From: Amphiscolops sp. MND2022
Taxonomy: Eukaryota
DNA: 64,000 nucleotides
NCBI GenBank assembly: GCA_964187785.1
Contig: OZ076409.1
Coordinates: 58,406,001 to 58,470,000 of the forward strand
Reading direction: 5' to 3'
Of this stretch, positions 1 to 64,000 are shown piece after piece (the first letter of the stretch is position 1; each line of letters begins with the position of its first letter). The position numbers and the translations under genes are program-made. The notes beneath the pieces were generated by a model. The model searched no databases. It had not been told where the DNA came from and saw only the letters and a program-made list of their open reading frames with translations.

Positions 1-1391
1 TAACCACCGTCCACACTCAGGCTCTGAGTAGAGAAAGCCCTTCGATAGTAGAGCGACGCCCATCGCAGTCGTATTAGGATATTCTCGTGCACCATGGTTC
101 TCACTCATCACGAAATTTTGTAAGAGACGTAAAACTTTGAAAGATGTAAAGTAGAATTTTGTAGTTCGGAAACGTCGAGTTGGCGAAAGCTGTTGGTGAA
201 GAGTAAATTTGCTAAGTAAACAAAACATTCGACAGCGAGAAATCCACCTCATGTAATCTTTGATTCTTGACGAACTTTAAGACGTGAATAACATAACAAG
301 CAAGTAAGGAATTAGAAAGTCCGTACCCGAGTGTTGCCGATATAGAATAAGACCACAGGAAAATCTTTGTTTACCCTCTAAATAGCTCTCTAAATAAAAG
401 TTGGATAAAGAAACGCATCTATCATAAGGAATTACCCGTCGTTTGATACCTATTGTTCTTGCAATTGCATAGATGGCTTTCGGAAAACTTTTCTTTGACT
501 GGCCCCTACCGGACCGAACCAGACCGGTAAGATTGGATCGAATTAGGTGCTCATTCGGTGGAGAACCTATCGTCGTCGACATTTTCTGTCGTGATTTCCA
601 TCGCCAAGAAGTAATTACAATACCGCCGAGGACAATGCTGTGGAATGAATTGTTTGCTTTGCTGTGGGACTGGGCGATAGTACGAACCCATCAACAAGAT
701 CAAGAGATTGAGGATGTCATCAATTTAATAGACTATATGAGCGACTTCATAAGACCCCCCCTTGTGCGTCAATGATTCGGAGGAGTTCTACCGAATGAGT
801 CGAGTTGTTTTTAGTCTTTGTTAATTTATAGTCGCTTTAACTGATGTCTAAAATGCCTACTTTAACGTTTTTTTTAATTGGATGTTACACTAGTTCATCA
901 TTATTGTAGATAAATATCCAGCAGAGCTATGGATGCTTTGATTAACCCAACCCCATCTAACTAATTATATATGTGTAACCTTGATCCCACGATTCAGCCA
1001 ACGATAATACCGTTAAGTTTATTCGGGAGAATAAAAGTCCAGAAGGGAAGAGTGTGGAAAATTTAGTTTTTGGCGTCTACAAAAATGCATCGCGTTTGCG
1101 CGAAGTACAGATGATAGATTGAACTGTGTTAACCACGTTTTCAGACCGCCGGAACAGTGAAAACAGCTGAACAGGCTGACAATAGCATGCTTCAATGTGG
1201 CTTATTTGGCAAACTAGGTTTACTTAGTAAACGAAACTTCTTAGGCAAAATTAACGAGCTAGTGAGTGACGTCAGTGATGAAGTAATTCCAATCAACTAA
1301 GTCAGAGTTGAATCTCTGAGAGCGAATTTTGCTAAGTCCTGCTTAAGAGCAAAAAGATTCTAAGATACACTATGAAAAACCAAACATCACA
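1..1391 (+). mobile_element. 3' end of an LTR retrotransposon: 3' internal region, polypurine tract (1041-1052) and probable 3' LTR (1053-1391)
   Basis: Purine tract AGAAGGGAAGAG is immediately followed by TGTGG..., and the segment ends in ...CATCACA at 1391 (TGTG...CACA termini). The partner LTR is outside the window. Confidence 0.55.
473..775 (+). CDS. Short ORF of unknown function in the 3' internal region of the LTR element; possibly a spliced accessory exon
   Basis: 100-aa ORF whose ATG directly follows an acceptor-like ttgcaattgcatag. No recognisable domain. Confidence 0.3.
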   Translation: MAFGKLFFDWPLPDRTRPVRLDRIRCSFGGEPIVVDIFCRDFHRQEVITIPPRTMLWNELFALLWDWAIVRTHQQDQEIEDVINLIDYMSDFIRPPLVRQ

Positions 1392-3183
1392 AATCTTTAA
1401 AACCCCCCCCCCCAAACGGTTTTTCTCAAAGACTATTTATCGTAGGGACTTGAAATTTGGCACACGTATACCTGAGCTGTTATGCTACTGATCCATAAAA
1501 ACGGAACCGAGCCGAAGCCCCCCAGCCCCGTGCTATTAGCACCGGAAGTGACCTAGGTCGACCCCCTCACGAACTCATCGGCCAAGCACGGAATAAGTCA
1601 TGTAATACATGGAATCAATAGCCCATAGGATAAGAGGCCGTTTGCGCATATTTTTGGAACCCTATGACGCGTGTAGGAGGAGTACGGACCCTCAGTAAAT
1701 AAACCTCGAATGTTATGTAAATAGCCAACGGATGACCGGAAGATCATGAAACTTGCCCAAGATGATCAGCTAGCAACTCTAAGTAAAATACATGAAAGAT
1801 ACATTAATCGACTCACCACGCAGGGAATAATGTTTGTTTAAGGCACGCAGGACCGGACGCGCGGGCCCGACCGATAAAAGACATTTGACCTTGGCTCGTA
1901 ATACCTCAAACGAACCGGAACGATGAATGTAGTCGATTACTAACAAGAATGGAAACGTATTTGTAACCCATGCGGGGGTAGCCGCCCTAAGTAAACAAAC
2001 GATACGCATATCATGTAACTCGAAGACCATTGACCCTAGGATGACATAACTTGGCAGGTAGCAACACTGGATGAAGACAAATAACTTCAAGGTCACCGAT
2101 GGACCTCAAGGTCACTTTAGATGCAATCTCTGAATATATGGAAAAACTTACGATAAAACATGTAAATCAGCGTCTTTAGGTGATAATTTATGCAATTCAG
2201 CCAGGCGGAACGATTCGCGATGCATTGCGCCCGAAAGGACGGAAAAGTACCCCTTACGCGTATAGAGCATGTAAACCATGTAATTGAAGGTCATTGAACG
2301 ATTGGCTCGATATTAGAAATATCTTGGGTGACTTGAATTATTATTGAAATGTGAACTTTGTACAACCTTTGTTGAAGTATTGTCGTTGGCGGCGAAGAAT
2401 GTTTAGTCGAAGTATAACTAGGGCGCTGCCATGCCATAAAAGGAATGGAGCTACATGAAGTTAAAAGCATGCAAATAAAAGAGCGACATCGGTACAACTA
2501 AAATGCGGGCGATGAACAAATATAATTGAGGCGGATTTGGAATATACTGGAAGACACAACCGAGTTAGAGAGCTACAAGCAAGTCGAGCCTCGAGACGGG
2601 GGCAAGAAACTTGGCTTCGCTGTAAGAACTGGTTTGTCGTTAGCTCTAGCAATTGAACTTGAACAAGTCCGGGACTTGTGTTTTGCGCATCGAATTAGTT
2701 GACTGAATCGTGGACCTAAGCTTTAGCCAATTTGTTAACTTGATTTGATATTCTTGACGAGACGATTTGATTATAGTTATTAGAAGTTAATTGGATTATT
2801 GAACATCTCTTTTCGTGATAGATTGACTTGAGCCGAAAAACTTGAGCACTGGAGAGACTTTGGATAAGTGAGAACACGATAGAAATAACCGAACTTACTC
2901 ACCAAAAATCCTTTTTCTGATAGAGTTAGATTCTTGGGAAAATCTCTCCGCCCTCGAATTCTAAATTTTCTACAACTTGCCAAATGCTTGAAACACTTTG
3001 TATTTTCTGGGCATTCCGTTGTTAAAATAAAAACTACACTAAAAAGTTTGTTGAGTGGTTAAATGTTTTTTGCAGCGCAACTACGTGGATCCTTCCATAT
3101 CGAAGTTCATACTTTCTGAAACTACGTAAAGTGCTTGAGGCGGTCCAATTTTTTTTGGAGAGCTATCGGTTTTCTGTTTTTAG

Positions 3184-3393
3184 ACTTTCGAAGAATTAGA
3201 ACAAGAGTATCTGGGTGGACAGAAGGTGCAAGGTCACGTGACGGCAGCAAAAGTGTACAAGATGCTGGCTGAGAAGGGTGAATCATCGCTTACCAAATAT
3301 CCTCTTTTGGTGGCCATCCAGAAAATCGCAGCTCGTGAAATACCTGCCCGAGACATTTTCAACGCTCTTGGAAATCACCCGGCGCATATGTAG
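3184..3393 (+). CDS. GPD1: Last coding exon of cytosolic NAD-dependent glycerol-3-phosphate dehydrogenase
   Basis: After the acceptor ttttctgtttttag it translates to TFEELEQEYLGGQKVQGHVTAAKVYKMLAEKGESSLTKYPLLVAIQKIAAREIPARDIFNALGNHPAHM*. This matches the GPD1 C-terminus (SIEQLEKELLNGQKLQG...FPLF.AV...LQNHPEHM). AATAAA at 3721. Confidence 0.92.
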   Translation, partial: TFEELEQEYLGGQKVQGHVTAAKVYKMLAEKGESSLTKYPLLVAIQKIAAREIPARDIFNALGNHPAHM

Positions 3394-4116
3394 AAAAAGA
3401 CGAAGATTCAAATCTTCAATTCAGTCACTTCTGACTGGTTGCCAACCATGACTGGTAGCTTTCTTAAAAAGCCTTGTGCTCTAAACTTTTTGAAGTTATT
3501 GATTGAAAAACTTTTTTACAGATTATGATGAACGTTCCTAGAAATAAGTGGAGTTACAAAGAAGTCTATATTTGGTCTTTTTTAAAATATGAATTTTACC
3601 AATTATGAACGTTTTGATAGAATTAATTGCCATAAGTTTGCAAGTTTCCCTCTAGAGCCAAAACACCTTCCGTCTCCATAAAACTATTAAAGTTCTAACC
3701 ACAGACTTTCAGCACGAAGGAATAAATTTACAAAATGGAAAAGAACATTTTTTTGTCAAATGGTCACTAAAACTCAAACGAACTCTGCTTCATTCCTGCT
3801 CTTATTAAAGCTCTTATTTTTTCTGTTTTCCATCCACCAAAATATTTGAATTGAATCGAAAAAAAAATTACACCGGCCTGATCAAAAGTTTACATTGTCG
3901 CATCCCAAGCTCAGCTGCGAAAATTGCGGAAGTAAGATGTGTACTTTTTGGAGAAAAATAGCAGCTAGAAGTGAAATGTATGTGAAACAAACACTAAAAC
4001 TCATTTTATGAATGTAACTAAATATTTTTATGACTAACTAAATTGTCAAAAAGTGTAGTTTTTATACATACTTATTCATGTAGTTTTTTTACTATGTATA
4101 ATTGAATGGCCGAAAA

Positions 4117-4149
4117 GAGAAGAAGAAAAAGAAGAAGAAGAAAAAGGAA

Positions 4150-4206
<57 letters not shown>
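4117..4206. repeat. Purine-rich (GAA)n/(GA)n microsatellite
   Basis: Directly visible run of GA dinucleotides preceded by GAA repeats. Confidence 0.95.
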
Positions 4207-4209
<3 letters not shown>

Positions 4210-4707
4210 TATGCTCAAACCAAGTAACGAACGGGACTGGTCAATGGACTAAACGCTCCAAACTGGCGGCCTGGGGGCGAAGTCTCGGAAATAGACGAGA
4301 ATAATGAAGCGTGCTAGTTGGGAAGCGGCTCAGCCAATCAGAATGCGAGAGTCACTTCACACCGAGTCGAACAATTTTCTGAGTCAGCAGTCTGGAGGGA
4401 AGTCACATGCTTTGAAAGTTGAAAACGCTGAAATAAATCAAATGCCTTTGTTTGAACGCGTTTGATGGAAGATTTTAATTTTTCAGTCATGAAAAATGCT
4501 GGAAATTGTCTAAGTAGTCTTCTTCTTTCCAATTTGTATCTAATGCGGAATCAAAAATTTCATAGTTGTTTTGAACGATGCGCTAGTTGTAAAAGAACTA
4601 TTTCTAGCGAAGTAGTAGAAAGTTTCTTTGAAATTCGTCGCACAACTCATTCTTTTATTCGAGCATGCATGAGAAACCTCCGAAAAAAACTAAGAAGAGA
4701 CACTCTT

Positions 4708-7700
4708 TGTTCTATTTCTGCTTAGTAGGGTAAAACAATTTGAATACTGATATATCTTTTATGCCAAACTATACTTCATATCAAAGAACGCAACAATGGT
4801 TCCGTATCAAAATAATCTAATGTACATATGTATATAAATATGTAACATCAAAAAAGTGGAACAATTATAGTTTGTTTTTCAATGTTTTTCTTCAGGTTGA
4901 TTTTCGTTTGGGTGCGCCATCCTCTCCCTCTGGGCTTCCTTTTACAATTAGGAGGTTCCGGGCATTGGATTCATCTCTCTTTCGAAGTCCGATGGTTTCG
5001 GCAGTGCTGTTAGGTTTACTTCGGTTTAGTCCTGAAACAGATCATACATTTTTATTTGTCACACCCAGAAGTTTTTGGTATGTGACACTCCCCCGTATCT
5101 ACTCTTTTGCATACATTTTCGATTTGATCTTATAGTAGAGGAATTTTTGGTTGTAAAGTATTCATTTATTCTCACCGGTAGGTTTCTCACCTTCAGTGTG
5201 TAGACTCAGCTCTTCTTCCATGTTTGTGCTGATCGGCTTGTACTTTTTCGGATGTATCCGGATATTCCATTTCGCAATCGCTTTCCTCGTCGATTACGCC
5301 TTCTTCACTTTCTGACTCCGATTCATATTTTCGTGTCCGGTTTTGAAATATTTTCAACTTTCCAACCAGTATGTCTCGGAGTATTTCATTCCACTGAATG
5401 TATTTCCCGTCGACACCTGAGACAGTGTCGGTTCTCAGGTGTAATTTTGTCTCCGATTTGCGGTGCCACTTCTTTCTTCTTGTCGGTCTGAATAACAATC
5501 GGTCCAGAATTACGCTCGCTCTCGGTGAATTAATTTTCCAACCTAGGTGGTTCCGCTTACTGTGGTTTGTACTTTGTTCTGGAAGTTCCTTTCTAAAGAT
5601 ATTCTATTGTAGTTTTTTCTACAATTTTGAAGGGAGACTCAAAAACCGATTTTTTCGGTCGTTTGTCGACCGCTTCTTCCTCAGCTTTGTTTCTTGCCAT
5701 CACGAGTTAGTTTGTTATATCTCCCTGTTCGTCTCTAGACACGTAAATGATGGGAGTTTTTGATTTTTTTTCTCCGCTGAAACAGACAGTTCGGACCAAT
5801 CAGAAAGATAGGATTTACCATCTTTCACCAGATTGGCCAATTTGGTTCGCAGTTTCCAGCCAGGATGCAATTCGAAAGTTGTTAAATTTAATCCTGTGTG
5901 TATTGTAAATCACATTACTTTTATTGCTCTTTTAACGCATTCAGTCAAGCATAAATTATCTTCTAAGATGGCCACTATCAAGCTCTTTATGGTTTGTGTT
6001 GCGCATTCTTCTGCTCGCGTACCAGTGTGTATTCTCTGTGTGCAGTATTCTATTTCAATTTTTTTTCGACTTTCAAACTTCAAAGTATTCTTTTCAGATG
6101 AAATCTATGCCTTTATCCGAGATAAGTTTTTGCGGTATTTCGTGGTATTCCATACGGATTAAAATTCTGTCTTAGGAAGTTTATCAATTCTTTTGTTTCG
6201 GAAATTTTGCAAAAGTTCACGGTTGACCTATCACTAACACTATCTACCGCATTTAGTGTGATATTGGTTTTTTTTGCGTTCAATTTTCGGTTGTGTAAGT
6301 TTCCGGTAAAATTGATTTGATTTTCTTGTCCCGGTTCAGTGAGTGTTTTTAATTTTCCTCTTTCGTTTTTCGGTATTTGGTACATTAAATTCTCACCAGA
6401 TGCTGGGCAGGCAATGCAGTTTTTGACTTTCTCTTCAATATCTCTGTTGATGTTTGGCCACCAAATAATTTTGGCTTCGGCTGTCATTTTGGTGGTTCCC
6501 GCATGTCCAAAATGTAGCGCGTCTAGATGTTGTTTCCGGAGTTTGGTTGGTACTATATTTGTGTAGTTTAGGAAAGTTAATCCCCCTTTCATTGATAAGT
6601 TTTCAAATTAATGCCTGCAGTGCTCCAGGGCCATGCTGCGGTCTTCTCTGTTCAGCGCTAGTTTCACCCGGTTTATTTCGTCCAATAATGCTTTTCAGAT
6701 CCAGCTTGAAATCCTTCTTCGCTCGTTTTTTTGAATCTTCAGTCACTTTTTTCCCCTTCGGTGACTGCTCCGATTGTTTGGTTAATTTGCACGTAGAGTG
6801 CTTCTTTGCCCTCGGTATTGTAATTTTTCAAGTCCACAATTGGGAAATTGTCTCCGCGGATGAATTGACTCTCACCTTGACTCTCCGGGTCATTTATTTG
6901 TTCTTATGGGAATTGTTCCTCCGGTTGAACTTGGTTAGCTTCATCTTCAATTGCTTGGATTGGATGATGGCCACCCCCAATCTGTTTGCGCGTTGTATGA
7001 GTTCTCCGTCGATTTCAGCTATATCCTCTGTACTTCTCTTGTTCGGTCGCGACGGGACCCATTTTGTTCTTTGTGCGTTCTGGTCGCAACGTCGTCTTCT
7101 CATCCGTGGGTCTCCAATTGTCTCTCAACTTGTTCTTCTTTGAATATTTCTTCTCGGTTTGATATTAGTGCTTTCGGTATTGTGTTCTTGTTATTTTTCT
7201 TTTCAAATGTGTTTACTTTGATTTTTTCTATCGTTTTCTTCATCTCGAGTATCTTTTCTTTTATTAATTTGTCTCGAAGTTTTTTGTTCGTTATTGCGTT
7301 CATGAATTTCGAAATGAGTAGTTTTTCGGCGGTTATGCTTTCGAAGTTACATTCTTTTTCAATTGCTATCAATCTCCGCCGAAAGTCTTCCGGTGTCTCC
7401 CGTTTGCTTTGTTTGGTCCAAAAGAATTCTGCACGGTTGTGGTATGTGTTTCTCTTCGGCAGACGTTGCTCATTGAATAACCGAAATTAATCTTTTATTG
7501 CAATCTTGTCCGGTTCAATCTTGTACGCTGCTCTTGTCATTTGATTTAGAGCTTCTGGGCCAATTCCCCATAAAAAACCTTCTTGTATATGGTTTTCTTT
7601 TGTGGCCCAATCGGTTTGTGTCATTTCGGCTCCCCGGATTAGTTATGTCCATGTTACATTTCCGTTTTGTATATTGCCGGAATCGTTCGAGTCATTGTGT

Positions 7701-8079
7701 TTCGATGTTAATATTGTCTTTCCGTCGGTTGTTGCTTCAAAGTTCGGCACTTCAATTTGTGTTGCTTCTTGTGTCATCCCTTTTTGTTGTCATTCCATAA
7801 GTATAATATTGTAAATGAGATGGCTGACTGCGCCATGTTCTATTCCTGCTTGGTTGGGTAAAACAATTTGGATACTGATATGAAGTATAGTTTGGCATAA
7901 AAGATATCAAAGAATGCAACAATGATTCCGTATCAAAACTAATCTAATGTACATATGTACATAAATATGTAACAACAAAAAGAGTAGCAATCATAGTTTG
8001 TTGTTCAATGTTCTTTTTCAGTTTGATTGGCTTTTGGGTGAACCGAATAAATTCGGACGCGGTACTTCATCGTATTACA
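4708..8079 (-). mobile_element. Old, internally deleted Ty3/Gypsy (Mag-like) LTR retrotransposon; LTRs 4708-4919 and 7836-8079, TSD CTCTT
   Basis: Both LTRs begin TGTTCTATT on +. CTCTT occurs at 4703-4707 and 8080-8084. PBS TGGCGCAGTCAGCC (7822-7835, -), PPT at 4920-4931. Gag remnants at 7100-7790 and integrase remnants (HFGHAG...CIAC) at 6113-6592. No PR/RT/RH. Confidence 0.9.
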
Positions 8080-8578
8080 CTCTTGAAAATGCTATCAAGG
8101 AGAAAGTGAAACATCAAGAGTTTCAAACAAGAGACTTCAAAGTTCACTGACTAGAAGTTGAAGATAGCACGAATAAGTTAGACGAAACAAAAAGGCTGAA
8201 AGACCCAGAGAACAAATATAGAGATATCCCTAAATTATTAAAAAGTCTATCTTCAAAAGTCGTGAGTCTCTTCGGGAGAAACACTGACCATTATTCTTGA
8301 AGTGAGAGTTTATCTATCCCCCAATGAAAAAACCCAACAAAATCAAGGCACTAATCCGAATACAACTGTGAAGTATGCCTACAAGAAGGTGTTAATACAC
8401 ATTGACTGTAATTATGTAGATTCAACCGTTTTAATGGCCCAATGTTTGAAGCTGCTGATTTCCCAATCAAGCTTGTGTTGCTTCATACGGAGTAAGGGCG
8501 AGCAATGTTTTTACCCATTGTTTCGACCCAGGTCCACCCTACTATCAAATTCAAATAAAATATTAGGACAAAAAAACA

Positions 8579-8994
8579 GGGCTCTTTTCTGTCCCCCCCC
8601 ACCACCACCAAATTTTTTTTGGAAAATTACTGAAAATCTTATAACAAATAGACTTGAATACAAACCAGAAAACTTCAGTTTTAGATCTATTCTCAGGGTA
8701 GTTTAGGATTCAGATACAAACTTTGTTCTCACTTTTTCCCTATGTAGTTACGCATATTTGATGAAGAAATCAACAGCTTCCTGTTTTGAGTCATTATAAT
8801 TATAATAAACACTTAATATGAACGTAATAATAGTCAAAATGTGTAAACAATGTTTTGTTCAAGCGGAAAACTACTCTAATAGAAGTTAACTTCCTGTTAT
8901 GAAAGAAGGTTTTATTTATAATTAAGCTAGTCTAAAGTTTTTAAGGAAAGTTATTTTCGAAAATTTTGGTGGTGGTGGGAACAGAAAAGAGCCC
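8579..8994. mobile_element. MITE with ~45-bp terminal inverted repeats, Mutator-like
   Basis: GGGCTCTTTTCTGT..CCACCACCACCAAA at 8579 is inverted at 8951-8994. The flanks AAAAAAACA / AGAAAAGCA resemble a decayed 9-bp TSD. Confidence 0.7.
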
Positions 8995-10877
8995 AGAAAA
9001 GCACCCAGTTATTTAATTATATATGAAAAATATAAAAATTCGTGAAATTATGCATATTAAAGGATGGTTTTAGGAGCCCAATTTATTACATTTAGTGATT
9101 TGCAATCGAGGTATAAGCACGTGCTCTTTTATATTGATAGTTAACAACATTAACAATGAAAACATTGTGCCTTCGATATAGAAGAATTCCACTCTATACC
9201 CACCCACTGAAATGCCCAGGAAAAGACCTTCCAACGCCAGTCGTTCTTCTCGGCGTTTTTCGAGGAACTTGCGAAGGCTGAACAAAGTCAAAAACCCGGT
9301 ACCCTCTGCCTACTTCAACGAAGGAATGGAAAATCAATCTCCTTAATTTTTGAACTTCTTTCCTCACAAATCACCCCCATCGAAATTTCTAAGGATGATA
9401 AGCAACATTTTTTCCCGCATCTACTCACTTATAGTAATAAAATGGCTCTAACTTCTGGATGCATAAAAAAGGTTTCCGTAGATTTTCAATTAAAACAGAT
9501 TTCAAGCTTTCGATTTATTTATCAAAACTATTTCATTATTCTTTGCAAATTCGACAGTGCTTTGTTAATTTCAGAAGAAGGGTGGGTTCTTCTCATGTTG
9601 CACCCAACCCCTACCCCCAAATCACTTTTATACAAAAAAAATGAAGTTTGCAACAGTGCTTCGAAAAAAACTAAAAAGCTTCAAGCTTCAATATTCTTAC
9701 ATAATAAATTCCATTTGTTTGGAAAAGTCAAAAATATATTTACATATACAAAAACTTAACGGCTGTTTGTTTTGAGTCATACAACTCAATTCATATTTGA
9801 TCAAAATCATCATCAAAAAGTGAGAAATATATTTTCTTCAAGCCTAACTAAACCTGATTTGACCTCAAATCCTTGACGCCAAAATCTGGTACCGGTAAAA
9901 GATATCACGTGGGACAATGACAGTTGGAAGAATTAGAGAAAACACTTCTGAAAATTTCAAAAGGTGAGAGGGGAGGGGGACAAAAAAGAGCCGAAGGGGT
10001 TTGCGAGTGACTTTTTTGGAAAACGCTGTTTGCGTTTTAAGGAGCATATAGTGCATACAATGGCAGTAGTAGATCAGCAATTAGAACTTTTTTCAAGGGT
10101 GCACACGAGTTATTGCACAACCAAAAGTTTGGTCAACATTGAGAGGTTTAGCTTGGTTTTGCGGACTTTTTTTCTTGAAATCTTCGTGCACCATTCTTCG
10201 TGAATAATTTGATGATTCAGTTTTATAGTGATTCTCTTTTGATACTATTTGAACGTTTAAAGCCCAGGCAAACCAAATTATAACGAACATACAAACATTT
10301 CTTTTTTTTTCACCGAAAACATTCATTAGAGAAAACAGAAAAGTGGCAGCTGATTTCTGGATTTTTGATGAATTCCTCAAAAAATTCCAAAAACTATTGG
10401 AAGCATCTGTATTTCCCAAAATGTTAATCTGCACCTCAAATGTCTTCTGACTCTTGGGTCCACAATCCTTTGTTTGTTCCATTAGTTCACATGAGTTGAT
10501 TTTGCGAAGCCTAAAGCGATGCTTCTCTACCTAGTCGGACTCCATTATTCACTGATAAACAAGTGAACTATCTCGAAGCAAAGGCGGCTCTTTTTCCTTT
10601 TTCACCCACACGTTGAAATAAAAAAATACAACAAAAAGGATATATTTGGCTATATCGCTTAACATCTTTTTCTCCAAGGTAAAGAGTCATTTCAGTATTA
10701 CATTACAGGAGTACAATTGGAAACTCAACTGAGAGCAAATTAATTGCTAAAACATAATCATCTAGAAAAGTGTGGGGAAAAGGAAACAGTTCTGCAAATT
10801 CTCTCCCAAATCTCGCTTCTTGCCTGCGTTATCAAACAGCCTAAACAAAAATTTCTGTTTATCTATCAACGATATCA

Positions 10878-11754
10878 GTTTTCTGTTACCACCCCACCAC
10901 CAAATTTGTTTGGAAAATAATTGAAAATATCACAATAACAAGACGGGAACGTCTCGCGCCGGTGCTTCTTTTAAGGCTCAACAAGCGCTAAGTTTCTGAA
11001 GTATGCTTAGGACTTTTTTAAAGTACGAACTAACCAAAAAGTGTTGAAACATCCGAAGGGTGCCTTTTGTGCTCTGAAAACGCTTCAAAAGCTCGAGTAC
11101 AGCGTGCTGGGGCAGATAGGAGCGCTTTGTTTCGAACCTCGAATCCTCCTCAGTAAAGCGCCACGTACTTTGGATTAAACTTCAAAAATTTCGAAAAGTT
11201 TCGAAAAAATTATTGGTAAGTATTTATTTCAGACGATTCAAGAGAAATTTAAAGCGGTCGCAGAGTGGCGAAATATGAACCGGGGAGGCCCTTTGAGCTT
11301 TCGTATCATTCAGATTGTTGCAAAAGTTCAAAAACATGAAAGGGGACCCTTTGCAGACATTAAAAAACTTTCGAAAAACGTCTCATAGTGCTAGAAGAAT
11401 GAAAAAGGGGAGACCCCTTAGTCTCGTCTGGTTTTGTATGCTACGTTAAGAAGGAAAAATGTAAGAATTTGCCACTAATTTAGATGCGGTTCCTAGGTAT
11501 TCGTTCAGTTGAACAAACTGAACAAAAATTTGTCGCATTCGAGTCTCTCCTAAAGGAAATCCAAAAAACGAGTGAACATGATACTCGAGCTCTTTTATTC
11601 AAAAAGCGCCGACTAAAAAGACTAGAAACAAAACCAGAGGCCTTCATTTTAAATTTTACTCTCAGTGTGACAATTTCGGGTCCAGATTCAATTTTGTTTT
11701 TGCCTCTGAAGTCAAAACTTTCTTAAATCGCAAATCAACAGCTTCCTTTTTTGA
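10878..11754. mobile_element. Second, fragmented copy of the 8579-8994 MITE family, split by later insertions
   Basis: 10878-10936 matches the MITE left TIR. 11620-11757 matches MITE 8650-8795 (aaatcaacagcttcct..ttttgagtca). Confidence 0.6.
10937..11619 (-). mobile_element. Non-autonomous Helentron/DINE-1-like element
   Basis: Reverse complement of the termini seen at 52086-52554 (aacaagacgggaacgtctc... ...gcgccgactaaaa). Confidence 0.6.
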
Positions 11755-12254
11755 GTCACAAAAACAGTTAGTTCGAACAGAATTACAGTCCAAATGTGTG
11801 CAAAAAGAGAAACCAAAAAGGTACCCAGACACACATACACAACCAAACACCTTGTCTGTTAATCCCGTGGAATCTAAAAAAGCGTGTGTCGATTCCGTGA
11901 TTGGGATAACAACGGAGGAGACACCCGAAAATACAAAAAGCTCTATTTTGTCCGAAAATTCAGACACTGCGTTATTTTTCATACCCTATACAATCTCGAT
12001 GAAGCTTTGATTTCTGCTGAGACTTTAGAAAAGTTCTGTATTTCAAGTATTTGAAAATGTTTCATTTATCAGATCTTGTGTTTTTGACAAATATACCCAA
12101 TTGAAGCAATTTCATTTAATTGCCATTTTGGACCTCGGAAGTATGTGGAAGGCTCGGGTACCCTAGAAGAACGTTTTCACGTGCTTATGGGACGCGTCTG
12201 GTTTTGACGTGTACCAGCGGGTCGCCTGGGAGCTTTAAAAAGAGGAGTCTCTTC
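11651..12254 (+). repeat. 604-bp direct repeat, copy 1 (copy 2 at 16654-17257), flanking the 12255-16645 element
   Basis: Near-identical sequence (about 5 substitutions seen); the same spurious ORFs appear in both copies. Confidence 0.95.
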
Positions 12255-12678
12255 TGTTCTATTCTAAGGTTGATATAAGATATAGGAGAAAACGAAATAA
12301 AATAATGTTTGTATTCCCAATCTTTTTATCGTATGTTCTATCCCAACTTTGTATCCAAAATGAGTATAGAGTAAAGTAATCTATTTAGAGTTTGTTTGTA
12401 TACAACTCTTAGATATGCTAGACAATTGGGTGGTAGTTTGTAACTGAAACTCAATAGGGGTCATTCGGGTCAACCGTATAACATTTCCCCCTCTCTCCTC
12501 TTTTTGGTTCTTTTCTAATCGTCGAAAAGGTTCTTTGATGCCGACGTTGATGGTCGGGTTGGTGTCGTCTCCAGATCCTGTGGTAGGAAGTCTGCCGGCT
12601 TTTGTATCACTTCCGGTTGTGGCGTCTCTTTTCTTCTGTTCCAGGGATTTCCTGTAAAACATAAAATTAGTTTTCTGT

Positions 12679-15318
12679 TCATCCCCAAAAGTTTCCTGTA
12701 TATGATAAACCACCGTATCTATTCGGTTTATTTGTTTTTCGGTTTGAACGCCGTATGTTATGTTCTAAATTCTCACCAGAAATTTCATCCTCGGTGTGAA
12801 TTTGTATTGCGTCGTCTTCCGGATTCGTTTGTATTGGAACATATCTTCCGTTTCGCTCGGATGTATCGTATGCGATGTTTCCGGTCTCCTCCGGCATTTC
12901 TTCGTCCTCGTCATCATCATCGTCTTCTGTCTCGCTGTCGGTTTTTCTGTTTTGTACTTTTTTTAGTTTTCCATTTAGTATGTCCCGTAGGATTTCGTCC
13001 CAGCGGCCATACTTCCCGTCTAGTCCACGGAGGCAGTGTCTATTCTTCGGTTGAATTTCAACGCTTGTCATTGGTGCCGGTTCTCGTCTTGTCTTTCTTT
13101 CATTCTGAAATAATGGGCCCGAAATAAATTTTCAGCTGATGGTTTTTCCGGTATCCGTTTTCACGGTGTTTTCGGTTCCGCTTATTGCGGTTTGTATTTT
13201 CTTTTGAAATTTTCCTTCTAGGGATTTTTTGTTATGGTTCTTTTCTCGAAATTTAAAAGGATAGCTAACCGAATTTTTCTTTTTCGGTGATTTCGGTCCC
13301 TCTGCTAGGTTCTTTTCTTCCGTTTTGTTTCGTGCCATAATGATATGGTTTGTTATCTCGCATTCTCCGTCTCGACCCACGTAGATGGGGATCTTCGGTC
13401 TTATTGGTGCTGAAATAGATAATTCTGACCAATCAGATAGAAAAGTTTTACCGTGTTTAACAATGTTTGTTAATTCGGTTCTCGGCTTTCTTCCGTGATG
13501 TAATTCAAATGGTGTTTTCTTAAGTCCCGTGTGTACGGTAAATCGCATTACTCGGAGTGCTCGGTTTACGTTTTCGGTAAGGTTTTTACCGTCTTCCATG
13601 TTTGTTAACACTAGATTTTTTAGTGTCTGTATTGCTCGTTCCACCACTCCATTTCCCGTGTGTATCCGGGGTGTACAATACTCAAATTCTATATTCCGGT
13701 TTTTGCAAAATTGCCAGTATTCTTTTGAGATAAAGGCGCCTCCTTTATCCGATTTAATTTTCTCCGGTATTCCGTATAAATTAAAATTACTTGTTAAAAA
13801 CTGTATCACTTCTTTTGTTTCGGCAGTTTTACAAATTTTTATGGTTGGCCATTTACTGAATTTATCTACCGCAATTAGTATTTGTACGTCTCCGTGTATT
13901 TTTTGATTGTGTAGTTTTCCGGTGAAATCGATTTGTATTTCTTTTCGGTTTCATTCAAATATCTACTACCGTACGCTATCGGTTTCGTGTTTCCGTCGTC
14001 TTGTTTTTGCCAAAGTGTTATTCCGAGACCGGTAGTGCTTGCATCTGTTGTCACTATATTGTCTTTATCTTTCGCGTAATGTGCCAGGCATGGTCCTTCG
14101 GTTAACATTTGTTTTATTTTTTCAAAGTCTTTTTATTTTTCTTCTTCCCAATTCCATGGTTCATTTTTTTTCAGAAGTTTCCTCAGTCGGTCTGTTCGTT
14201 CCGAAAGTTTCGGTAGGAATTTCGCCATATATTGTATTGCTCCGAGAACTGATTTTAATTCTTTTGTGTTTTTCGGTGGATTTAATTTTTGTATCGCTTC
14301 GATTTTTTCTTCATTCGGTTTGATTCCGTTCTCGTCTATTTCGTGTCCCAGCCATTTTGTTCAGTTCAAAAAGAATTCGGACTTTCTTTTACTCGCTCTA
14401 TATCCGGCTTTTTCTAGTTTATTCAAAATGTCGAATAGTTTTTTTTCGTGGTCCTGTTTGTTTCCGCGAGTTACCACGATTATGTCGTCTAGCCAAGCCG
14501 GTGTACAGTATTCGAGTGTCCGGTCAATCTTTTCTTGGAATATCGTGGGGATATCGGCCAATCCGTAAAATCCCTTTTTAAATCGATAGTATCCGCTGAA
14601 ATTTCCTCCGGTTAATGCGAATACGCATTGTCGGCTGGTTTCATCTGATAATTTCATTTGTCCGTATGCGTAGTCCAAATCAATTTTTGACATGAATAAC
14701 TGTGCTGTACGGTCACGGGTAATTTCAATCGAAATCTGGTTTGGTAATTCCTCCATGTTCGGCATGTGTGGTCTCATCTTGATACAACTATCATTTAGTT
14801 TCCGTGAGTCCAGTGCTATTTTTACCGACTTATCACTTTTTACGGTTATCACCACCGGAGAGACAAAACAATCTTCGTCTACATTGTTTACTTTTTCCAA
14901 ATGTCCGGATTTTATTAATCTCTCTAATTCTCGTTCTACATCTTTCTGTAGATGTAGTGGTACCGGTCTGGCTTTCTGTTTTATCGGTTGGTGTCCCGGT
15001 TTCAATTGAATTTTTATTTCGGTGTCTTTTATTGTTTCATTGTTTTCAAATAGGTCCGGGAACTTTGTGAATACTTTCTCGCGTTCTGATTGGTTGTTCT
15101 CGGCCAATTGTATTTTTCCGATTGTTAGTTTGAATTTCTTCATCCAGTCCATTCCGAGTAGTCGGTGTTATATCTGTTCTCTCGGTAATTAAAATTTCCA
15201 TTTTCTGTTTGTTGTTTTCGTATTCTATGTTCACCGGAATTTTTCCCCGGAACTTCACTTCGTTTTTGTTCACATCTTGGTATCTATTTGTTATTTTCTG
15301 AATTTCGGTAGCTTTCAT
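12679..15318 (-). pseudogene. pol: Fragmented pol (PR C-terminus, RT, partial RNase H, integrase core)
   Basis: ORF fragments 14361-15152 (RT, WLDD), 13875-14108 (RNase H) and 13132-13809 (integrase) separated by frameshifts and a deletion. Confidence 0.9.
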
Positions 15319-16364
15319 GATTCTTTCATCGGGGGCATTATTGAAACGGTTGATCCGGTATCGATTATGAATTCCTTCTTTACTCCGTTGATTTGTACTG
15401 TTGCCGTAAAGTGTTTGTTCATTTCGTTTATCTTCTTGATTTCTTTTATGTGGTGAATGCTTACGTCTGAGTCACTTGTTGATTCGTTCGGTTCGTTTGT
15501 TTCTTCTTCGGTTAGTCTTTTCACCGTTCGGTTGTTGTTGAATTTCTGTCTGCATGCTTTTGCGTAATCTCCTTGCTTTCCGCATTTGTTGCAGTTGGCT
15601 TCTAGTGCGGGGCATTTATGCATTGGTGTCCAGTTTTGAGCATTACAAAATCTGCATGTTCGGTTTCCGAAGTTTTTATTTTTCGGTCTTGTTCCGAATC
15701 TTTCCATTCTTTGGATCGGTTCTTCTTTAATTATGTGTTTTTCTTTTGTTGATATCAAGGCTTCCGGTATTGTATTCTTTTTATTCTTTTTTTCGTACTT
15801 GTTTTGTTTTATCAGTTCGATTATTTTCTTTAATTCCAACGTTTTTTCTTTCATTATTTTGTCCCGTAATTTTTTATCGGTGATCGCTGTCATATATTTT
15901 GATATCAACAGTTCTTCGGCTGATATTGCATTGAAGTTACATTCCTTTTCGATTTCGATCAGCCGTCTCCAGAATTCTTCCGGTGTCTCATCTTCGGTCT
16001 GCTTCGCCCAGAAGAAATCTCCGCGATTGTGGTAAGTGTTTCTTTTCGGCATATAGAATTCGGTGAATAACCGGATTAGGTCTTTCACTTTTATGCTGTC
16101 GGGTTCCGTTTTATATTCGGCCCTAGTTATTTGGTATAATGCTTCCGGTCTCACTCCCCATATAAAATCTTCTTGTACGATTTGTTTTTTTCCGTTCCAA
16201 TCGGCATCCGTAATATTTCCTCCTTTCAGTAGTGGGTTAATTTCAATTTTGTGTTCCCCTTTACAAAACTGCCGGAACCTTTCAAGCCATTGTCTCGGTG
16301 TAAATACCGGGTTTCCGTCTGTGGCTTTTGTTTCTAGGTTTGGGACGATATTTCTTTCGGCCAT
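15315..16364 (-). CDS. gag: Gag plus start of aspartic protease (frameshifted gag-pol)
   Basis: CRFC..HKC and CNKCGKQGDYAKAC knuckles; FIIDTGS protease motif. Confidence 0.85.
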   Translation of the reverse strand: MAERNIVPNLETKATDGNPVFTPRQWLERFRQFCKGEHKIEINPLLKGGNITDADWNGKKQIVQEDFIWGVRPEALYQITRAEYKTEPDSIKVKDLIRLFTEFYMPKRNTYHNRGDFFWAKQTEDETPEEFWRRLIEIEKECNFNAISAEELLISKYMTAITDKKLRDKIMKEKTLELKKIIELIKQNKYEKKNKKNTIPEALISTKEKHIIKEEPIQRMERFGTRPKNKNFGNRTCRFCNAQNWTPMHKCPALEANCNKCGKQGDYAKACRQKFNNNRTVKRLTEEETNEPNESTSDSDVSIHHIKEIKKINEMNKHFTATVQINGVKKEFIIDTGSTVSIMPPMKES

Positions 16365-16653
16365 TGTTTTCCGTTTTAAAAGGATTTGTTCAATTTAAAA
16401 ATCGGCTGACTGCGCCATGTTCTATTCTAAGGTTGATATAAGATATAGGAGAAAACGAATTAAAATAATGTTTGTATTCCCAATCTTTTTATCGTATGTT
16501 CTATCCCAAATTTGTATCCAAAATGAGTATAGAGTAAAGTAATCTATTTAGATTTTGTTTGTATACATCTCTTAGGTATGCTAGACAATTGGGTGGTAGT
16601 TTGTAACTGAAACTCATAGGGGTCATTCGGTTCAACCGTATAACATTTTTTAC

Positions 16654-17257
16654 AAATTTTACTCTCAGTGTGACAATTTCGGGTCCAGATTCAATTTTGT
16701 TTTTGCCTCTGAAGTCAAAACTTTCTTAAATCGCAAATCAACAGCTTCCTTTTTTGAGTCACAAAAACAGTTAGTTCGAACAGAATTACAGTCCAAATGT
16801 GTGCAAAAAGAGAAACCAAAAAGGTACCCAGACACACATACACAACCAAACACCTTGTCTGTTTATCCCGTGGAATCTAAAAAAGCGTGTGTCGATCCCA
16901 TGATTGCGATAACAACGGAGGAGACACCCGAAAATACAAAAAGCTCTATTTTGTCCGAAAATTCAGACACTGCGTTATTTTTCATACCCTATACAATCTC
17001 GATGAAGCTTTGATTTCTGCTGAGACTTTAGAAAAGTTCTGTATTTCAAGTATTTGAAAATGTTTCATTTATCAGATCTTGTGTTTTTGACAAATATACC
17101 CAATTGAAGCAATTTCATTTAATTGCCATTTTGGACCTCGGAAGTATGTGGAAGGCTCGGGTACCCTAGAAGAACGTTTTCACGTGCTTATGGGACGCGT
17201 CTGGTCTTGACGTGTACCAGCGGGTCGCCTGGGAGCTTTAAAAAGAGGAGTCTCTTC
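16654..17257 (+). repeat. 604-bp direct repeat, copy 2
   Basis: Matches 11651-12254. Confidence 0.95.
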
Positions 17258-17458
17258 GACGTGTAAAAAGTTCCCCATGAGACCACTTTTTGGCCATGAG
17301 ACCAGCCGTGTAGGGACTGAACCTAGACAAAACGTTTTGGAGAGTCCTATATTGTTTTTGTTTTTGCTGCCTAATTGCTCTCATTTAATTTAATAAATTT
17401 AATGGTTATTACATTCACGACGTTTTTCTTTTGCTACAAAGATTGAAATTTTGTGACA
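16758..17458 (+). mobile_element. Solo LTR (~700 bp) related to the LTR of the 36163-51210 element; truncated duplicate at 11755-12254
   Basis: Termini (T)GTCACAAAA...TTTTGTGACA. 17131-17290 aligns by eye with the reverse complement of the large LTR (gacctcgga.gtatgt.ga, acgtgctt.tgggacg, aggagtctc.tcg, gagacca). Confidence 0.75.
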
Positions 17459-17489
17459 GTCATTAATCTGAGACGCATTTGATAATTAA

Positions 17490-17850
17490 AACGTGGGTTA
17501 TATGATCATGGGATGATATGAACGTGGGGTGAAATGCATGTGGGGTGAAATGAACGTGGGGTGAAATGAAAGTAGCGTGAAATGAGTATGGGGTAAAATG
17601 AACGTGGGATGAATTGAAAGTATGGTAAAATGAATGTGAGTTAAAATGATATGGGGTGAATTATGAAATGATACGAGGTTGTTAAACTGCTGATCAATGA
17701 AACAATTAGCGACGAATTGTCGCTTTTTAAAATGGGACGAATTGTTGACGTTTAATTGACGAAAAGTTGAACTGACGCTTGGGATGAAATGTCGCCTTTT
17801 GGAATTTGGGACGAATCGTCGGTTGGGACGAATAGTTGCCCAAACAATTT
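17490..17850. repeat. Degenerate minisatellite (~16-bp units TGAAATGAACGTGGGG), followed by GACGAATTGTCG-like units
   Basis: Directly visible tandem units. Confidence 0.85.
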
Positions 17851-18094
17851 TGTCGGAGCGAAGCCCTGGGGGTTTTCCCCAGAGCACTGTTAGTCACCTA
17901 GAAAAGCCGCTTTAGAAAAAACATATTGTATTGTTAATGACATTTCAAGTGTAATTTTATGCATACAGCTGAATTTCGTTCTATCGAGTGTTCTTTTTGC
18001 CTGGAGAGGGAATTGTGGGTAATAAGAATTTGTGGTAAGCTACGCCGAAGAAACGAACAAGCGGAGCAAGCCCCGCAAAGAGACAGTCTTATTC

Positions 18095-18126
18095 ATGGAT
18101 ACGTTCATCACGGCTAAAGTCGACAG
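18095..18126 (+). CDS. Tandem-RGS protein, probable coding exon 1 (MDTFITAKVD)
   Basis: First in-frame ATG after a stop at 18023. The donor CAG|GTACAA is phase 2 and fits the next exon. An alternative start is ATG 19431. Confidence 0.5.
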
Positions 18127-18509
18127 GTACAAATTATACTTTTCTCTGTTCAGAAATTCGGGAATAATATCGAAAAATATTTCAAATGTAGATTTCAATG
18201 ATATAAATTTAGTGGCATTTGGTCAAAAAAGATCTCGAATATCTTCTAGAGGAACTATAAGTAGGAAAATTGCTAAAACACTCCTGTTTGAATTTGAAAA
18301 TTTTGATGAAACAACTTTTGTATGGACAGGCGGCTGTGAAACAGATGTTAAATAATCGGGAAAACAATCAACAGCAGTTAAGTATTTTGAAAATGATTTA
18401 GAAGGATGAATTTTCGTTGCATTTTCTACAAATGCCATGTTCTCCAGATCGCAAAATTTACTTTCTTGCCCTTTATGAAGAACCCTTCATGAAACTGTTC
18501 AGCTGGTGT

Positions 18510-19175
18510 CTTTTTAGTCGGCACATTTTGAAAAAGTGCACGACTCTCACTGTGTCAAGTTTTTTCTTCGGTCACCATGAAGCGTCCACTTTTATGAATT
18601 TTAAAAGGAATTTTATAAACGTTATATGAAAATTATAAATGGGAATATCACACCTTTTGGCCCAGTGGTTAATGCTGATTTCCAGGCCGGGTGAAGGGGC
18701 CTAAAAGAAGGAGTATGTGGATTGGAGTCCCACATTAAACCAATTTTTTACGCTTGCAAATGTAGAAGGAAGACTAGAGGGTCCTCCTTTGGTTTGTTTT
18801 TGGTACTATGCGACTTTTTTTTCTCAATACCTGTGGAAAAGATCTACTGTTTTTCTGACATGTGCGATTTTTTTTCGAAACACTTATTTGGTCAAAGGGT
18901 GCCTTCACTTTTAAAAACGTTTTTAGCTTGGAAAAAGCATGTTGCGAACTTGAAGAGTCTCCTTTTAGAGTTTCCGGCAATGAGACTTTTCCAAGCAGGA
19001 AAAATTAGAATTTTGTGTTTTTTGATGTTTCGAGTCTTATGGGTACCTCTTTGGGTTTTTTGGCACTGGAGATTTGATAACAATTTTCACAATAGTGAGC
19101 GTTCGCTTATTCAAAGCACTTTGGTCATTTTGAACTTTGAGCGCGGCTCCGATTTGGGACGTTCCCGACTTGTTT
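18510..19175 (+). mobile_element. Non-autonomous Helentron/DINE-1-like element
   Basis: 5' tttagtcggc...cgact and 3' gggacgttcccgacttgtt termini, shared with 52086-52554. Confidence 0.55.
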
Positions 19176-19381
19176 AACCTCAATTATTCTATGAAGTTTT
19201 CGGTACAAAAATTAAGTGAATGAATAGTGTAGACTGAAACTATCGCATACATTCATTAATTTGAACAGAACATTATCCCACATATTTACCATCACAAACA
19301 AAAAAAAAACAGTTTTATTTCGCAATTTTGACGAGTTCAGAATTGCCCTAGATCTGAAAGTGAAGATCTCTTTTGTTTCAG

Positions 19382-19640
19382 TGTGCCACCCCATGCTTCA
19401 GCCACTGTGAACGACGGTGCCAAAACCAAAATGGATTCGTTCATGTCGGATGTGAGAAAGGAGACAGTTGTAACGTTCGTGACTCGAGAGAAGGAAAAAG
19501 CGAAAGATGTCATAGACGAAACCAGATTCAAGAAAGTGAGAGACTTGCTGAGTTCAGACAAAACCAAGGACATTTTTCTGGATTTTCTGAAAAGCGAGCA
19601 CTGCGAAGAGCTGCTAATGTTACTCGATGAAATCGATAAG
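19382..19640 (+). CDS. Tandem-RGS protein, exon 2 (start of RGS domain 1)
   Basis: Acceptor ttttgtttcag; FLDFLKSEHCEELL matches the RGS motif F..FL..E.SEENL. Confidence 0.8.
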
Positions 19641-20090
19641 GTCCCCTTGTTTCTTACTTTACCAAAATGAAACATTTCAAAGGAAAATATCACTCACAAA
19701 TTTTAGTCTATACATAAAAAGTAATTGCTCTATTTTTATCGTTCCTTTATATTAATTTATTATCGCTTTATTCGGGTAACCTCGTCTTTATTTTGTACTT
19801 ATGTAAAAGTTTTTCTTTTTCAAAACGTTCACTGCGAAAATGGATGCGAAAAATTAATGGGGGCAATAACTGCTGATACTGAAAAAATTTCATTCTAGTA
19901 TTTGAAGCTTGCTCCTTCTGCCTAAAAGGATATCTGAAAACTCTCAAAACATTTTCGAAAGAAATCACCCCTGAAGTTAAACCCAAGTTAGTGCATAAGA
20001 AAAGGGTACTTTTTGCATCGATAAATGCATCGATTTTGCATCAATGTTTTTTGAGCTCGAATTTATTTGGGGGTAAAATGAGAATTGCAG

Positions 20091-20358
20091 GTGGTGAAAA
20101 TGAAGGACCTGAGAAAAATTGAGGCGGCTAATAAGCACATTTTCGAAACCTATATTGCGGATGAGTCGCCCATGCAAGTGAATTTGGACCCACAATTGCA
20201 AATGGCATTGGAACATGACTACAGGAGCCCGGCTAAAAGAAGAACTAAAGTGCTTTTTCTGGCCGCGAAACGAGAGCTGTTACGTCATTTGGAGTTCGAG
20301 TTTACAAGATTCAGAGAACACGAGAATTTCTACGACTTGGAAGCTTCTCAGCGTGCAG
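20091..20358 (+). CDS. Tandem-RGS protein, exon 3 (end of RGS domain 1)
   Basis: IFETYIADESPMQVNLD...FLAAKRELLRHLEFEFTRF. Ends at the GC donor CAG|GCAAGG in phase 1. Confidence 0.85.
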
Positions 20359-20989
20359 GCAAGGCTCATTTTTCCTCGCATCGACACTTTTCCTGTCAGT
20401 ATTGTTTGACGGAAAAACAGAAAAATCTTAAGCTGAAGTGGTGACTATTAGTGAACCCCTAATCTGATGCTCCTAACGTGATGGCCATAAAGACGCATTA
20501 TTAATAAACTTTGACCCGAAATGCAAAATTAACGATATCTCTTTTTGAAAAAAAAATACGAATATCGAAACCCATCATGGAAAAACTTGACTTGCAGGCG
20601 CCATATTATTGGGGTATTTAAAATGCTAGTCGTAGAATAATGAATCACGGTCGAAGCGAAGAAACTGCATGCAAACAATCCACTTAGCATCACATTACTA
20701 ATCACGTTCAATTGTGAAAGCGAAAGTTTAATTCAACAGAATGATTATTTTCGTTATGGAAATGTTACATTTCGTTAAACAGAAACAGAAACACGTACCA
20801 CCACTCAGTTGGGACAGAGAATGAGCTTATCAACTCCTCGAGTCTCAACCACATGGAACCAGTCATTTTCAAAGTACAATGAAAAAACAAAGGAGGCGAC
20901 ATTTCACAGTTAACTTGTGAAGACCGCAATGAATAAATCAAATGGTATTTTGATTCTTGATCTAAACTCTAACGTCTTGACTAAGTTTT

Positions 20990-23900
20990 CCACATAGGGT
21001 GATGGCTTCTCGACAAAAAAGTTTTCGTATTTCCAACCCATCAACCTCGTAGAGTTTGTTTCAAATGTGTATAAATTTGAGCTTTTGTCATTTTTGCGAA
21101 ATCCATTGGTATGAGATTGTGTACCTTTAGCCAGTTATAGGCTTTTCTCAGAGTTATTTCAATCGATTTTGTTTAGTTACAGTTCAACAATTGGCTGTAG
21201 GCAAAAGACTTTTTTTACCAAAATCTAGTTTTTACACTGGTTTGCTCGTTTTCGACTTCAAGGAAGTGTATAGGAGATTCTGTTCTAAATTGCTTGAAAA
21301 CTTTTTTGAGAACTTCTAGGATATACAAATCAAACACAGTATGGATGTGGTAAGCGTCTATAATATCTCTTTGGCTGTGTTGTTTTGCTTGAAGAGAAAG
21401 GCTCGTAAGCTTCTCCTTTGAGCATTCTCAAGCACCACTAAATTAGTCTTTGCAGCACTGCCATATACCTACAATCCATAGCTAACTAGCGACCGTGCAT
21501 ATTCATTATAGAATAACAGGAGGCTTTTCATTGGGTATAAATGTCTTACTTTCAAACAAGACCGCAAAACTTATTCACTTTTTTAGGTATGTACGCAAGG
21601 TGTTCTTGGAATGTGAGTTTATTGTCAATGTAAACACCCAGATACTTGAAACAATTAATAAAATTTTTCAATATTCGTCGTTTTTCCTACGGCAAAATTC
21701 CTGCTCCCACATTTTGTGGTGTACAAAGCAGCTTTGTTCTGACGAATCCAGTGGCTGATTCTTTCGAGTTCACTATTCATATCAGTTGCATCTTGTTTCC
21801 CTATTTTGATAAGACTCGTATCACCGGGAAATAGCGCTATATCAGCGTCATTTCCACATATTTCTGGGAGATCAATAATATGCAAAAGGAATACAAAAGG
21901 TCCAAAACTGAACCTCGGCGAACTTCTGTTATTTCTTGAAACTAAGAATTTCGTCCATAACTTTCGACGTACTGGCATCGAGATCCTAATTAACTTTCCA
22001 GCAATTCAAAAATTGGTCCTCTAAGCCCCAAATAATTACTTTTTCTCAAATGTATTGACAGATCTCAAGAATCAAAAGCTTTTTTAAAGTCTAGCAATAC
22101 GCTTCACCTGTGGATTTTTTTATCAATAGCTTGCCGCATAAGTTCTGTGATATGCGCAAGGGCGTATGTACAAGACTGTTTCTGACGGAATTCGTACTGA
22201 TTTTTCGATAGTAATTGATTTTTATAGCAAAATTTAGTCATTCGTTTCAGAAGGTTTTTTAAACGTTTTACTCAATGATGGCAAGAGATTAATCAGTCGG
22301 TAGTTTTCAGGATTCGTTTTGTCATTTTTTTTGGAGAAGGCAATTACTTCACAATTTTTGGGCAATCAGGAAAAATCCCACACTGGATGCTACCATTGAA
22401 TGCTTCCGTTAGATGAAGCACGGTAACATGTGAAAAACATTTCAAAAAACTTCCCTACTAATTTATTCATATCCAGTGCTTTTCTTATTTTTCATCGGTT
22501 TGATGACTTTAGATACTTCATCAAGTGCTATTGGTTCTAGAGCAAACGTTTGCCCAAAATACGTGTTCATTATTTTTTCATCAGACTTGGTAATTTCAGA
22601 TGATAGGGTAGATCCAATTGATTAGTAATATTCATTCAGCAATTCGGGGTCAAGTAAGACTGATTTAGGGTGCCCATCTCTTACATGTCCTTTAAGTGTC
22701 CTGAAAGTTGTTTGGGTCGACGGATTGTCCCTAAATTTTCGAAAGTTTAGACCTCTTTTTGCATTCCTGGTTTTAGATGTTACACTGTTTCTTGCCAATT
22801 TGTATGCCAATCTGTTTTCATCCGAGGGTTTGTTGATCCATTTTAAAAATTTTTTTTATTTTGCGTTTTTGGTGTTTTTTGTGATCCACTCAGTACCATG
22901 AGCTTTATCGTCACAAACTGTTTCCGGTGCAAATTTGTCAACACATTCCATAATGGTCAATACAATTTGATTCAAGTATAATACGTCTTTCTTCTTGATG
23001 TTTTTGACCTTCTGGTCCAAATGTTGAATCTTGTCGAAATTTTAGAGTGGTGGTTTCCTTCGTTTTTTTTCAAAATATACTGTTATTTCACCTAGCGCAG
23101 TGTAGTTGTCACTAAATGATGTATTCCCATTCTCTGTTGAAACCGAAAAGCTTGTTTTAACGTGATCTAAGCAAGTTGCAGATGTCGGCGTCACTAGAGG
23201 AGGTAGAATGTTCTGCTTTCTGTAATCAAATGCAGTCAGAAGATATTCATAGTCTTTCATTTCTTCACTCTCAACTACTATCTCGATATTAGAGTCTCCA
23301 AAAATCATCGAGGCATCTTTTAGACTCCTGAGAAAATTCAGTAGTTTTTCCAAGGGATGTAAGAACGTTTTCATTTTATGACATTCAGTGCGGTATATTA
23401 CGCAGAATACCCTATAAATATCAGGTCCTAATTTTACTCGTACTATTGCGCTTTCAATTTCAGTCTCGAACTCTATCGTCTGAATTTAACCGCTTCCGAA
23501 AGGTAGATTGCAACACTGCCTCTCAGTTTTTTGTTTTGCGTGGTTTCGATAGAACCGGTTGGTACCCAAGTATTCTTTCATACTTTGAAGGTAGCATTTT
23601 TCGGAAGCCATGTTTCAGGTATTGCAATTACCTTCGGTTTGTTTTTGCAATGAGTTCATCATGAAGTGCTTTCAATGATTGTATATTGATCACCATCAAG
23701 TAAATTGCTATTTTTTCACTGTACTTCTCTATGACTGATGCTCACAATTATCATACGACAATAGAATAGCTTTTAATTGTTTGAAAGTCGTTCATGGATG
23801 AAGGTCCCCAGTCACCCCATCGCTCTCCATCGATACAACAGCGGTGTTGTTGGATTCACCAATTGAAGTATGAGCTCCTTTTTTCGGCGGCGTATAACCT

Positions 23901-24720
23901 GACGCTGTTTTACTGCTGATAAGTTCCTTCATCAAAGCGATTAGGTCTTTAGACTTTTCTTCGATACCAGGTGAATCCCGATAATTTCTCTGTTTCGGCT
24001 TATTGTTTCATTGCTGGTTTCGGTACCCAGTTTTTGTTCAGCATTTCTTCGGCCCCCTGAAACAGGGGAGCACCCTTGCATTGTGAAATACTTTTGTCTA
24101 CACAGTTAGTCGATATAAACTGGGTCCACTTTTATTCATTCGCATTCAGTTTCCCATTCACTTGCCCGTTTCGTGTTGATATTAGGCAATTTTTACTCTT
24201 AGCATAAGAAAATATATTCCTGTCAGAACCCGTTAGGCTCTCAACTATACATTTCGCCCTCTCATTTTGCTTTCTAGAAGTTTTGAGTGTACCTCTAGCT
24301 TGCCAGACATTTTCTCTTCGATGGTCATATAAACGTCTAACAATTCTTAGCTTTACATAACCTGAGGTGGGCAAAAAATGGAACGCTCCAACGTCCTGAT
24401 GTTGCAAAGGTACTTGTAAGGTGTTGTTGACAAGATGTATAACCCCGTCAATGGGACGAGGGTAATAGGATGTCGACATACCCAGAATCAATTTTTGGAC
24501 GAATAACATTCCTTGTTTATTGTTTTTTCTATCAGCAGTTGAACCTCGTAGAGCAATTCGTCGTTCTCATTTTGCATCAACACTTTCAATCACGCATTCT
24601 AACAACCGTTCAATAACATTCAACAACCGTTCAACAGCATTCATTGTACTTAGAAACACCCACCGATCTTTAAGATTTCCCGAGAAAACATTTTCCCGCT
24701 GAAAAACGACAGATGGTTCT
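20990..24720 (-). mobile_element. Heavily decayed non-LTR retrotransposon (LINE with APE endonuclease + RT) inside an RGS-gene intron
   Basis: Endonuclease remnants IFGDSN/TSATCLDH (23042-23374). RT remnants GPFVFLLHIIDLP...LFPGDT, decayed from GP.LF..YINDL..FADDT (21655-21978). Many stops; boundaries approximate. Confidence 0.8.
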
Positions 24721-24850
24721 ATTATTAATTCCTTGAAACCTCTAAAGTAACTTGACTTTGAAAAGTTAACTATTTTCAATTTTATTTCGTTTGACCCAGT
24801 TCAAAATGCCTACTGATGGAAAAAAGTTAAAATGATAAAATGAGCCACAG

Positions 24851-25025
24851 GTGACATTGACAAATGGAAGAACAATTTTCACGATGTGTTGAATGATGAA
24901 GTTGGGCGATGCGTTCTGCTTAAGTTCATGATGATGGAGCGAAATGAAGAAAATCTGCTGTTTTTCATGGCTGTGCAGAGAATGAAATGTTTGACAGACC
25001 CGGAGGAGATAAAAGAAAACAACTG
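24851..25025 (+). CDS. Tandem-RGS protein, exon 4 (start of RGS domain 2)
   Basis: GDIDKWKNNFHDVLNDEVGRCVLLKFMMMERNEENLLFFMAVQRMK; phase 1 in, phase 2 out. Confidence 0.9.
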
Positions 25026-25505
25026 GTTTGAAATTTTGTTTGCAACTGGTTCTAATTTTGGATGCATTCTTGTTAACTTTAGTGGCAATTCTATACATTG
25101 GGGCCTTTTCTAGTTCAGTTGACCTCTTGGTTAAGACGTGAGCGGAATCAAATAAAAACGGTTCAACCTTGCAAGCTGACACAGTAAAAAATTCGAAACG
25201 CTTTGGATATTGGGAGTGATTTAAGAAGATCTCGAATTGACGAAAAACTACTTCTCGAACAATGGAAGCATAATATTAGCTTTTGAGAAGTAAAAGTCAT
25301 TTTAAGATGGGTATAGAAACAATTTTCCATAACCTTTTAACCTCTATTGCTAGCCAAGTCAAAAGCCATTGGATATTATTTTGAGTTGGTTATGTTAGCG
25401 GCTAGTTCCGGCTCGATCTTCAGAGAACACTGAACTGGCAATAAATTGCTATTTTTTCATGCTTTTTCTGAAACTCTAATAGAGCAAAAAGACTTTGTAA
25501 ATCAG

Positions 25506-25731
25506 GCTCATCTTTGAAACCTTCATCGGGGACGACGAAGCAACAATTCCAGATGACATGGATTTCGACATGGAGGGGCCAACTCATGTCAACATAGACT
25601 GGCCAGTGAGAGACAAAATAGTGGAGGCGTTGAAAACGAACCCCACCAGCAAGAACATCTTCGACCAAGCCCAGACTGCCATTCTGCACTCATTGCTGGA
25701 CGAGGCTTGGCCCAGATTCAAGGAATCAGAG
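25506..25731 (+). CDS. Tandem-RGS protein, exon 5 (end of RGS domain 2)
   Basis: LIFETFI...VNIDWPVRDKI...IFDQAQTAILHSLLDEAWPRFKES; phases are consistent with both neighbours. Confidence 0.9.
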
Positions 25732-26102
25732 GTTTGCGTAGAACATCAAAGTCATTCTGACAAAATTCAGAACTTTATTCATTTGAGACGACGTTTATTT
25801 GTCTATATTGCCAGTACTTTAAAGCTTCTCCAATTTGAGCGCTTGATTGTTGGTGCAAGAAATGAAAAAGGTTAAATTTGAGATGAGCGGGAATTAAAGT
25901 GTTCGCTTAACTCTTGTAAATAAATAAATGACAAAAAAAGCAAACACTAAATTCTTTAGTTGAAATTTTCAATTCAAGTTAGATATCTACAGAAGATTTT
26001 TAAACGCGGTTTTATATTTGAACTTGATTCCAACTTTTATATATGCGATTCATTGTTTATTCATGTTTATTATAGTTATTATGACGAATTGAATGTTTTC
26101 AG

Positions 26103-26264
26103 GTGTTGAATCAGTACAAGACCAAACCAGCTGATATGAGAGACACCATTTATTATGCCAACAGACAGCAGCAGCAGTTGAATGACGACGACTCGGATTC
26201 AAAGAAGAAGAGTGAGTCAGGAGGCGGAGTGCTCAAACGTTTGTTCTCACGGAAAAAGTCGTGA
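26103..26264 (+). CDS. Tandem-RGS protein, last exon
   Basis: Acceptor gttttcag, phase 0; reads VLNQYKTK...GGGVLKRLFSRKKS* to TGA at 26262-26264. Confidence 0.8.
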   Translation: MLNQYKTKPADMRDTIYYANRQQQQLNDDDSDSKKKSESGGGVLKRLFSRKKS

Positions 26265-26599
26265 AAACTTCCCTTTGGTGTCATTCTGATTATAGCACAC
26301 GATTCTACATGGAAAAAAGTGATTCACTTGTCAGCACGTGTCATACGGTTATAACTCCTAGTTATCTAGTTATACAACTGGCTTATGAAAATCAGTTTCA
26401 CGACTTAAAAAACCGTGAAACCACAAAACCAAAAATAAGGTTTCCAAAACAATGTTTCCGCAATAGATGAATGAAAAGGGCTATAATCAGAACTATGATA
26501 TTTTAAAGAACTTGAATCGTTCACAGCATGTAAATTTTACTGCACGTATAGTTGAATTTGATGTCAAAACGAAAGAATCGTGATTCTTTAGTCTTTTTA

Positions 26600-27077
26600 G
26601 GAAGACTTGTTTTAAAGAGATTACAGGAAACTCATCAAAGGCATTGAACGGAAACTTGATCAATCTTCCGTATTCTTGGTATTTCCTTCAATGCAACAGC
26701 CTCATAACAAATTCTTCATGATGTGGTTTTATTTGACGTGGGTGTCCGGACAAAGAGCACTGTTTTCCTCCTACGCTCAAGCTAAGTGTAAAGAATAATC
26801 ACAATGTCAATATAAATTTCCAAATTTGTAGTCGTACTAAGGCTCAGATAAGAAACATTTCGTGTTTTTTCGCCATATTTTGTATCTGAAAGAAAGTCAT
26901 TTTCTTAGTCGGTACTGTAAATTGGAAGTTTACTCCATTCAGAATATACAATTGTTTAGGTCCGTAAGAAGTCCGACATCCATTCTTTCTGTTCAAAACC
27001 TTAGCTAGATATGTCCACTGTCGGAGTCGTGAGACAGAGTCTTGCTCTTGGAGTAACTTTTTTCCATCAGCAAACAT
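26600..27077 (-). mobile_element. Short decayed LINE RT fragment
   Basis: MFADGKKL..QDSV..L.QW resembles the FADD.KL..Q.D...L..W segment of CR1/L2-type RT. Confidence 0.4.
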
Positions 27078-28499
27078 TCAGTACAAGACTAAATCAGACG
27101 AAGTTGAATGATCCATTTGTAAAAGTGTTGGCACAGTGAAACTTTTCAGGAATTAGAATTTTTTTAAAGTAGCTGAAAAACTATTAAGAATCAAATTTCC
27201 GTTAACAAGGTTGGGCCAGCACAATTCCCCCTGTGTGAATCAGCCGATTTCAACTTTTAGTAACTTTCTAAATAAGAAAAAGCCCAAAAAGATTTATTTC
27301 AGAAAACTAAAAAAAATATCAGAAATTTTGGTTTTAGTATGAGGTTTTATTACTTTTCGAGTATTGCTCTTCAAAACAGGACAGTTGAAACAGTGCAAAC
27401 TTAAAACGTAAGGATTTTTCACTGAGTTTGAATACCTTTACCGCCAATTTGCTCATTGGCTCAAGTATTTAGAAAACAATATCCAACACGACGCCCGCTG
27501 AGCAGCGAGACATTTGCCACCCCTAAATGTTCTTCAACATTATATATTTGAGGCCCAAGAATAGCCAATAAACTACGAAAATGCAATGAATTTCGAAGAA
27601 AAAAGTTTAGATTCATAGACTACTTTCAAAGGAAACGCCAATTTAATTTCGGGAATGATAAAATAACATCAGGAAAATGCAATTTTTTTGGCCGACTTCT
27701 GTTCGTGATCCAAAACCCTACCAAAAAATTCAGATATCTGGTTCCGCAGTTCCGACGACAATTCATTCCTCGTGCGATGAAACGAGCGAGTGTAAATTAT
27801 GCATTGGTACGCCGAATTCATTGAGACGGTCTCAGAGGCAGGGGTACGTAGGTTTGAGTCTCGCACTCAACGAAAACCGTTTTTGTGGTGGAAAAGTGGG
27901 AAAGACTTTGTATCCCACTTTGGGTATCCCACTTGGGAACTTTTTGGGACTCTGTGACTTTTTAAGGACTCTTTTGCAAACAAAGACTCCTTTTCTCGTT
28001 TTTCAACAGAAACAACAGCGTTTTGCAAGAACTGATGGCCTGTTTTAGTATTTTCGGCACGTTGCGTCTTGTCTTTCCGAGTGAGGAGAATGTTTCGAAT
28101 TTTTTTTCGGGAAAAAATTTTGACATTTTTTCTGGCAATTTGTAGTTGTTTGAGGGTTTCTGTAATGCAAATATGTTTCCCGAGTCTTGGGGGTGAGCTC
28201 TTTGATACTCTTTGATCCTGTGGAACTGATGAGTAATCCTATTGGTTTTTTATTGAGTAATTCCTCGATCCAGTTTCTTTTAATCTTCGGCTTTCCAAAA
28301 CTTTCATTTGGTCGAAGGTACCCCCGCTCGCTTTCAATGAGAAAAATATAGTTTTGCCAGCTGAATAGTTTTTCAGCACTATGAAATTTTTCCGAAAAAA
28401 TTTTCAAAAAAGTGTATTTTTGCTTATTGTTGAGGGAAAAGTTGCTTTCAAGTCCTAGGCGTTTTTCTTGGTTTTTTGGCACTCAAAAATGGTGAAAGT

Positions 28500-30650
28500 T
28501 CAAAACTACTGTCCTTCGCAAGTTAAAAAAACATTAGCAAGACGCCAATTGGACCGATCCCAGCTTGTAATATTATTGCACATAACGTCACCAGAAGTGT
28601 CAAAGTTGGAAAAAACTGACTATTTGGTCAACTTTGTGGTCCATTTGAGGACGTTTTAAATATAAATACACGTATTTCTGCTGAAAAACCTACTGGACGC
28701 CGAATTGAGTTGTTGTTGAATGTTTACACCATTCGAACCCGAGGGAATTGCTCGAAAAATTAAGAACAAATTGTACGAAAGTGTCAAAGAGTTTTGAATT
28801 TTCGTGTTATTCTCAGATTCTTTTCCTAAATGGGATAATGCAATAACACTTTCCTCTGGAATTCTATTTCCATACCCAGTGACTTTGCATGAAGTTTATC
28901 GAATGATAAATATTTGAGGAACAAGGTCGGAAAATATTTATGAGTTTCTAGTTAAGTTTTCGAAAGTTGTGCAAATAAACTTGTCCGATATCTTTTCGAA
29001 ACACTACCCGTAGCTACTCGTTCCAAACTTGAGCCTATGAATTCTCTGATTGGAGTAAGTTTTCTGAAAGGGTCCTTTGTTGTCATATTCGAGGAACTTC
29101 AACACATTTTCTACCCAAACTGCAATTTAGATACCTAAAGTGTACCTATTTTAGATATCTAGTGGTTGAACGTTCAAGTCAAAGGAAGTTATATTCTACA
29201 ACATTTTCGTGGATGAAACCAATATGGGATTGTTATGTCAAAAAACGTTTATTTCCGTTGTCTGAATTTTGGGGTATTTTTGAGGCCAATTCCAACAAAA
29301 AAGTGCAGAGTCATAACTTCCAATCGCCTGCTGGATACCGGAATTAGTCGTTGTTAAGTTTTCTCAGCATATTTAAGGTCATTCTGAGGAAACGTTTTCT
29401 CATAAAATGTGCATTTTTTTTGAGAAAATTGATCCTCGCCTAGTTATATTTTCTGAATAATTTCGAAACTTTTATTCGACCAAAATTTTCTAATCGCAAA
29501 CAAAAAACCACTGAAAATATCAGAAATTGTCAAAAATCATGACTTTTTCGTTCTTCTTCGGTCAGTTTGGAGCCCGTTTTCGACCAAAAGCTGCAAACTT
29601 GTCCAAAAAGCCAACTAGATCATGGGTTGTTCAACATTTATCAACATTGGTTTTCACAAGAATTCAACAAGTACACATAATCTGCAAAAAAGGGGAAGCT
29701 TTTGAATTTTTATAAATGAAGTAGTTCTGAAGTGCTTCTGAAGCAAAACACCACAACGCTCTCTTCAAATATGGTCTTGTATACTTTGTATTTTAGTTTT
29801 CGAACGATTTGGAACTTTTTGGAACTTACAGAAACAACCAATTCGTCCATTTTTTAGGAGTTTTAACTTTTGAGTCCACGAATTCTATCAGAAAATTGAC
29901 AAAAAATGAATGAAAATGATGAGAACTGGAAAAGGTTGGAAGTTTTGTCTTTTTCGGTGTCAATTCGAGACAATATTCATTTAAATAGCAAGATTTATCA
30001 CTTCACTAAGCCTACTGGACAAGCAATTTTTTCTTTGTTGACCCTTTCCAACACCTTTTGCGAATCACGAGTTCTGGCGAAAATTTTACAAAAATAGCAT
30101 CGAAACTGAAAATCATGAAATTTCGGTTTTTTGTCAATTTCTGTGGGCAATTCGAGATTTTTCACTTAGAAAGCTGCAAAATCTCTTCGGAATAGCCTAC
30201 TGAACAACGAGTTTTTCCTTGTTCACCCTTTTCAACATGGTAATCCTCGAAACAGAAGTTGCATAAAAACAGTTAAAATTGGGAAGTTTTGGACTTTTGT
30301 CATTTCTGGCGTCATTATTTTAGCAACCGCATTTATTACTTCAATCCACGACATCTATCAAAAATTTTACAAAAGTTACATCAAAACGTTAGATATCAAA
30401 AACATTTGGTTTCTTCATGATTTTTGGGGTCTTTTTTTGAAAAACGGTATTTATATTTTCATAAAAGACTACTGGACAGCGAATTCTTGCATTCTTGAAC
30501 GATGTCGACATTCTAATCCACGATGTTAATCAAAAATTTGACAAAAATTGCATGAAAAATTCAAACATCGAGAAACTTTGGAATTTTTGTTATTTTCGGG
30601 GTCATTATTGGGCCTTTTTCGTCATTCCCAGAACGGCTCAAAAACCTATA
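28500..30650. repeat. Highly diverged AT-rich tandem/dispersed repeat
   Basis: Recurring motif CCTACTGGAC..gaattttt..ttgtt.a.c.ttt.caaca near 28689, 30011, 30196 and 30468; similar motifs near 53390-53810. Confidence 0.5.
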
Positions 30651-31902
30651 CAAATACAAATCGCACGAAACTAAATTATTAGTTGAATTCTATGGTTGAC
30701 AGCCTTAAATTTGAATATGAATTTGGTACTCGGCAAGTTTTGTGAAAAAAACCGTTGGTTTAAAAGTTTTCTTTTCCCATAATAAACGTCTGCCTGAAGA
30801 TGTACAGTACATGCTTATCCCGGATCAACGAGCTCCCTGAAACGAAGTGTTGAGGAACTACAAAGTCAAGCACCCATTAAAGTCTTTTGAACACTGTTTT
30901 TAGAAATGGTCAGAAAGTTGTTTTAGAACATTTTCAAGATTTTCAACACCTCATTACTAGATCAATGAAACAATTTGAACCCACCAAGCTGTCTCTTTGT
31001 GAAGTACCATCTTCACGATCTAATGAGAGCAACTCTAATACCTTTGAAAGTATTCATAAATGGCACAACCTTCTACATGAGAAAAACAAAGGTGAACTAA
31101 ATCTTCAAATTATACCTTTTGAATGAGCAAATCAAAGCTTTCAATGACCCGACAATCTTATTCACAAATGACTAACATTTCAGTTTTCAGCTGGGACTGT
31201 TTTATTAGAAATAGCATAGTTAAATGTGTTTCGATTGGTATTCTAACAATCTGTCCCGAGCGTCCAACAAATTCTACCGCCCCAATCATTGGAGAAAAAT
31301 CATTGTTATCATCGAACTCCTAGCAATGCCTATTTCCGCAATGGATATTGAGTCCTGGCTGAATACAAGATTATGCCTATTTCGAATTTTTGCCAAAGCA
31401 CTTCTCATAATGATTTTTTTTCGCCAGTTTTTTTGTGGTACTAGTTGGCAGAGCATCCGAATTTACCCGGTTTCCCATACACATACCGCTAAACGCAACT
31501 TAGAAAATGAACGGATGTTGAACCGGAAGTGTGAAATCTTGGGACACTCAGATTCAACATTTTCAAGTTTAAAGACGTGAATCTCATCCAGACTTCCTAC
31601 CTAATCAATGCGAACTTGGAAAAGCAGTTTTTTGAAGTTAACGACGGTTCTCAATCAGAGGGCTGTGATAAACTTGTTGAAACAGGTTGTTCAGAGAGGT
31701 TTCACAGTTTTCAAACCTCACTTTCCAGTTACACAAAAAAATTTCACGTCCCCCAAAACGACTGACAAATCAACTGAAAAAAAATTCATGAATTTTTTGA
31801 ACCTTACTTTACCCATATCTTGGGAATGAAGTAACTCTAAAATCCCGTTTTTGGCGCAAAGCCTCCTCAGTTATTATGCCACCGTGTGAAAACAATGGCT
31901 TC

Positions 31903-33412
31903 TGTCACAGGCTGCCGCCTGTGACGGCTACTATTATCAAATCTTGTTACAAGGAGACAATTCAAACCCCCCGGTAGTTCTTCCAATTTAGACTTTACTG
32001 ACGTTCGGTCTAAATAGCGACAATAAAACTTCACACTAATTACCTGAAACACATTGTTTCATTACGCAATTTTGTGTCTGTTTTACATAGATGCTACTGT
32101 TATTTTGTGTTTTGCTATATTGGCTGTTTGTAAGATGCAGTAAATTAATGAGTGACGTAAGCAATTAAAAAGCAACCATATCTCAATAGGAAACGTGTTC
32201 AAGTGAATTATTATTCCAATTTAATGTACTCGCTGTCTTAGCTGTCAATCAAAATGCTGTGATTATTTTACTGTACCCGCGTGGACTGACAGTCCGTCGC
32301 GGTAGAATTAGTACACCTCCCGCCACTCGTGCTATATTTGAATGTATTATGTAGCCATGAGGACCAATGGTCTGCTATGGTTAAAATTCAGCTTATGCAT
32401 GTAACTTCATATTTGGATACCATGAAACGTTTTAGTTTAGTTTCCATGTTTAAAACACAACTGTAAAACAAAGTTGTTTCACCTTGATAGGCTAACCGCT
32501 TGAATTTTCCTTTGATGTAATAATATTAGGATGTCTTTATGACGCAATCTCGAAAAGGAGATATTTTTAGTTATATTTTGTCTAAAATTAGAAACTTGAC
32601 ACACAAAATAGGGTTGTCACTCTCCGCTAGCTATGAATAGCGGGGACTGGCGTCCTAAGGGACACAACTGATGCTAAGTCGCTACTGAATAGCCGCTACT
32701 GATCTGAATGAACATTCCATTGTATTTATGTCCACATTTGAAAATTTATTATCCTTGTCTCTGAAATTTCATTCGTTTACTCAGGACAATTATACAAGTC
32801 TTTGTTACAGTAGAGATTCCTTTCAAATGCCTTCGACTAGAAAGCAGAAAGCAAAACAGAGGCGCTCTAGGCAATTGGACATAATGTCTGACGTGGAAAA
32901 TGTTGATATAATGTTAGGGAGTTTTTCAAGAGACGATGATAGAAACAATCAAAGTGAAGATGACTTTAAATTGGACTCAGGGTCAAGCAGGCCGCAACAA
33001 AACTACAATCTAGTTGGAGAAGATTTAAGATCTCTCCTAAACACTAATAGCAGAGAAAATAGTGAAATGACCATTGAGACGACCAGAATGATTAGTGACG
33101 AGATTCCAAACCAGAGGTCCAGGAAGCCTAATGAAATTAGGCCTAGCTTGAATTCCCAAATGCAAGATGCACGTACTATGGCAATGACTGAAAAGCTCCT
33201 TCTTTCCATTCAGAACACACTAAATGTGCAGGGGAAAGGTAATTTCACCGTGGAGGACCGAAGGTTCAGTGGTCTATGAAGGAGTCCCGGAGCTGTAAAC
33301 CCCGCAGAAAGGTGGGAAAATTAGCCCAGATTAAGTTCCAATCGAGAAAATCTAATAAAGATGTCTAGGCAGAGTTCAGTAGACTCAAATTCAGGCAAAC
33401 AAGGTCGCGACA
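31903..33412 (+). mobile_element. Solo LTR (1510 bp) related to the 53989 element, TSD GCTTC
   Basis: TGTCAC...CGACA termini and a perfect GCTTC at 31898-31902 and 33413-33417. Start and end align with 53989 and 55484. Confidence 0.9.
32827..33279 (+). pseudogene. LTR-encoded gag N-terminal ORF, truncated by a stop
   Basis: MPSTRKQKAKQRRSRQLDIMSDVENVDIMLG is homologous to MPSTRKQKAKEKRSRQSDVMSDIENIDVMLG at 54839. Confidence 0.85.
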
Positions 33413-33474
33413 GCTTCCTACGATGATTTCCTTTGTACTAAAGTGGTAACAGACCGACAGACAGACAGACATAC

Positions 33475-34147
33475 TGTAACGGCAACTTGTTATCGGTCGC
33501 CAACGCGTTAGCTGAGGTGAAGCAGACTGAAGAAATGGATAAATCGCTCGGGACAGGCGGCCATCGCCACAAATCCATTTTGTCTCCAGGGGTGAAATAC
33601 GTGTCGGGGCCGTGGGTGCTTCGACGAATACTGTCCAACCGGCCCTAGTCTTTGATTAGGTTATCTAACCCTGATAACTAATATTAACGGGAATCTTCCT
33701 GACCATCACTTAACTAGCACATAAAATCAATGCCAAGAATAAAGTAAATTTCCAGTTTCAGGGTGGCATGGGAAATGTATCTAAAATTGCCAAAACTAGC
33801 TCTTGGGCTAAAAAAATACAGCTTAAAACAGTGAAAATGCATCAAAGTACGCCTAAATCTGGCAGACCACACAGCTACAAGCTAGGGCGCTGGGGCTCCA
33901 AGTACCAAACAAGGACCTTTGGCGAGAAGATTCATTTCTACGGTTTCCGCTACATAGGGTAGCATAATGCTGAAAATCGAATAAAACCGAGGTTAGCACC
34001 TCAAAAAGCGTCTGTCTTCGAATTTTCACAGTCTACATGGGCTCTCAGGCCAATCCGTTCTCCGTGCTCTCGCTCGGTCTTCTGTTCGTTTTGCATTGAA
34101 AAGTTTCGAAATCGGCTGATTTTGCTGTACCAGAGTTTGTCGTTACA
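33475..34147. mobile_element. Probable solo LTR (673 bp), flanked by TAC
   Basis: TGTAACG...CGTTACA termini, the same as the 36163 element. It interrupts a cagacagacatac|aaactttacc tract. Confidence 0.65.
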
Positions 34148-36162
34148 TACAAACTTTACCATTTTTTTATATGTAGTAGATTATGAGCTCTTTATTGGCC
34201 TCAAAAGTATGCACAGGTATCTCTTACCACAGATCATTTTCTAATCCAAAGCGTTTTTAATCTCTCCAACATGTTTAGAATCGTTTTTGTTCAACATTTC
34301 TCTCAAAGATATAAGTGAAAAACTTCGTTCAACGATCCATTTAATCATCTAAGTGACAGATAACTGCTCTCTAATTACTCACACCACTTCACCTCAATCT
34401 CTATAGCTTCACGTCTTAAAACAATTTTGGCTTGGAAAAAGCGCTTTACAATTTTAGAGTGTCTTCTTTCAAGTTTTTCGACACTACGAGAATTTGACAC
34501 CAAAAAAATGTTTTCCTCGTTCAGGTTTTTCTGATGTTTTAGGTTAGAACAAAGCTATTTTCTTTCTCAGTGTTTTAACCTTGAGCGCTGCGGTGACTTG
34601 GGCTGTTCCCGGCTTGTTTATAAAAGATATATATTTATGTATCTTTTATATAAAAGGAATTCAGTGTTTTTATTAGATTTTTACTTTCTTTTCAAAGTTT
34701 TTTGAGATATCAACAGGACCCACGCTGATGAACAGGATAATTTGAACCCTGGCATTTTTTGGCAACGTTTTTTAGGACTCGAACGTTGGCGATATACAAC
34801 GGAATATGCACAAAAATTTGTAATTTTTTAAAAGTGTGACTTTTTAAAATTCTCTTAGTCGACACTCATATGATTATTGCCACTTTTCGGCCTTCCCAAA
34901 TTAGTTAGCTTTAACTTTATTCCCGAATAGTATCAGACCCTGTGAGATCGAAAACGGGCAAACACTTCATCCGAAGTGCCTTATTGGAACTTTATAAGCA
35001 TAAGTGTATGATCTAGTTTTCAGAGCTGTATAGATTTCTGGAGGTTTAACTAATTGGATACTTTTCAGTCAAACAGTTGAGACTGGGGTGTGCGGTTTTC
35101 CCCAAAGACATAATATTAGCAGAAAACACGAAAAATATTGCAGTGCCACTTTGCTTCTTGTATCATTCTTGAAAAGAGTCAATTAGTTTGATAGCTTTAT
35201 TGTTTACTCTAATTTGTTCCCTCGAAAGGCCTTGTGATCATGAAAACTTTGTTCAGGTCGTTCATGACTCAAAAACAACGTTGATAACCCATTTAAGTGA
35301 CAACATAATGCAGAGAATGTATCTTTCCGTGAACGACTTTGACGGAGGGAGCTTGTACACATTATTGACACGCTGCTTCGCGGTCTTTTTTTGTTCGCTA
35401 TTCAGAAATTTTCCATCGACAACATTTTTGAGCCTTTTTGGGAAACCATATTGTGTTATTAACGGATTCTTCATTTGAAAAAAAATCAATGTTGGTATGT
35501 TGGTTGGTAATTATAATATATTATCCACAATAGGAAACAATAAATAGTTTTTGAAACTTCGTTAGTTTTGGTCACACTCTGAAAACCTAGGTTGACCAAA
35601 ATTAGTAGAAGTCATTGCGGAAACTATTATTGCGGAACTAGACTTGTACTATGTTTACATCATTCAAACAAACATGGAAATAATGTTCATCAAAATAATC
35701 AAAACAAATAAACAAATAAATCGTACATGATTTCTACAATTATTATGCTCTCAAGTGGACCAGTAGAAAAAAGGAATGAAAACATGACAAGATGTTCCGC
35801 TTTAGGAAGCGAGTCTAAACACCTGGGAATACAAGAAAAGCAGTGGAGTGAAAGCGGTATTTAAATTCGCCGCCTCTTAGAAGTAAACGCAAAGCTTTTG
35901 CGTTGAAAAATGACAATAAGCTCATCTTTGAAGTGACGACGTTTCCGCTTCCACCAGTCGAAATTCATCAAAGCTAGCAAAGATGAAATTTCTGTTTGTG
36001 ATGTTCGCTGACAAATCCTCTTTTCCATTCCGTCTTTTCGTAGCATCTTGTTTTGAATTTATGATGGCTCTGATCAAAGCCACGAAAAACGAAAGACTGT
36101 TAAAAATTTATACGCTCATATTTATCTTGAAAGAGCTCCTAACTATTGTATAATTGATCTGC

Positions 36163-36875
36163 TGTAACGTCAAGCTAACAGCTACATTCCAGAACCGGGA
36201 CAATGCCCAGGTTGCCTTAACAAGAGACCAGTGTCTTACAACAACCTAAACATTAGTTTTTAGTCCCAAATGGTCTCTGTAGGGACTTTTCCAAGACGCC
36301 GAGGAGACTCCTAATATTAGAGCTCCGTGGCGACGTGCCGGCACACTCAAAGTCCGGACACGTCCCACAAGCACGTAAAAACGGTCCTAAAGGCTTCCTG
36401 CGATCCTACATACCTCCGAGGTCTGAAAACAGGGGTTTAGTCAGAGCACATCTCAATTAAGTGAATAACGTCTAAAATCAACACCTTCCAGTTTTACCAT
36501 TAACAAACACCTGAAAATCTGCCAAAATACTATAAAACAGCACTGGGGAGGCATTCTGAACAGTTCCCAGCGAGTTTTGAGCTTTGGGTTCAACTCACGC
36601 AAAAATCGCACCTTCTTCTTCATCTCTTTTCCGGCTCATTCTTGCGATTTTCCGGTTTTGATGGCACAACACTGGGGTATTGGCTAGTTTCTGCTTCTGA
36701 ATATCTTCTTTCGCTGCTTTTCGGTCTTCTCTGTGGTCTGGGGGGGGTCTTTTTTGCGTTGTGTGTGCTTTCTTTTCGATTTCAACGACCTGCTAGGTCG
36801 GCCATTTTGATTCGCACACTTTTTGGGTATTCTTCGAATTTTTGAAATTTTTGACCTTGACTGGTGGACGTTACA
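36163..36875 (-). repeat. 3' LTR
   Basis: Matches 50498-51210 except ctcctAat/ctcctCat; PPT GGGGAGGA is adjacent at 36876-36883. Confidence 0.98.
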
Positions 36876-38127
36876 TCCTCCCCGGGCCGTAGTTTGTCGT
36901 CCTCGGCAAACGAGAGAGAATGATACATACCCAGCGGGTCTTTTAGCAACATTATTTCATTTTTTTTACTGCTCCAAATTTCTGCATCATTTTTACAGCA
37001 CTTTTTTTGACGTTAGCACTTTTTCATCTTTTGAATTTAGCACTTTTTCAACATTCTAGAGGATAAAAACATTTTCTCTAAAAGAAAACTCTTTCCACTC
37101 GTTTCAATCTAGTTAAAACTTCTTTGAAGGGTGGTAATGTACGCGGCATTCCAAGAATTGCAAGAAAGCATAGTTGCAGGAATTTCAATTGCAAATTTTT
37201 TGTTTTTGGGCAGGGAGGCACCAAGTTGGGACCCACCTACCAGGTAGGGTATTACAGAATGCACAATAGCACTTGAATCGGGTGTAATCAAAGCGTTGCA
37301 ATGCCAAATGAACAGCTCCAATATAGAAACACTACAAATAACACGTCAAAGAAGATCACAACGTGAGAGTCCATTCAGTCCATCGTGTTCTGATGTTTGT
37401 TTGGGATCCCTTTCCACTGCGCTCATTTTGAGTTCCAGGAATTCATTCATCGTCCACTCAAGTGTATGAAGTGCAGAACAAGCATTTCTGAAGCCAACAA
37501 CTATTTGGCTGGAACGGATACGTCTATTTAGACGACAAATAAGTGATTGCCGCTGGAACCTGTTCCGTATGGGTTGCTTCGCACAAATCACAGGTTGAGT
37601 CAAACGTTTGGAGACTGGTGGTTCGAACACCACTAAATTTGACTTGATATTCGTCTCCTGTCATGCACGGCTTCACCATTCCATAGTTGATAACAGCAGT
37701 TAGTTGACGTTGATCTCCGGACAATAATATTGACTTCTTGCCGCTGTCAGTTGGATCCACATTGCTCGGACCGCTCTCTCAACCAAGTGAAAGATTAATG
37801 CATTGTGTACAAACAAGAAACGATAGCATACTGCGTTGGTGTGTAGCACCTGGGGTATAATCTCAGGAAATTGTGGGGATGTAACTGGGATTTGTGATCT
37901 GATACCGCGTAGGTTCAGCGAAATAGGACACAACTGTAAAACAAGCAGCAGTTGTAGATTAAGACCTTTTTTGAATTGGAGCGAAATACAATATGATCAG
38001 ACACAGACGAGACAGATAGTAAAACAATCCGTATTAAGAACCAGTTCGCCAATTAGTTAAAACGACACATAAGTTTAAAAGAAGGCAAGTGGCCTTTCGA
38101 ATGACTACTTCTGAGTGCTACAGGCTT

Positions 38128-41100
38128 TCAATCAAGCTTGTGCTTTACGTGGCTAGGGTGTGCTTTGACTGATGCAATCGACACATACACCCTGTCATGG
38201 AGAACTATGTCAACGTCTGAGTCAATGAAGTGATCTCTCAACATTGAATACCAAGCTGGTAGTATGTTGATTGACCTTTCAGGATCATAGATAGGAAGGT
38301 GAACTCGGGTAATTTGAGCTTGGGCGAGCTTCTGCACCAGATCTGTTAGGCATAGATGTAGCACATCATGTAACATGGGATGTTTGTTGGAGGCTCTTGT
38401 GAATAGTAGAAACATGTCGGTATTCCATGGCGCATCTGGTGATTTGGCGAGGTGTATGGCTTTTCCTACGGCTGGTCGTAGTTTGAAAATCTCTTCTTGG
38501 CCATATTCCCTGATGACGTAACGCGCCATTGCTGAGTATGACAGAAGATCAGCCGGACAGCATATCACCACGGTACCACGTGCTTGCAGTATATCGGTTT
38601 CATCGTAAGATATCCATGGTAGATAGTTCGGCTTGACTTTCGGGTGCGTTGTCAACAGTTTTCCCGTGACGGTGCTTTGATTATCTTGACTTGGTTTGAG
38701 ATGATCTAGAATGGCTTTACGGTCTTGCCACACTGTTCTGCGCAAAGGCCTGTCTCCCAAATTCGTGCAAGACCAATCATGAACTACGGAGAGTGCTTCT
38801 AGCACGGTCACTGGGTTCTCAAACGTATACGTATGTTTGTCCAGCAGGCGTATTTTGGCTTGGCGACAGGAAGTGATAGCTAGTAGCTGTAACCAATGTT
38901 GACTAAGGAATTTCCCGCGATAGATATCTGCTAGATGAAAACAAAGTGTGTCCTCGAACTCTACAAGTGTACGCAAGTTCTCTAAACAAATCAATAGAGT
39001 TCCTGGATTCACTGGTGATGTTTCGTCCAAGGAGGTGACCAATAGCCACCACCCAGCCGTTGGATGATACACATCTCCAGGAGGGGAGGTCACACCATAT
39101 TGTTGCCACAGCTTCTGCGCGGTGATACAGCGTACCATTGCTACTTTCGTGTCTTCTGGCTCTATTTTTCCAAACACCATCGATGGTGGGAGTGGGGGAA
39201 TGATAGCAGCTAACGTAAATTCCAATCCACTCTTGTCGTGGCACGACCACTCCTTGAACCGATAGGTGGGACAGTCTGAGGGTGATGTTCCTTGCATGGC
39301 TCTTAGTGTGGTTTCCAGGGGTGGGACCACATCTGGTCCAATGCTCGAGTACGTCTTTTCTATTGAAATTACAACATGATGTACTTGTGGAACATCCTGG
39401 TCCTTTGCGTGTATGGACCTGATTGTATGTTGTATATGGTCTTCGAATATTTCGGTGTCGGCTAAGTCAAGAGCAGGAGCGTCCACTCCCCGGGCCAATC
39501 GCTTGTCCGGTGTTCTCACTTCAACTAGGTTGACGCAACTACAGTTGCGGGAACCACAGGTTCCACACCTGTATCGTGGTGCTCTGTTACGTCGTAGCTG
39601 ATAAGGTGGGGCTTGTGAAGGGGTTGGTTGCTCCGCTTCTCGTTGCTCTGGCGATATGCTTTCCGCTATGTTGGGTAATGTCATTGCACGTTCCAAAGTT
39701 TGAGACTGAGCTCTGGCTCTTACTCGGCCTCTCGCTCGCGTGTATGGTCTGTGCGCTCTTGTAAGTGTTCTGCTTGATGGAGTGGTACTTCCTCTTCTAC
39801 GACCTGGAGGTCTGCCTCTTGGTCTGCCTCTTCTAGTTGCAGTTCTCCCTGATGAGGGTAACGTTTCCATGCTTTGACCGGGTTCTTGAATTTCTCTGTC
39901 AGTTCCTTCTTGGGGTTCGGCTTCCTCGGCAAGTTCTAGTCTTACCGAGCTACCAGCTCGAGAACTGAACAGTGGAAAATTACTCAATGTATCGGTTAAA
40001 ACCGGGTTCGAAAGCAATGGTGCGGACGTTCCTGACGGCGAAGGTACCAAGCTTGGTGCTGGTTCAGGTAAGACTTCCTCTTGATCGGAATACAGCGGTT
40101 CTAGGTCATCAATATCAGGATGAACCATTGGTTGCTGTGGTTCTTCAATGGGTTGATCCATTGGTTCTCTGTCAGATTCCGACTCAGACGGATATCCAAA
40201 GTGACTGAATCGTTTACGTGGGATTCCTCGTTCCAGAGCGGACTGAGTACGTGTCTGAATCGTGCGCGGTGGGACAGGCGCGGTTGGTTCCATTTCGAAC
40301 GATGCCTCCGGCAGTTGTTCTGGAAGAAATGAGTCTCGTGATATATCTGACGTTATCTCCTCATTGCTTTCTTCCACGTATGGATCTGCGACGATGGCTA
40401 CATTCTGGTCTAACCCGAAGGGTTGATGTGCTGCCCAATCCCATGGCGCTGGCACATGCTTCTTCAGACGCTCAAAATGAACCTTTTGACCTGTATCCAA
40501 AACGTACAATCTTCCATCTTGTAACACATCCGTGACCTTGTGAGGTCCACGCCAGGCACGAAGAAGTTTGCGGGTACCACCCTTGGGAATTATATGGCAG
40601 AAGACCCAAACGGCATCACCCACGGCATGAGCTTTTGCCTTCAAGTGTCTGTCGAACTTCTGTTTTTGACGTACCTGCGCTTGATGAGTATTTCGACGAA
40701 CGAGCTCGTGGATTTCTTGTTGTCTAGCAAGCAGGTGCTCTACGAATTCTTCTTTGGACTCAAACTCTCGCGCTGCGAATTCTGGGTATATAAACGAGAG
40801 CGGAATGGATTTTTCTGCGCCATGTTGAAGCATGTATGGAGAAAATCCGGTTGTCGCATGTCTGGTCGAATTGTAGGCACCCAAGACTCCGTCTACATGC
40901 TCATCCCAGTCAAGCATCCTGCGTGACGTATAGACTCGGAGCAAGGTGAGCAATGTTCGGTTTTGGCGTTCCACTAAACCGTTGCCTCTAGGATGAGCTG
41001 GGGTAGACGTTACCTTGGTTACTTGCGAAGCTTTCATCAATTCTTGAGCAATTTCGGCAGTGAAGTTGGTGGCATTATCTGACTGCATCCTGGCAGGAGT

Positions 41101-44100
41101 GCCATGTCTCGCAAACCATTTGTTCAGGATAATCTTTGCAGTCGTCTGTGCGTCATATTCATCGTGTGCACATGGGATTGCCTCTGCAAACTTGGTAAAA
41201 TGGTCGATGATGACTAGCAATCCATTATTTCCTGACGTTGTCTTGCACAATTTCAAATGGTCAAATTGCACCAGGTCATTAAAATTGCTGCTGTTGATAC
41301 TCTGTAGGGGGTAACAGGGATTCCCAGCGGGATGCTTCGTCTGTTGGCATGTTAAGCAATGCTTGATATGATTGACGACATCACGCTTGATGCCTGGCCA
41401 AGTGTGGCGCTCTTGTATCCTCGCCAATACTTTGCCAACGCCTTGGTGTCCTGATTCGTTATGCGCTCTGTACAAGATTTCATGCTGGTAGAGCTGGGGC
41501 ATGACAATCATACACGGTCGTACGTGCATCGCGCGTTGCTGCGGAATGTAATTGACACATAAAATGTCATTTTGGTTCAAGAACAGTAGGTCTTTTTTCT
41601 GATGAAAGTACCGTTTGGCAAAGTCTTGCACATCCTCGGGGAACAAAGCGTCATCCAATGGCTCGTTCTTCATGAGCTTCTTCAGCGCTAGAAGATGAAC
41701 ATCCCTGTTTTGAGCTAGATGTAGATCCTTCAATCCACGCATTGTCGACTGATGCTCGTGAAGCTCAGTCCCAACTAGCCTAAGGACATCAGCTTGTTCT
41801 TGACACTGCATTGGCAATCTACGCAACGCTGGGTCGCGTTTGGTGGTGTCGAGACGTGCCGCTGGCACTTTGGTTGTTACACTAAGGGTACAATTTGGTC
41901 TGTCGTTTTCGGTTGATGTCGGAGTGTTTTCCCATTGCACTTGTGGATACCACGGTATGGAGCTCAAAGACTGATCTGAGGTTAGATCCTCCTTTGGTGG
42001 CTTCTTTAAAATATACAGCACAGGGAGTTGTGCCCGAGCTTCGGGCGGAAGCTCCGGATGGTTTCGGATGAATTTTCCGTGTTTGTCAATATATGGCACA
42101 GTGGGGAGTTCTTCGTAGTCTTTCTGGGACATGAAGCTGAATCCCTTGCTCACTTCTGGTAGAGCTTCCACAATCTTCTCCCGATGCACGTAGTCATTGG
42201 TCCTTTTGCTAAGACCGTCTGCATTTCTGTGTTGCGTGCGTGGTCTGTGGATCGTCTTGAAGTGATATTGGTCGAGGCGCGCAATCCAGCGTCCAATCAT
42301 GGCCTGATCCATTGAATATGTCTTCAGCCACGAGAGAGCCTGGTTGTCCACGCGCAGCGTGAATTCCCGACCTGCAAGGTAGGAATGAAACTTCTCGATA
42401 AAATAGAATACTGCATACATTTCCAGCTTCGGGGCGCCATAATTCATTTGTGTTCGAGTCAGTGACTTGCTGCCATAAACGATGGGACGAAGAATGGTTT
42501 TCCCATTGTATTGTTGTTCTTGGTGCAGTATGCCGGCTATAGCAAGTGCACTGGCATCTGTGTCCAAAACAAAACGTCCTTCTTCGTTTGGCGCTGCCAA
42601 AGCTGTGGCATCGGCTAATGCCTGTTTCACTGAGTCAAACGCTTCTTGATGTTTTTCTTTCCAGTAGAAGTGTTGGTTCTTCCTTAACAACTCCTGCATA
42701 GGTTGCACCTTAGCAGCGTGAAAAGGAATGAAGTCCCGGTAGTAGTTCGCAAATCCGAGGAAGCTTTGAAGTTCTTCTTTATTTCTCGGGGGCATCCATT
42801 CTTGGATTTTGCTAACAGCTGCCGGGTCTGGTTTTATGCCTTCGGCTGAGACTACCCGTCCGAGGTATTTGGTTTCAGTGCGCATGAAATCACACTTCTC
42901 GGCTCGCATCTTGAAACCTGCCTCTCTGAGGCACTCGAACACTTCTCTGATCCTCTCCAAATGATCTTCAATTGTTTCGGTGGCAATTACTATGTCGTCA
43001 ATGTATGCCATGACAACACTTCCATGGCGTTGTTGAATCTTCTGAAGAGCTCTGGTGATCGATCGCTGAAATGTGGCCGATGCATTGCATAGCCCAAAGG
43101 GCATGCGCCGCCATTCGAACAGGCCAAGTTCACACGCAAACGCGGTTTTTCTGCGATCACGTTTCTTCAGTGGAATCTGCCAAAAGGCCCACGCTAAGTC
43201 GATGCTCGTGAAGATTTTTGCATTCGCGATCCTTGAAAGACTTTCATCAATCCTGGGCAGTGGGAACGCGTCTTTCACTGTTACATCGTTCAGCGGGCGG
43301 AAGTCACAGCAAAAGCGAAGCTCGCCTGATTTCTTTTTCACCATGACAATCCCACTAGCCCACGGCGAGTAAGAGGGTTGAATCAAACCTAGAGCTAACA
43401 AATTCTGCACTTCTTGGTTTGCTTTGGCTGCTTTGTCGGGAGACATGCGCCTTGCCCCTTCTCTGTGTGGTATAGCCTCCGGCTCTAGCTCTATGCGATG
43501 TTTCGCAATTTTGCATCGTCCTATGTCGGATTTATTTTTCATGAACAGGTCATCGTATTCACTCAAAACGCTCGCTAATTTGTCTCTCGCCCCTTCCCCC
43601 CAAGAAGAAAGGACGGAAGAGAGGTCGGGGCCTGGGATCGGCTTCAGCAATAGTGGATCTGTCCTTTTGCGTTTTTCATTTTCCGATAGGCCCATCTCTG
43701 ACGGCTCAGTTGAAGACAAAAAGTTCTGTGCAAAGGAACTAAACTCTGAACTTGTGTCCAAATCTAAGTCTCTGTGCACTTGATTCACAAATTCGGCTGA
43801 AAGCTTCGAAGCTTCACGACTGTCTTGAATGGGAACGGAGTTGAACACAAAATTGGTGAGCACCGCTTTCCCAACTACGGTTTGTTCCTTGATTCTTACC
43901 CCTTCTTTAGCAGTTTGGTTTCTTAGGGCTAAAAAAACTACACCGTCTTCTCCCACGGAAGTAAGTGTATCTTCTGAATCAAACAATGAGTTGGACCTAA
44001 TGCTACATGGGTGCACCATTACGTTACGAAAATGAAACTCGTTGGGCTGCTGCGTTTTGATCTTCGCGCGCACAACTTTTCGTTCGAAAGGCCCTAAAGT

Positions 44101-47100
44101 AACCTCCTCGGCAGAAACAACGAATGATGGCTCTTGGTCACTGACCTCGTGAACTGCTTTGAAGATCCTAGGCGTTTCCGGGTCACGGATGGTTACTTTC
44201 ATGGCAGCCAGGTCCACCAACACGTTGTATGTGCGCAAGAAGTTCCGACCCAGGAGAAAATCCTCTGAACCAATGTGATCGGCTATGACTACAAAGTTGG
44301 TCTTCAGAGTGTGTTCGCCAAGCTGAAAGCTTACGTCTTCGGCTATTCCAACGGTGGTGATGGTCTTGCCATTGGCAGCGAAGAGTTCAAGATCGTACGG
44401 TGACAGGTTCAGTTCATGCTGGGGTGCAATTTTCTTGTACGCGCTCAATGAGAGGATGGAGACTCCCGAACCGGTGTCTATCATGCCGAAGAGTGGTATC
44501 GGCTTTTGCAAAGTAGTTCCGAATGCGACGACTAGCGAGGCTCGCTCATCAATCTGGGCCTCTCCTTGTGCATCCTGCACTCCGATGTTATAACAGCGCA
44601 GTTCTTGCCTGCCCAAGTACAGTCCCTGCGGGAAGTGTCCTTCCAGGACAACAATCGCGTCGAATTTCATGTCGACACCATCAACCGTGATTGCAATGGG
44701 GACTGGCGCGATTGTTTTGACCTTGTGTAGTTGGGCTAGCTTGGTCTCGTCATCTCTAGTAAAATGCGGTAAGGGTCTCGAAGCTATCGTGAGACTGGTA
44801 TTGCGGCAAAGTTCCTCTTTTAGTTGTGCCAACGTGAGGTTTGGACGTGCTTTTTGTTCTGCTGATAATAGCAAGTGGATAGAAATTAAAGTCTCAGAAC
44901 AATCAGGTGCTGGGGCTTCAAGCGTCGTCAAGATTTGTTTTTCACCGCAAGTCACAACCACAGGACGTGAGGGGCCTCCTTCTTCTGAAGTTGAGATCAC
45001 CCGTATTTGATCATCAGTATCAATAATGTCCGCGGAATTCGCGAAAGGGGCGTACCACGCCGCTTTCACTTGTTCTTCTGTTGCTGCATTCCCAGGCACC
45101 ATGCATTCGGATGCAGTGTTGCCCGTGCAATCAAAAGTGACGCGTAGTGTGGGCGGTGCTTGTGCTGGTAGTGCCGCGGGCACAACGTCGTTATTCATGC
45201 CCTGAGAGTTAGAAGGACAAGACCATTCACCAGCTGGGTTTGTTCGACATGAAGTAACTAGTTGAGGCACTGGTTTGTGTGCGCGATCTTTCAAAGTGCA
45301 ATCGGCAACAAAATGTGACGGGTCGCCACAATTGACACACTCTCTAGATGGCTTCGGTGGTTGCTGTCGAACAGCCACTGGCTGTGGAGGTAGCTGCCCA
45401 TTAGGCGCTTGAGCAGCCGCTGCCGGTATCGGGTTTTGGTGGCTAGCAAGTAACGGCTCTTGGTGTTGCTGAGGCGCTGGATAGTTCTCAGAGTGGATGG
45501 GGCCGCGCATATGCAAGTATTGTTGTACCGTGAACCGTAGTGCTTCCACTGTTGGAGGTGTATCCACGTACTGTTCTTGTGCGTACATGAGTGCGAGATT
45601 TCGCTTCAACTCAAAGCTGCGTACCCCTTCAATGAACCTCTGCATGATTTCGTAACGCCTTACAGTAACGTCCTCGTTAGGAAAACCTTGGCTGCGCAAA
45701 CCTTCAAGAGCGTCAAGATATTGCATATAGTCTTCGTTGTCGGACTGATTGCGTGTACGGAACTGCTGTTGTATTTGGAACTTGCTAGATCCGGTTCCAA
45801 ATCGACGCGCTAGTAGCGCAAAGACTTTTTCATCCGTGTCGCGCTCAGCCTCGGATTTGTTCATGATGTAGTCTTGTGCCTCATTCTCTAGGAATTCAAC
45901 GATGGTCCATGCTCTGTCCAGTGGAGTATCCTTTGCGTGTGCTTTCTCCAAATAACGTTTCATGAGCATTAGCCAACCATCTATTATCCCGTCGCGCGTA
46001 CCGCGGTATTTTGTTGGTATATTTTTGGCTTCTTTTGCTGCTAGCAATGGTTCCAAACTTTTGGACATCGCGCTTGTTATTGCTTCGGCTAACGCTTGTC
46101 CATGTATGGTGTTCGGTGTATTGCCTTTTGCAGCCTCTTCTACTGTTTCTGGATTCAAATTTCTTTGATCGCACTTCGTCCCACTATGGCACTGAACTAC
46201 TTCTCTATTGGTGGGTTGCTGAATTGAAGATTCATTAGTGGATGGTACGTTCGCAGGGTTTAGTGCCACCGGCACAGGAGAAGGACGACTTGGTACCGTC
46301 GCCACTACAGCTTTTACCCTTAGGGTCAACTCTTGAACTGTAGTCATGAGGTCCACCATGCGCTTGTCGACATCTATGTCTCTGCGATGCATAGTTTCGG
46401 AAATGAGCGTCAGTCGTTCATCGGCTTGGTGATCTCTTTGCGCCATTATCGCAGTCATTTCCGATATGAGCTTTTCAGTTAAACCCTTGACTGATGCCAT
46501 TGAGGTTTCCATTTTGCCCTGATTGATGTGCCCTTCCATCTTCATTTCAATTACTCCTCTTCTCAGTTCCTCCATTTCTTTCATTAAGACTTCAGCTGGC
46601 TGAGCATGGTCACCATTCTCTTGGACTAAATTGGCTTGGACTTGTTTCAACTGTGCTAAGCTCCGTCCCAAGTCTTCCCTGGTGGCTTCAGTTTCCTTGA
46701 TGCAGCCAGTGATGGTCGAGCTTGGGGACGCTATGCTATCTGAGCCTGAATATTGGGAAATTGCCGTCCCTCCTAGTTGGAAGGTACTAGGGCCTAGCAG
46801 AGGTGATGTGGTTAAGGTATAGTTCTGGAAGTTCACCTCTTTTATTGTCTCCCGCTTTCCCAGCTGGTTTCCTAGAGGAGTACTTGCGGTGTCAGCAACA
46901 GCGTTCCTACTAGCAGCAAACACAGGAACTCCGGAACCCAGCGGGTCCACATCCAGACTCACTTGTGGTGTAATCTCTCCAAAGGCCGTGCCTGCATTCA
47001 TGTTCTCTACCCATTTGCTGATGTCCGAGCTAGTAGCTTGTTCTCCATTCGAATTTGGCCAATCTCCCCAATCAATCGCAGAGTTATTCATGGGAGGCCA

Positions 47101-47475
47101 GACGTTACTACAGTTCATGGCAGTGCCATTTACAAAGTTAGCGCTATCGGAAGATGCCCGAGAGGAGTTTAGTTGGCTGAAGTATGCCATTTGCGAGTTT
47201 TGATCAGCGATGGACACATTATCCGACATGACGTCGTATAAAAACATGTTTGCAATCATGTCATCCGCTGCTATCTCAGCACGTGCACTAAGCCTAGACA
47301 ACTTCTCTACATCGCTTGCAAATGGATTCGTAGCGTGGAAGCCACTAGACTGCCTGTTCGACTCATTCAAAGACTTCAGATACTCAATCTCGCCTGATTT
47401 CACGCTCGATGGACTGCTCTGACTACTGTTTCCTCTGGTGACCCAGCTTTTGAACAGGGCTTTGGCTTTTTTCAT
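38128..47475 (-). CDS. gag-pol: Gag-Pol polyprotein, 3115 aa: N-terminal extension, capsid, CCHC, degenerate + active protease, RT, RNase H, integrase, AT-hook and two macrodomain-like repeats
   Basis: CVNCGDPSHFVADC; IDTGSG; YIDD; DTDAS; HNESGH..CLTC; FDH/SDN/VER; GPHKV; RRGRPRGRP; C-terminal TARG1-like pattern. Confidence 0.97.
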   Translation of the reverse strand: MKKAKALFKSWVTRGNSSQSSPSSVKSGEIEYLKSLNESNRQSSGFHATNPFASDVEKLSRLSARAEIAADDMIANMFLYDVMSDNVSIADQNSQMAYFSQLNSSRASSDSANFVNGTAMNCSNVWPPMNNSAIDWGDWPNSNGEQATSSDISKWVENMNAGTAFGEITPQVSLDVDPLGSGVPVFAASRNAVADTASTPLGNQLGKRETIKEVNFQNYTLTTSPLLGPSTFQLGGTAISQYSGSDSIASPSSTITGCIKETEATREDLGRSLAQLKQVQANLVQENGDHAQPAEVLMKEMEELRRGVIEMKMEGHINQGKMETSMASVKGLTEKLISEMTAIMAQRDHQADERLTLISETMHRRDIDVDKRMVDLMTTVQELTLRVKAVVATVPSRPSPVPVALNPANVPSTNESSIQQPTNREVVQCHSGTKCDQRNLNPETVEEAAKGNTPNTIHGQALAEAITSAMSKSLEPLLAAKEAKNIPTKYRGTRDGIIDGWLMLMKRYLEKAHAKDTPLDRAWTIVEFLENEAQDYIMNKSEAERDTDEKVFALLARRFGTGSSKFQIQQQFRTRNQSDNEDYMQYLDALEGLRSQGFPNEDVTVRRYEIMQRFIEGVRSFELKRNLALMYAQEQYVDTPPTVEALRFTVQQYLHMRGPIHSENYPAPQQHQEPLLASHQNPIPAAAAQAPNGQLPPQPVAVRQQPPKPSRECVNCGDPSHFVADCTLKDRAHKPVPQLVTSCRTNPAGEWSCPSNSQGMNNDVVPAALPAQAPPTLRVTFDCTGNTASECMVPGNAATEEQVKAAWYAPFANSADIIDTDDQIRVISTSEEGGPSRPVVVTCGEKQILTTLEAPAPDCSETLISIHLLLSAEQKARPNLTLAQLKEELCRNTSLTIASRPLPHFTRDDETKLAQLHKVKTIAPVPIAITVDGVDMKFDAIVVLEGHFPQGLYLGRQELRCYNIGVQDAQGEAQIDERASLVVAFGTTLQKPIPLFGMIDTGSGVSILSLSAYKKIAPQHELNLSPYDLELFAANGKTITTVGIAEDVSFQLGEHTLKTNFVVIADHIGSEDFLLGRNFLRTYNVLVDLAAMKVTIRDPETPRIFKAVHEVSDQEPSFVVSAEEVTLGPFERKVVRAKIKTQQPNEFHFRNVMVHPCSIRSNSLFDSEDTLTSVGEDGVVFLALRNQTAKEGVRIKEQTVVGKAVLTNFVFNSVPIQDSREASKLSAEFVNQVHRDLDLDTSSEFSSFAQNFLSSTEPSEMGLSENEKRKRTDPLLLKPIPGPDLSSVLSSWGEGARDKLASVLSEYDDLFMKNKSDIGRCKIAKHRIELEPEAIPHREGARRMSPDKAAKANQEVQNLLALGLIQPSYSPWASGIVMVKKKSGELRFCCDFRPLNDVTVKDAFPLPRIDESLSRIANAKIFTSIDLAWAFWQIPLKKRDRRKTAFACELGLFEWRRMPFGLCNASATFQRSITRALQKIQQRHGSVVMAYIDDIVIATETIEDHLERIREVFECLREAGFKMRAEKCDFMRTETKYLGRVVSAEGIKPDPAAVSKIQEWMPPRNKEELQSFLGFANYYRDFIPFHAAKVQPMQELLRKNQHFYWKEKHQEAFDSVKQALADATALAAPNEEGRFVLDTDASALAIAGILHQEQQYNGKTILRPIVYGSKSLTRTQMNYGAPKLEMYAVFYFIEKFHSYLAGREFTLRVDNQALSWLKTYSMDQAMIGRWIARLDQYHFKTIHRPRTQHRNADGLSKRTNDYVHREKIVEALPEVSKGFSFMSQKDYEELPTVPYIDKHGKFIRNHPELPPEARAQLPVLYILKKPPKEDLTSDQSLSSIPWYPQVQWENTPTSTENDRPNCTLSVTTKVPAARLDTTKRDPALRRLPMQCQEQADVLRLVGTELHEHQSTMRGLKDLHLAQNRDVHLLALKKLMKNEPLDDALFPEDVQDFAKRYFHQKKDLLFLNQNDILCVNYIPQQRAMHVRPCMIVMPQLYQHEILYRAHNESGHQGVGKVLARIQERHTWPGIKRDVVNHIKHCLTCQQTKHPAGNPCYPLQSINSSNFNDLVQFDHLKLCKTTSGNNGLLVIIDHFTKFAEAIPCAHDEYDAQTTAKIILNKWFARHGTPARMQSDNATNFTAEIAQELMKASQVTKVTSTPAHPRGNGLVERQNRTLLTLLRVYTSRRMLDWDEHVDGVLGAYNSTRHATTGFSPYMLQHGAEKSIPLSFIYPEFAAREFESKEEFVEHLLARQQEIHELVRRNTHQAQVRQKQKFDRHLKAKAHAVGDAVWVFCHIIPKGGTRKLLRAWRGPHKVTDVLQDGRLYVLDTGQKVHFERLKKHVPAPWDWAAHQPFGLDQNVAIVADPYVEESNEEITSDISRDSFLPEQLPEASFEMEPTAPVPPRTIQTRTQSALERGIPRKRFSHFGYPSESESDREPMDQPIEEPQQPMVHPDIDDLEPLYSDQEEVLPEPAPSLVPSPSGTSAPLLSNPVLTDTLSNFPLFSSRAGSSVRLELAEEAEPQEGTDREIQEPGQSMETLPSSGRTATRRGRPRGRPPGRRRGSTTPSSRTLTRAHRPYTRARGRVRARAQSQTLERAMTLPNIAESISPEQREAEQPTPSQAPPYQLRRNRAPRYRCGTCGSRNCSCVNLVEVRTPDKRLARGVDAPALDLADTEIFEDHIQHTIRSIHAKDQDVPQVHHVVISIEKTYSSIGPDVVPPLETTLRAMQGTSPSDCPTYRFKEWSCHDKSGLEFTLAAIIPPLPPSMVFGKIEPEDTKVAMVRCITAQKLWQQYGVTSPPGDVYHPTAGWWLLVTSLDETSPVNPGTLLICLENLRTLVEFEDTLCFHLADIYRGKFLSQHWLQLLAITSCRQAKIRLLDKHTYTFENPVTVLEALSVVHDWSCTNLGDRPLRRTVWQDRKAILDHLKPSQDNQSTVTGKLLTTHPKVKPNYLPWISYDETDILQARGTVVICCPADLLSYSAMARYVIREYGQEEIFKLRPAVGKAIHLAKSPDAPWNTDMFLLFTRASNKHPMLHDVLHLCLTDLVQKLAQAQITRVHLPIYDPERSINILPAWYSMLRDHFIDSDVDIVLHDRVYVSIASVKAHPSHVKHKLD

Positions 47476-50463
47476 TACTCACTCTATCCTTCTTTGTGCA
47501 AAGTCAAACGCAAGACAAACAAAAATAGGAAGTTTTCGATGTACTCCCTAACTATTATTTAAACTAAACTATGGGACCACTACGTTCTGGAGTTTGCAGC
47601 TCGTGATTGCTTTCTAGATTCTAAATTGAAAATAGCTGGCCTTCACAAACCTCAGACTCCAGATTACATGCACTAATTAGAACAGAAAGGTTTGCTTCCA
47701 CACTAACTGGAGATAGTTATCCTACGAAAAGTTAAAGTTAAGCCTTTTAAGTTTTTTTTTTTGAGGTACTTTGACAAGCTACTTGCACTAAACTACGCTT
47801 AATCCAGCCACAGGCTACGCGGTTGGAGCGAACAAAAAGGTTTTGGCACGCTAGCAAGGTTTTACGGAGGTTTATTCAAGAAATCACCGTACTTTGCTTC
47901 ACAAACGTGCTTTATGTTACTCGCACTGCCCTTTAATAAGAGAGCACGAGAGGGATTACTACAAAAAGGGGAATTGGGGAATAGACCTTGGGGTGAGCAA
48001 ATGTCAGGACACCTTCGAACGAGAGGGTTTTCCCAATCTGATCGTAGCACGATCAATAGAAATACAGATCTTCACTATTTCAAATGCTACTACACTCAAT
48101 TTTCTGTCTTGAGACGCACCGCGTCCGAAGTCTAAGTCTCCTAGAAAACTCCTAGATGCGTTCTAGCTTTCTCACGTCACTTCTCCAGTCGAGGCCAACG
48201 TGGCTATGTCTATTAGCTCGTACTTAGGTGACTTCGGTGGCCGTTAGTAGAGAAAACACGTTTTTTGTGTTTTTCACTCCTATGTCTCGTCAACAGTTTT
48301 TCACAAACCCAGGATCTCAGGGTTGAGCTAGCTCGAATCTGATTACCTCGGCAGGACGTGCTATGGGTGCCTGGTGTAGAATTAGGGTCGTTTGAGCCCT
48401 TTCTTGCAACTACACTTACGAAAAATATGTGAATTTTCGCAAAATTTCTCAAAATCAGCAATTTTTTCACCAAAGTGCACGCCTGGGGATGATGGAAATC
48501 ACTTCTAGAGCTAGTAGCGACCTGAAAATTTAACACGGTATACTACAGTGGCTAAATCGTGGGAAACTAACCGCCGATTGCGCCAAAATTGTTTCCTCGT
48601 GACTCAGGGTCGCTCACCAATGTTACTTGAAAAATCGACTATGTTGCGAAATTCACACAAGTCTGTCAAACTCGCCTTCCAGGCTTCCTAGCTACTTGAA
48701 ATTTTGTATGCGAGCGTGAATTATGCCCACGTAACAGAAAAACAATATAGCGGGGTTCCTAGGTCGATATTTAGCAATCCGAGTTGACAAAACTATGATG
48801 TACCCTATATGTCACTTTCAAGGGTCAAAATTCACAAAATTGTCAATTTCTCCAAGTTGGACAGTAGCAAGCTACTAAAAATGCACAAATCGTCGGGATC
48901 TATTGCCGTGTGTACAAAAATGCAAGAATTTTAGTGCTGGGGTACTCCGAAGGTATTGCACTATGCTCAACTAAAATGCGATTTTTTTGACATTTCGGTA
49001 CAGATTTTGGGCAAAACTACAGCTAAGATTTCTCGATCACTAGTAACAGTAGCGCTACGAAAATTACACCACTAACGTAACTTTTTGCGGTCTACACGAT
49101 GGTGCAATCCGTTTTGGGCTACTCCTGCTAGGAGAGATTTCGACCTTTCATTGAAACACTAATCCAATGTTCCGATAATGTCGCAAAAATAGCACGTTTT
49201 GGGCTATTTCTCAACAACCACTGGTTGGAATCACTCGCGGTTTTCGGCGTTAGTAATCTAGTACTCTCTACTAACAGAAAATAGGCGAGCGAAACCTGGC
49301 AGGTTCCAAATAAGGTCTCTCAAAATTGATTTTAGGTTACACCTTGGACACTCTGGGAACACCTATGAAAAACACGTATTTTCCTTAGGAACTTTTTATT
49401 CTTCGGTTCCCAGAGGTTCGGGATGGTTTTAACAGTACAGTAGGAAGGTGTAACTACTTTATTTAGGGGACTGGGGTTCTTTCAATTATTACTTTTGATG
49501 TTATGCCTCTCAGGTCTATGGGGTCCTGTACTCAGGTCTATGTATATTGAAAGAAATAAGCTGTTAAAGTTTCAATTTTAATAGGGGAGCCTTAAAAAAC
49601 AACTTGGTAGTAGTGACTCGTACTACCAAGCTAGGGAACAAAGTTTTTGGGCAGATCTGAAAGCTTTGGGTCAAGTGCCCAAGACTTTGCCCTCGTCAAA
49701 TTTTGTCTTTTTGGCTAAATTTGACTTTTTCTCTATAAAAATCACACAATTTCTCAATTTTACACCAAGTTGGCCCAACAATTTTTTCTGTTCCTGACCT
49801 AGCAGGTCTGATGGAACGTTTTTCCCGTATTCCCAGTGGCCGTATCCTTTTTCACAAATTTTCACCCTTCAAAATCCGTAAAATCGCTATTTGAGCTATA
49901 TAGGGTGTTGTTTTCAAGGTTTTCGCGCTCAAATTTTTAATCAACTGGTTCAAACACCTTCAGGGTATTTTTCCCAGTTAATTTTAGTGGGGATAGGCCT
50001 GGGAATATGCTTTTTGGGCCGATTATTAGCAAGAATTGGCAATACAACCCGATTGTCGTGGGTATTCGGCAACTAGAGGGGTGCTGGAGGTGTGACGTCT
50101 GAGGTGCTCACACACTGCCGTCAGCTATCTGGGGCCTTCAGCATTCGTCCTCTCGGTCCCCATACATTGCCAATTTACTGAAATAGAGCTGCAAAACCCT
50201 TTAAAACCAGTTCCGGATAGGCCGGATTCACTTTTTCAACAGATATTATCGAAATACAGGGGGTACACTGTTTGAAATCGCCGATTTTCGGTTCCAGACC
50301 TCGGAAATACGCAGGAAACGCAGGAAAACACTACTACAAGGCCCACAGGGCTAGAATGAGGCAATAAAAACAATCTAGGACTCACCAGCAAGTTTTCCTA
50401 GATCCGGACCTAGCAGGGCCGGAAAGCAGGAAAAACTCCTATTATGGCGAAAAGATGGAAAAA

Positions 50464-50481
50464 GTCCCTTGTGGGGCGCCA
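50464..50481 (-). promoter_or_regulatory. Primer-binding site, tRNA-Lys-like, 16 nt from the LTR
   Basis: TGGCGCCCCACAAGGGAC matches the tRNA-Lys3 PBS TGGCGCCCGAACAGGGAC at 15/18. Confidence 0.55.
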
Positions 50482-50497
50482 TAAAAACTATCCTAGA

Positions 50498-51210
50498 TGT
50501 AACGTCAAGCTAACAGCTACATTCCAGAACCGGGACAATGCCCAGGTTGCCTTAACAAGAGACCAGTGTCTTACAACAACCTAAACATTAGTTTTTAGTC
50601 CCAAATGGTCTCTGTAGGGACTTTTCCAAGACGCCGAGGAGACTCCTCATATTAGAGCTCCGTGGCGACGTGCCGGCACACTCAAAGTCCGGACACGTCC
50701 CACAAGCACGTAAAAACGGTCCTAAAGGCTTCCTGCGATCCTACATACCTCCGAGGTCTGAAAACAGGGGTTTAGTCAGAGCACATCTCAATTAAGTGAA
50801 TAACGTCTAAAATCAACACCTTCCAGTTTTACCATTAACAAACACCTGAAAATCTGCCAAAATACTATAAAACAGCACTGGGGAGGCATTCTGAACAGTT
50901 CCCAGCGAGTTTTGAGCTTTGGGTTCAACTCACGCAAAAATCGCACCTTCTTCTTCATCTCTTTTCCGGCTCATTCTTGCGATTTTCCGGTTTTGATGGC
51001 ACAACACTGGGGTATTGGCTAGTTTCTGCTTCTGAATATCTTCTTTCGCTGCTTTTCGGTCTTCTCTGTGGTCTGGGGGGGGTCTTTTTTGCGTTGTGTG
51101 TGCTTTCTTTTCGATTTCAACGACCTGCTAGGTCGGCCATTTTGATTCGCACACTTTTTGGGTATTCTTCGAATTTTTGAAATTTTTGACCTTGACTGGT
51201 GGACGTTACA
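50498..51210 (-). repeat. 5' LTR
   Basis: 713 bp, matches 36163-36875. Confidence 0.98.
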
Positions 51211-52085
51211 TGCATTTTTCTTATATGGCTTTTTTATTCCTTTCCAAAAATGCTTAGTTGATTTCAGATAACATCTTAGCCCAAATTTCTCTCCAAGGCC
51301 AAGTTCAAAAGGCTAGATGGCCAATTAAAAATTCATTTTTGCTTGATCCTGAAAGTGTTTGCTCAGCATTTTGTTAATACTTCAAATTGAATCACCTAAA
51401 ACATTCAGCTTTTGGTTGATGAATTTTAAGTTTAGATTTATTCTGCTCCCAAGAACTCGAAGTGAGGGATCAAATTGAACACGAAAGGTCATCAATCTTA
51501 TTGAGATCAAAGGTACTTTTCCTTAGACGTATGAAGGTCCGGAAAGGATTTTTGCATAAATGTTAAAACAACCCATTTTTGGTTTCCCTGGCAATAAAAG
51601 TCTTCATGTATACTTTTTTGTGTTTACTCCGAGTCGATTAAAGTTTATGTTCAAAACCTCCAATATATATTTTTTGTTTTCGTTTTTCTGAAGTCGCAAA
51701 AATGGTAGCCACTATGAGAAACACTACTAGATAAATTTGCAGTGAAACATGGAATCCATATGAGGGCCATACTTCAAAATGATTTCCACGAAGAGACCAT
51801 GCAATGGTATGAATTCAAATCTATGATTTCAAATTTATGAATTCTTGATTTAAATCACAAAATGATTTTCATTTATGGCAACTAGTTTCCATTATATAAA
51901 ATCCGTGTCAGATCAACCTGAGTTGTGAGAACAAATTGAGTAACAAAGCAAATCACCCATTTCTGTTACAGACATCAAACCCATTATAACTTTCGAAACC
52001 AAATGGGAACAATTAAAATTACCACATGTCGGCGCCCAGCTCAGTTTCAAAAAACCACGTTTCTTAAATATCTATTAGACACTAT

Positions 52086-52554
52086 TTTTTAGTCGGCGCT
52101 ATTCTTAAGAAAAGAGCCCGACTATTACAGTCACTCGTTTTTTTTTCTTTTTTTATTTAAGACAGACTCGAAGCGACGAACGTTAACGTTCAACTAAAGG
52201 AAACTAAACACCAGGGAAACGCATGTAAATTATTCCAAAGGATCCCCCTTTGGTTTTTTACTTTTTAAACGTTACCTACAAGCCCGGACGGGACTGAAGG
52301 GTCCCCCCCTTTCGATTTTTTTTCGAAATTTTTTTAATGTCCCCAAAGGGTCCCCCCTTTGAGTTTTTTGTTATTTTGCTACAGAATGCGGGTTTATAAA
52401 TCAAAAAAGGTCCCCCTTTTACATTTTTCGGCACTGTGCGACATTTTCCGAAAGAAATTTTTTTTTCGAAAATTTCAAGTTTTTTTCCAAAAAAATGTTT
52501 TGCACTTTTTGAGCCTTAGATATAGGGCCGACTTGAGACGTTCCCGTCTTGTTT
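52086..52554 (+). mobile_element. Non-autonomous Helentron/DINE-1-like element
   Basis: 5' subterminal AGTCGGCGC with a nearby partial inverted copy; 3' inverted GCCGACT followed by hairpin GAGACG-ttcc-CGTCTT; T-runs at both ends. Confidence 0.65.
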
Positions 52555-53988
52555 AGACTTTGATCAATTTCTCAGTGCCAAAAAATACACCACTTTTCCC
52601 AAACTAGAAACACAAATCAACTTTTGAAAATTATTTTTAAAAATCTCCAATAAAAACGATGGGGATACCCTTTGACCAAACGAGAAAGATTCGGAAAAAA
52701 ACCCACAGAGCCGAAAAAAAGCTGAAAAATGTCTTTTCCACATGCAATAAGAAAATTAACCCTCACTCTCAGAAAACATGTACGGAAAACTTTACGGAAA
52801 CCTCAAAAAAACTGATTCTGGAAAAAATCAAATTTTTTCGAAACTTTTTATTTTGTTAAACTCGATAAAACTCGTAAATAAAACCCTCAAAGACTTGAAA
52901 TTTTGGAATTTTTGAGTATTTCGGGTCATTCTGGGGATATTGCTTTCATACAAACTGCAAATTCGTCTTTTAGAAGGGTACTGCGAACCTTTTTATATCG
53001 TCTGGAACTTTTTGAAGCTTTTCAACTTGCCAACAATTTTTGATTTTAAACTCTCAAAATTAGACAATTTTCGATATCGGGACACTTTGAGGCACTTTTC
53101 TTACAATAAACAGCATTTTCTCAAAGAATCTTCTTGATACCACGTTTGTTCGTTGTTGTATGTTTTTATTTTTTCAATACACGAAACTTTCGAATACTTT
53201 ACAAATTTTGAAAATGAAAGCGTCAACGTTTGGTCAATAGTTACTCTTCGACTGCTTCGGTCCTTCTATGGTTTTGTTCTACCTTGAAAATTTCCAATTT
53301 TTCAAATGAAAGGCGAATTAGTACTGTTTGGCTAGATATTACGTTTGAAGTCTTTTAACCTTTCTGAAATCGCACAAAAATCTATAAAATCAACTAGACA
53401 ACGTCATTTTTTGGGGGTCAATTTGGAAAATTTTCTGATATAAGCATGCGGATATTTCTTCAAAAACCCTATTGGAAAACGTTTTGAATTATTTATGAAA
53501 GTTTTCAACCTTCTTACTACAAAAAAGTTTCCAAAATTTTAATGGACAAATTTCTCTTCTTTTCGTCTCAATTGAAATCATTTTGAAGTGTTTTTGAAAC
53601 AGAACACTTCAACTTTCTCGTCAAAAGGGTTGTACTGCAAATCAAATTCTCGAACGTTTGAATCCCTTAACTTATGAAATCTCTCGGAAAATGTACACAA
53701 CATGTATGAAAATTGACAAAATCTTGAAACTTGTTTTTTTTTTCGGGTTCACTTTGAGGCTTTTTTTCGTTTGAAAATTGTATTTATTTTCTTCAAAAAA
53801 GCTTCACGGACAAGTTTTTTTTACCATTCTAAGCCACGTCTAAAAAAATTCACAGAAATTGCTTAAAAAATTAAACTCTCTGAACTTTTGTATGTTTCGG
53901 TTGTAATTTGAGCCTTTTTTCAACTTAAATATTGCAAATATTACCTCCCGAAAGCCTCCCGGAGAAAAATTTCTTTGCTCATCGTTTG

Positions 53989-55484
53989 TGTCGGAGGCGG
54001 CCGCCTGCGACGGAATATTGTACCGAGTGGGGCCCGAAGACGACAATACTAACCCCGGACCAGGAATCTTACCTATTTGAGAAGAAACACCCCAATACTC
54101 TTACTATTTAGTAAAAACAATAACTCCATGCAATTTAGTTTAAATGTTCACTATTGATAATCCTTACAGGTACACCAGAAGTGCTACTTATGTGACTCAA
54201 GGTCGTTTTGACGGCATTACTAATTATATTGTGTTACCGTCTTATGTAAATTAGTTGATACATTACATTAATAATAACAGTGTGAACTAGTACCAAAAGG
54301 TGCGGAAATGCAGTGTATTTTAATAATTTGATTGACGTTGATAATAGTAGTAGAAGGCAAGACAACTATGCAAGTGAAAGGAAACGCGTTCAACTGGTGC
54401 GCTGCTGCCGTCTAGTTGACGCGTAGTCACTTCACTTTTAACCAATCACGGCGCTACACTTAGTTATGTTTCAATGCCGTCATGCGGACGTTAGGTCCAA
54501 TTTGTTAAATGCATGTAGTAATAAATCTGTAGTTGCATGAAAGTTACCGCTTACATCTGCCAATTAATAACTCACGTGTTGTTCCTATTTATAGAACCTA
54601 TGACGTGTGGTCACATGTAATCTCAGTTGCTATGTTTAGAATTATGATGTAATAGTGATGTCATTACTATTTTTACCCTATGACACCCTAAATATCGAGT
54701 GTCATGCGGGTAGGAGTATATATACGGAAGTTCAGTTGCAATTGATTCATTCATTCGATAGACCGCAATCTCAATACAAACAATTCTGTCACAACTCTCC
54801 AATTTGACAATCTACTATTGAACAAAATTCCTTTTGATATGCCTTCAACTAGAAAGCAAAAGGCGAAAGAGAAACGCTCAAGACAATCTGACGTAATGTC
54901 AGATATTGAAAACATAGATGTGATGTTAGGAAATTACGCTAACAGTGATTCTAGAGGCCAAGATACCGTAGATCAATTAGAAATTGACCCTGAGTCAAGT
55001 AGACGGCAACAAGGTTTTGGCCAAGAAGATAGCAACTATAGGTATCTTTTGAATACTAACTTGAGTGAGAATAGTGAAATCACAGCTGAAACTAACAGAG
55101 CAATTAGTTCGGAAATTTCCTCGCAAATGTCGTGGAAATTGGAAGAGATGAAGTCTGATCTAAATTCTCATATTTTGGAAGTGATAAACTCAGCCATTGA
55201 TGAAAAGATACTTCCTAGTATTGAAAATGTAATTGCGAACAAAAGAGAGACAAAAAATACAAAATGGGTTCTTCGGTCAGATGGACGGCATCCAGATAGA
55301 AACATCCAAATGACTCAAAATTCAGACCTTGAGTCAGCTGGACGGCATAAAAGTAAATTTTGCCAACAGATCCAGGACTCAGGCGAGAACTTCCCTAAAT
55401 TAATCGCAACTTCCAGTAACCAGAATAATCACTGTAGGGAGAATCCATTGGATTTCGAACAATGTGATGATGACGGTTACGACA
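53989..55484 (+). repeat. 5' LTR (1496 bp) containing a TATA-like box (~54717) and the first ~215 gag codons
   Basis: Termini are homologous to the solo LTR 31903-33412; immediately followed by TGG-PBS. Confidence 0.85.
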
Positions 55485-55498
55485 TGGTGACAGGAGCC
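55485..55498 (+). promoter_or_regulatory. Primer-binding site TGGTGACAGGAG (tRNA-Leu-like), inside the gag reading frame
   Basis: TGG directly after the LTR terminal CA; the tRNA identity is an inference. Confidence 0.7.
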
Positions 55499-56623
55499 AA
55501 CCTTACCCCACATTTGGTCCCAGAATTCCTGACCGGACGGCCCATGCAATCCCGAAACACCATTCCCTTTCCAAATCCTAGCACTGACGATACGCTGGAA
55601 ACAACCCTCCCAGCTCAGCAAAATCCAATTCCAATTAACCTTCAGGAGACGCCCCGCGAACCTCCAGTCGACCCCATCAACCGACTTGCAGATGTCATTA
55701 TGGGGATGAACACGAAACACCCATCACAAACTCTGATGGTACGCCCAGTCAGTACGACCACACTGACGTTTGACGGGAAATCTGAAAAGTTCGAACTGTT
55801 CGAAGATCTTTTTCACACGATGATAAAGATGCAACCGGACATGACGGAAACAATGAAAATCAACCATTTTCACTCTCTGTTACGCAAAAACGCGCTACAG
55901 ACCTTTCGCAACATCAATTCAACCAACAGACAAACCCTAGAGGACATACAAGCAGTCTTCCGTAGGAAATATGTCAAACCCGAATCTCAGGCAACCGCCA
56001 AACACAAATGGCAGAAATTGGTATTTGATCCAAATACTATGAAATTGCCTGATTTCCTCGAAGAACTCAACCAAGGTGCTGAAAAAGCCTTTGGGGGAAC
56101 ATGCCCAAGCAATGATTGACAGTTTGCTTTATGCCAAACTACCACCCAAACTGAAACGTTCAGTCAACATGGCGCGACTTGAAAATGCTACGTATGAAGA
56201 GATTGTCACACATCTCGAACGAGAATTAGAACTGAATGGACTTGAGGAAGGTGACTACATTCACGTCCCCACAATGTCCACTGCCCCCACAGCAACACGA
56301 CCGGGAACTGGTCTTCTTTCATCCGGCATCGACCCGAATATCACTTGTAACTATTGCAAAAAGCCGGGACATGTCAAAGACGACTGCCGAAAACTCAAGA
56401 GAAAGGAGGAACAAAAGCGCAATGGCGGGCAGGATACGAAGAAAGAATATCCCAAATGTCCAACTTGTGACAAAACGAATCACCCGGCGGAACGGTGTTG
56501 GAAAGGCGCTGGAGCCCACCTCAAGCCCAAAAACCTCAAATTGGATAATTCCAAAACCGAGGAAACTCCCATGAGTCAAGATGACTCCAATAACAAACCC
56601 ACTACTTCTATCCTCAAAAATTC

Positions 56624-56630
56624 AAAAAAC
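56624..56630 (+). promoter_or_regulatory. -1 ribosomal frameshift slippery heptamer A AAA AAC
   Basis: Directly before the gag TAG; pol continues open in the -1 frame (KLDLPRLQIN). Confidence 0.75.
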
Positions 56631-59600
56631 TAGATTTGCCACGACTCCAGATTAATGAAAAAAGACGCGTCAGACAATATATAATATCTGACCCTCCAAC
56701 TATCTATTACACAGAATATTACTCCTCCATTAAGGAAAATTCATCAGCTGACTGGCAGCAGCAGGTGAAACAAATTCCTACCAATTTACACAATGTGAAC
56801 CTTCAGTCCAATAGACAGCACTCTAACACTATGACTATTCGCACTCTTCCCCTCATAGATAACTATAATCCCTATTATCCCGACCCAGACTTCGGTTTCG
56901 ACGCCTATTGGGACGTTCAAATCTACAACCAACATCATCTACACTTCTACAAAAACTTCACCAAAAATGCTGCAGATATCGAACCTGATCAACACCATAT
57001 TGATCAGCTACTGCATACCAAACTATCCATGGCCTCTGTGGACCCCTGGCAAAAGGGGCAGATAAACAACCACCCACCAATCCAGGAGGAAATCACACAA
57101 GAACTTCCACACAATGGACCTTTGGTCACATTGACGGCAACAGTGGAAGAACGCTGTGAACACGCTGATCTCACGAAATGGTGAACCTGACTATGTCCCG
57201 TTGACAACCAACTTGGGGCTCAAATATAAACGACGCATGCTCTACTTTCCAATGGATTTTGGCGAACTAACATTAGATGGCCTTGTAGACACGGAAGCCC
57301 TATCTAGCGCGATCCCAGAAGCTGATCTACGTAAAATCCGATTACTAGCCCCTCAGTCCATAATTAAAGAGGGCCCAGCACCCAACTTCCAAATTATGGT
57401 AGCTAATGGCCAGCTGGAGAATCCGAAGAGCACCGTTGAACTCAAATTCTAGGTCGGGGACATCGATTTCCATGAGATCTTCATTGTTATGGAAAAACTT
57501 ACAGATCCGCTCATTGGTCTCTCGTTCCTGCAACGGAACAATACCATATTGGACATGCGACAGGGAATCTTAAACTTCCCATTCTTTTCCATGCAATTGA
57601 AAACAGCTGACCATAAGTACACCAATGTCATGGAAGCTATCTGTGCGCAAGAGGATATAACTATTCCCCCCAATGACAGACATATGGTCTCCATGTCCTC
57701 ACAACTATATGACGACACAAACGTCACTGGAATTCTTCAACCGAGCAATGACCTTGCAGAAGATGGTGATATAACCTTCTGCGCTGCTCTCGTCACACTG
57801 ACCCAAGGTCAGGTATCGATCCATGTCAACAATTTCACTGACCAGCCATACACCATCAAAAGAGGTTCGTACATTGCAAATTTCTCTGTTCTCACCCCAG
57901 AACAAATGGAATACGTCAAACCCATTGACCCAGTGACCACATGGCACTTTTTGAAAGATAATCCGGAAAATGCTGCATACTATGCCAGTAGCCTCATCAA
58001 ATCCCCGAAAATTAGCGAAGAAAGTGAACACTATTGGTTCCCGACTCCAGAAGAACCAGGAGACCCTCAGAAACATACACCCATACAACAAAGAATCCTC
58101 AGGGAATTACAAAGCCTTCAGGGTTCAGAGAAACTCAACCCTCAGGATGACCCTTAGTCCAGGAAACAGTTTCTTGCCAACTTTGACTGGACTGACTCAA
58201 CGCTAAATCCAGTTGAAATTGCCCAAATTGAAGAATTACTTGTCGAGTTTCACGACATTTTCGCAAGGCACCGCTTTGATATAGGTATGAACGAGGACTT
58301 CAAAGTCACATTGACCCCTAAAGACGACTCCCCTGCCTACAGTCAAAGCCTACCTACCCCTATCAACCTCAAAGAAGACATTCTTGTTGAATTAGCGCTA
58401 CTCCACCGCTATGGGATCATAAGGACACTTCCGTTTTCCAAATATGCGAGTCCCATTTTTGCCCAGAAAAAACCTAATGGCAAATTACGACTTTTGGTTG
58501 ACCTCCGAAAAATCAACAATTTGATTTCCGACGATTATATCAACAACAACCATCCTGTCAGTACACTAACGGATGCAGCGCAACACATGGCAGACAAACG
58601 ATTATTCTGCAAGCTCGATTGTTCTCAGGCATACCACTGTCTGCAGATGGCGGACCAAAGGTCCATAGAGATGTTGGCGTTCAATTTCGCCAGTAGAACT
58701 TTTGCCTACCGCCGACTCGCGCAAGGTTTAAGCCGCGCCCTATCAGCTTTCTCAAGTTTCATGCGTGAATACCTAGATAAAAAGATTAAAGCGGATCAAT
58801 GTGCTCAATATGTCGATGACATTGGGATTGCCGCCAACAGTGCCACTCAACTCATCAACAACTTGCGAGCAACCTTTGAATGCATCAGGACCGCAGGTCT
58901 TAAATTAACGATGCACAAAAGTCACTTCGGAGCCAAAGAAATTGACTTCCTGGGACGCACCATCACTCCTGAGGGAGTGCGGCCGCAACGATCCAGGGTC
59001 CAAAACTTCCTAGAGAAAACGAAATTTCCGAAATCCAAAAAAGCACTTCAACGATATTTGGGATTTTTAAACTACTACCGCAATTACATTCCAAGGCTCT
59101 CTGAAAAGCTAACACCATTCTTCAAGCGGTTGAAAAATGATGCCAAAGTCATGGTGACTCCCGAACTGTTAGAACAATTCACCGAGATCAACAAAGCTCT
59201 TGACCGATGTTGTGAACTCGCACTCAAACAACCTCTGCCTAACAAACAGATAGCCCTGATGACAGACGCTAGTTTTTCGGCAGCAGGTTATGCAGTTCTC
59301 ATCGAGGATGATCCAATGGAAAAATATGGTTCAACGCGCAAAGCCTTTGCACCAGTAGCATATGGATCCAAGACCTTTAGTCCCGCCCAGCTGAAAATGT
59401 CCATCTATGCGAAAGAATTTCTAGCGATATTCTTTGCCTTCAAGGAATTTGGACACATCTTTTGGGGGACCCCGACACCGGTGATCATTCTAACAGACAA
59501 CAAATCAGTTACTCGCTTTTTTCAGACGAAAATTATTCCACCAACGCTATGGAACGCGTGTGACTACGTTATTCAGTTTAGCTTCACGATTGCTCATATT

Positions 59601-61811
59601 CCAGGGAAAAACAACACCGCCGCAGATTATCTGTCTCGTCTTGAAATCTGTCCCAAAGAAAAACTTGTACTCCGCATACGAGATGACATTCCAACTACAC
59701 CCATTGAACTTAATGTCCAATCAGCGGGAGTGGCTGAAGAGGACCAGATATTCTATACAGACGATGATGAAGAAACTGAGGAACAATTATGGCAACGAAA
59801 AAAGGAAACCAGGTCAAATCCTACAAATCAACTACCTGATATTACTTTGGATAAACTCAGTCTACATAAAAGTACCCAAATCCAGACTCCAACTTTGCAA
59901 AAACTAGCGAAACCAATCACCATGGCTATTGAACAAAACAATGACATCACATTGCAACAACTACGCCTCAAATTGCAAAAAGAAGAATACTCTGAAACCA
60001 TCTTACAGCAAGATCCACGTTACCGACATTACTGCCGTCAACTTGACCGTCTGTCCGTTCATGCAGATATTATCTACAGAGACTATTACGATGAAACCGG
60101 CAGTGTACAATTTTGTCAGGTGTTACTACCAAAACATCTTGTCACTGAATTACTCCAATCCTTACATGGCACTGCGAATAAACATCCGGGAATTTCCAAA
60201 ATGCTTCATGAGATACGTCAAAAATACTATTATCCGGCCGTTGCAAAAATTGTCAAAAAATGGGTCCAAGGGTGCGAAATCTGCAACAAAGACAAACGGA
60301 TCGCTAACGCATCAATAACACCCGAATTACTAAATTTGCCCGAATGGGACCTAGGTCCGGAAGATGCCTTACAAATTGACCTTTTACCGAATTTGCCACC
60401 AAGTGCAGGATATGAAAATATCATAACGGCTTTAGACGTCTTCTCCCGTTACCTCTTTGCGTATCCTGTAACGGACGCGTCGGCCATCAGTACAGCAAAG
60501 GTTCTTATTGACATCATGACCCGACACACGTACCTGCCGACCACACTTATCACAGATAAAGGAACAGCCTTTACATCCAGGCTGATAGATGAAATTACAA
60601 AATTCTGAGGTATCCGCCTTCAATGTGCGACGACAAAGCATCCTCAGACGATAGGCAAACTAGAACGTACTCATGCCAGCCTTAAGGGCAACCTTAAAAT
60701 GGCATCAGGCGAATACAGACGCCAAGGGCACAAATACCTCCCATTGGCCGTCCTAAATTATAATACGACCTATCATTCAAGCTTTGGATGCGAACCATAA
60801 CGAATCTTTCATGGAAGAGTACCCTATAACCTATTAGACCATCGGTTAGAATTAAATCCTAACCCGAAGCTTAATCCAACGACGGATTTCGCCGAAGAAT
60901 TTCAAAGACGTACACAAATATTAATTGACAAAACAAAGAAAAACATCATGCAATCATACTTAAAGTACAAAGAATACTATGACAGAAAAGCTAAAGCAGC
61001 TCCCCTACTACAAGGAGATTTCTGTTTCATCTTACAACCTCTAGCTGACCATCAGGGCTCTAAAATCCCATTTCGCGAATTTCGATGGATTGGCCCATAT
61101 GTCATTGAGAAAGTCCTACCTAACAACAATTATATCGTCCGCAAACTTAATTCTAACAAAACGCAGATTTTACACCGGATTCGCCTTAGAAAATATACTC
61201 CCAACACTCCTTTACAAGATATTGGTCCTGAAGGAAATTTACAAGCGGATGATGAAATTATTATTCCACAAGACGATCTGTACATTATATCTTGTTAGAC
61301 TAATTTCGATGATTTTCCCCCTAGTTCCGAACCACACACTATTCCTGACGATTATCCTACCCATCCTGATGAACAAGACGCTATAATTACAGATTTGGAC
61401 CTTCGGCCCACGCGGCGGCACGAAAATACTGACGCCGCGCATACTGATGCCGCCGGTGATGACTCACCCTCACGCGAAGAAGCTGACGCGGACCTTCGGT
61501 CCGCGCGACGGCAAACCAATACTGAAGCTGATAATTCTGAGCAATGCTCGCGTGACCTAACTAATGACGACCGTCAGTCCACGCGACGGCAACCAAGTAC
61601 TGAATTTGAAAATGATGAATTGATCAATCAGGACTTTTATAACGGTGAAAACTCAGAGTTTTCCACTTCCGGGGGGAGCGATACAACCGTGCCCGATGCA
61701 TTAAATGAAGAAACTGATGATTGTGTTGTAGAAAACAAAAGTCCTAGGGGAGGGAAATATAACCTACGCCCCAATCCTACCCCCAACTTCACTGATGAAT
61801 ACAGATACTAG
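56630..61811 (+). pseudogene. pol: pol (PR, RT, RNase H, integrase) with several stops and frameshifts
   Basis: PR VDTE (mutated DTG), RT YVDD, RH TDAS, IN HGTANKH..CEIC, GPYVI. Interruptions near 57184, 57452, 58157, 60608, 60800 and 61298. Confidence 0.92.
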
Positions 61812-62028
61812 TCAGAATATGTAAATTTTCTGGCCCGTAACACTGTTCTCTTTTTTATCCACTAGTATTGGCTCCCAGATCATTTTTCTTGGGCCCTGAA
61901 TGACTGTTAATACAAACACGAGTGCCAAGGAGACACAAATATACAAACAGACATGAAAATAATACAAGAAACGAACAGTTTAACAGATACATGAATACAA
62001 CTAAAAACCAAATGTACATATAGTACAA

Positions 62029-63186
62029 TTAAGTGTCCTTAAAAGATGAACTAGAAGGCAATTCGCTATCCGATGGCCGTTTGACAGGAGAGTTCTTTGT
62101 ACTGGAGGAAGGAAGGCTTTTCGAATTTTTGGTGCATCTCAGTCCCTTGAATCGCAACCTTCTAGTGTCTCTTTTCTTCCCCATCGATACAGGCTGTAAA
62201 GCAGTCTGAATTTCTGCCCAGTTGAATAAATCCAAGCCGTCCCAGGGACAGTAGGTATCAATGAAAGCCGTGCCACCGAACGTAGGCTCAAAAGCGAGGA
62301 AACCCTTGACTGATGAGGGAGTGGTAAGGGCTTCGATGCTGCGCCCAACATTTGTGAAGTAAGACTGGACGGGCAAAATTGAATCAACTAGCTGGCTTTT
62401 GGGGTCATCGGTACGCACAGATCCAAATTTCACTGTAGGCATGGATGTATAATCCTGGTCCAAGCAGAGGCAACTGAGTCTAAATATCCGTGCCAAATGG
62501 GGTCGCGATAATAGAGTAACATGGCCTGAAATGAAGCTCACCGCGTCAGTGACAATGACCCTGGGTTGATCAAGGTCAGGAAACTCTTTACGGAGCTCAT
62601 CAAGGAACGACAGATATTCCTCGGTGCAGATTGACTCGTCGTCAGCTCGATAATATCCTCGCGAATGAAAACTGCGGAAGAGCTGTTTGAAGCAGTATAA
62701 GGCCTGACTCAGGGGAGAACGGAAAATTATATCTAGATCAAAGGAACCCATACCTTTCACTATGTCCGAAGTTAATTGCAAGTTGCTCTGTGCGGCTTGG
62801 AATAAATAGGCAACGTAACTGCGGCCCAACCGTCCAAATTCCTCTTTGCTGGCTTTTACTAACTTGGGCAAATTGGCTCTGCTGGCTTTCTTGTCGCTCA
62901 GTTCCTTCTCAGCTTTTATTTTGCAGGCAGTATTGAGACGCTGCTCCAGTTTAGATCTAGCAATGAAATCGGTCACGGGTAAAGCCTTGGCATCTGAAAC
63001 TGACACACTGAGGATTCCAGTCAAATCGGTTTCTAATGGCAAACTCTTGGACTTGATACAGCGCCTACCAAGTTTAAACAAGTACTGGCAAAGTTGGCGA
63101 TAAATATGAAACCCATGGTCTCGCCGTTCAACCAGGTGTGGAACGAAACTGGTAGTATCTAAACAAACAAAGTATAATGTAAACAT
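62029..63186 (-). CDS. Antisense 385-aa ORF, probably the last exon of a spliced gene; hAT-transposase-like helical region
   Basis: Long open frame; intron-like segments at 63159-63224 and 63516-63588; further ORF pieces extend to 63997. Confidence 0.55.
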   Translation of the reverse strand: MFTLYFVCLDTTSFVPHLVERRDHGFHIYRQLCQYLFKLGRRCIKSKSLPLETDLTGILSVSVSDAKALPVTDFIARSKLEQRLNTACKIKAEKELSDKKASRANLPKLVKASKEEFGRLGRSYVAYLFQAAQSNLQLTSDIVKGMGSFDLDIIFRSPLSQALYCFKQLFRSFHSRGYYRADDESICTEEYLSFLDELRKEFPDLDQPRVIVTDAVSFISGHVTLLSRPHLARIFRLSCLCLDQDYTSMPTVKFGSVRTDDPKSQLVDSILPVQSYFTNVGRSIEALTTPSSVKGFLAFEPTFGGTAFIDTYCPWDGLDLFNWAEIQTALQPVSMGKKRDTRRLRFKGLRCTKNSKSLPSSSTKNSPVKRPSDSELPSSSSFKDT

Positions 63187-64000
63187 AGAACCATTTCATG
63201 AACTGACTAGTCATCAAGTCTTACTAACAATCTCTGACTAGACGATAAAACAACTCTAGCCGACAAATAACATCTCGTCCTGTATCATGGCCCGCTCCAA
63301 GTTTTGGGGCTAAAACGACAATTAATACCGTCAAAATGGGAAAGGTCGGACTTAAGGTCATCTCGACGGCAGGAACTTACTTGCTTGCGAACACCCATCA
63401 TTTCATGCGGAGGAGCATGCGTGTTCAAGTACTCGAGTACTTTAGGCCAATTGGCAAGGAGTTCTTGACACAGAGCAGGGAGTGTAGCAAGTTCAAGTTG
63501 ACAAGTGCGCACAGCCTGGAAAATTGGATTTATTGAGCCACATGAAAATTTTACTCCTAGGAATATATCTCTAAAGAAGGAATATAACCTTGGCGAGGAC
63601 AGGGGTCATTAGCGTCCAGTCGCAGTCCAAGCATCCACCCAAGAAGACGATGAGATACTTCAACACTGAGTGAAAGTCTATGCGCCCGAAAACACTAGCT
63701 CTCCCTGTGCATCAGTCGGGCTAGCGAGAAGTCCTCGGACCTGAGAGGGCGCTGGAGTCCATATTTGGAGTACGGGGAATTATCGACCAACTGTATAGTC
63801 TCGAGAGTACTTCCGGAGCAGCATACAAGATTTGGACTTGTAGACAGTGCAGCCATGACATGACTAATCAGGCTCAATTCTGCAGAGGACTGGCTTAAAA
63901 TTCTTCCAGTTTTCTTGAGGTAAACTCGGCACAGTTCGCCATTCATCCAGAAACGTATGAAGACAAGAAGGAACACCCCCTGCTTCACAAACTCCAAGGA

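Follow-up and report, generated by a model that had tools for sequence, protein, structure and literature searches.

Two predicted tandem TARG1-type macro folds with altered active sites at the end of a Ty3/Gypsy Pol protein in Amphiscolops sp.

The chromodomain is the textbook accessory module at the C-terminus of Gypsy integrases. The SARS-unique domain of coronavirus nsp3 places two tandem macro folds, Mac2 and Mac3, in a viral polyprotein, where they act as partner binders and are not known to bind ADP-ribose. Macro domain ORFs in fish epsilon-like endogenous retroviruses were reportedly described by Basta et al. in 2009. A review also records such ORFs, and in its account of these viruses the macrodomain was captured by an LTR retroelement as an additional ORF, apparently not as an integrase fusion (PMC4977317). 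In chromoviruses, a group of Ty3/Gypsy elements, the integrase ends in a chromodomain (PMC5053271). Human TARG1 (OARD1/C6orf130; PDB 4J5R, 4J5S, and 2LGR) shares a fold group with DarG (5M3I, 5M3E), BT1257 (2AFC), and Poa1p (6LFQ). In this study, we describe a Ty3/Gypsy element of Amphiscolops sp. MND2022 whose Pol tail ends in two predicted macro folds of this group. The element lies in a window of 64,000 nucleotides, the whole stretch of DNA analysed.

The element is about 15 kb long, lies on the minus strand (Table 1), and has two LTRs that are identical but for one base (99.86% identity with a single mismatch by self-BLAST). It has the TG...CA LTRs, the primer-binding site, and the polypurine tract of Ty3/Gypsy elements, with the primer site displaced by 16 nt. 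Pfam placed protease, reverse transcriptase (RT), RNase H, and integrase (IN) in the Ty3/Gypsy order. RT and integrase were closest to Ty3-type enzymes by PDB matches; the best solved relatives were Ty3 RT (E 4e-74) and Ty3 Gag-Pol (E 2e-29), respectively. The family is young, very abundant, and recently active. The initial annotation, which had called the element apparently active and its 3115-aa ORF intact with a long tail after the integrase, was borne out on these points: the LTRs differ at one base, the frame is open, and the tail extends about 780 aa beyond the integrase C-terminal HFERLK (aa 2332). The motif ahead of the tail sits at the GPY/F-type position as described, but its actual letters are GPH. 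Pfam matched neither a macro nor a chromo domain in the tail, and both folded domains of the tail are macro folds in the models. Like chromoviruses, the element thus carries an accessory folded module behind GPY/F, and by analogy a tethering role is plausible. Unlike them, it has no chromodomain at this place; its tail of about 780 aa combines presumed AT-hooks, a Y-x-L-R motif, a knuckle, and the macro folds, and its target duplication is 3 bp.

Table 1. Features of the element, with positions in the window.
Feature	Position	Strand	Basis and remarks
3-bp target-site duplication TGC, left copy	36160..36162	+	Sequence, copy comparison
3' LTR	36163..36875	-	Self-BLAST
Polypurine tract	36876..36890	-	Sequence
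gag-pol ORF, single frame, 3115 aa (P0001)	38128..47475	-	ORF and Pfam
Macro B, full TARG1-like fold, aa ~2953-3098	38182..38619	-	Profile, AlphaFold, Foldseek, VIA, alignment (predicted)
Strand, two helices, and linker between macros A and B, aa 2881-2952	38620..38835	-	Models
Macro A, reduced TARG1-like fold, aa ~2761-2880	38836..39195	-	Model, Foldseek, VIA, alignment (predicted)
Macro A, beta-rich extension at its N-terminus, aa ~2697-2760	39196..39387	-	Ordered in model, pLDDT 76-93 by block
C-x2-C-x4-C-x-C knuckle, aa 2637-2647	39535..39567	-	Conserved across all aligned families; no Pfam match
Y-x-L-R motif, aa 2625-2628	39592..39603	-	Spacing as in foamy virus Gag Y537/L539/R540
Two overlapping presumed AT-hook cores RGRP-RGRP, aa 2549-2556	39808..39831	-	Motif
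Acidic low-complexity linker, aa 2346-2535	39871..40440	-	Net charge between -16 and -31 (5 families)
Integrase: H2C2, D-D35-E core, GPH (GPY/F-type) motif	40456..41499	-	Pfam
Reverse transcriptase (YIDD) and RNase H	42265..43341	-	Pfam
Aspartic protease, DTG motif	44185..44547	-	Pfam RVP_2/Asp_protease_2 below cut-off, E ~0.002
Putative tRNA-type primer-binding site, begins TGG	50464..50481	-	Sequence
Spacer from LTR end to primer-binding site, 16 nt, atypically long	50482..50497	-	Sequence
5' LTR, 713 nt, TGT...ACA	50498..51210	-	Self-BLAST against 3' LTR
3-bp target-site duplication TGC, right copy	51211..51213	+	Sequence, copy comparison

Sequence searches detected the macro folds faintly. 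Single-sequence phmmer of the tail against PDB gave nine matches, all unrelated (E 0.11-2). A profile of 91 homologues against PDB matched five sequences at E<=10, weakly (E 0.28-0.39), and all five were TARG1/C6orf130. Structure prediction confirmed two tandem TARG1/DarG-type macro folds at the end of P0001, and human TARG1, whose fold and topology both predicted domains share, ranked first for each, as the initial annotation had anticipated. For the AlphaFold model of macro B, the Foldseek top eight were all TARG1 (best E 3.7e-8, TM 0.83 by target), and VIA gave Z 16.4 to TARG1 (rmsd 4.2 A over 143) and 15.2 to DarG. This agrees with the proposal of a TARG1-like macro at 38195-38616; the C-terminus of the domain carries a conserved HDRVYVSI. 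Macro A folded alone with pLDDT 88 and pTM 0.83. The Foldseek top eight of its predicted model were again all TARG1 (E 8e-5 to 8e-4), and VIA gave Z 10.4 to TARG1 (rmsd 3.3 A over 118 residues), a score tied with the BT1257-type 2afc (Z 10.4), with DarG at Z 9.9. A second, more degenerate macro had been proposed up to 39270. Its TARG1-like nature stood, but the fold ends at about 39195 and gives way to the beta-rich extension, which is conserved and runs to about 39387. Both predicted models contain the minimal macro fold of the TARG1/DarG/Poa1p class. The joint model of A and B reached pTM 0.45, so the model does not fix their arrangement. ESM Atlas gave leads at 0.78-0.80 for the whole tail and at 0.90-0.92 for domain B, the latter to phage clusters, one of them 14% Macro. 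A viral fold library returned macro-containing proteins and nothing more specific. Mac2 bound to Paip1 (6YXJ) was matched at Z 6.5-6.9; because TARG1 scores far above the Mac2/Mac3 class, the coronavirus likeness is best taken as analogy, not descent. The pair differs from the TARG1 group in being tandem, in its fusion to a retroelement Pol, and in the beta extension on A; identity is 12-18%, and the Lys84/Asp125 dyad and both glycine loops are missing.

The details of this loss were read in TARG1 numbering from a 4J5R alignment anchored on G43, I44, and K84 (PMC5928194, PMC8501950), K84 being the catalytic residue (PMC8501950). In macro B, the Lys84 position is Arg (Arg3027) in 65/69 sequences and Lys in one, in line with the claim that the catalytic lysine is altered, and the Asp125 position is Ser or Pro in 58/64. 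In a loop register taken from two alignments, not from a solved structure, G43 of loop 1 is replaced by Ala (62/66), and in loop 2 Gly121 is replaced by Asp3064 (63/69) and Gly123 by Glu3066 (61/69). The glycine-rich loops of B are therefore both changed as proposed, but GAG aligns to Y-S-A and not to S-Y-S. Macro B keeps the first-strand Asp of TARG1, its C-x3-D, and the adenine-binding Asp position (D2961 in 63/64). Arg3067 is present in 64/66, and the pocket-rim residues are strongly conserved. In macro A, the first glycine loop is deleted, the Lys84 position is Ser or Ala in 77/82, and loop 2 reads H-x-x-D-x-x-R-G-K with one glycine retained. An H...D-x-x-R pocket rim is common to both domains. 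Neither domain thus has the Lys84 and Asp125 or the two glycine-rich loops of a TARG1-type hydrolase. In TARG1, G123E blocks ADP-ribose binding and catalysis (PMC5928194). The natural Glu at this position makes an ADP-ribose reader or decoy doubtful, and by alignment either role is unlikely in TARG1's manner. The earlier interpretation of a pseudo-macrodomain pair kept its tandem TARG1-class folds, altered catalysis, purifying selection, and recent activity; its reader and ADP-ribose-soaking decoy were weakened by the Glu and by the loss of the first glycine loop from A.

Macro A and macro B are under purifying selection. Over seven subfamily pairs, compared by pairwise counts and not independent of one another, dN/dS was 0.07-0.09 for macro A and 0.07-0.13 for macro B at synonymous divergence of up to 1.5. 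The value was 0.01-0.04 for RT/IN, 0.04-0.14 for the inter-domain segment, and 0.14-0.30 for the linker region (aa 2346-2620); the macro A value of 0.24 in the pair Q-L062 rests on just seven changes. The tail was stop-free in 101/104 scored copies, so a check of frame and dN/dS on genomic copies turned out in favour of the earlier proposal. The pair persists in families with RT identity as low as 78%. Distant families share 47% identity in macro A, 42-45% in macro B, and 35% in the linker. Macro A is closer to macro B (hhalign score 25.8; maximum of 30 block-shuffles 10.5) than to intact TARG1 (16.9; shuffle maximum 13.3). Among the matches listed, no full-length relative came from NCBI/UniRef; the 62 long ones and the 120 near-length ones were all ENA proteins. 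A search of 1.84 billion sequences gave 446 matches, the best 150 of which were mostly fragments. The tail-bearing relative P0059, with a best own-genome match of 49%, lies on short contigs with one JGI member, and it and its macro pair are probably from another organism. A metagenome scan with P0059 returned one 1-kb contig without context. An own-genome search with P0295 gave no match at a strict cut-off, which was too strict.

The same genome holds a distant, dUTPase-bearing Gypsy clade (L077-L079, L092, and L095) with TARG1 at the same Pol position. As in the macro-pair clade, the integrase is followed by a low-complexity linker and a TARG1-type macro at the Pol end, but the domain is single and has the catalytic motifs (AGIA, TK, and IGCGLD; E 1e-27 to human TARG1), gag and pol are in separate frames, and dUTPase and FMDD are present. 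The two clades share 24% identity over RT-RNaseH and 24-25% over RT/IN. The intact domain has a dN/dS of 0.25 (one pair). LTR ends were resolved in one of three intact-TARG1 copies; read by eye, its duplication is 5 bp long and its primer site directly adjoins the LTR. With the macro B profile, P0367 scored best (20.5 bits), and its relatives did no better than TARG1-like proteins outside transposons.

Gypsy elements usually have target duplications of 4-6 bp, a length that does not define the group. In the macro-pair family, the duplication was 3 bp in 17/17 resolved copies and 4-6 bp in 0/17; LTR ends were resolved in 4/8 LTR pairs of one comparison. Retroviral duplications are likewise 4-6 bp (PMC5053271), and our literature search found no on-topic report of 3-bp duplications in LTR elements. 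The 16-nt spacer between LTR and primer site recurs in 18/20 sister copies, in a search that required a 14-18-nt gap, and is 15 nt in two distant families. Wherever families were checked, the macro tail went together with the 15-16-nt spacer and with duplications of 3 bp. Self-priming was rejected, as the LTR complements only 8-10 nt, which is chance level. A sequence-specific or tRNA-gene target was also rejected, because eight copies shared no flank target and their 16 flanks held no tRNA genes. The sole target preference seen was A/T three bases outside the duplication (31/34 half-sites of 17 copies). Flank AT content in these copies was slightly raised near the site (0.64-0.67, against 0.636 at 0.5-1.5 kb away).

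The strongest chromatin-binding signals of the tail are, at the level of motifs, not the macro folds but the AT-hooks and the Y-x-L-R, both overlooked by the initial annotation. The RGRP-RGRP cores, which we take to be AT-hooks, occur in 8/8 full-length ORFs, and an AT-hook-like motif occurs in 92/95 proteins that extend far enough on the N-terminal side of the knuckle, many of them near-identical. Y-x-L-R, here a motif match to acidic-patch binders, is present in 131/137 knuckle-bearing proteins (a redundant set). In prototype foamy virus Gag, Y537, L539, and R540, which have the same spacing, anchor on the nucleosome acidic patch (PMC9040877), and in both proteins the motif lies in a basic low-complexity segment; the foamy motif sits on Gag and ours on Pol, and the likeness is of four residues. 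The four-Cys knuckle is a probable zinc site. A macro-less neighbouring integrase in the window also ends in a YNLR-type motif. Y-x-L-R may therefore be common to Gypsy elements at large, and the role of the macro pair could be a different one.

Our preferred reading, held tentatively and at somewhat less than even confidence, is that the tail is a multivalent chromatin tether with the pseudo-macrodomains as non-catalytic binders. The clade ancestor would have captured a TARG1-type macrodomain behind a chromatin-binding integrase end. In the captured domain, the catalytic dyad and the glycine loops would then have disappeared, followed, presumably, by a tandem duplication. On its flexible acidic linker, the tail would contact minor-groove DNA through the AT-hooks and anchor on the H2A-H2B acidic patch through the Y-x-L-R arginine, with the knuckle as part of the tether. 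At their remodelled rim (H...D-x-x-R), the pseudo-macrodomains would hold nucleic acid or a protein of the host chromatin in place of ADP-ribose. Since the pair is neutral to acidic (net charge 0 to -9), protein binding fits better than non-specific nucleic-acid binding. The tail may stay on the integrase and help the integration complex to engage chromatin, in the way that chromodomains serve chromoviruses and that the non-catalytic Mac2 and Mac3 contact partners in coronaviruses; the protease could, however, cut the long linker. Every binding activity, and any effect on target choice, is what we infer. It is rather unlikely that the pair is instead a counter-defence pseudoenzyme descended from an ADP-ribose eraser, one that binds and blocks a restriction factor of the host, such as a PARP or a macrodomain reader, through protein-protein contact. 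The intact TARG1 on the distant clade, which suggests that ADP-ribose handling is useful to these elements, and the faster evolution of the macros relative to RT/IN speak for it; against it, dN/dS is far under 1, pairwise counts carry no arms-race signal, and the pocket appears unable to bind ADP-ribose TARG1's way.

The strongly conserved rim of macro B could mean new chemistry, with B re-specialised for another ADP-ribose linkage or a nucleotide via Arg3027, Asp3064, Glu3066, Arg3067, and His3059 and A serving as a scaffold. These pocket positions, kept in 88-98% of 64-69 sequences, and D2961 favour such an enzyme, but both diphosphate-loop glycines are replaced by acidic residues in the alignment-based register, the Glu at 123 blocks binding and catalysis in TARG1, and the conserved charges could merely plug the pocket. 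We consider it quite unlikely. Slightly better placed, but still unlikely, is that the tail, possibly released by the protease, serves the element itself by acting on its nucleic acid or its particle, whether in packaging the RNA, in reverse transcription, in trimming the long U5 overhang, or in setting the 3-bp stagger. The co-occurrence of tail, spacer, and 3-bp duplication points this way, as do the 5-bp duplication and adjacent primer site of the resolved intact-TARG1 copy and the binding of RNA by TARG1 outside its pocket (PMC5928194). However, the co-occurrence is confined to one clade and so counts as one evolutionary event, the macros carry no net basic charge, and it is normally the integrase core that determines the stagger (PMC5053271). 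A captured gene decaying neutrally at the ORF end would explain the lost catalytic residues and the missing Pfam match, but it is barely conceivable and was rejected on dN/dS: the ratio is about 0.1 at the synonymous divergence observed, the ORF stays open, and the two folds are retained at 42-47% identity across families and in what is probably a different organism.

The literature search found no earlier report of a tandem TARG1-derived pseudoenzyme on a Gypsy integrase (Repbase and subscription journals lay outside its scope). Such a pair would be a new accessory module at this position. Both the 3-bp duplication and the displaced primer site suggest that the geometry of the integrase is unusual, which is open to biochemical testing. 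Structure-based annotators commonly look for duplications of 4-6 bp, and thousands of insertions with 3 bp may escape them. Intact TARG1 and its disabled, duplicated counterpart on two distant Gypsy integrases of one genome form a matched pair, with which one can ask if retrotransposons are restricted by ADP-ribosylation and by what steps an eraser turns into a binder. It is even conceivable, albeit quite improbable, that the integration apparatus is distinct, with a 3-bp stagger and a trimmed 15-16-nt donor overhang caused or enabled by a tail that reads chromatin or a PARP-system signal. Taken with the intact-TARG1 clade, this would make ADP-ribosylation a recurring battleground on which animals confront their LTR retrotransposons. 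If true, an undescribed battleground would have been caught before and after a hydrolase became a binder.

The macrodomain-bearing retrotransposon is a Ty3/Gypsy element as judged from domain order and reverse transcriptase (RT), and its C-terminal module is not that of a chromovirus. Its single 3115-aa ORF encodes gag, protease, RT, RNase H, and integrase (IN) in the Gypsy order by Pfam, and the solved structures nearest to its RT and IN are those of Ty3. The element belongs to a young and large family. The LTRs of the window element (713 nt each) differ at 1 base, and a tail query against the 1.07-Gb assembly returned 4515 first-look candidates. Among 104 scored copies, the best scorers of these candidates and thus biased toward intact copies, the tail was stop-free in 101, and 42 sat in open frames of at least 2,997 aa (hand count from the table). 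Families with tail identity of only ~42% likewise hold full-length ORFs (3,052 and 3,192 aa). Near-identical elements (L100-L139) have at least three LTR types of about 692, 712, and 722 nt, with the last ~275 nt in common and a different upstream part, and dS shifts abruptly along the ORF between copies in codon comparison; together, these suggest frequent recombination between subfamilies. The untranslated regions are very long (47476-50463, 3.0 kb; 36891-38127, 1.25 kb), and no ORF above 110 codons or env-like frame was found in either. A long, fast-evolving N-terminal extension (aa 1-490, 46010-47475) precedes the capsid-like region; it has 22% identity between distant families and dN/dS of 0.13-0.5, and includes a possible coiled-coil stretch by eye.

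Features located in the window and genome
Feature	Location	Strand	Basis or remark
LTR retrotransposon, 15,048 bp	36163-51210	-	LTR comparison
3-bp target-site duplication	36160-36162 and 51211-51213		LTR-end comparison; clade-wide, L100-L155 (sister-copy ends)
Interrupted Gypsy, dUTPase clade	54839-61810	+	36% to Pol of L092
Interrupted Gypsy	11651-17257	-	LTR segments 99% identical
385-aa ORF	62029-63186	-	No Pfam match
183-aa ORF	32728-33279	+	Resembles ORF found again in L075
Tandem repeat, 16-bp unit, ~10 degenerate units	17479-17638
TARG1-bearing Gypsy clade	L077-L079, L092, L095, e.g. G000:C12:44821667-44821978		Catalytic motifs intact

The initial annotation placed two tandem TARG1-like macrodomains at the Pol end, and structure modelling bore this out (A, aa ~2761-2880; B, aa ~2953-3098). 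Sequence searches by themselves (Pfam; single-sequence search of PDB) detected neither domain, and a 91-sequence profile against PDB gave five weak matches (E 0.28-0.39), all TARG1 entries. An AlphaFold model of the C-terminal 400 aa contained two alpha/beta domains with identical element order. TARG1 was the best match of B (Foldseek E 3.7e-8, TM 0.83; VIA Z 16.4), and DarG gave VIA Z 15.2. Domain A, modelled separately with the upstream segment (pLDDT 88), had TARG1 as its top eight Foldseek matches; VIA aligned 118 of its residues with TARG1 at Z 10.4, on a par with BT1257 and DarG. A is predicted to be a reduced fold with a beta-rich extension and without the first glycine loop. Both modelled domains belong to the TARG1-class fold. 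In profile comparison, A scored 25.8 with B (shuffled maximum 10.5) and 16.9 with intact TARG1 (shuffled maximum 13.3), the maxima being from 30 shuffles. Since A is nearer to B and both share H...D-x-x-R in loop 2, the domain would have been remodelled first and duplicated afterwards.

Judged by active-site residues, A and B are not TARG1-type enzymes. With TARG1 numbering taken from alignment to 4J5R, B retains the first-strand Asp (63/64 sequences) and carries Ala at Gly43 (62/66), Arg at the catalytic Lys84 (65/69), Asp at Gly121 (63/69), Glu at Gly123 (61/69), and Ser or Pro at Asp125. TARG1 is reported to be inactivated by K84A (PMC8501950), and G123E to block both catalysis and the binding of ADP-ribose, but not the binding of RNA outside the pocket (PMC5928194). 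By alignment, B is thus naturally fixed for a laboratory binding-disabling substitution. The altered catalytic Lys and Gly loops of the initial annotation were confirmed; its reader or decoy role, so far as it needs ADP-ribose binding, was weakened. The site loss in B, including Glu at 123, speaks against an eraser and equally against a reader or sponge of ADP-ribose, the argument depending on a loop register set by two alignments. The substituting residues are conserved in their own right, so selection maintains either a plug held by salt bridges or a site for a new ligand.

After the integrase, an acidic linker is followed by a basic segment (net charge +15 to +21) and then A. AT-hook cores lie in the basic segment of 8/8 full-length ORFs and 92/95 fetched proteins, and Y-x-L-R lies C-terminal to them in 131/137. 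These protein sets are redundant, but flanking identity between families is only ~35%. A C-x2-C-x4-C-x-C knuckle follows. In sequence, the Y-x-L-R has the spacing of foamy virus Gag Y537/L539/R540, which is reported to dock into the H2A-H2B acidic patch (PMC9040877, PMC6042332). A macro-less Gypsy neighbour in the window has a similar YNLR motif at its integrase end; the integrase of the ancestor therefore probably ended at Y-x-L-R, the knuckle and macrodomains having been added behind it.

dN/dS was determined by codon comparison of 17 natural ORFs in 15 pairs. Between subfamilies (7 pairs), A had values of 0.07-0.09 and B of 0.07-0.13, apart from a single value of 0.24 for A that came from 7 changes; the linker had 0.14-0.30 in six pairs and, from 8 changes, 0.56 in the seventh; RT and IN had 0.01-0.04. 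Within-subfamily pairs (0.05-0.32) had too few changes to inform. The tail is neither frameshifted nor neutral in sister copies. For P0059, a homologous protein, the best match in the own-genome search was 49%, and the tail therefore probably exists in another organism as well.

Gypsy elements usually give 4-6 bp target-site duplications. Retroviral integrases are likewise described as producing 4-6 bp (PMC5053271). For 20 full-length sister copies, the sequence at each end was fetched and compared together with that of the window copy. The duplication was 3 bp in all 17 unambiguously resolved copies and 4-6 bp in none. Four copies were excluded: two lacked a 5' LTR end, a third lacked a start, and the last offered two candidate starts, the likelier of which also gave 3 bp. 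One of the four, near a contig end, had unlike LTRs and no duplication. In other families, 4/5 resolved copies had 3 bp. Literature searches found no relevant paper on 3-bp duplications. Three bases out from the duplication, A/T was strongly favoured (31/34), and AT content was slightly raised near the insertion site (0.67 vs 0.64); the flanks of sister copies showed no common target sequence and no tRNA genes. The primer-binding site lies 16 nt from the LTR end in the window family (spacer 50482-50497) and 15 nt in two other families, with a T-run closing the spacer; this would imply a long donor overhang needing trimming.

In the genome, an animal's by its histone cluster and macroH2A, the Pfam Macro profile had six matches, three within another Gypsy clade. 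This clade has gag and pol in separate frames and a dUTPase, and its RT and IN are only 24-25% identical to those of the window element. Its Pol runs from IN through a linker to a single TARG1 (human enzyme, E 1e-27) and then a conserved C-terminal stretch of ~60 aa. Among the 20 best-scoring relatives, some apparently decayed or truncated, 19 had AGIA, 17 had TK, and 10 had IGCGLD. Its dN/dS was 0.25 (one pair), and one resolved copy had, by eye, a 5-bp duplication and a primer site adjoining the LTR.

The integrase of the neighbouring plus-strand interrupted Gypsy ends in GGKYNLRP, resembling the foamy chromatin-binding site, without a macrodomain. The minus-strand one has its primer site immediately after ACA, and a related remnant lies near 4700-8040. 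The 385-aa and 183-aa ORFs probably derive from other mobile elements. TARG1-like macrodomains were also seen fused to DNA ligase/BRCT proteins (P0388-P0396, several clusters) and in a crayfish-associated tombus-like virus protein (P0400). A very large tandem histone gene array (unit 3.63 kb) occupies G000:C67, C33, C4:21.12-21.17 Mb, and other contigs.

Macrodomains in LTR retroelements are already reported from fish endogenous retroviruses (PMC4977317). Searches of open-access text found no account of a Gypsy integrase carrying a tandem pair derived from TARG1.

Of the possible roles, a neutral tail is excluded by the dN/dS of A and B. New chemistry is improbable. That the tail acts on the nucleic acid or ends of the element itself is slightly less improbable, and counter-defence through protein contact, though unlikely, ranks a little higher. 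Coronavirus nsp3, also among the structure-search matches of the tail domains, offers a likeness in its tandem partner-binding macrodomains. These are not known to bind ADP-ribose. We tentatively favour, at somewhat short of an even chance, a multivalent tail that would tether the integration complex, within which the macrodomain pair may act as non-catalytic binders.
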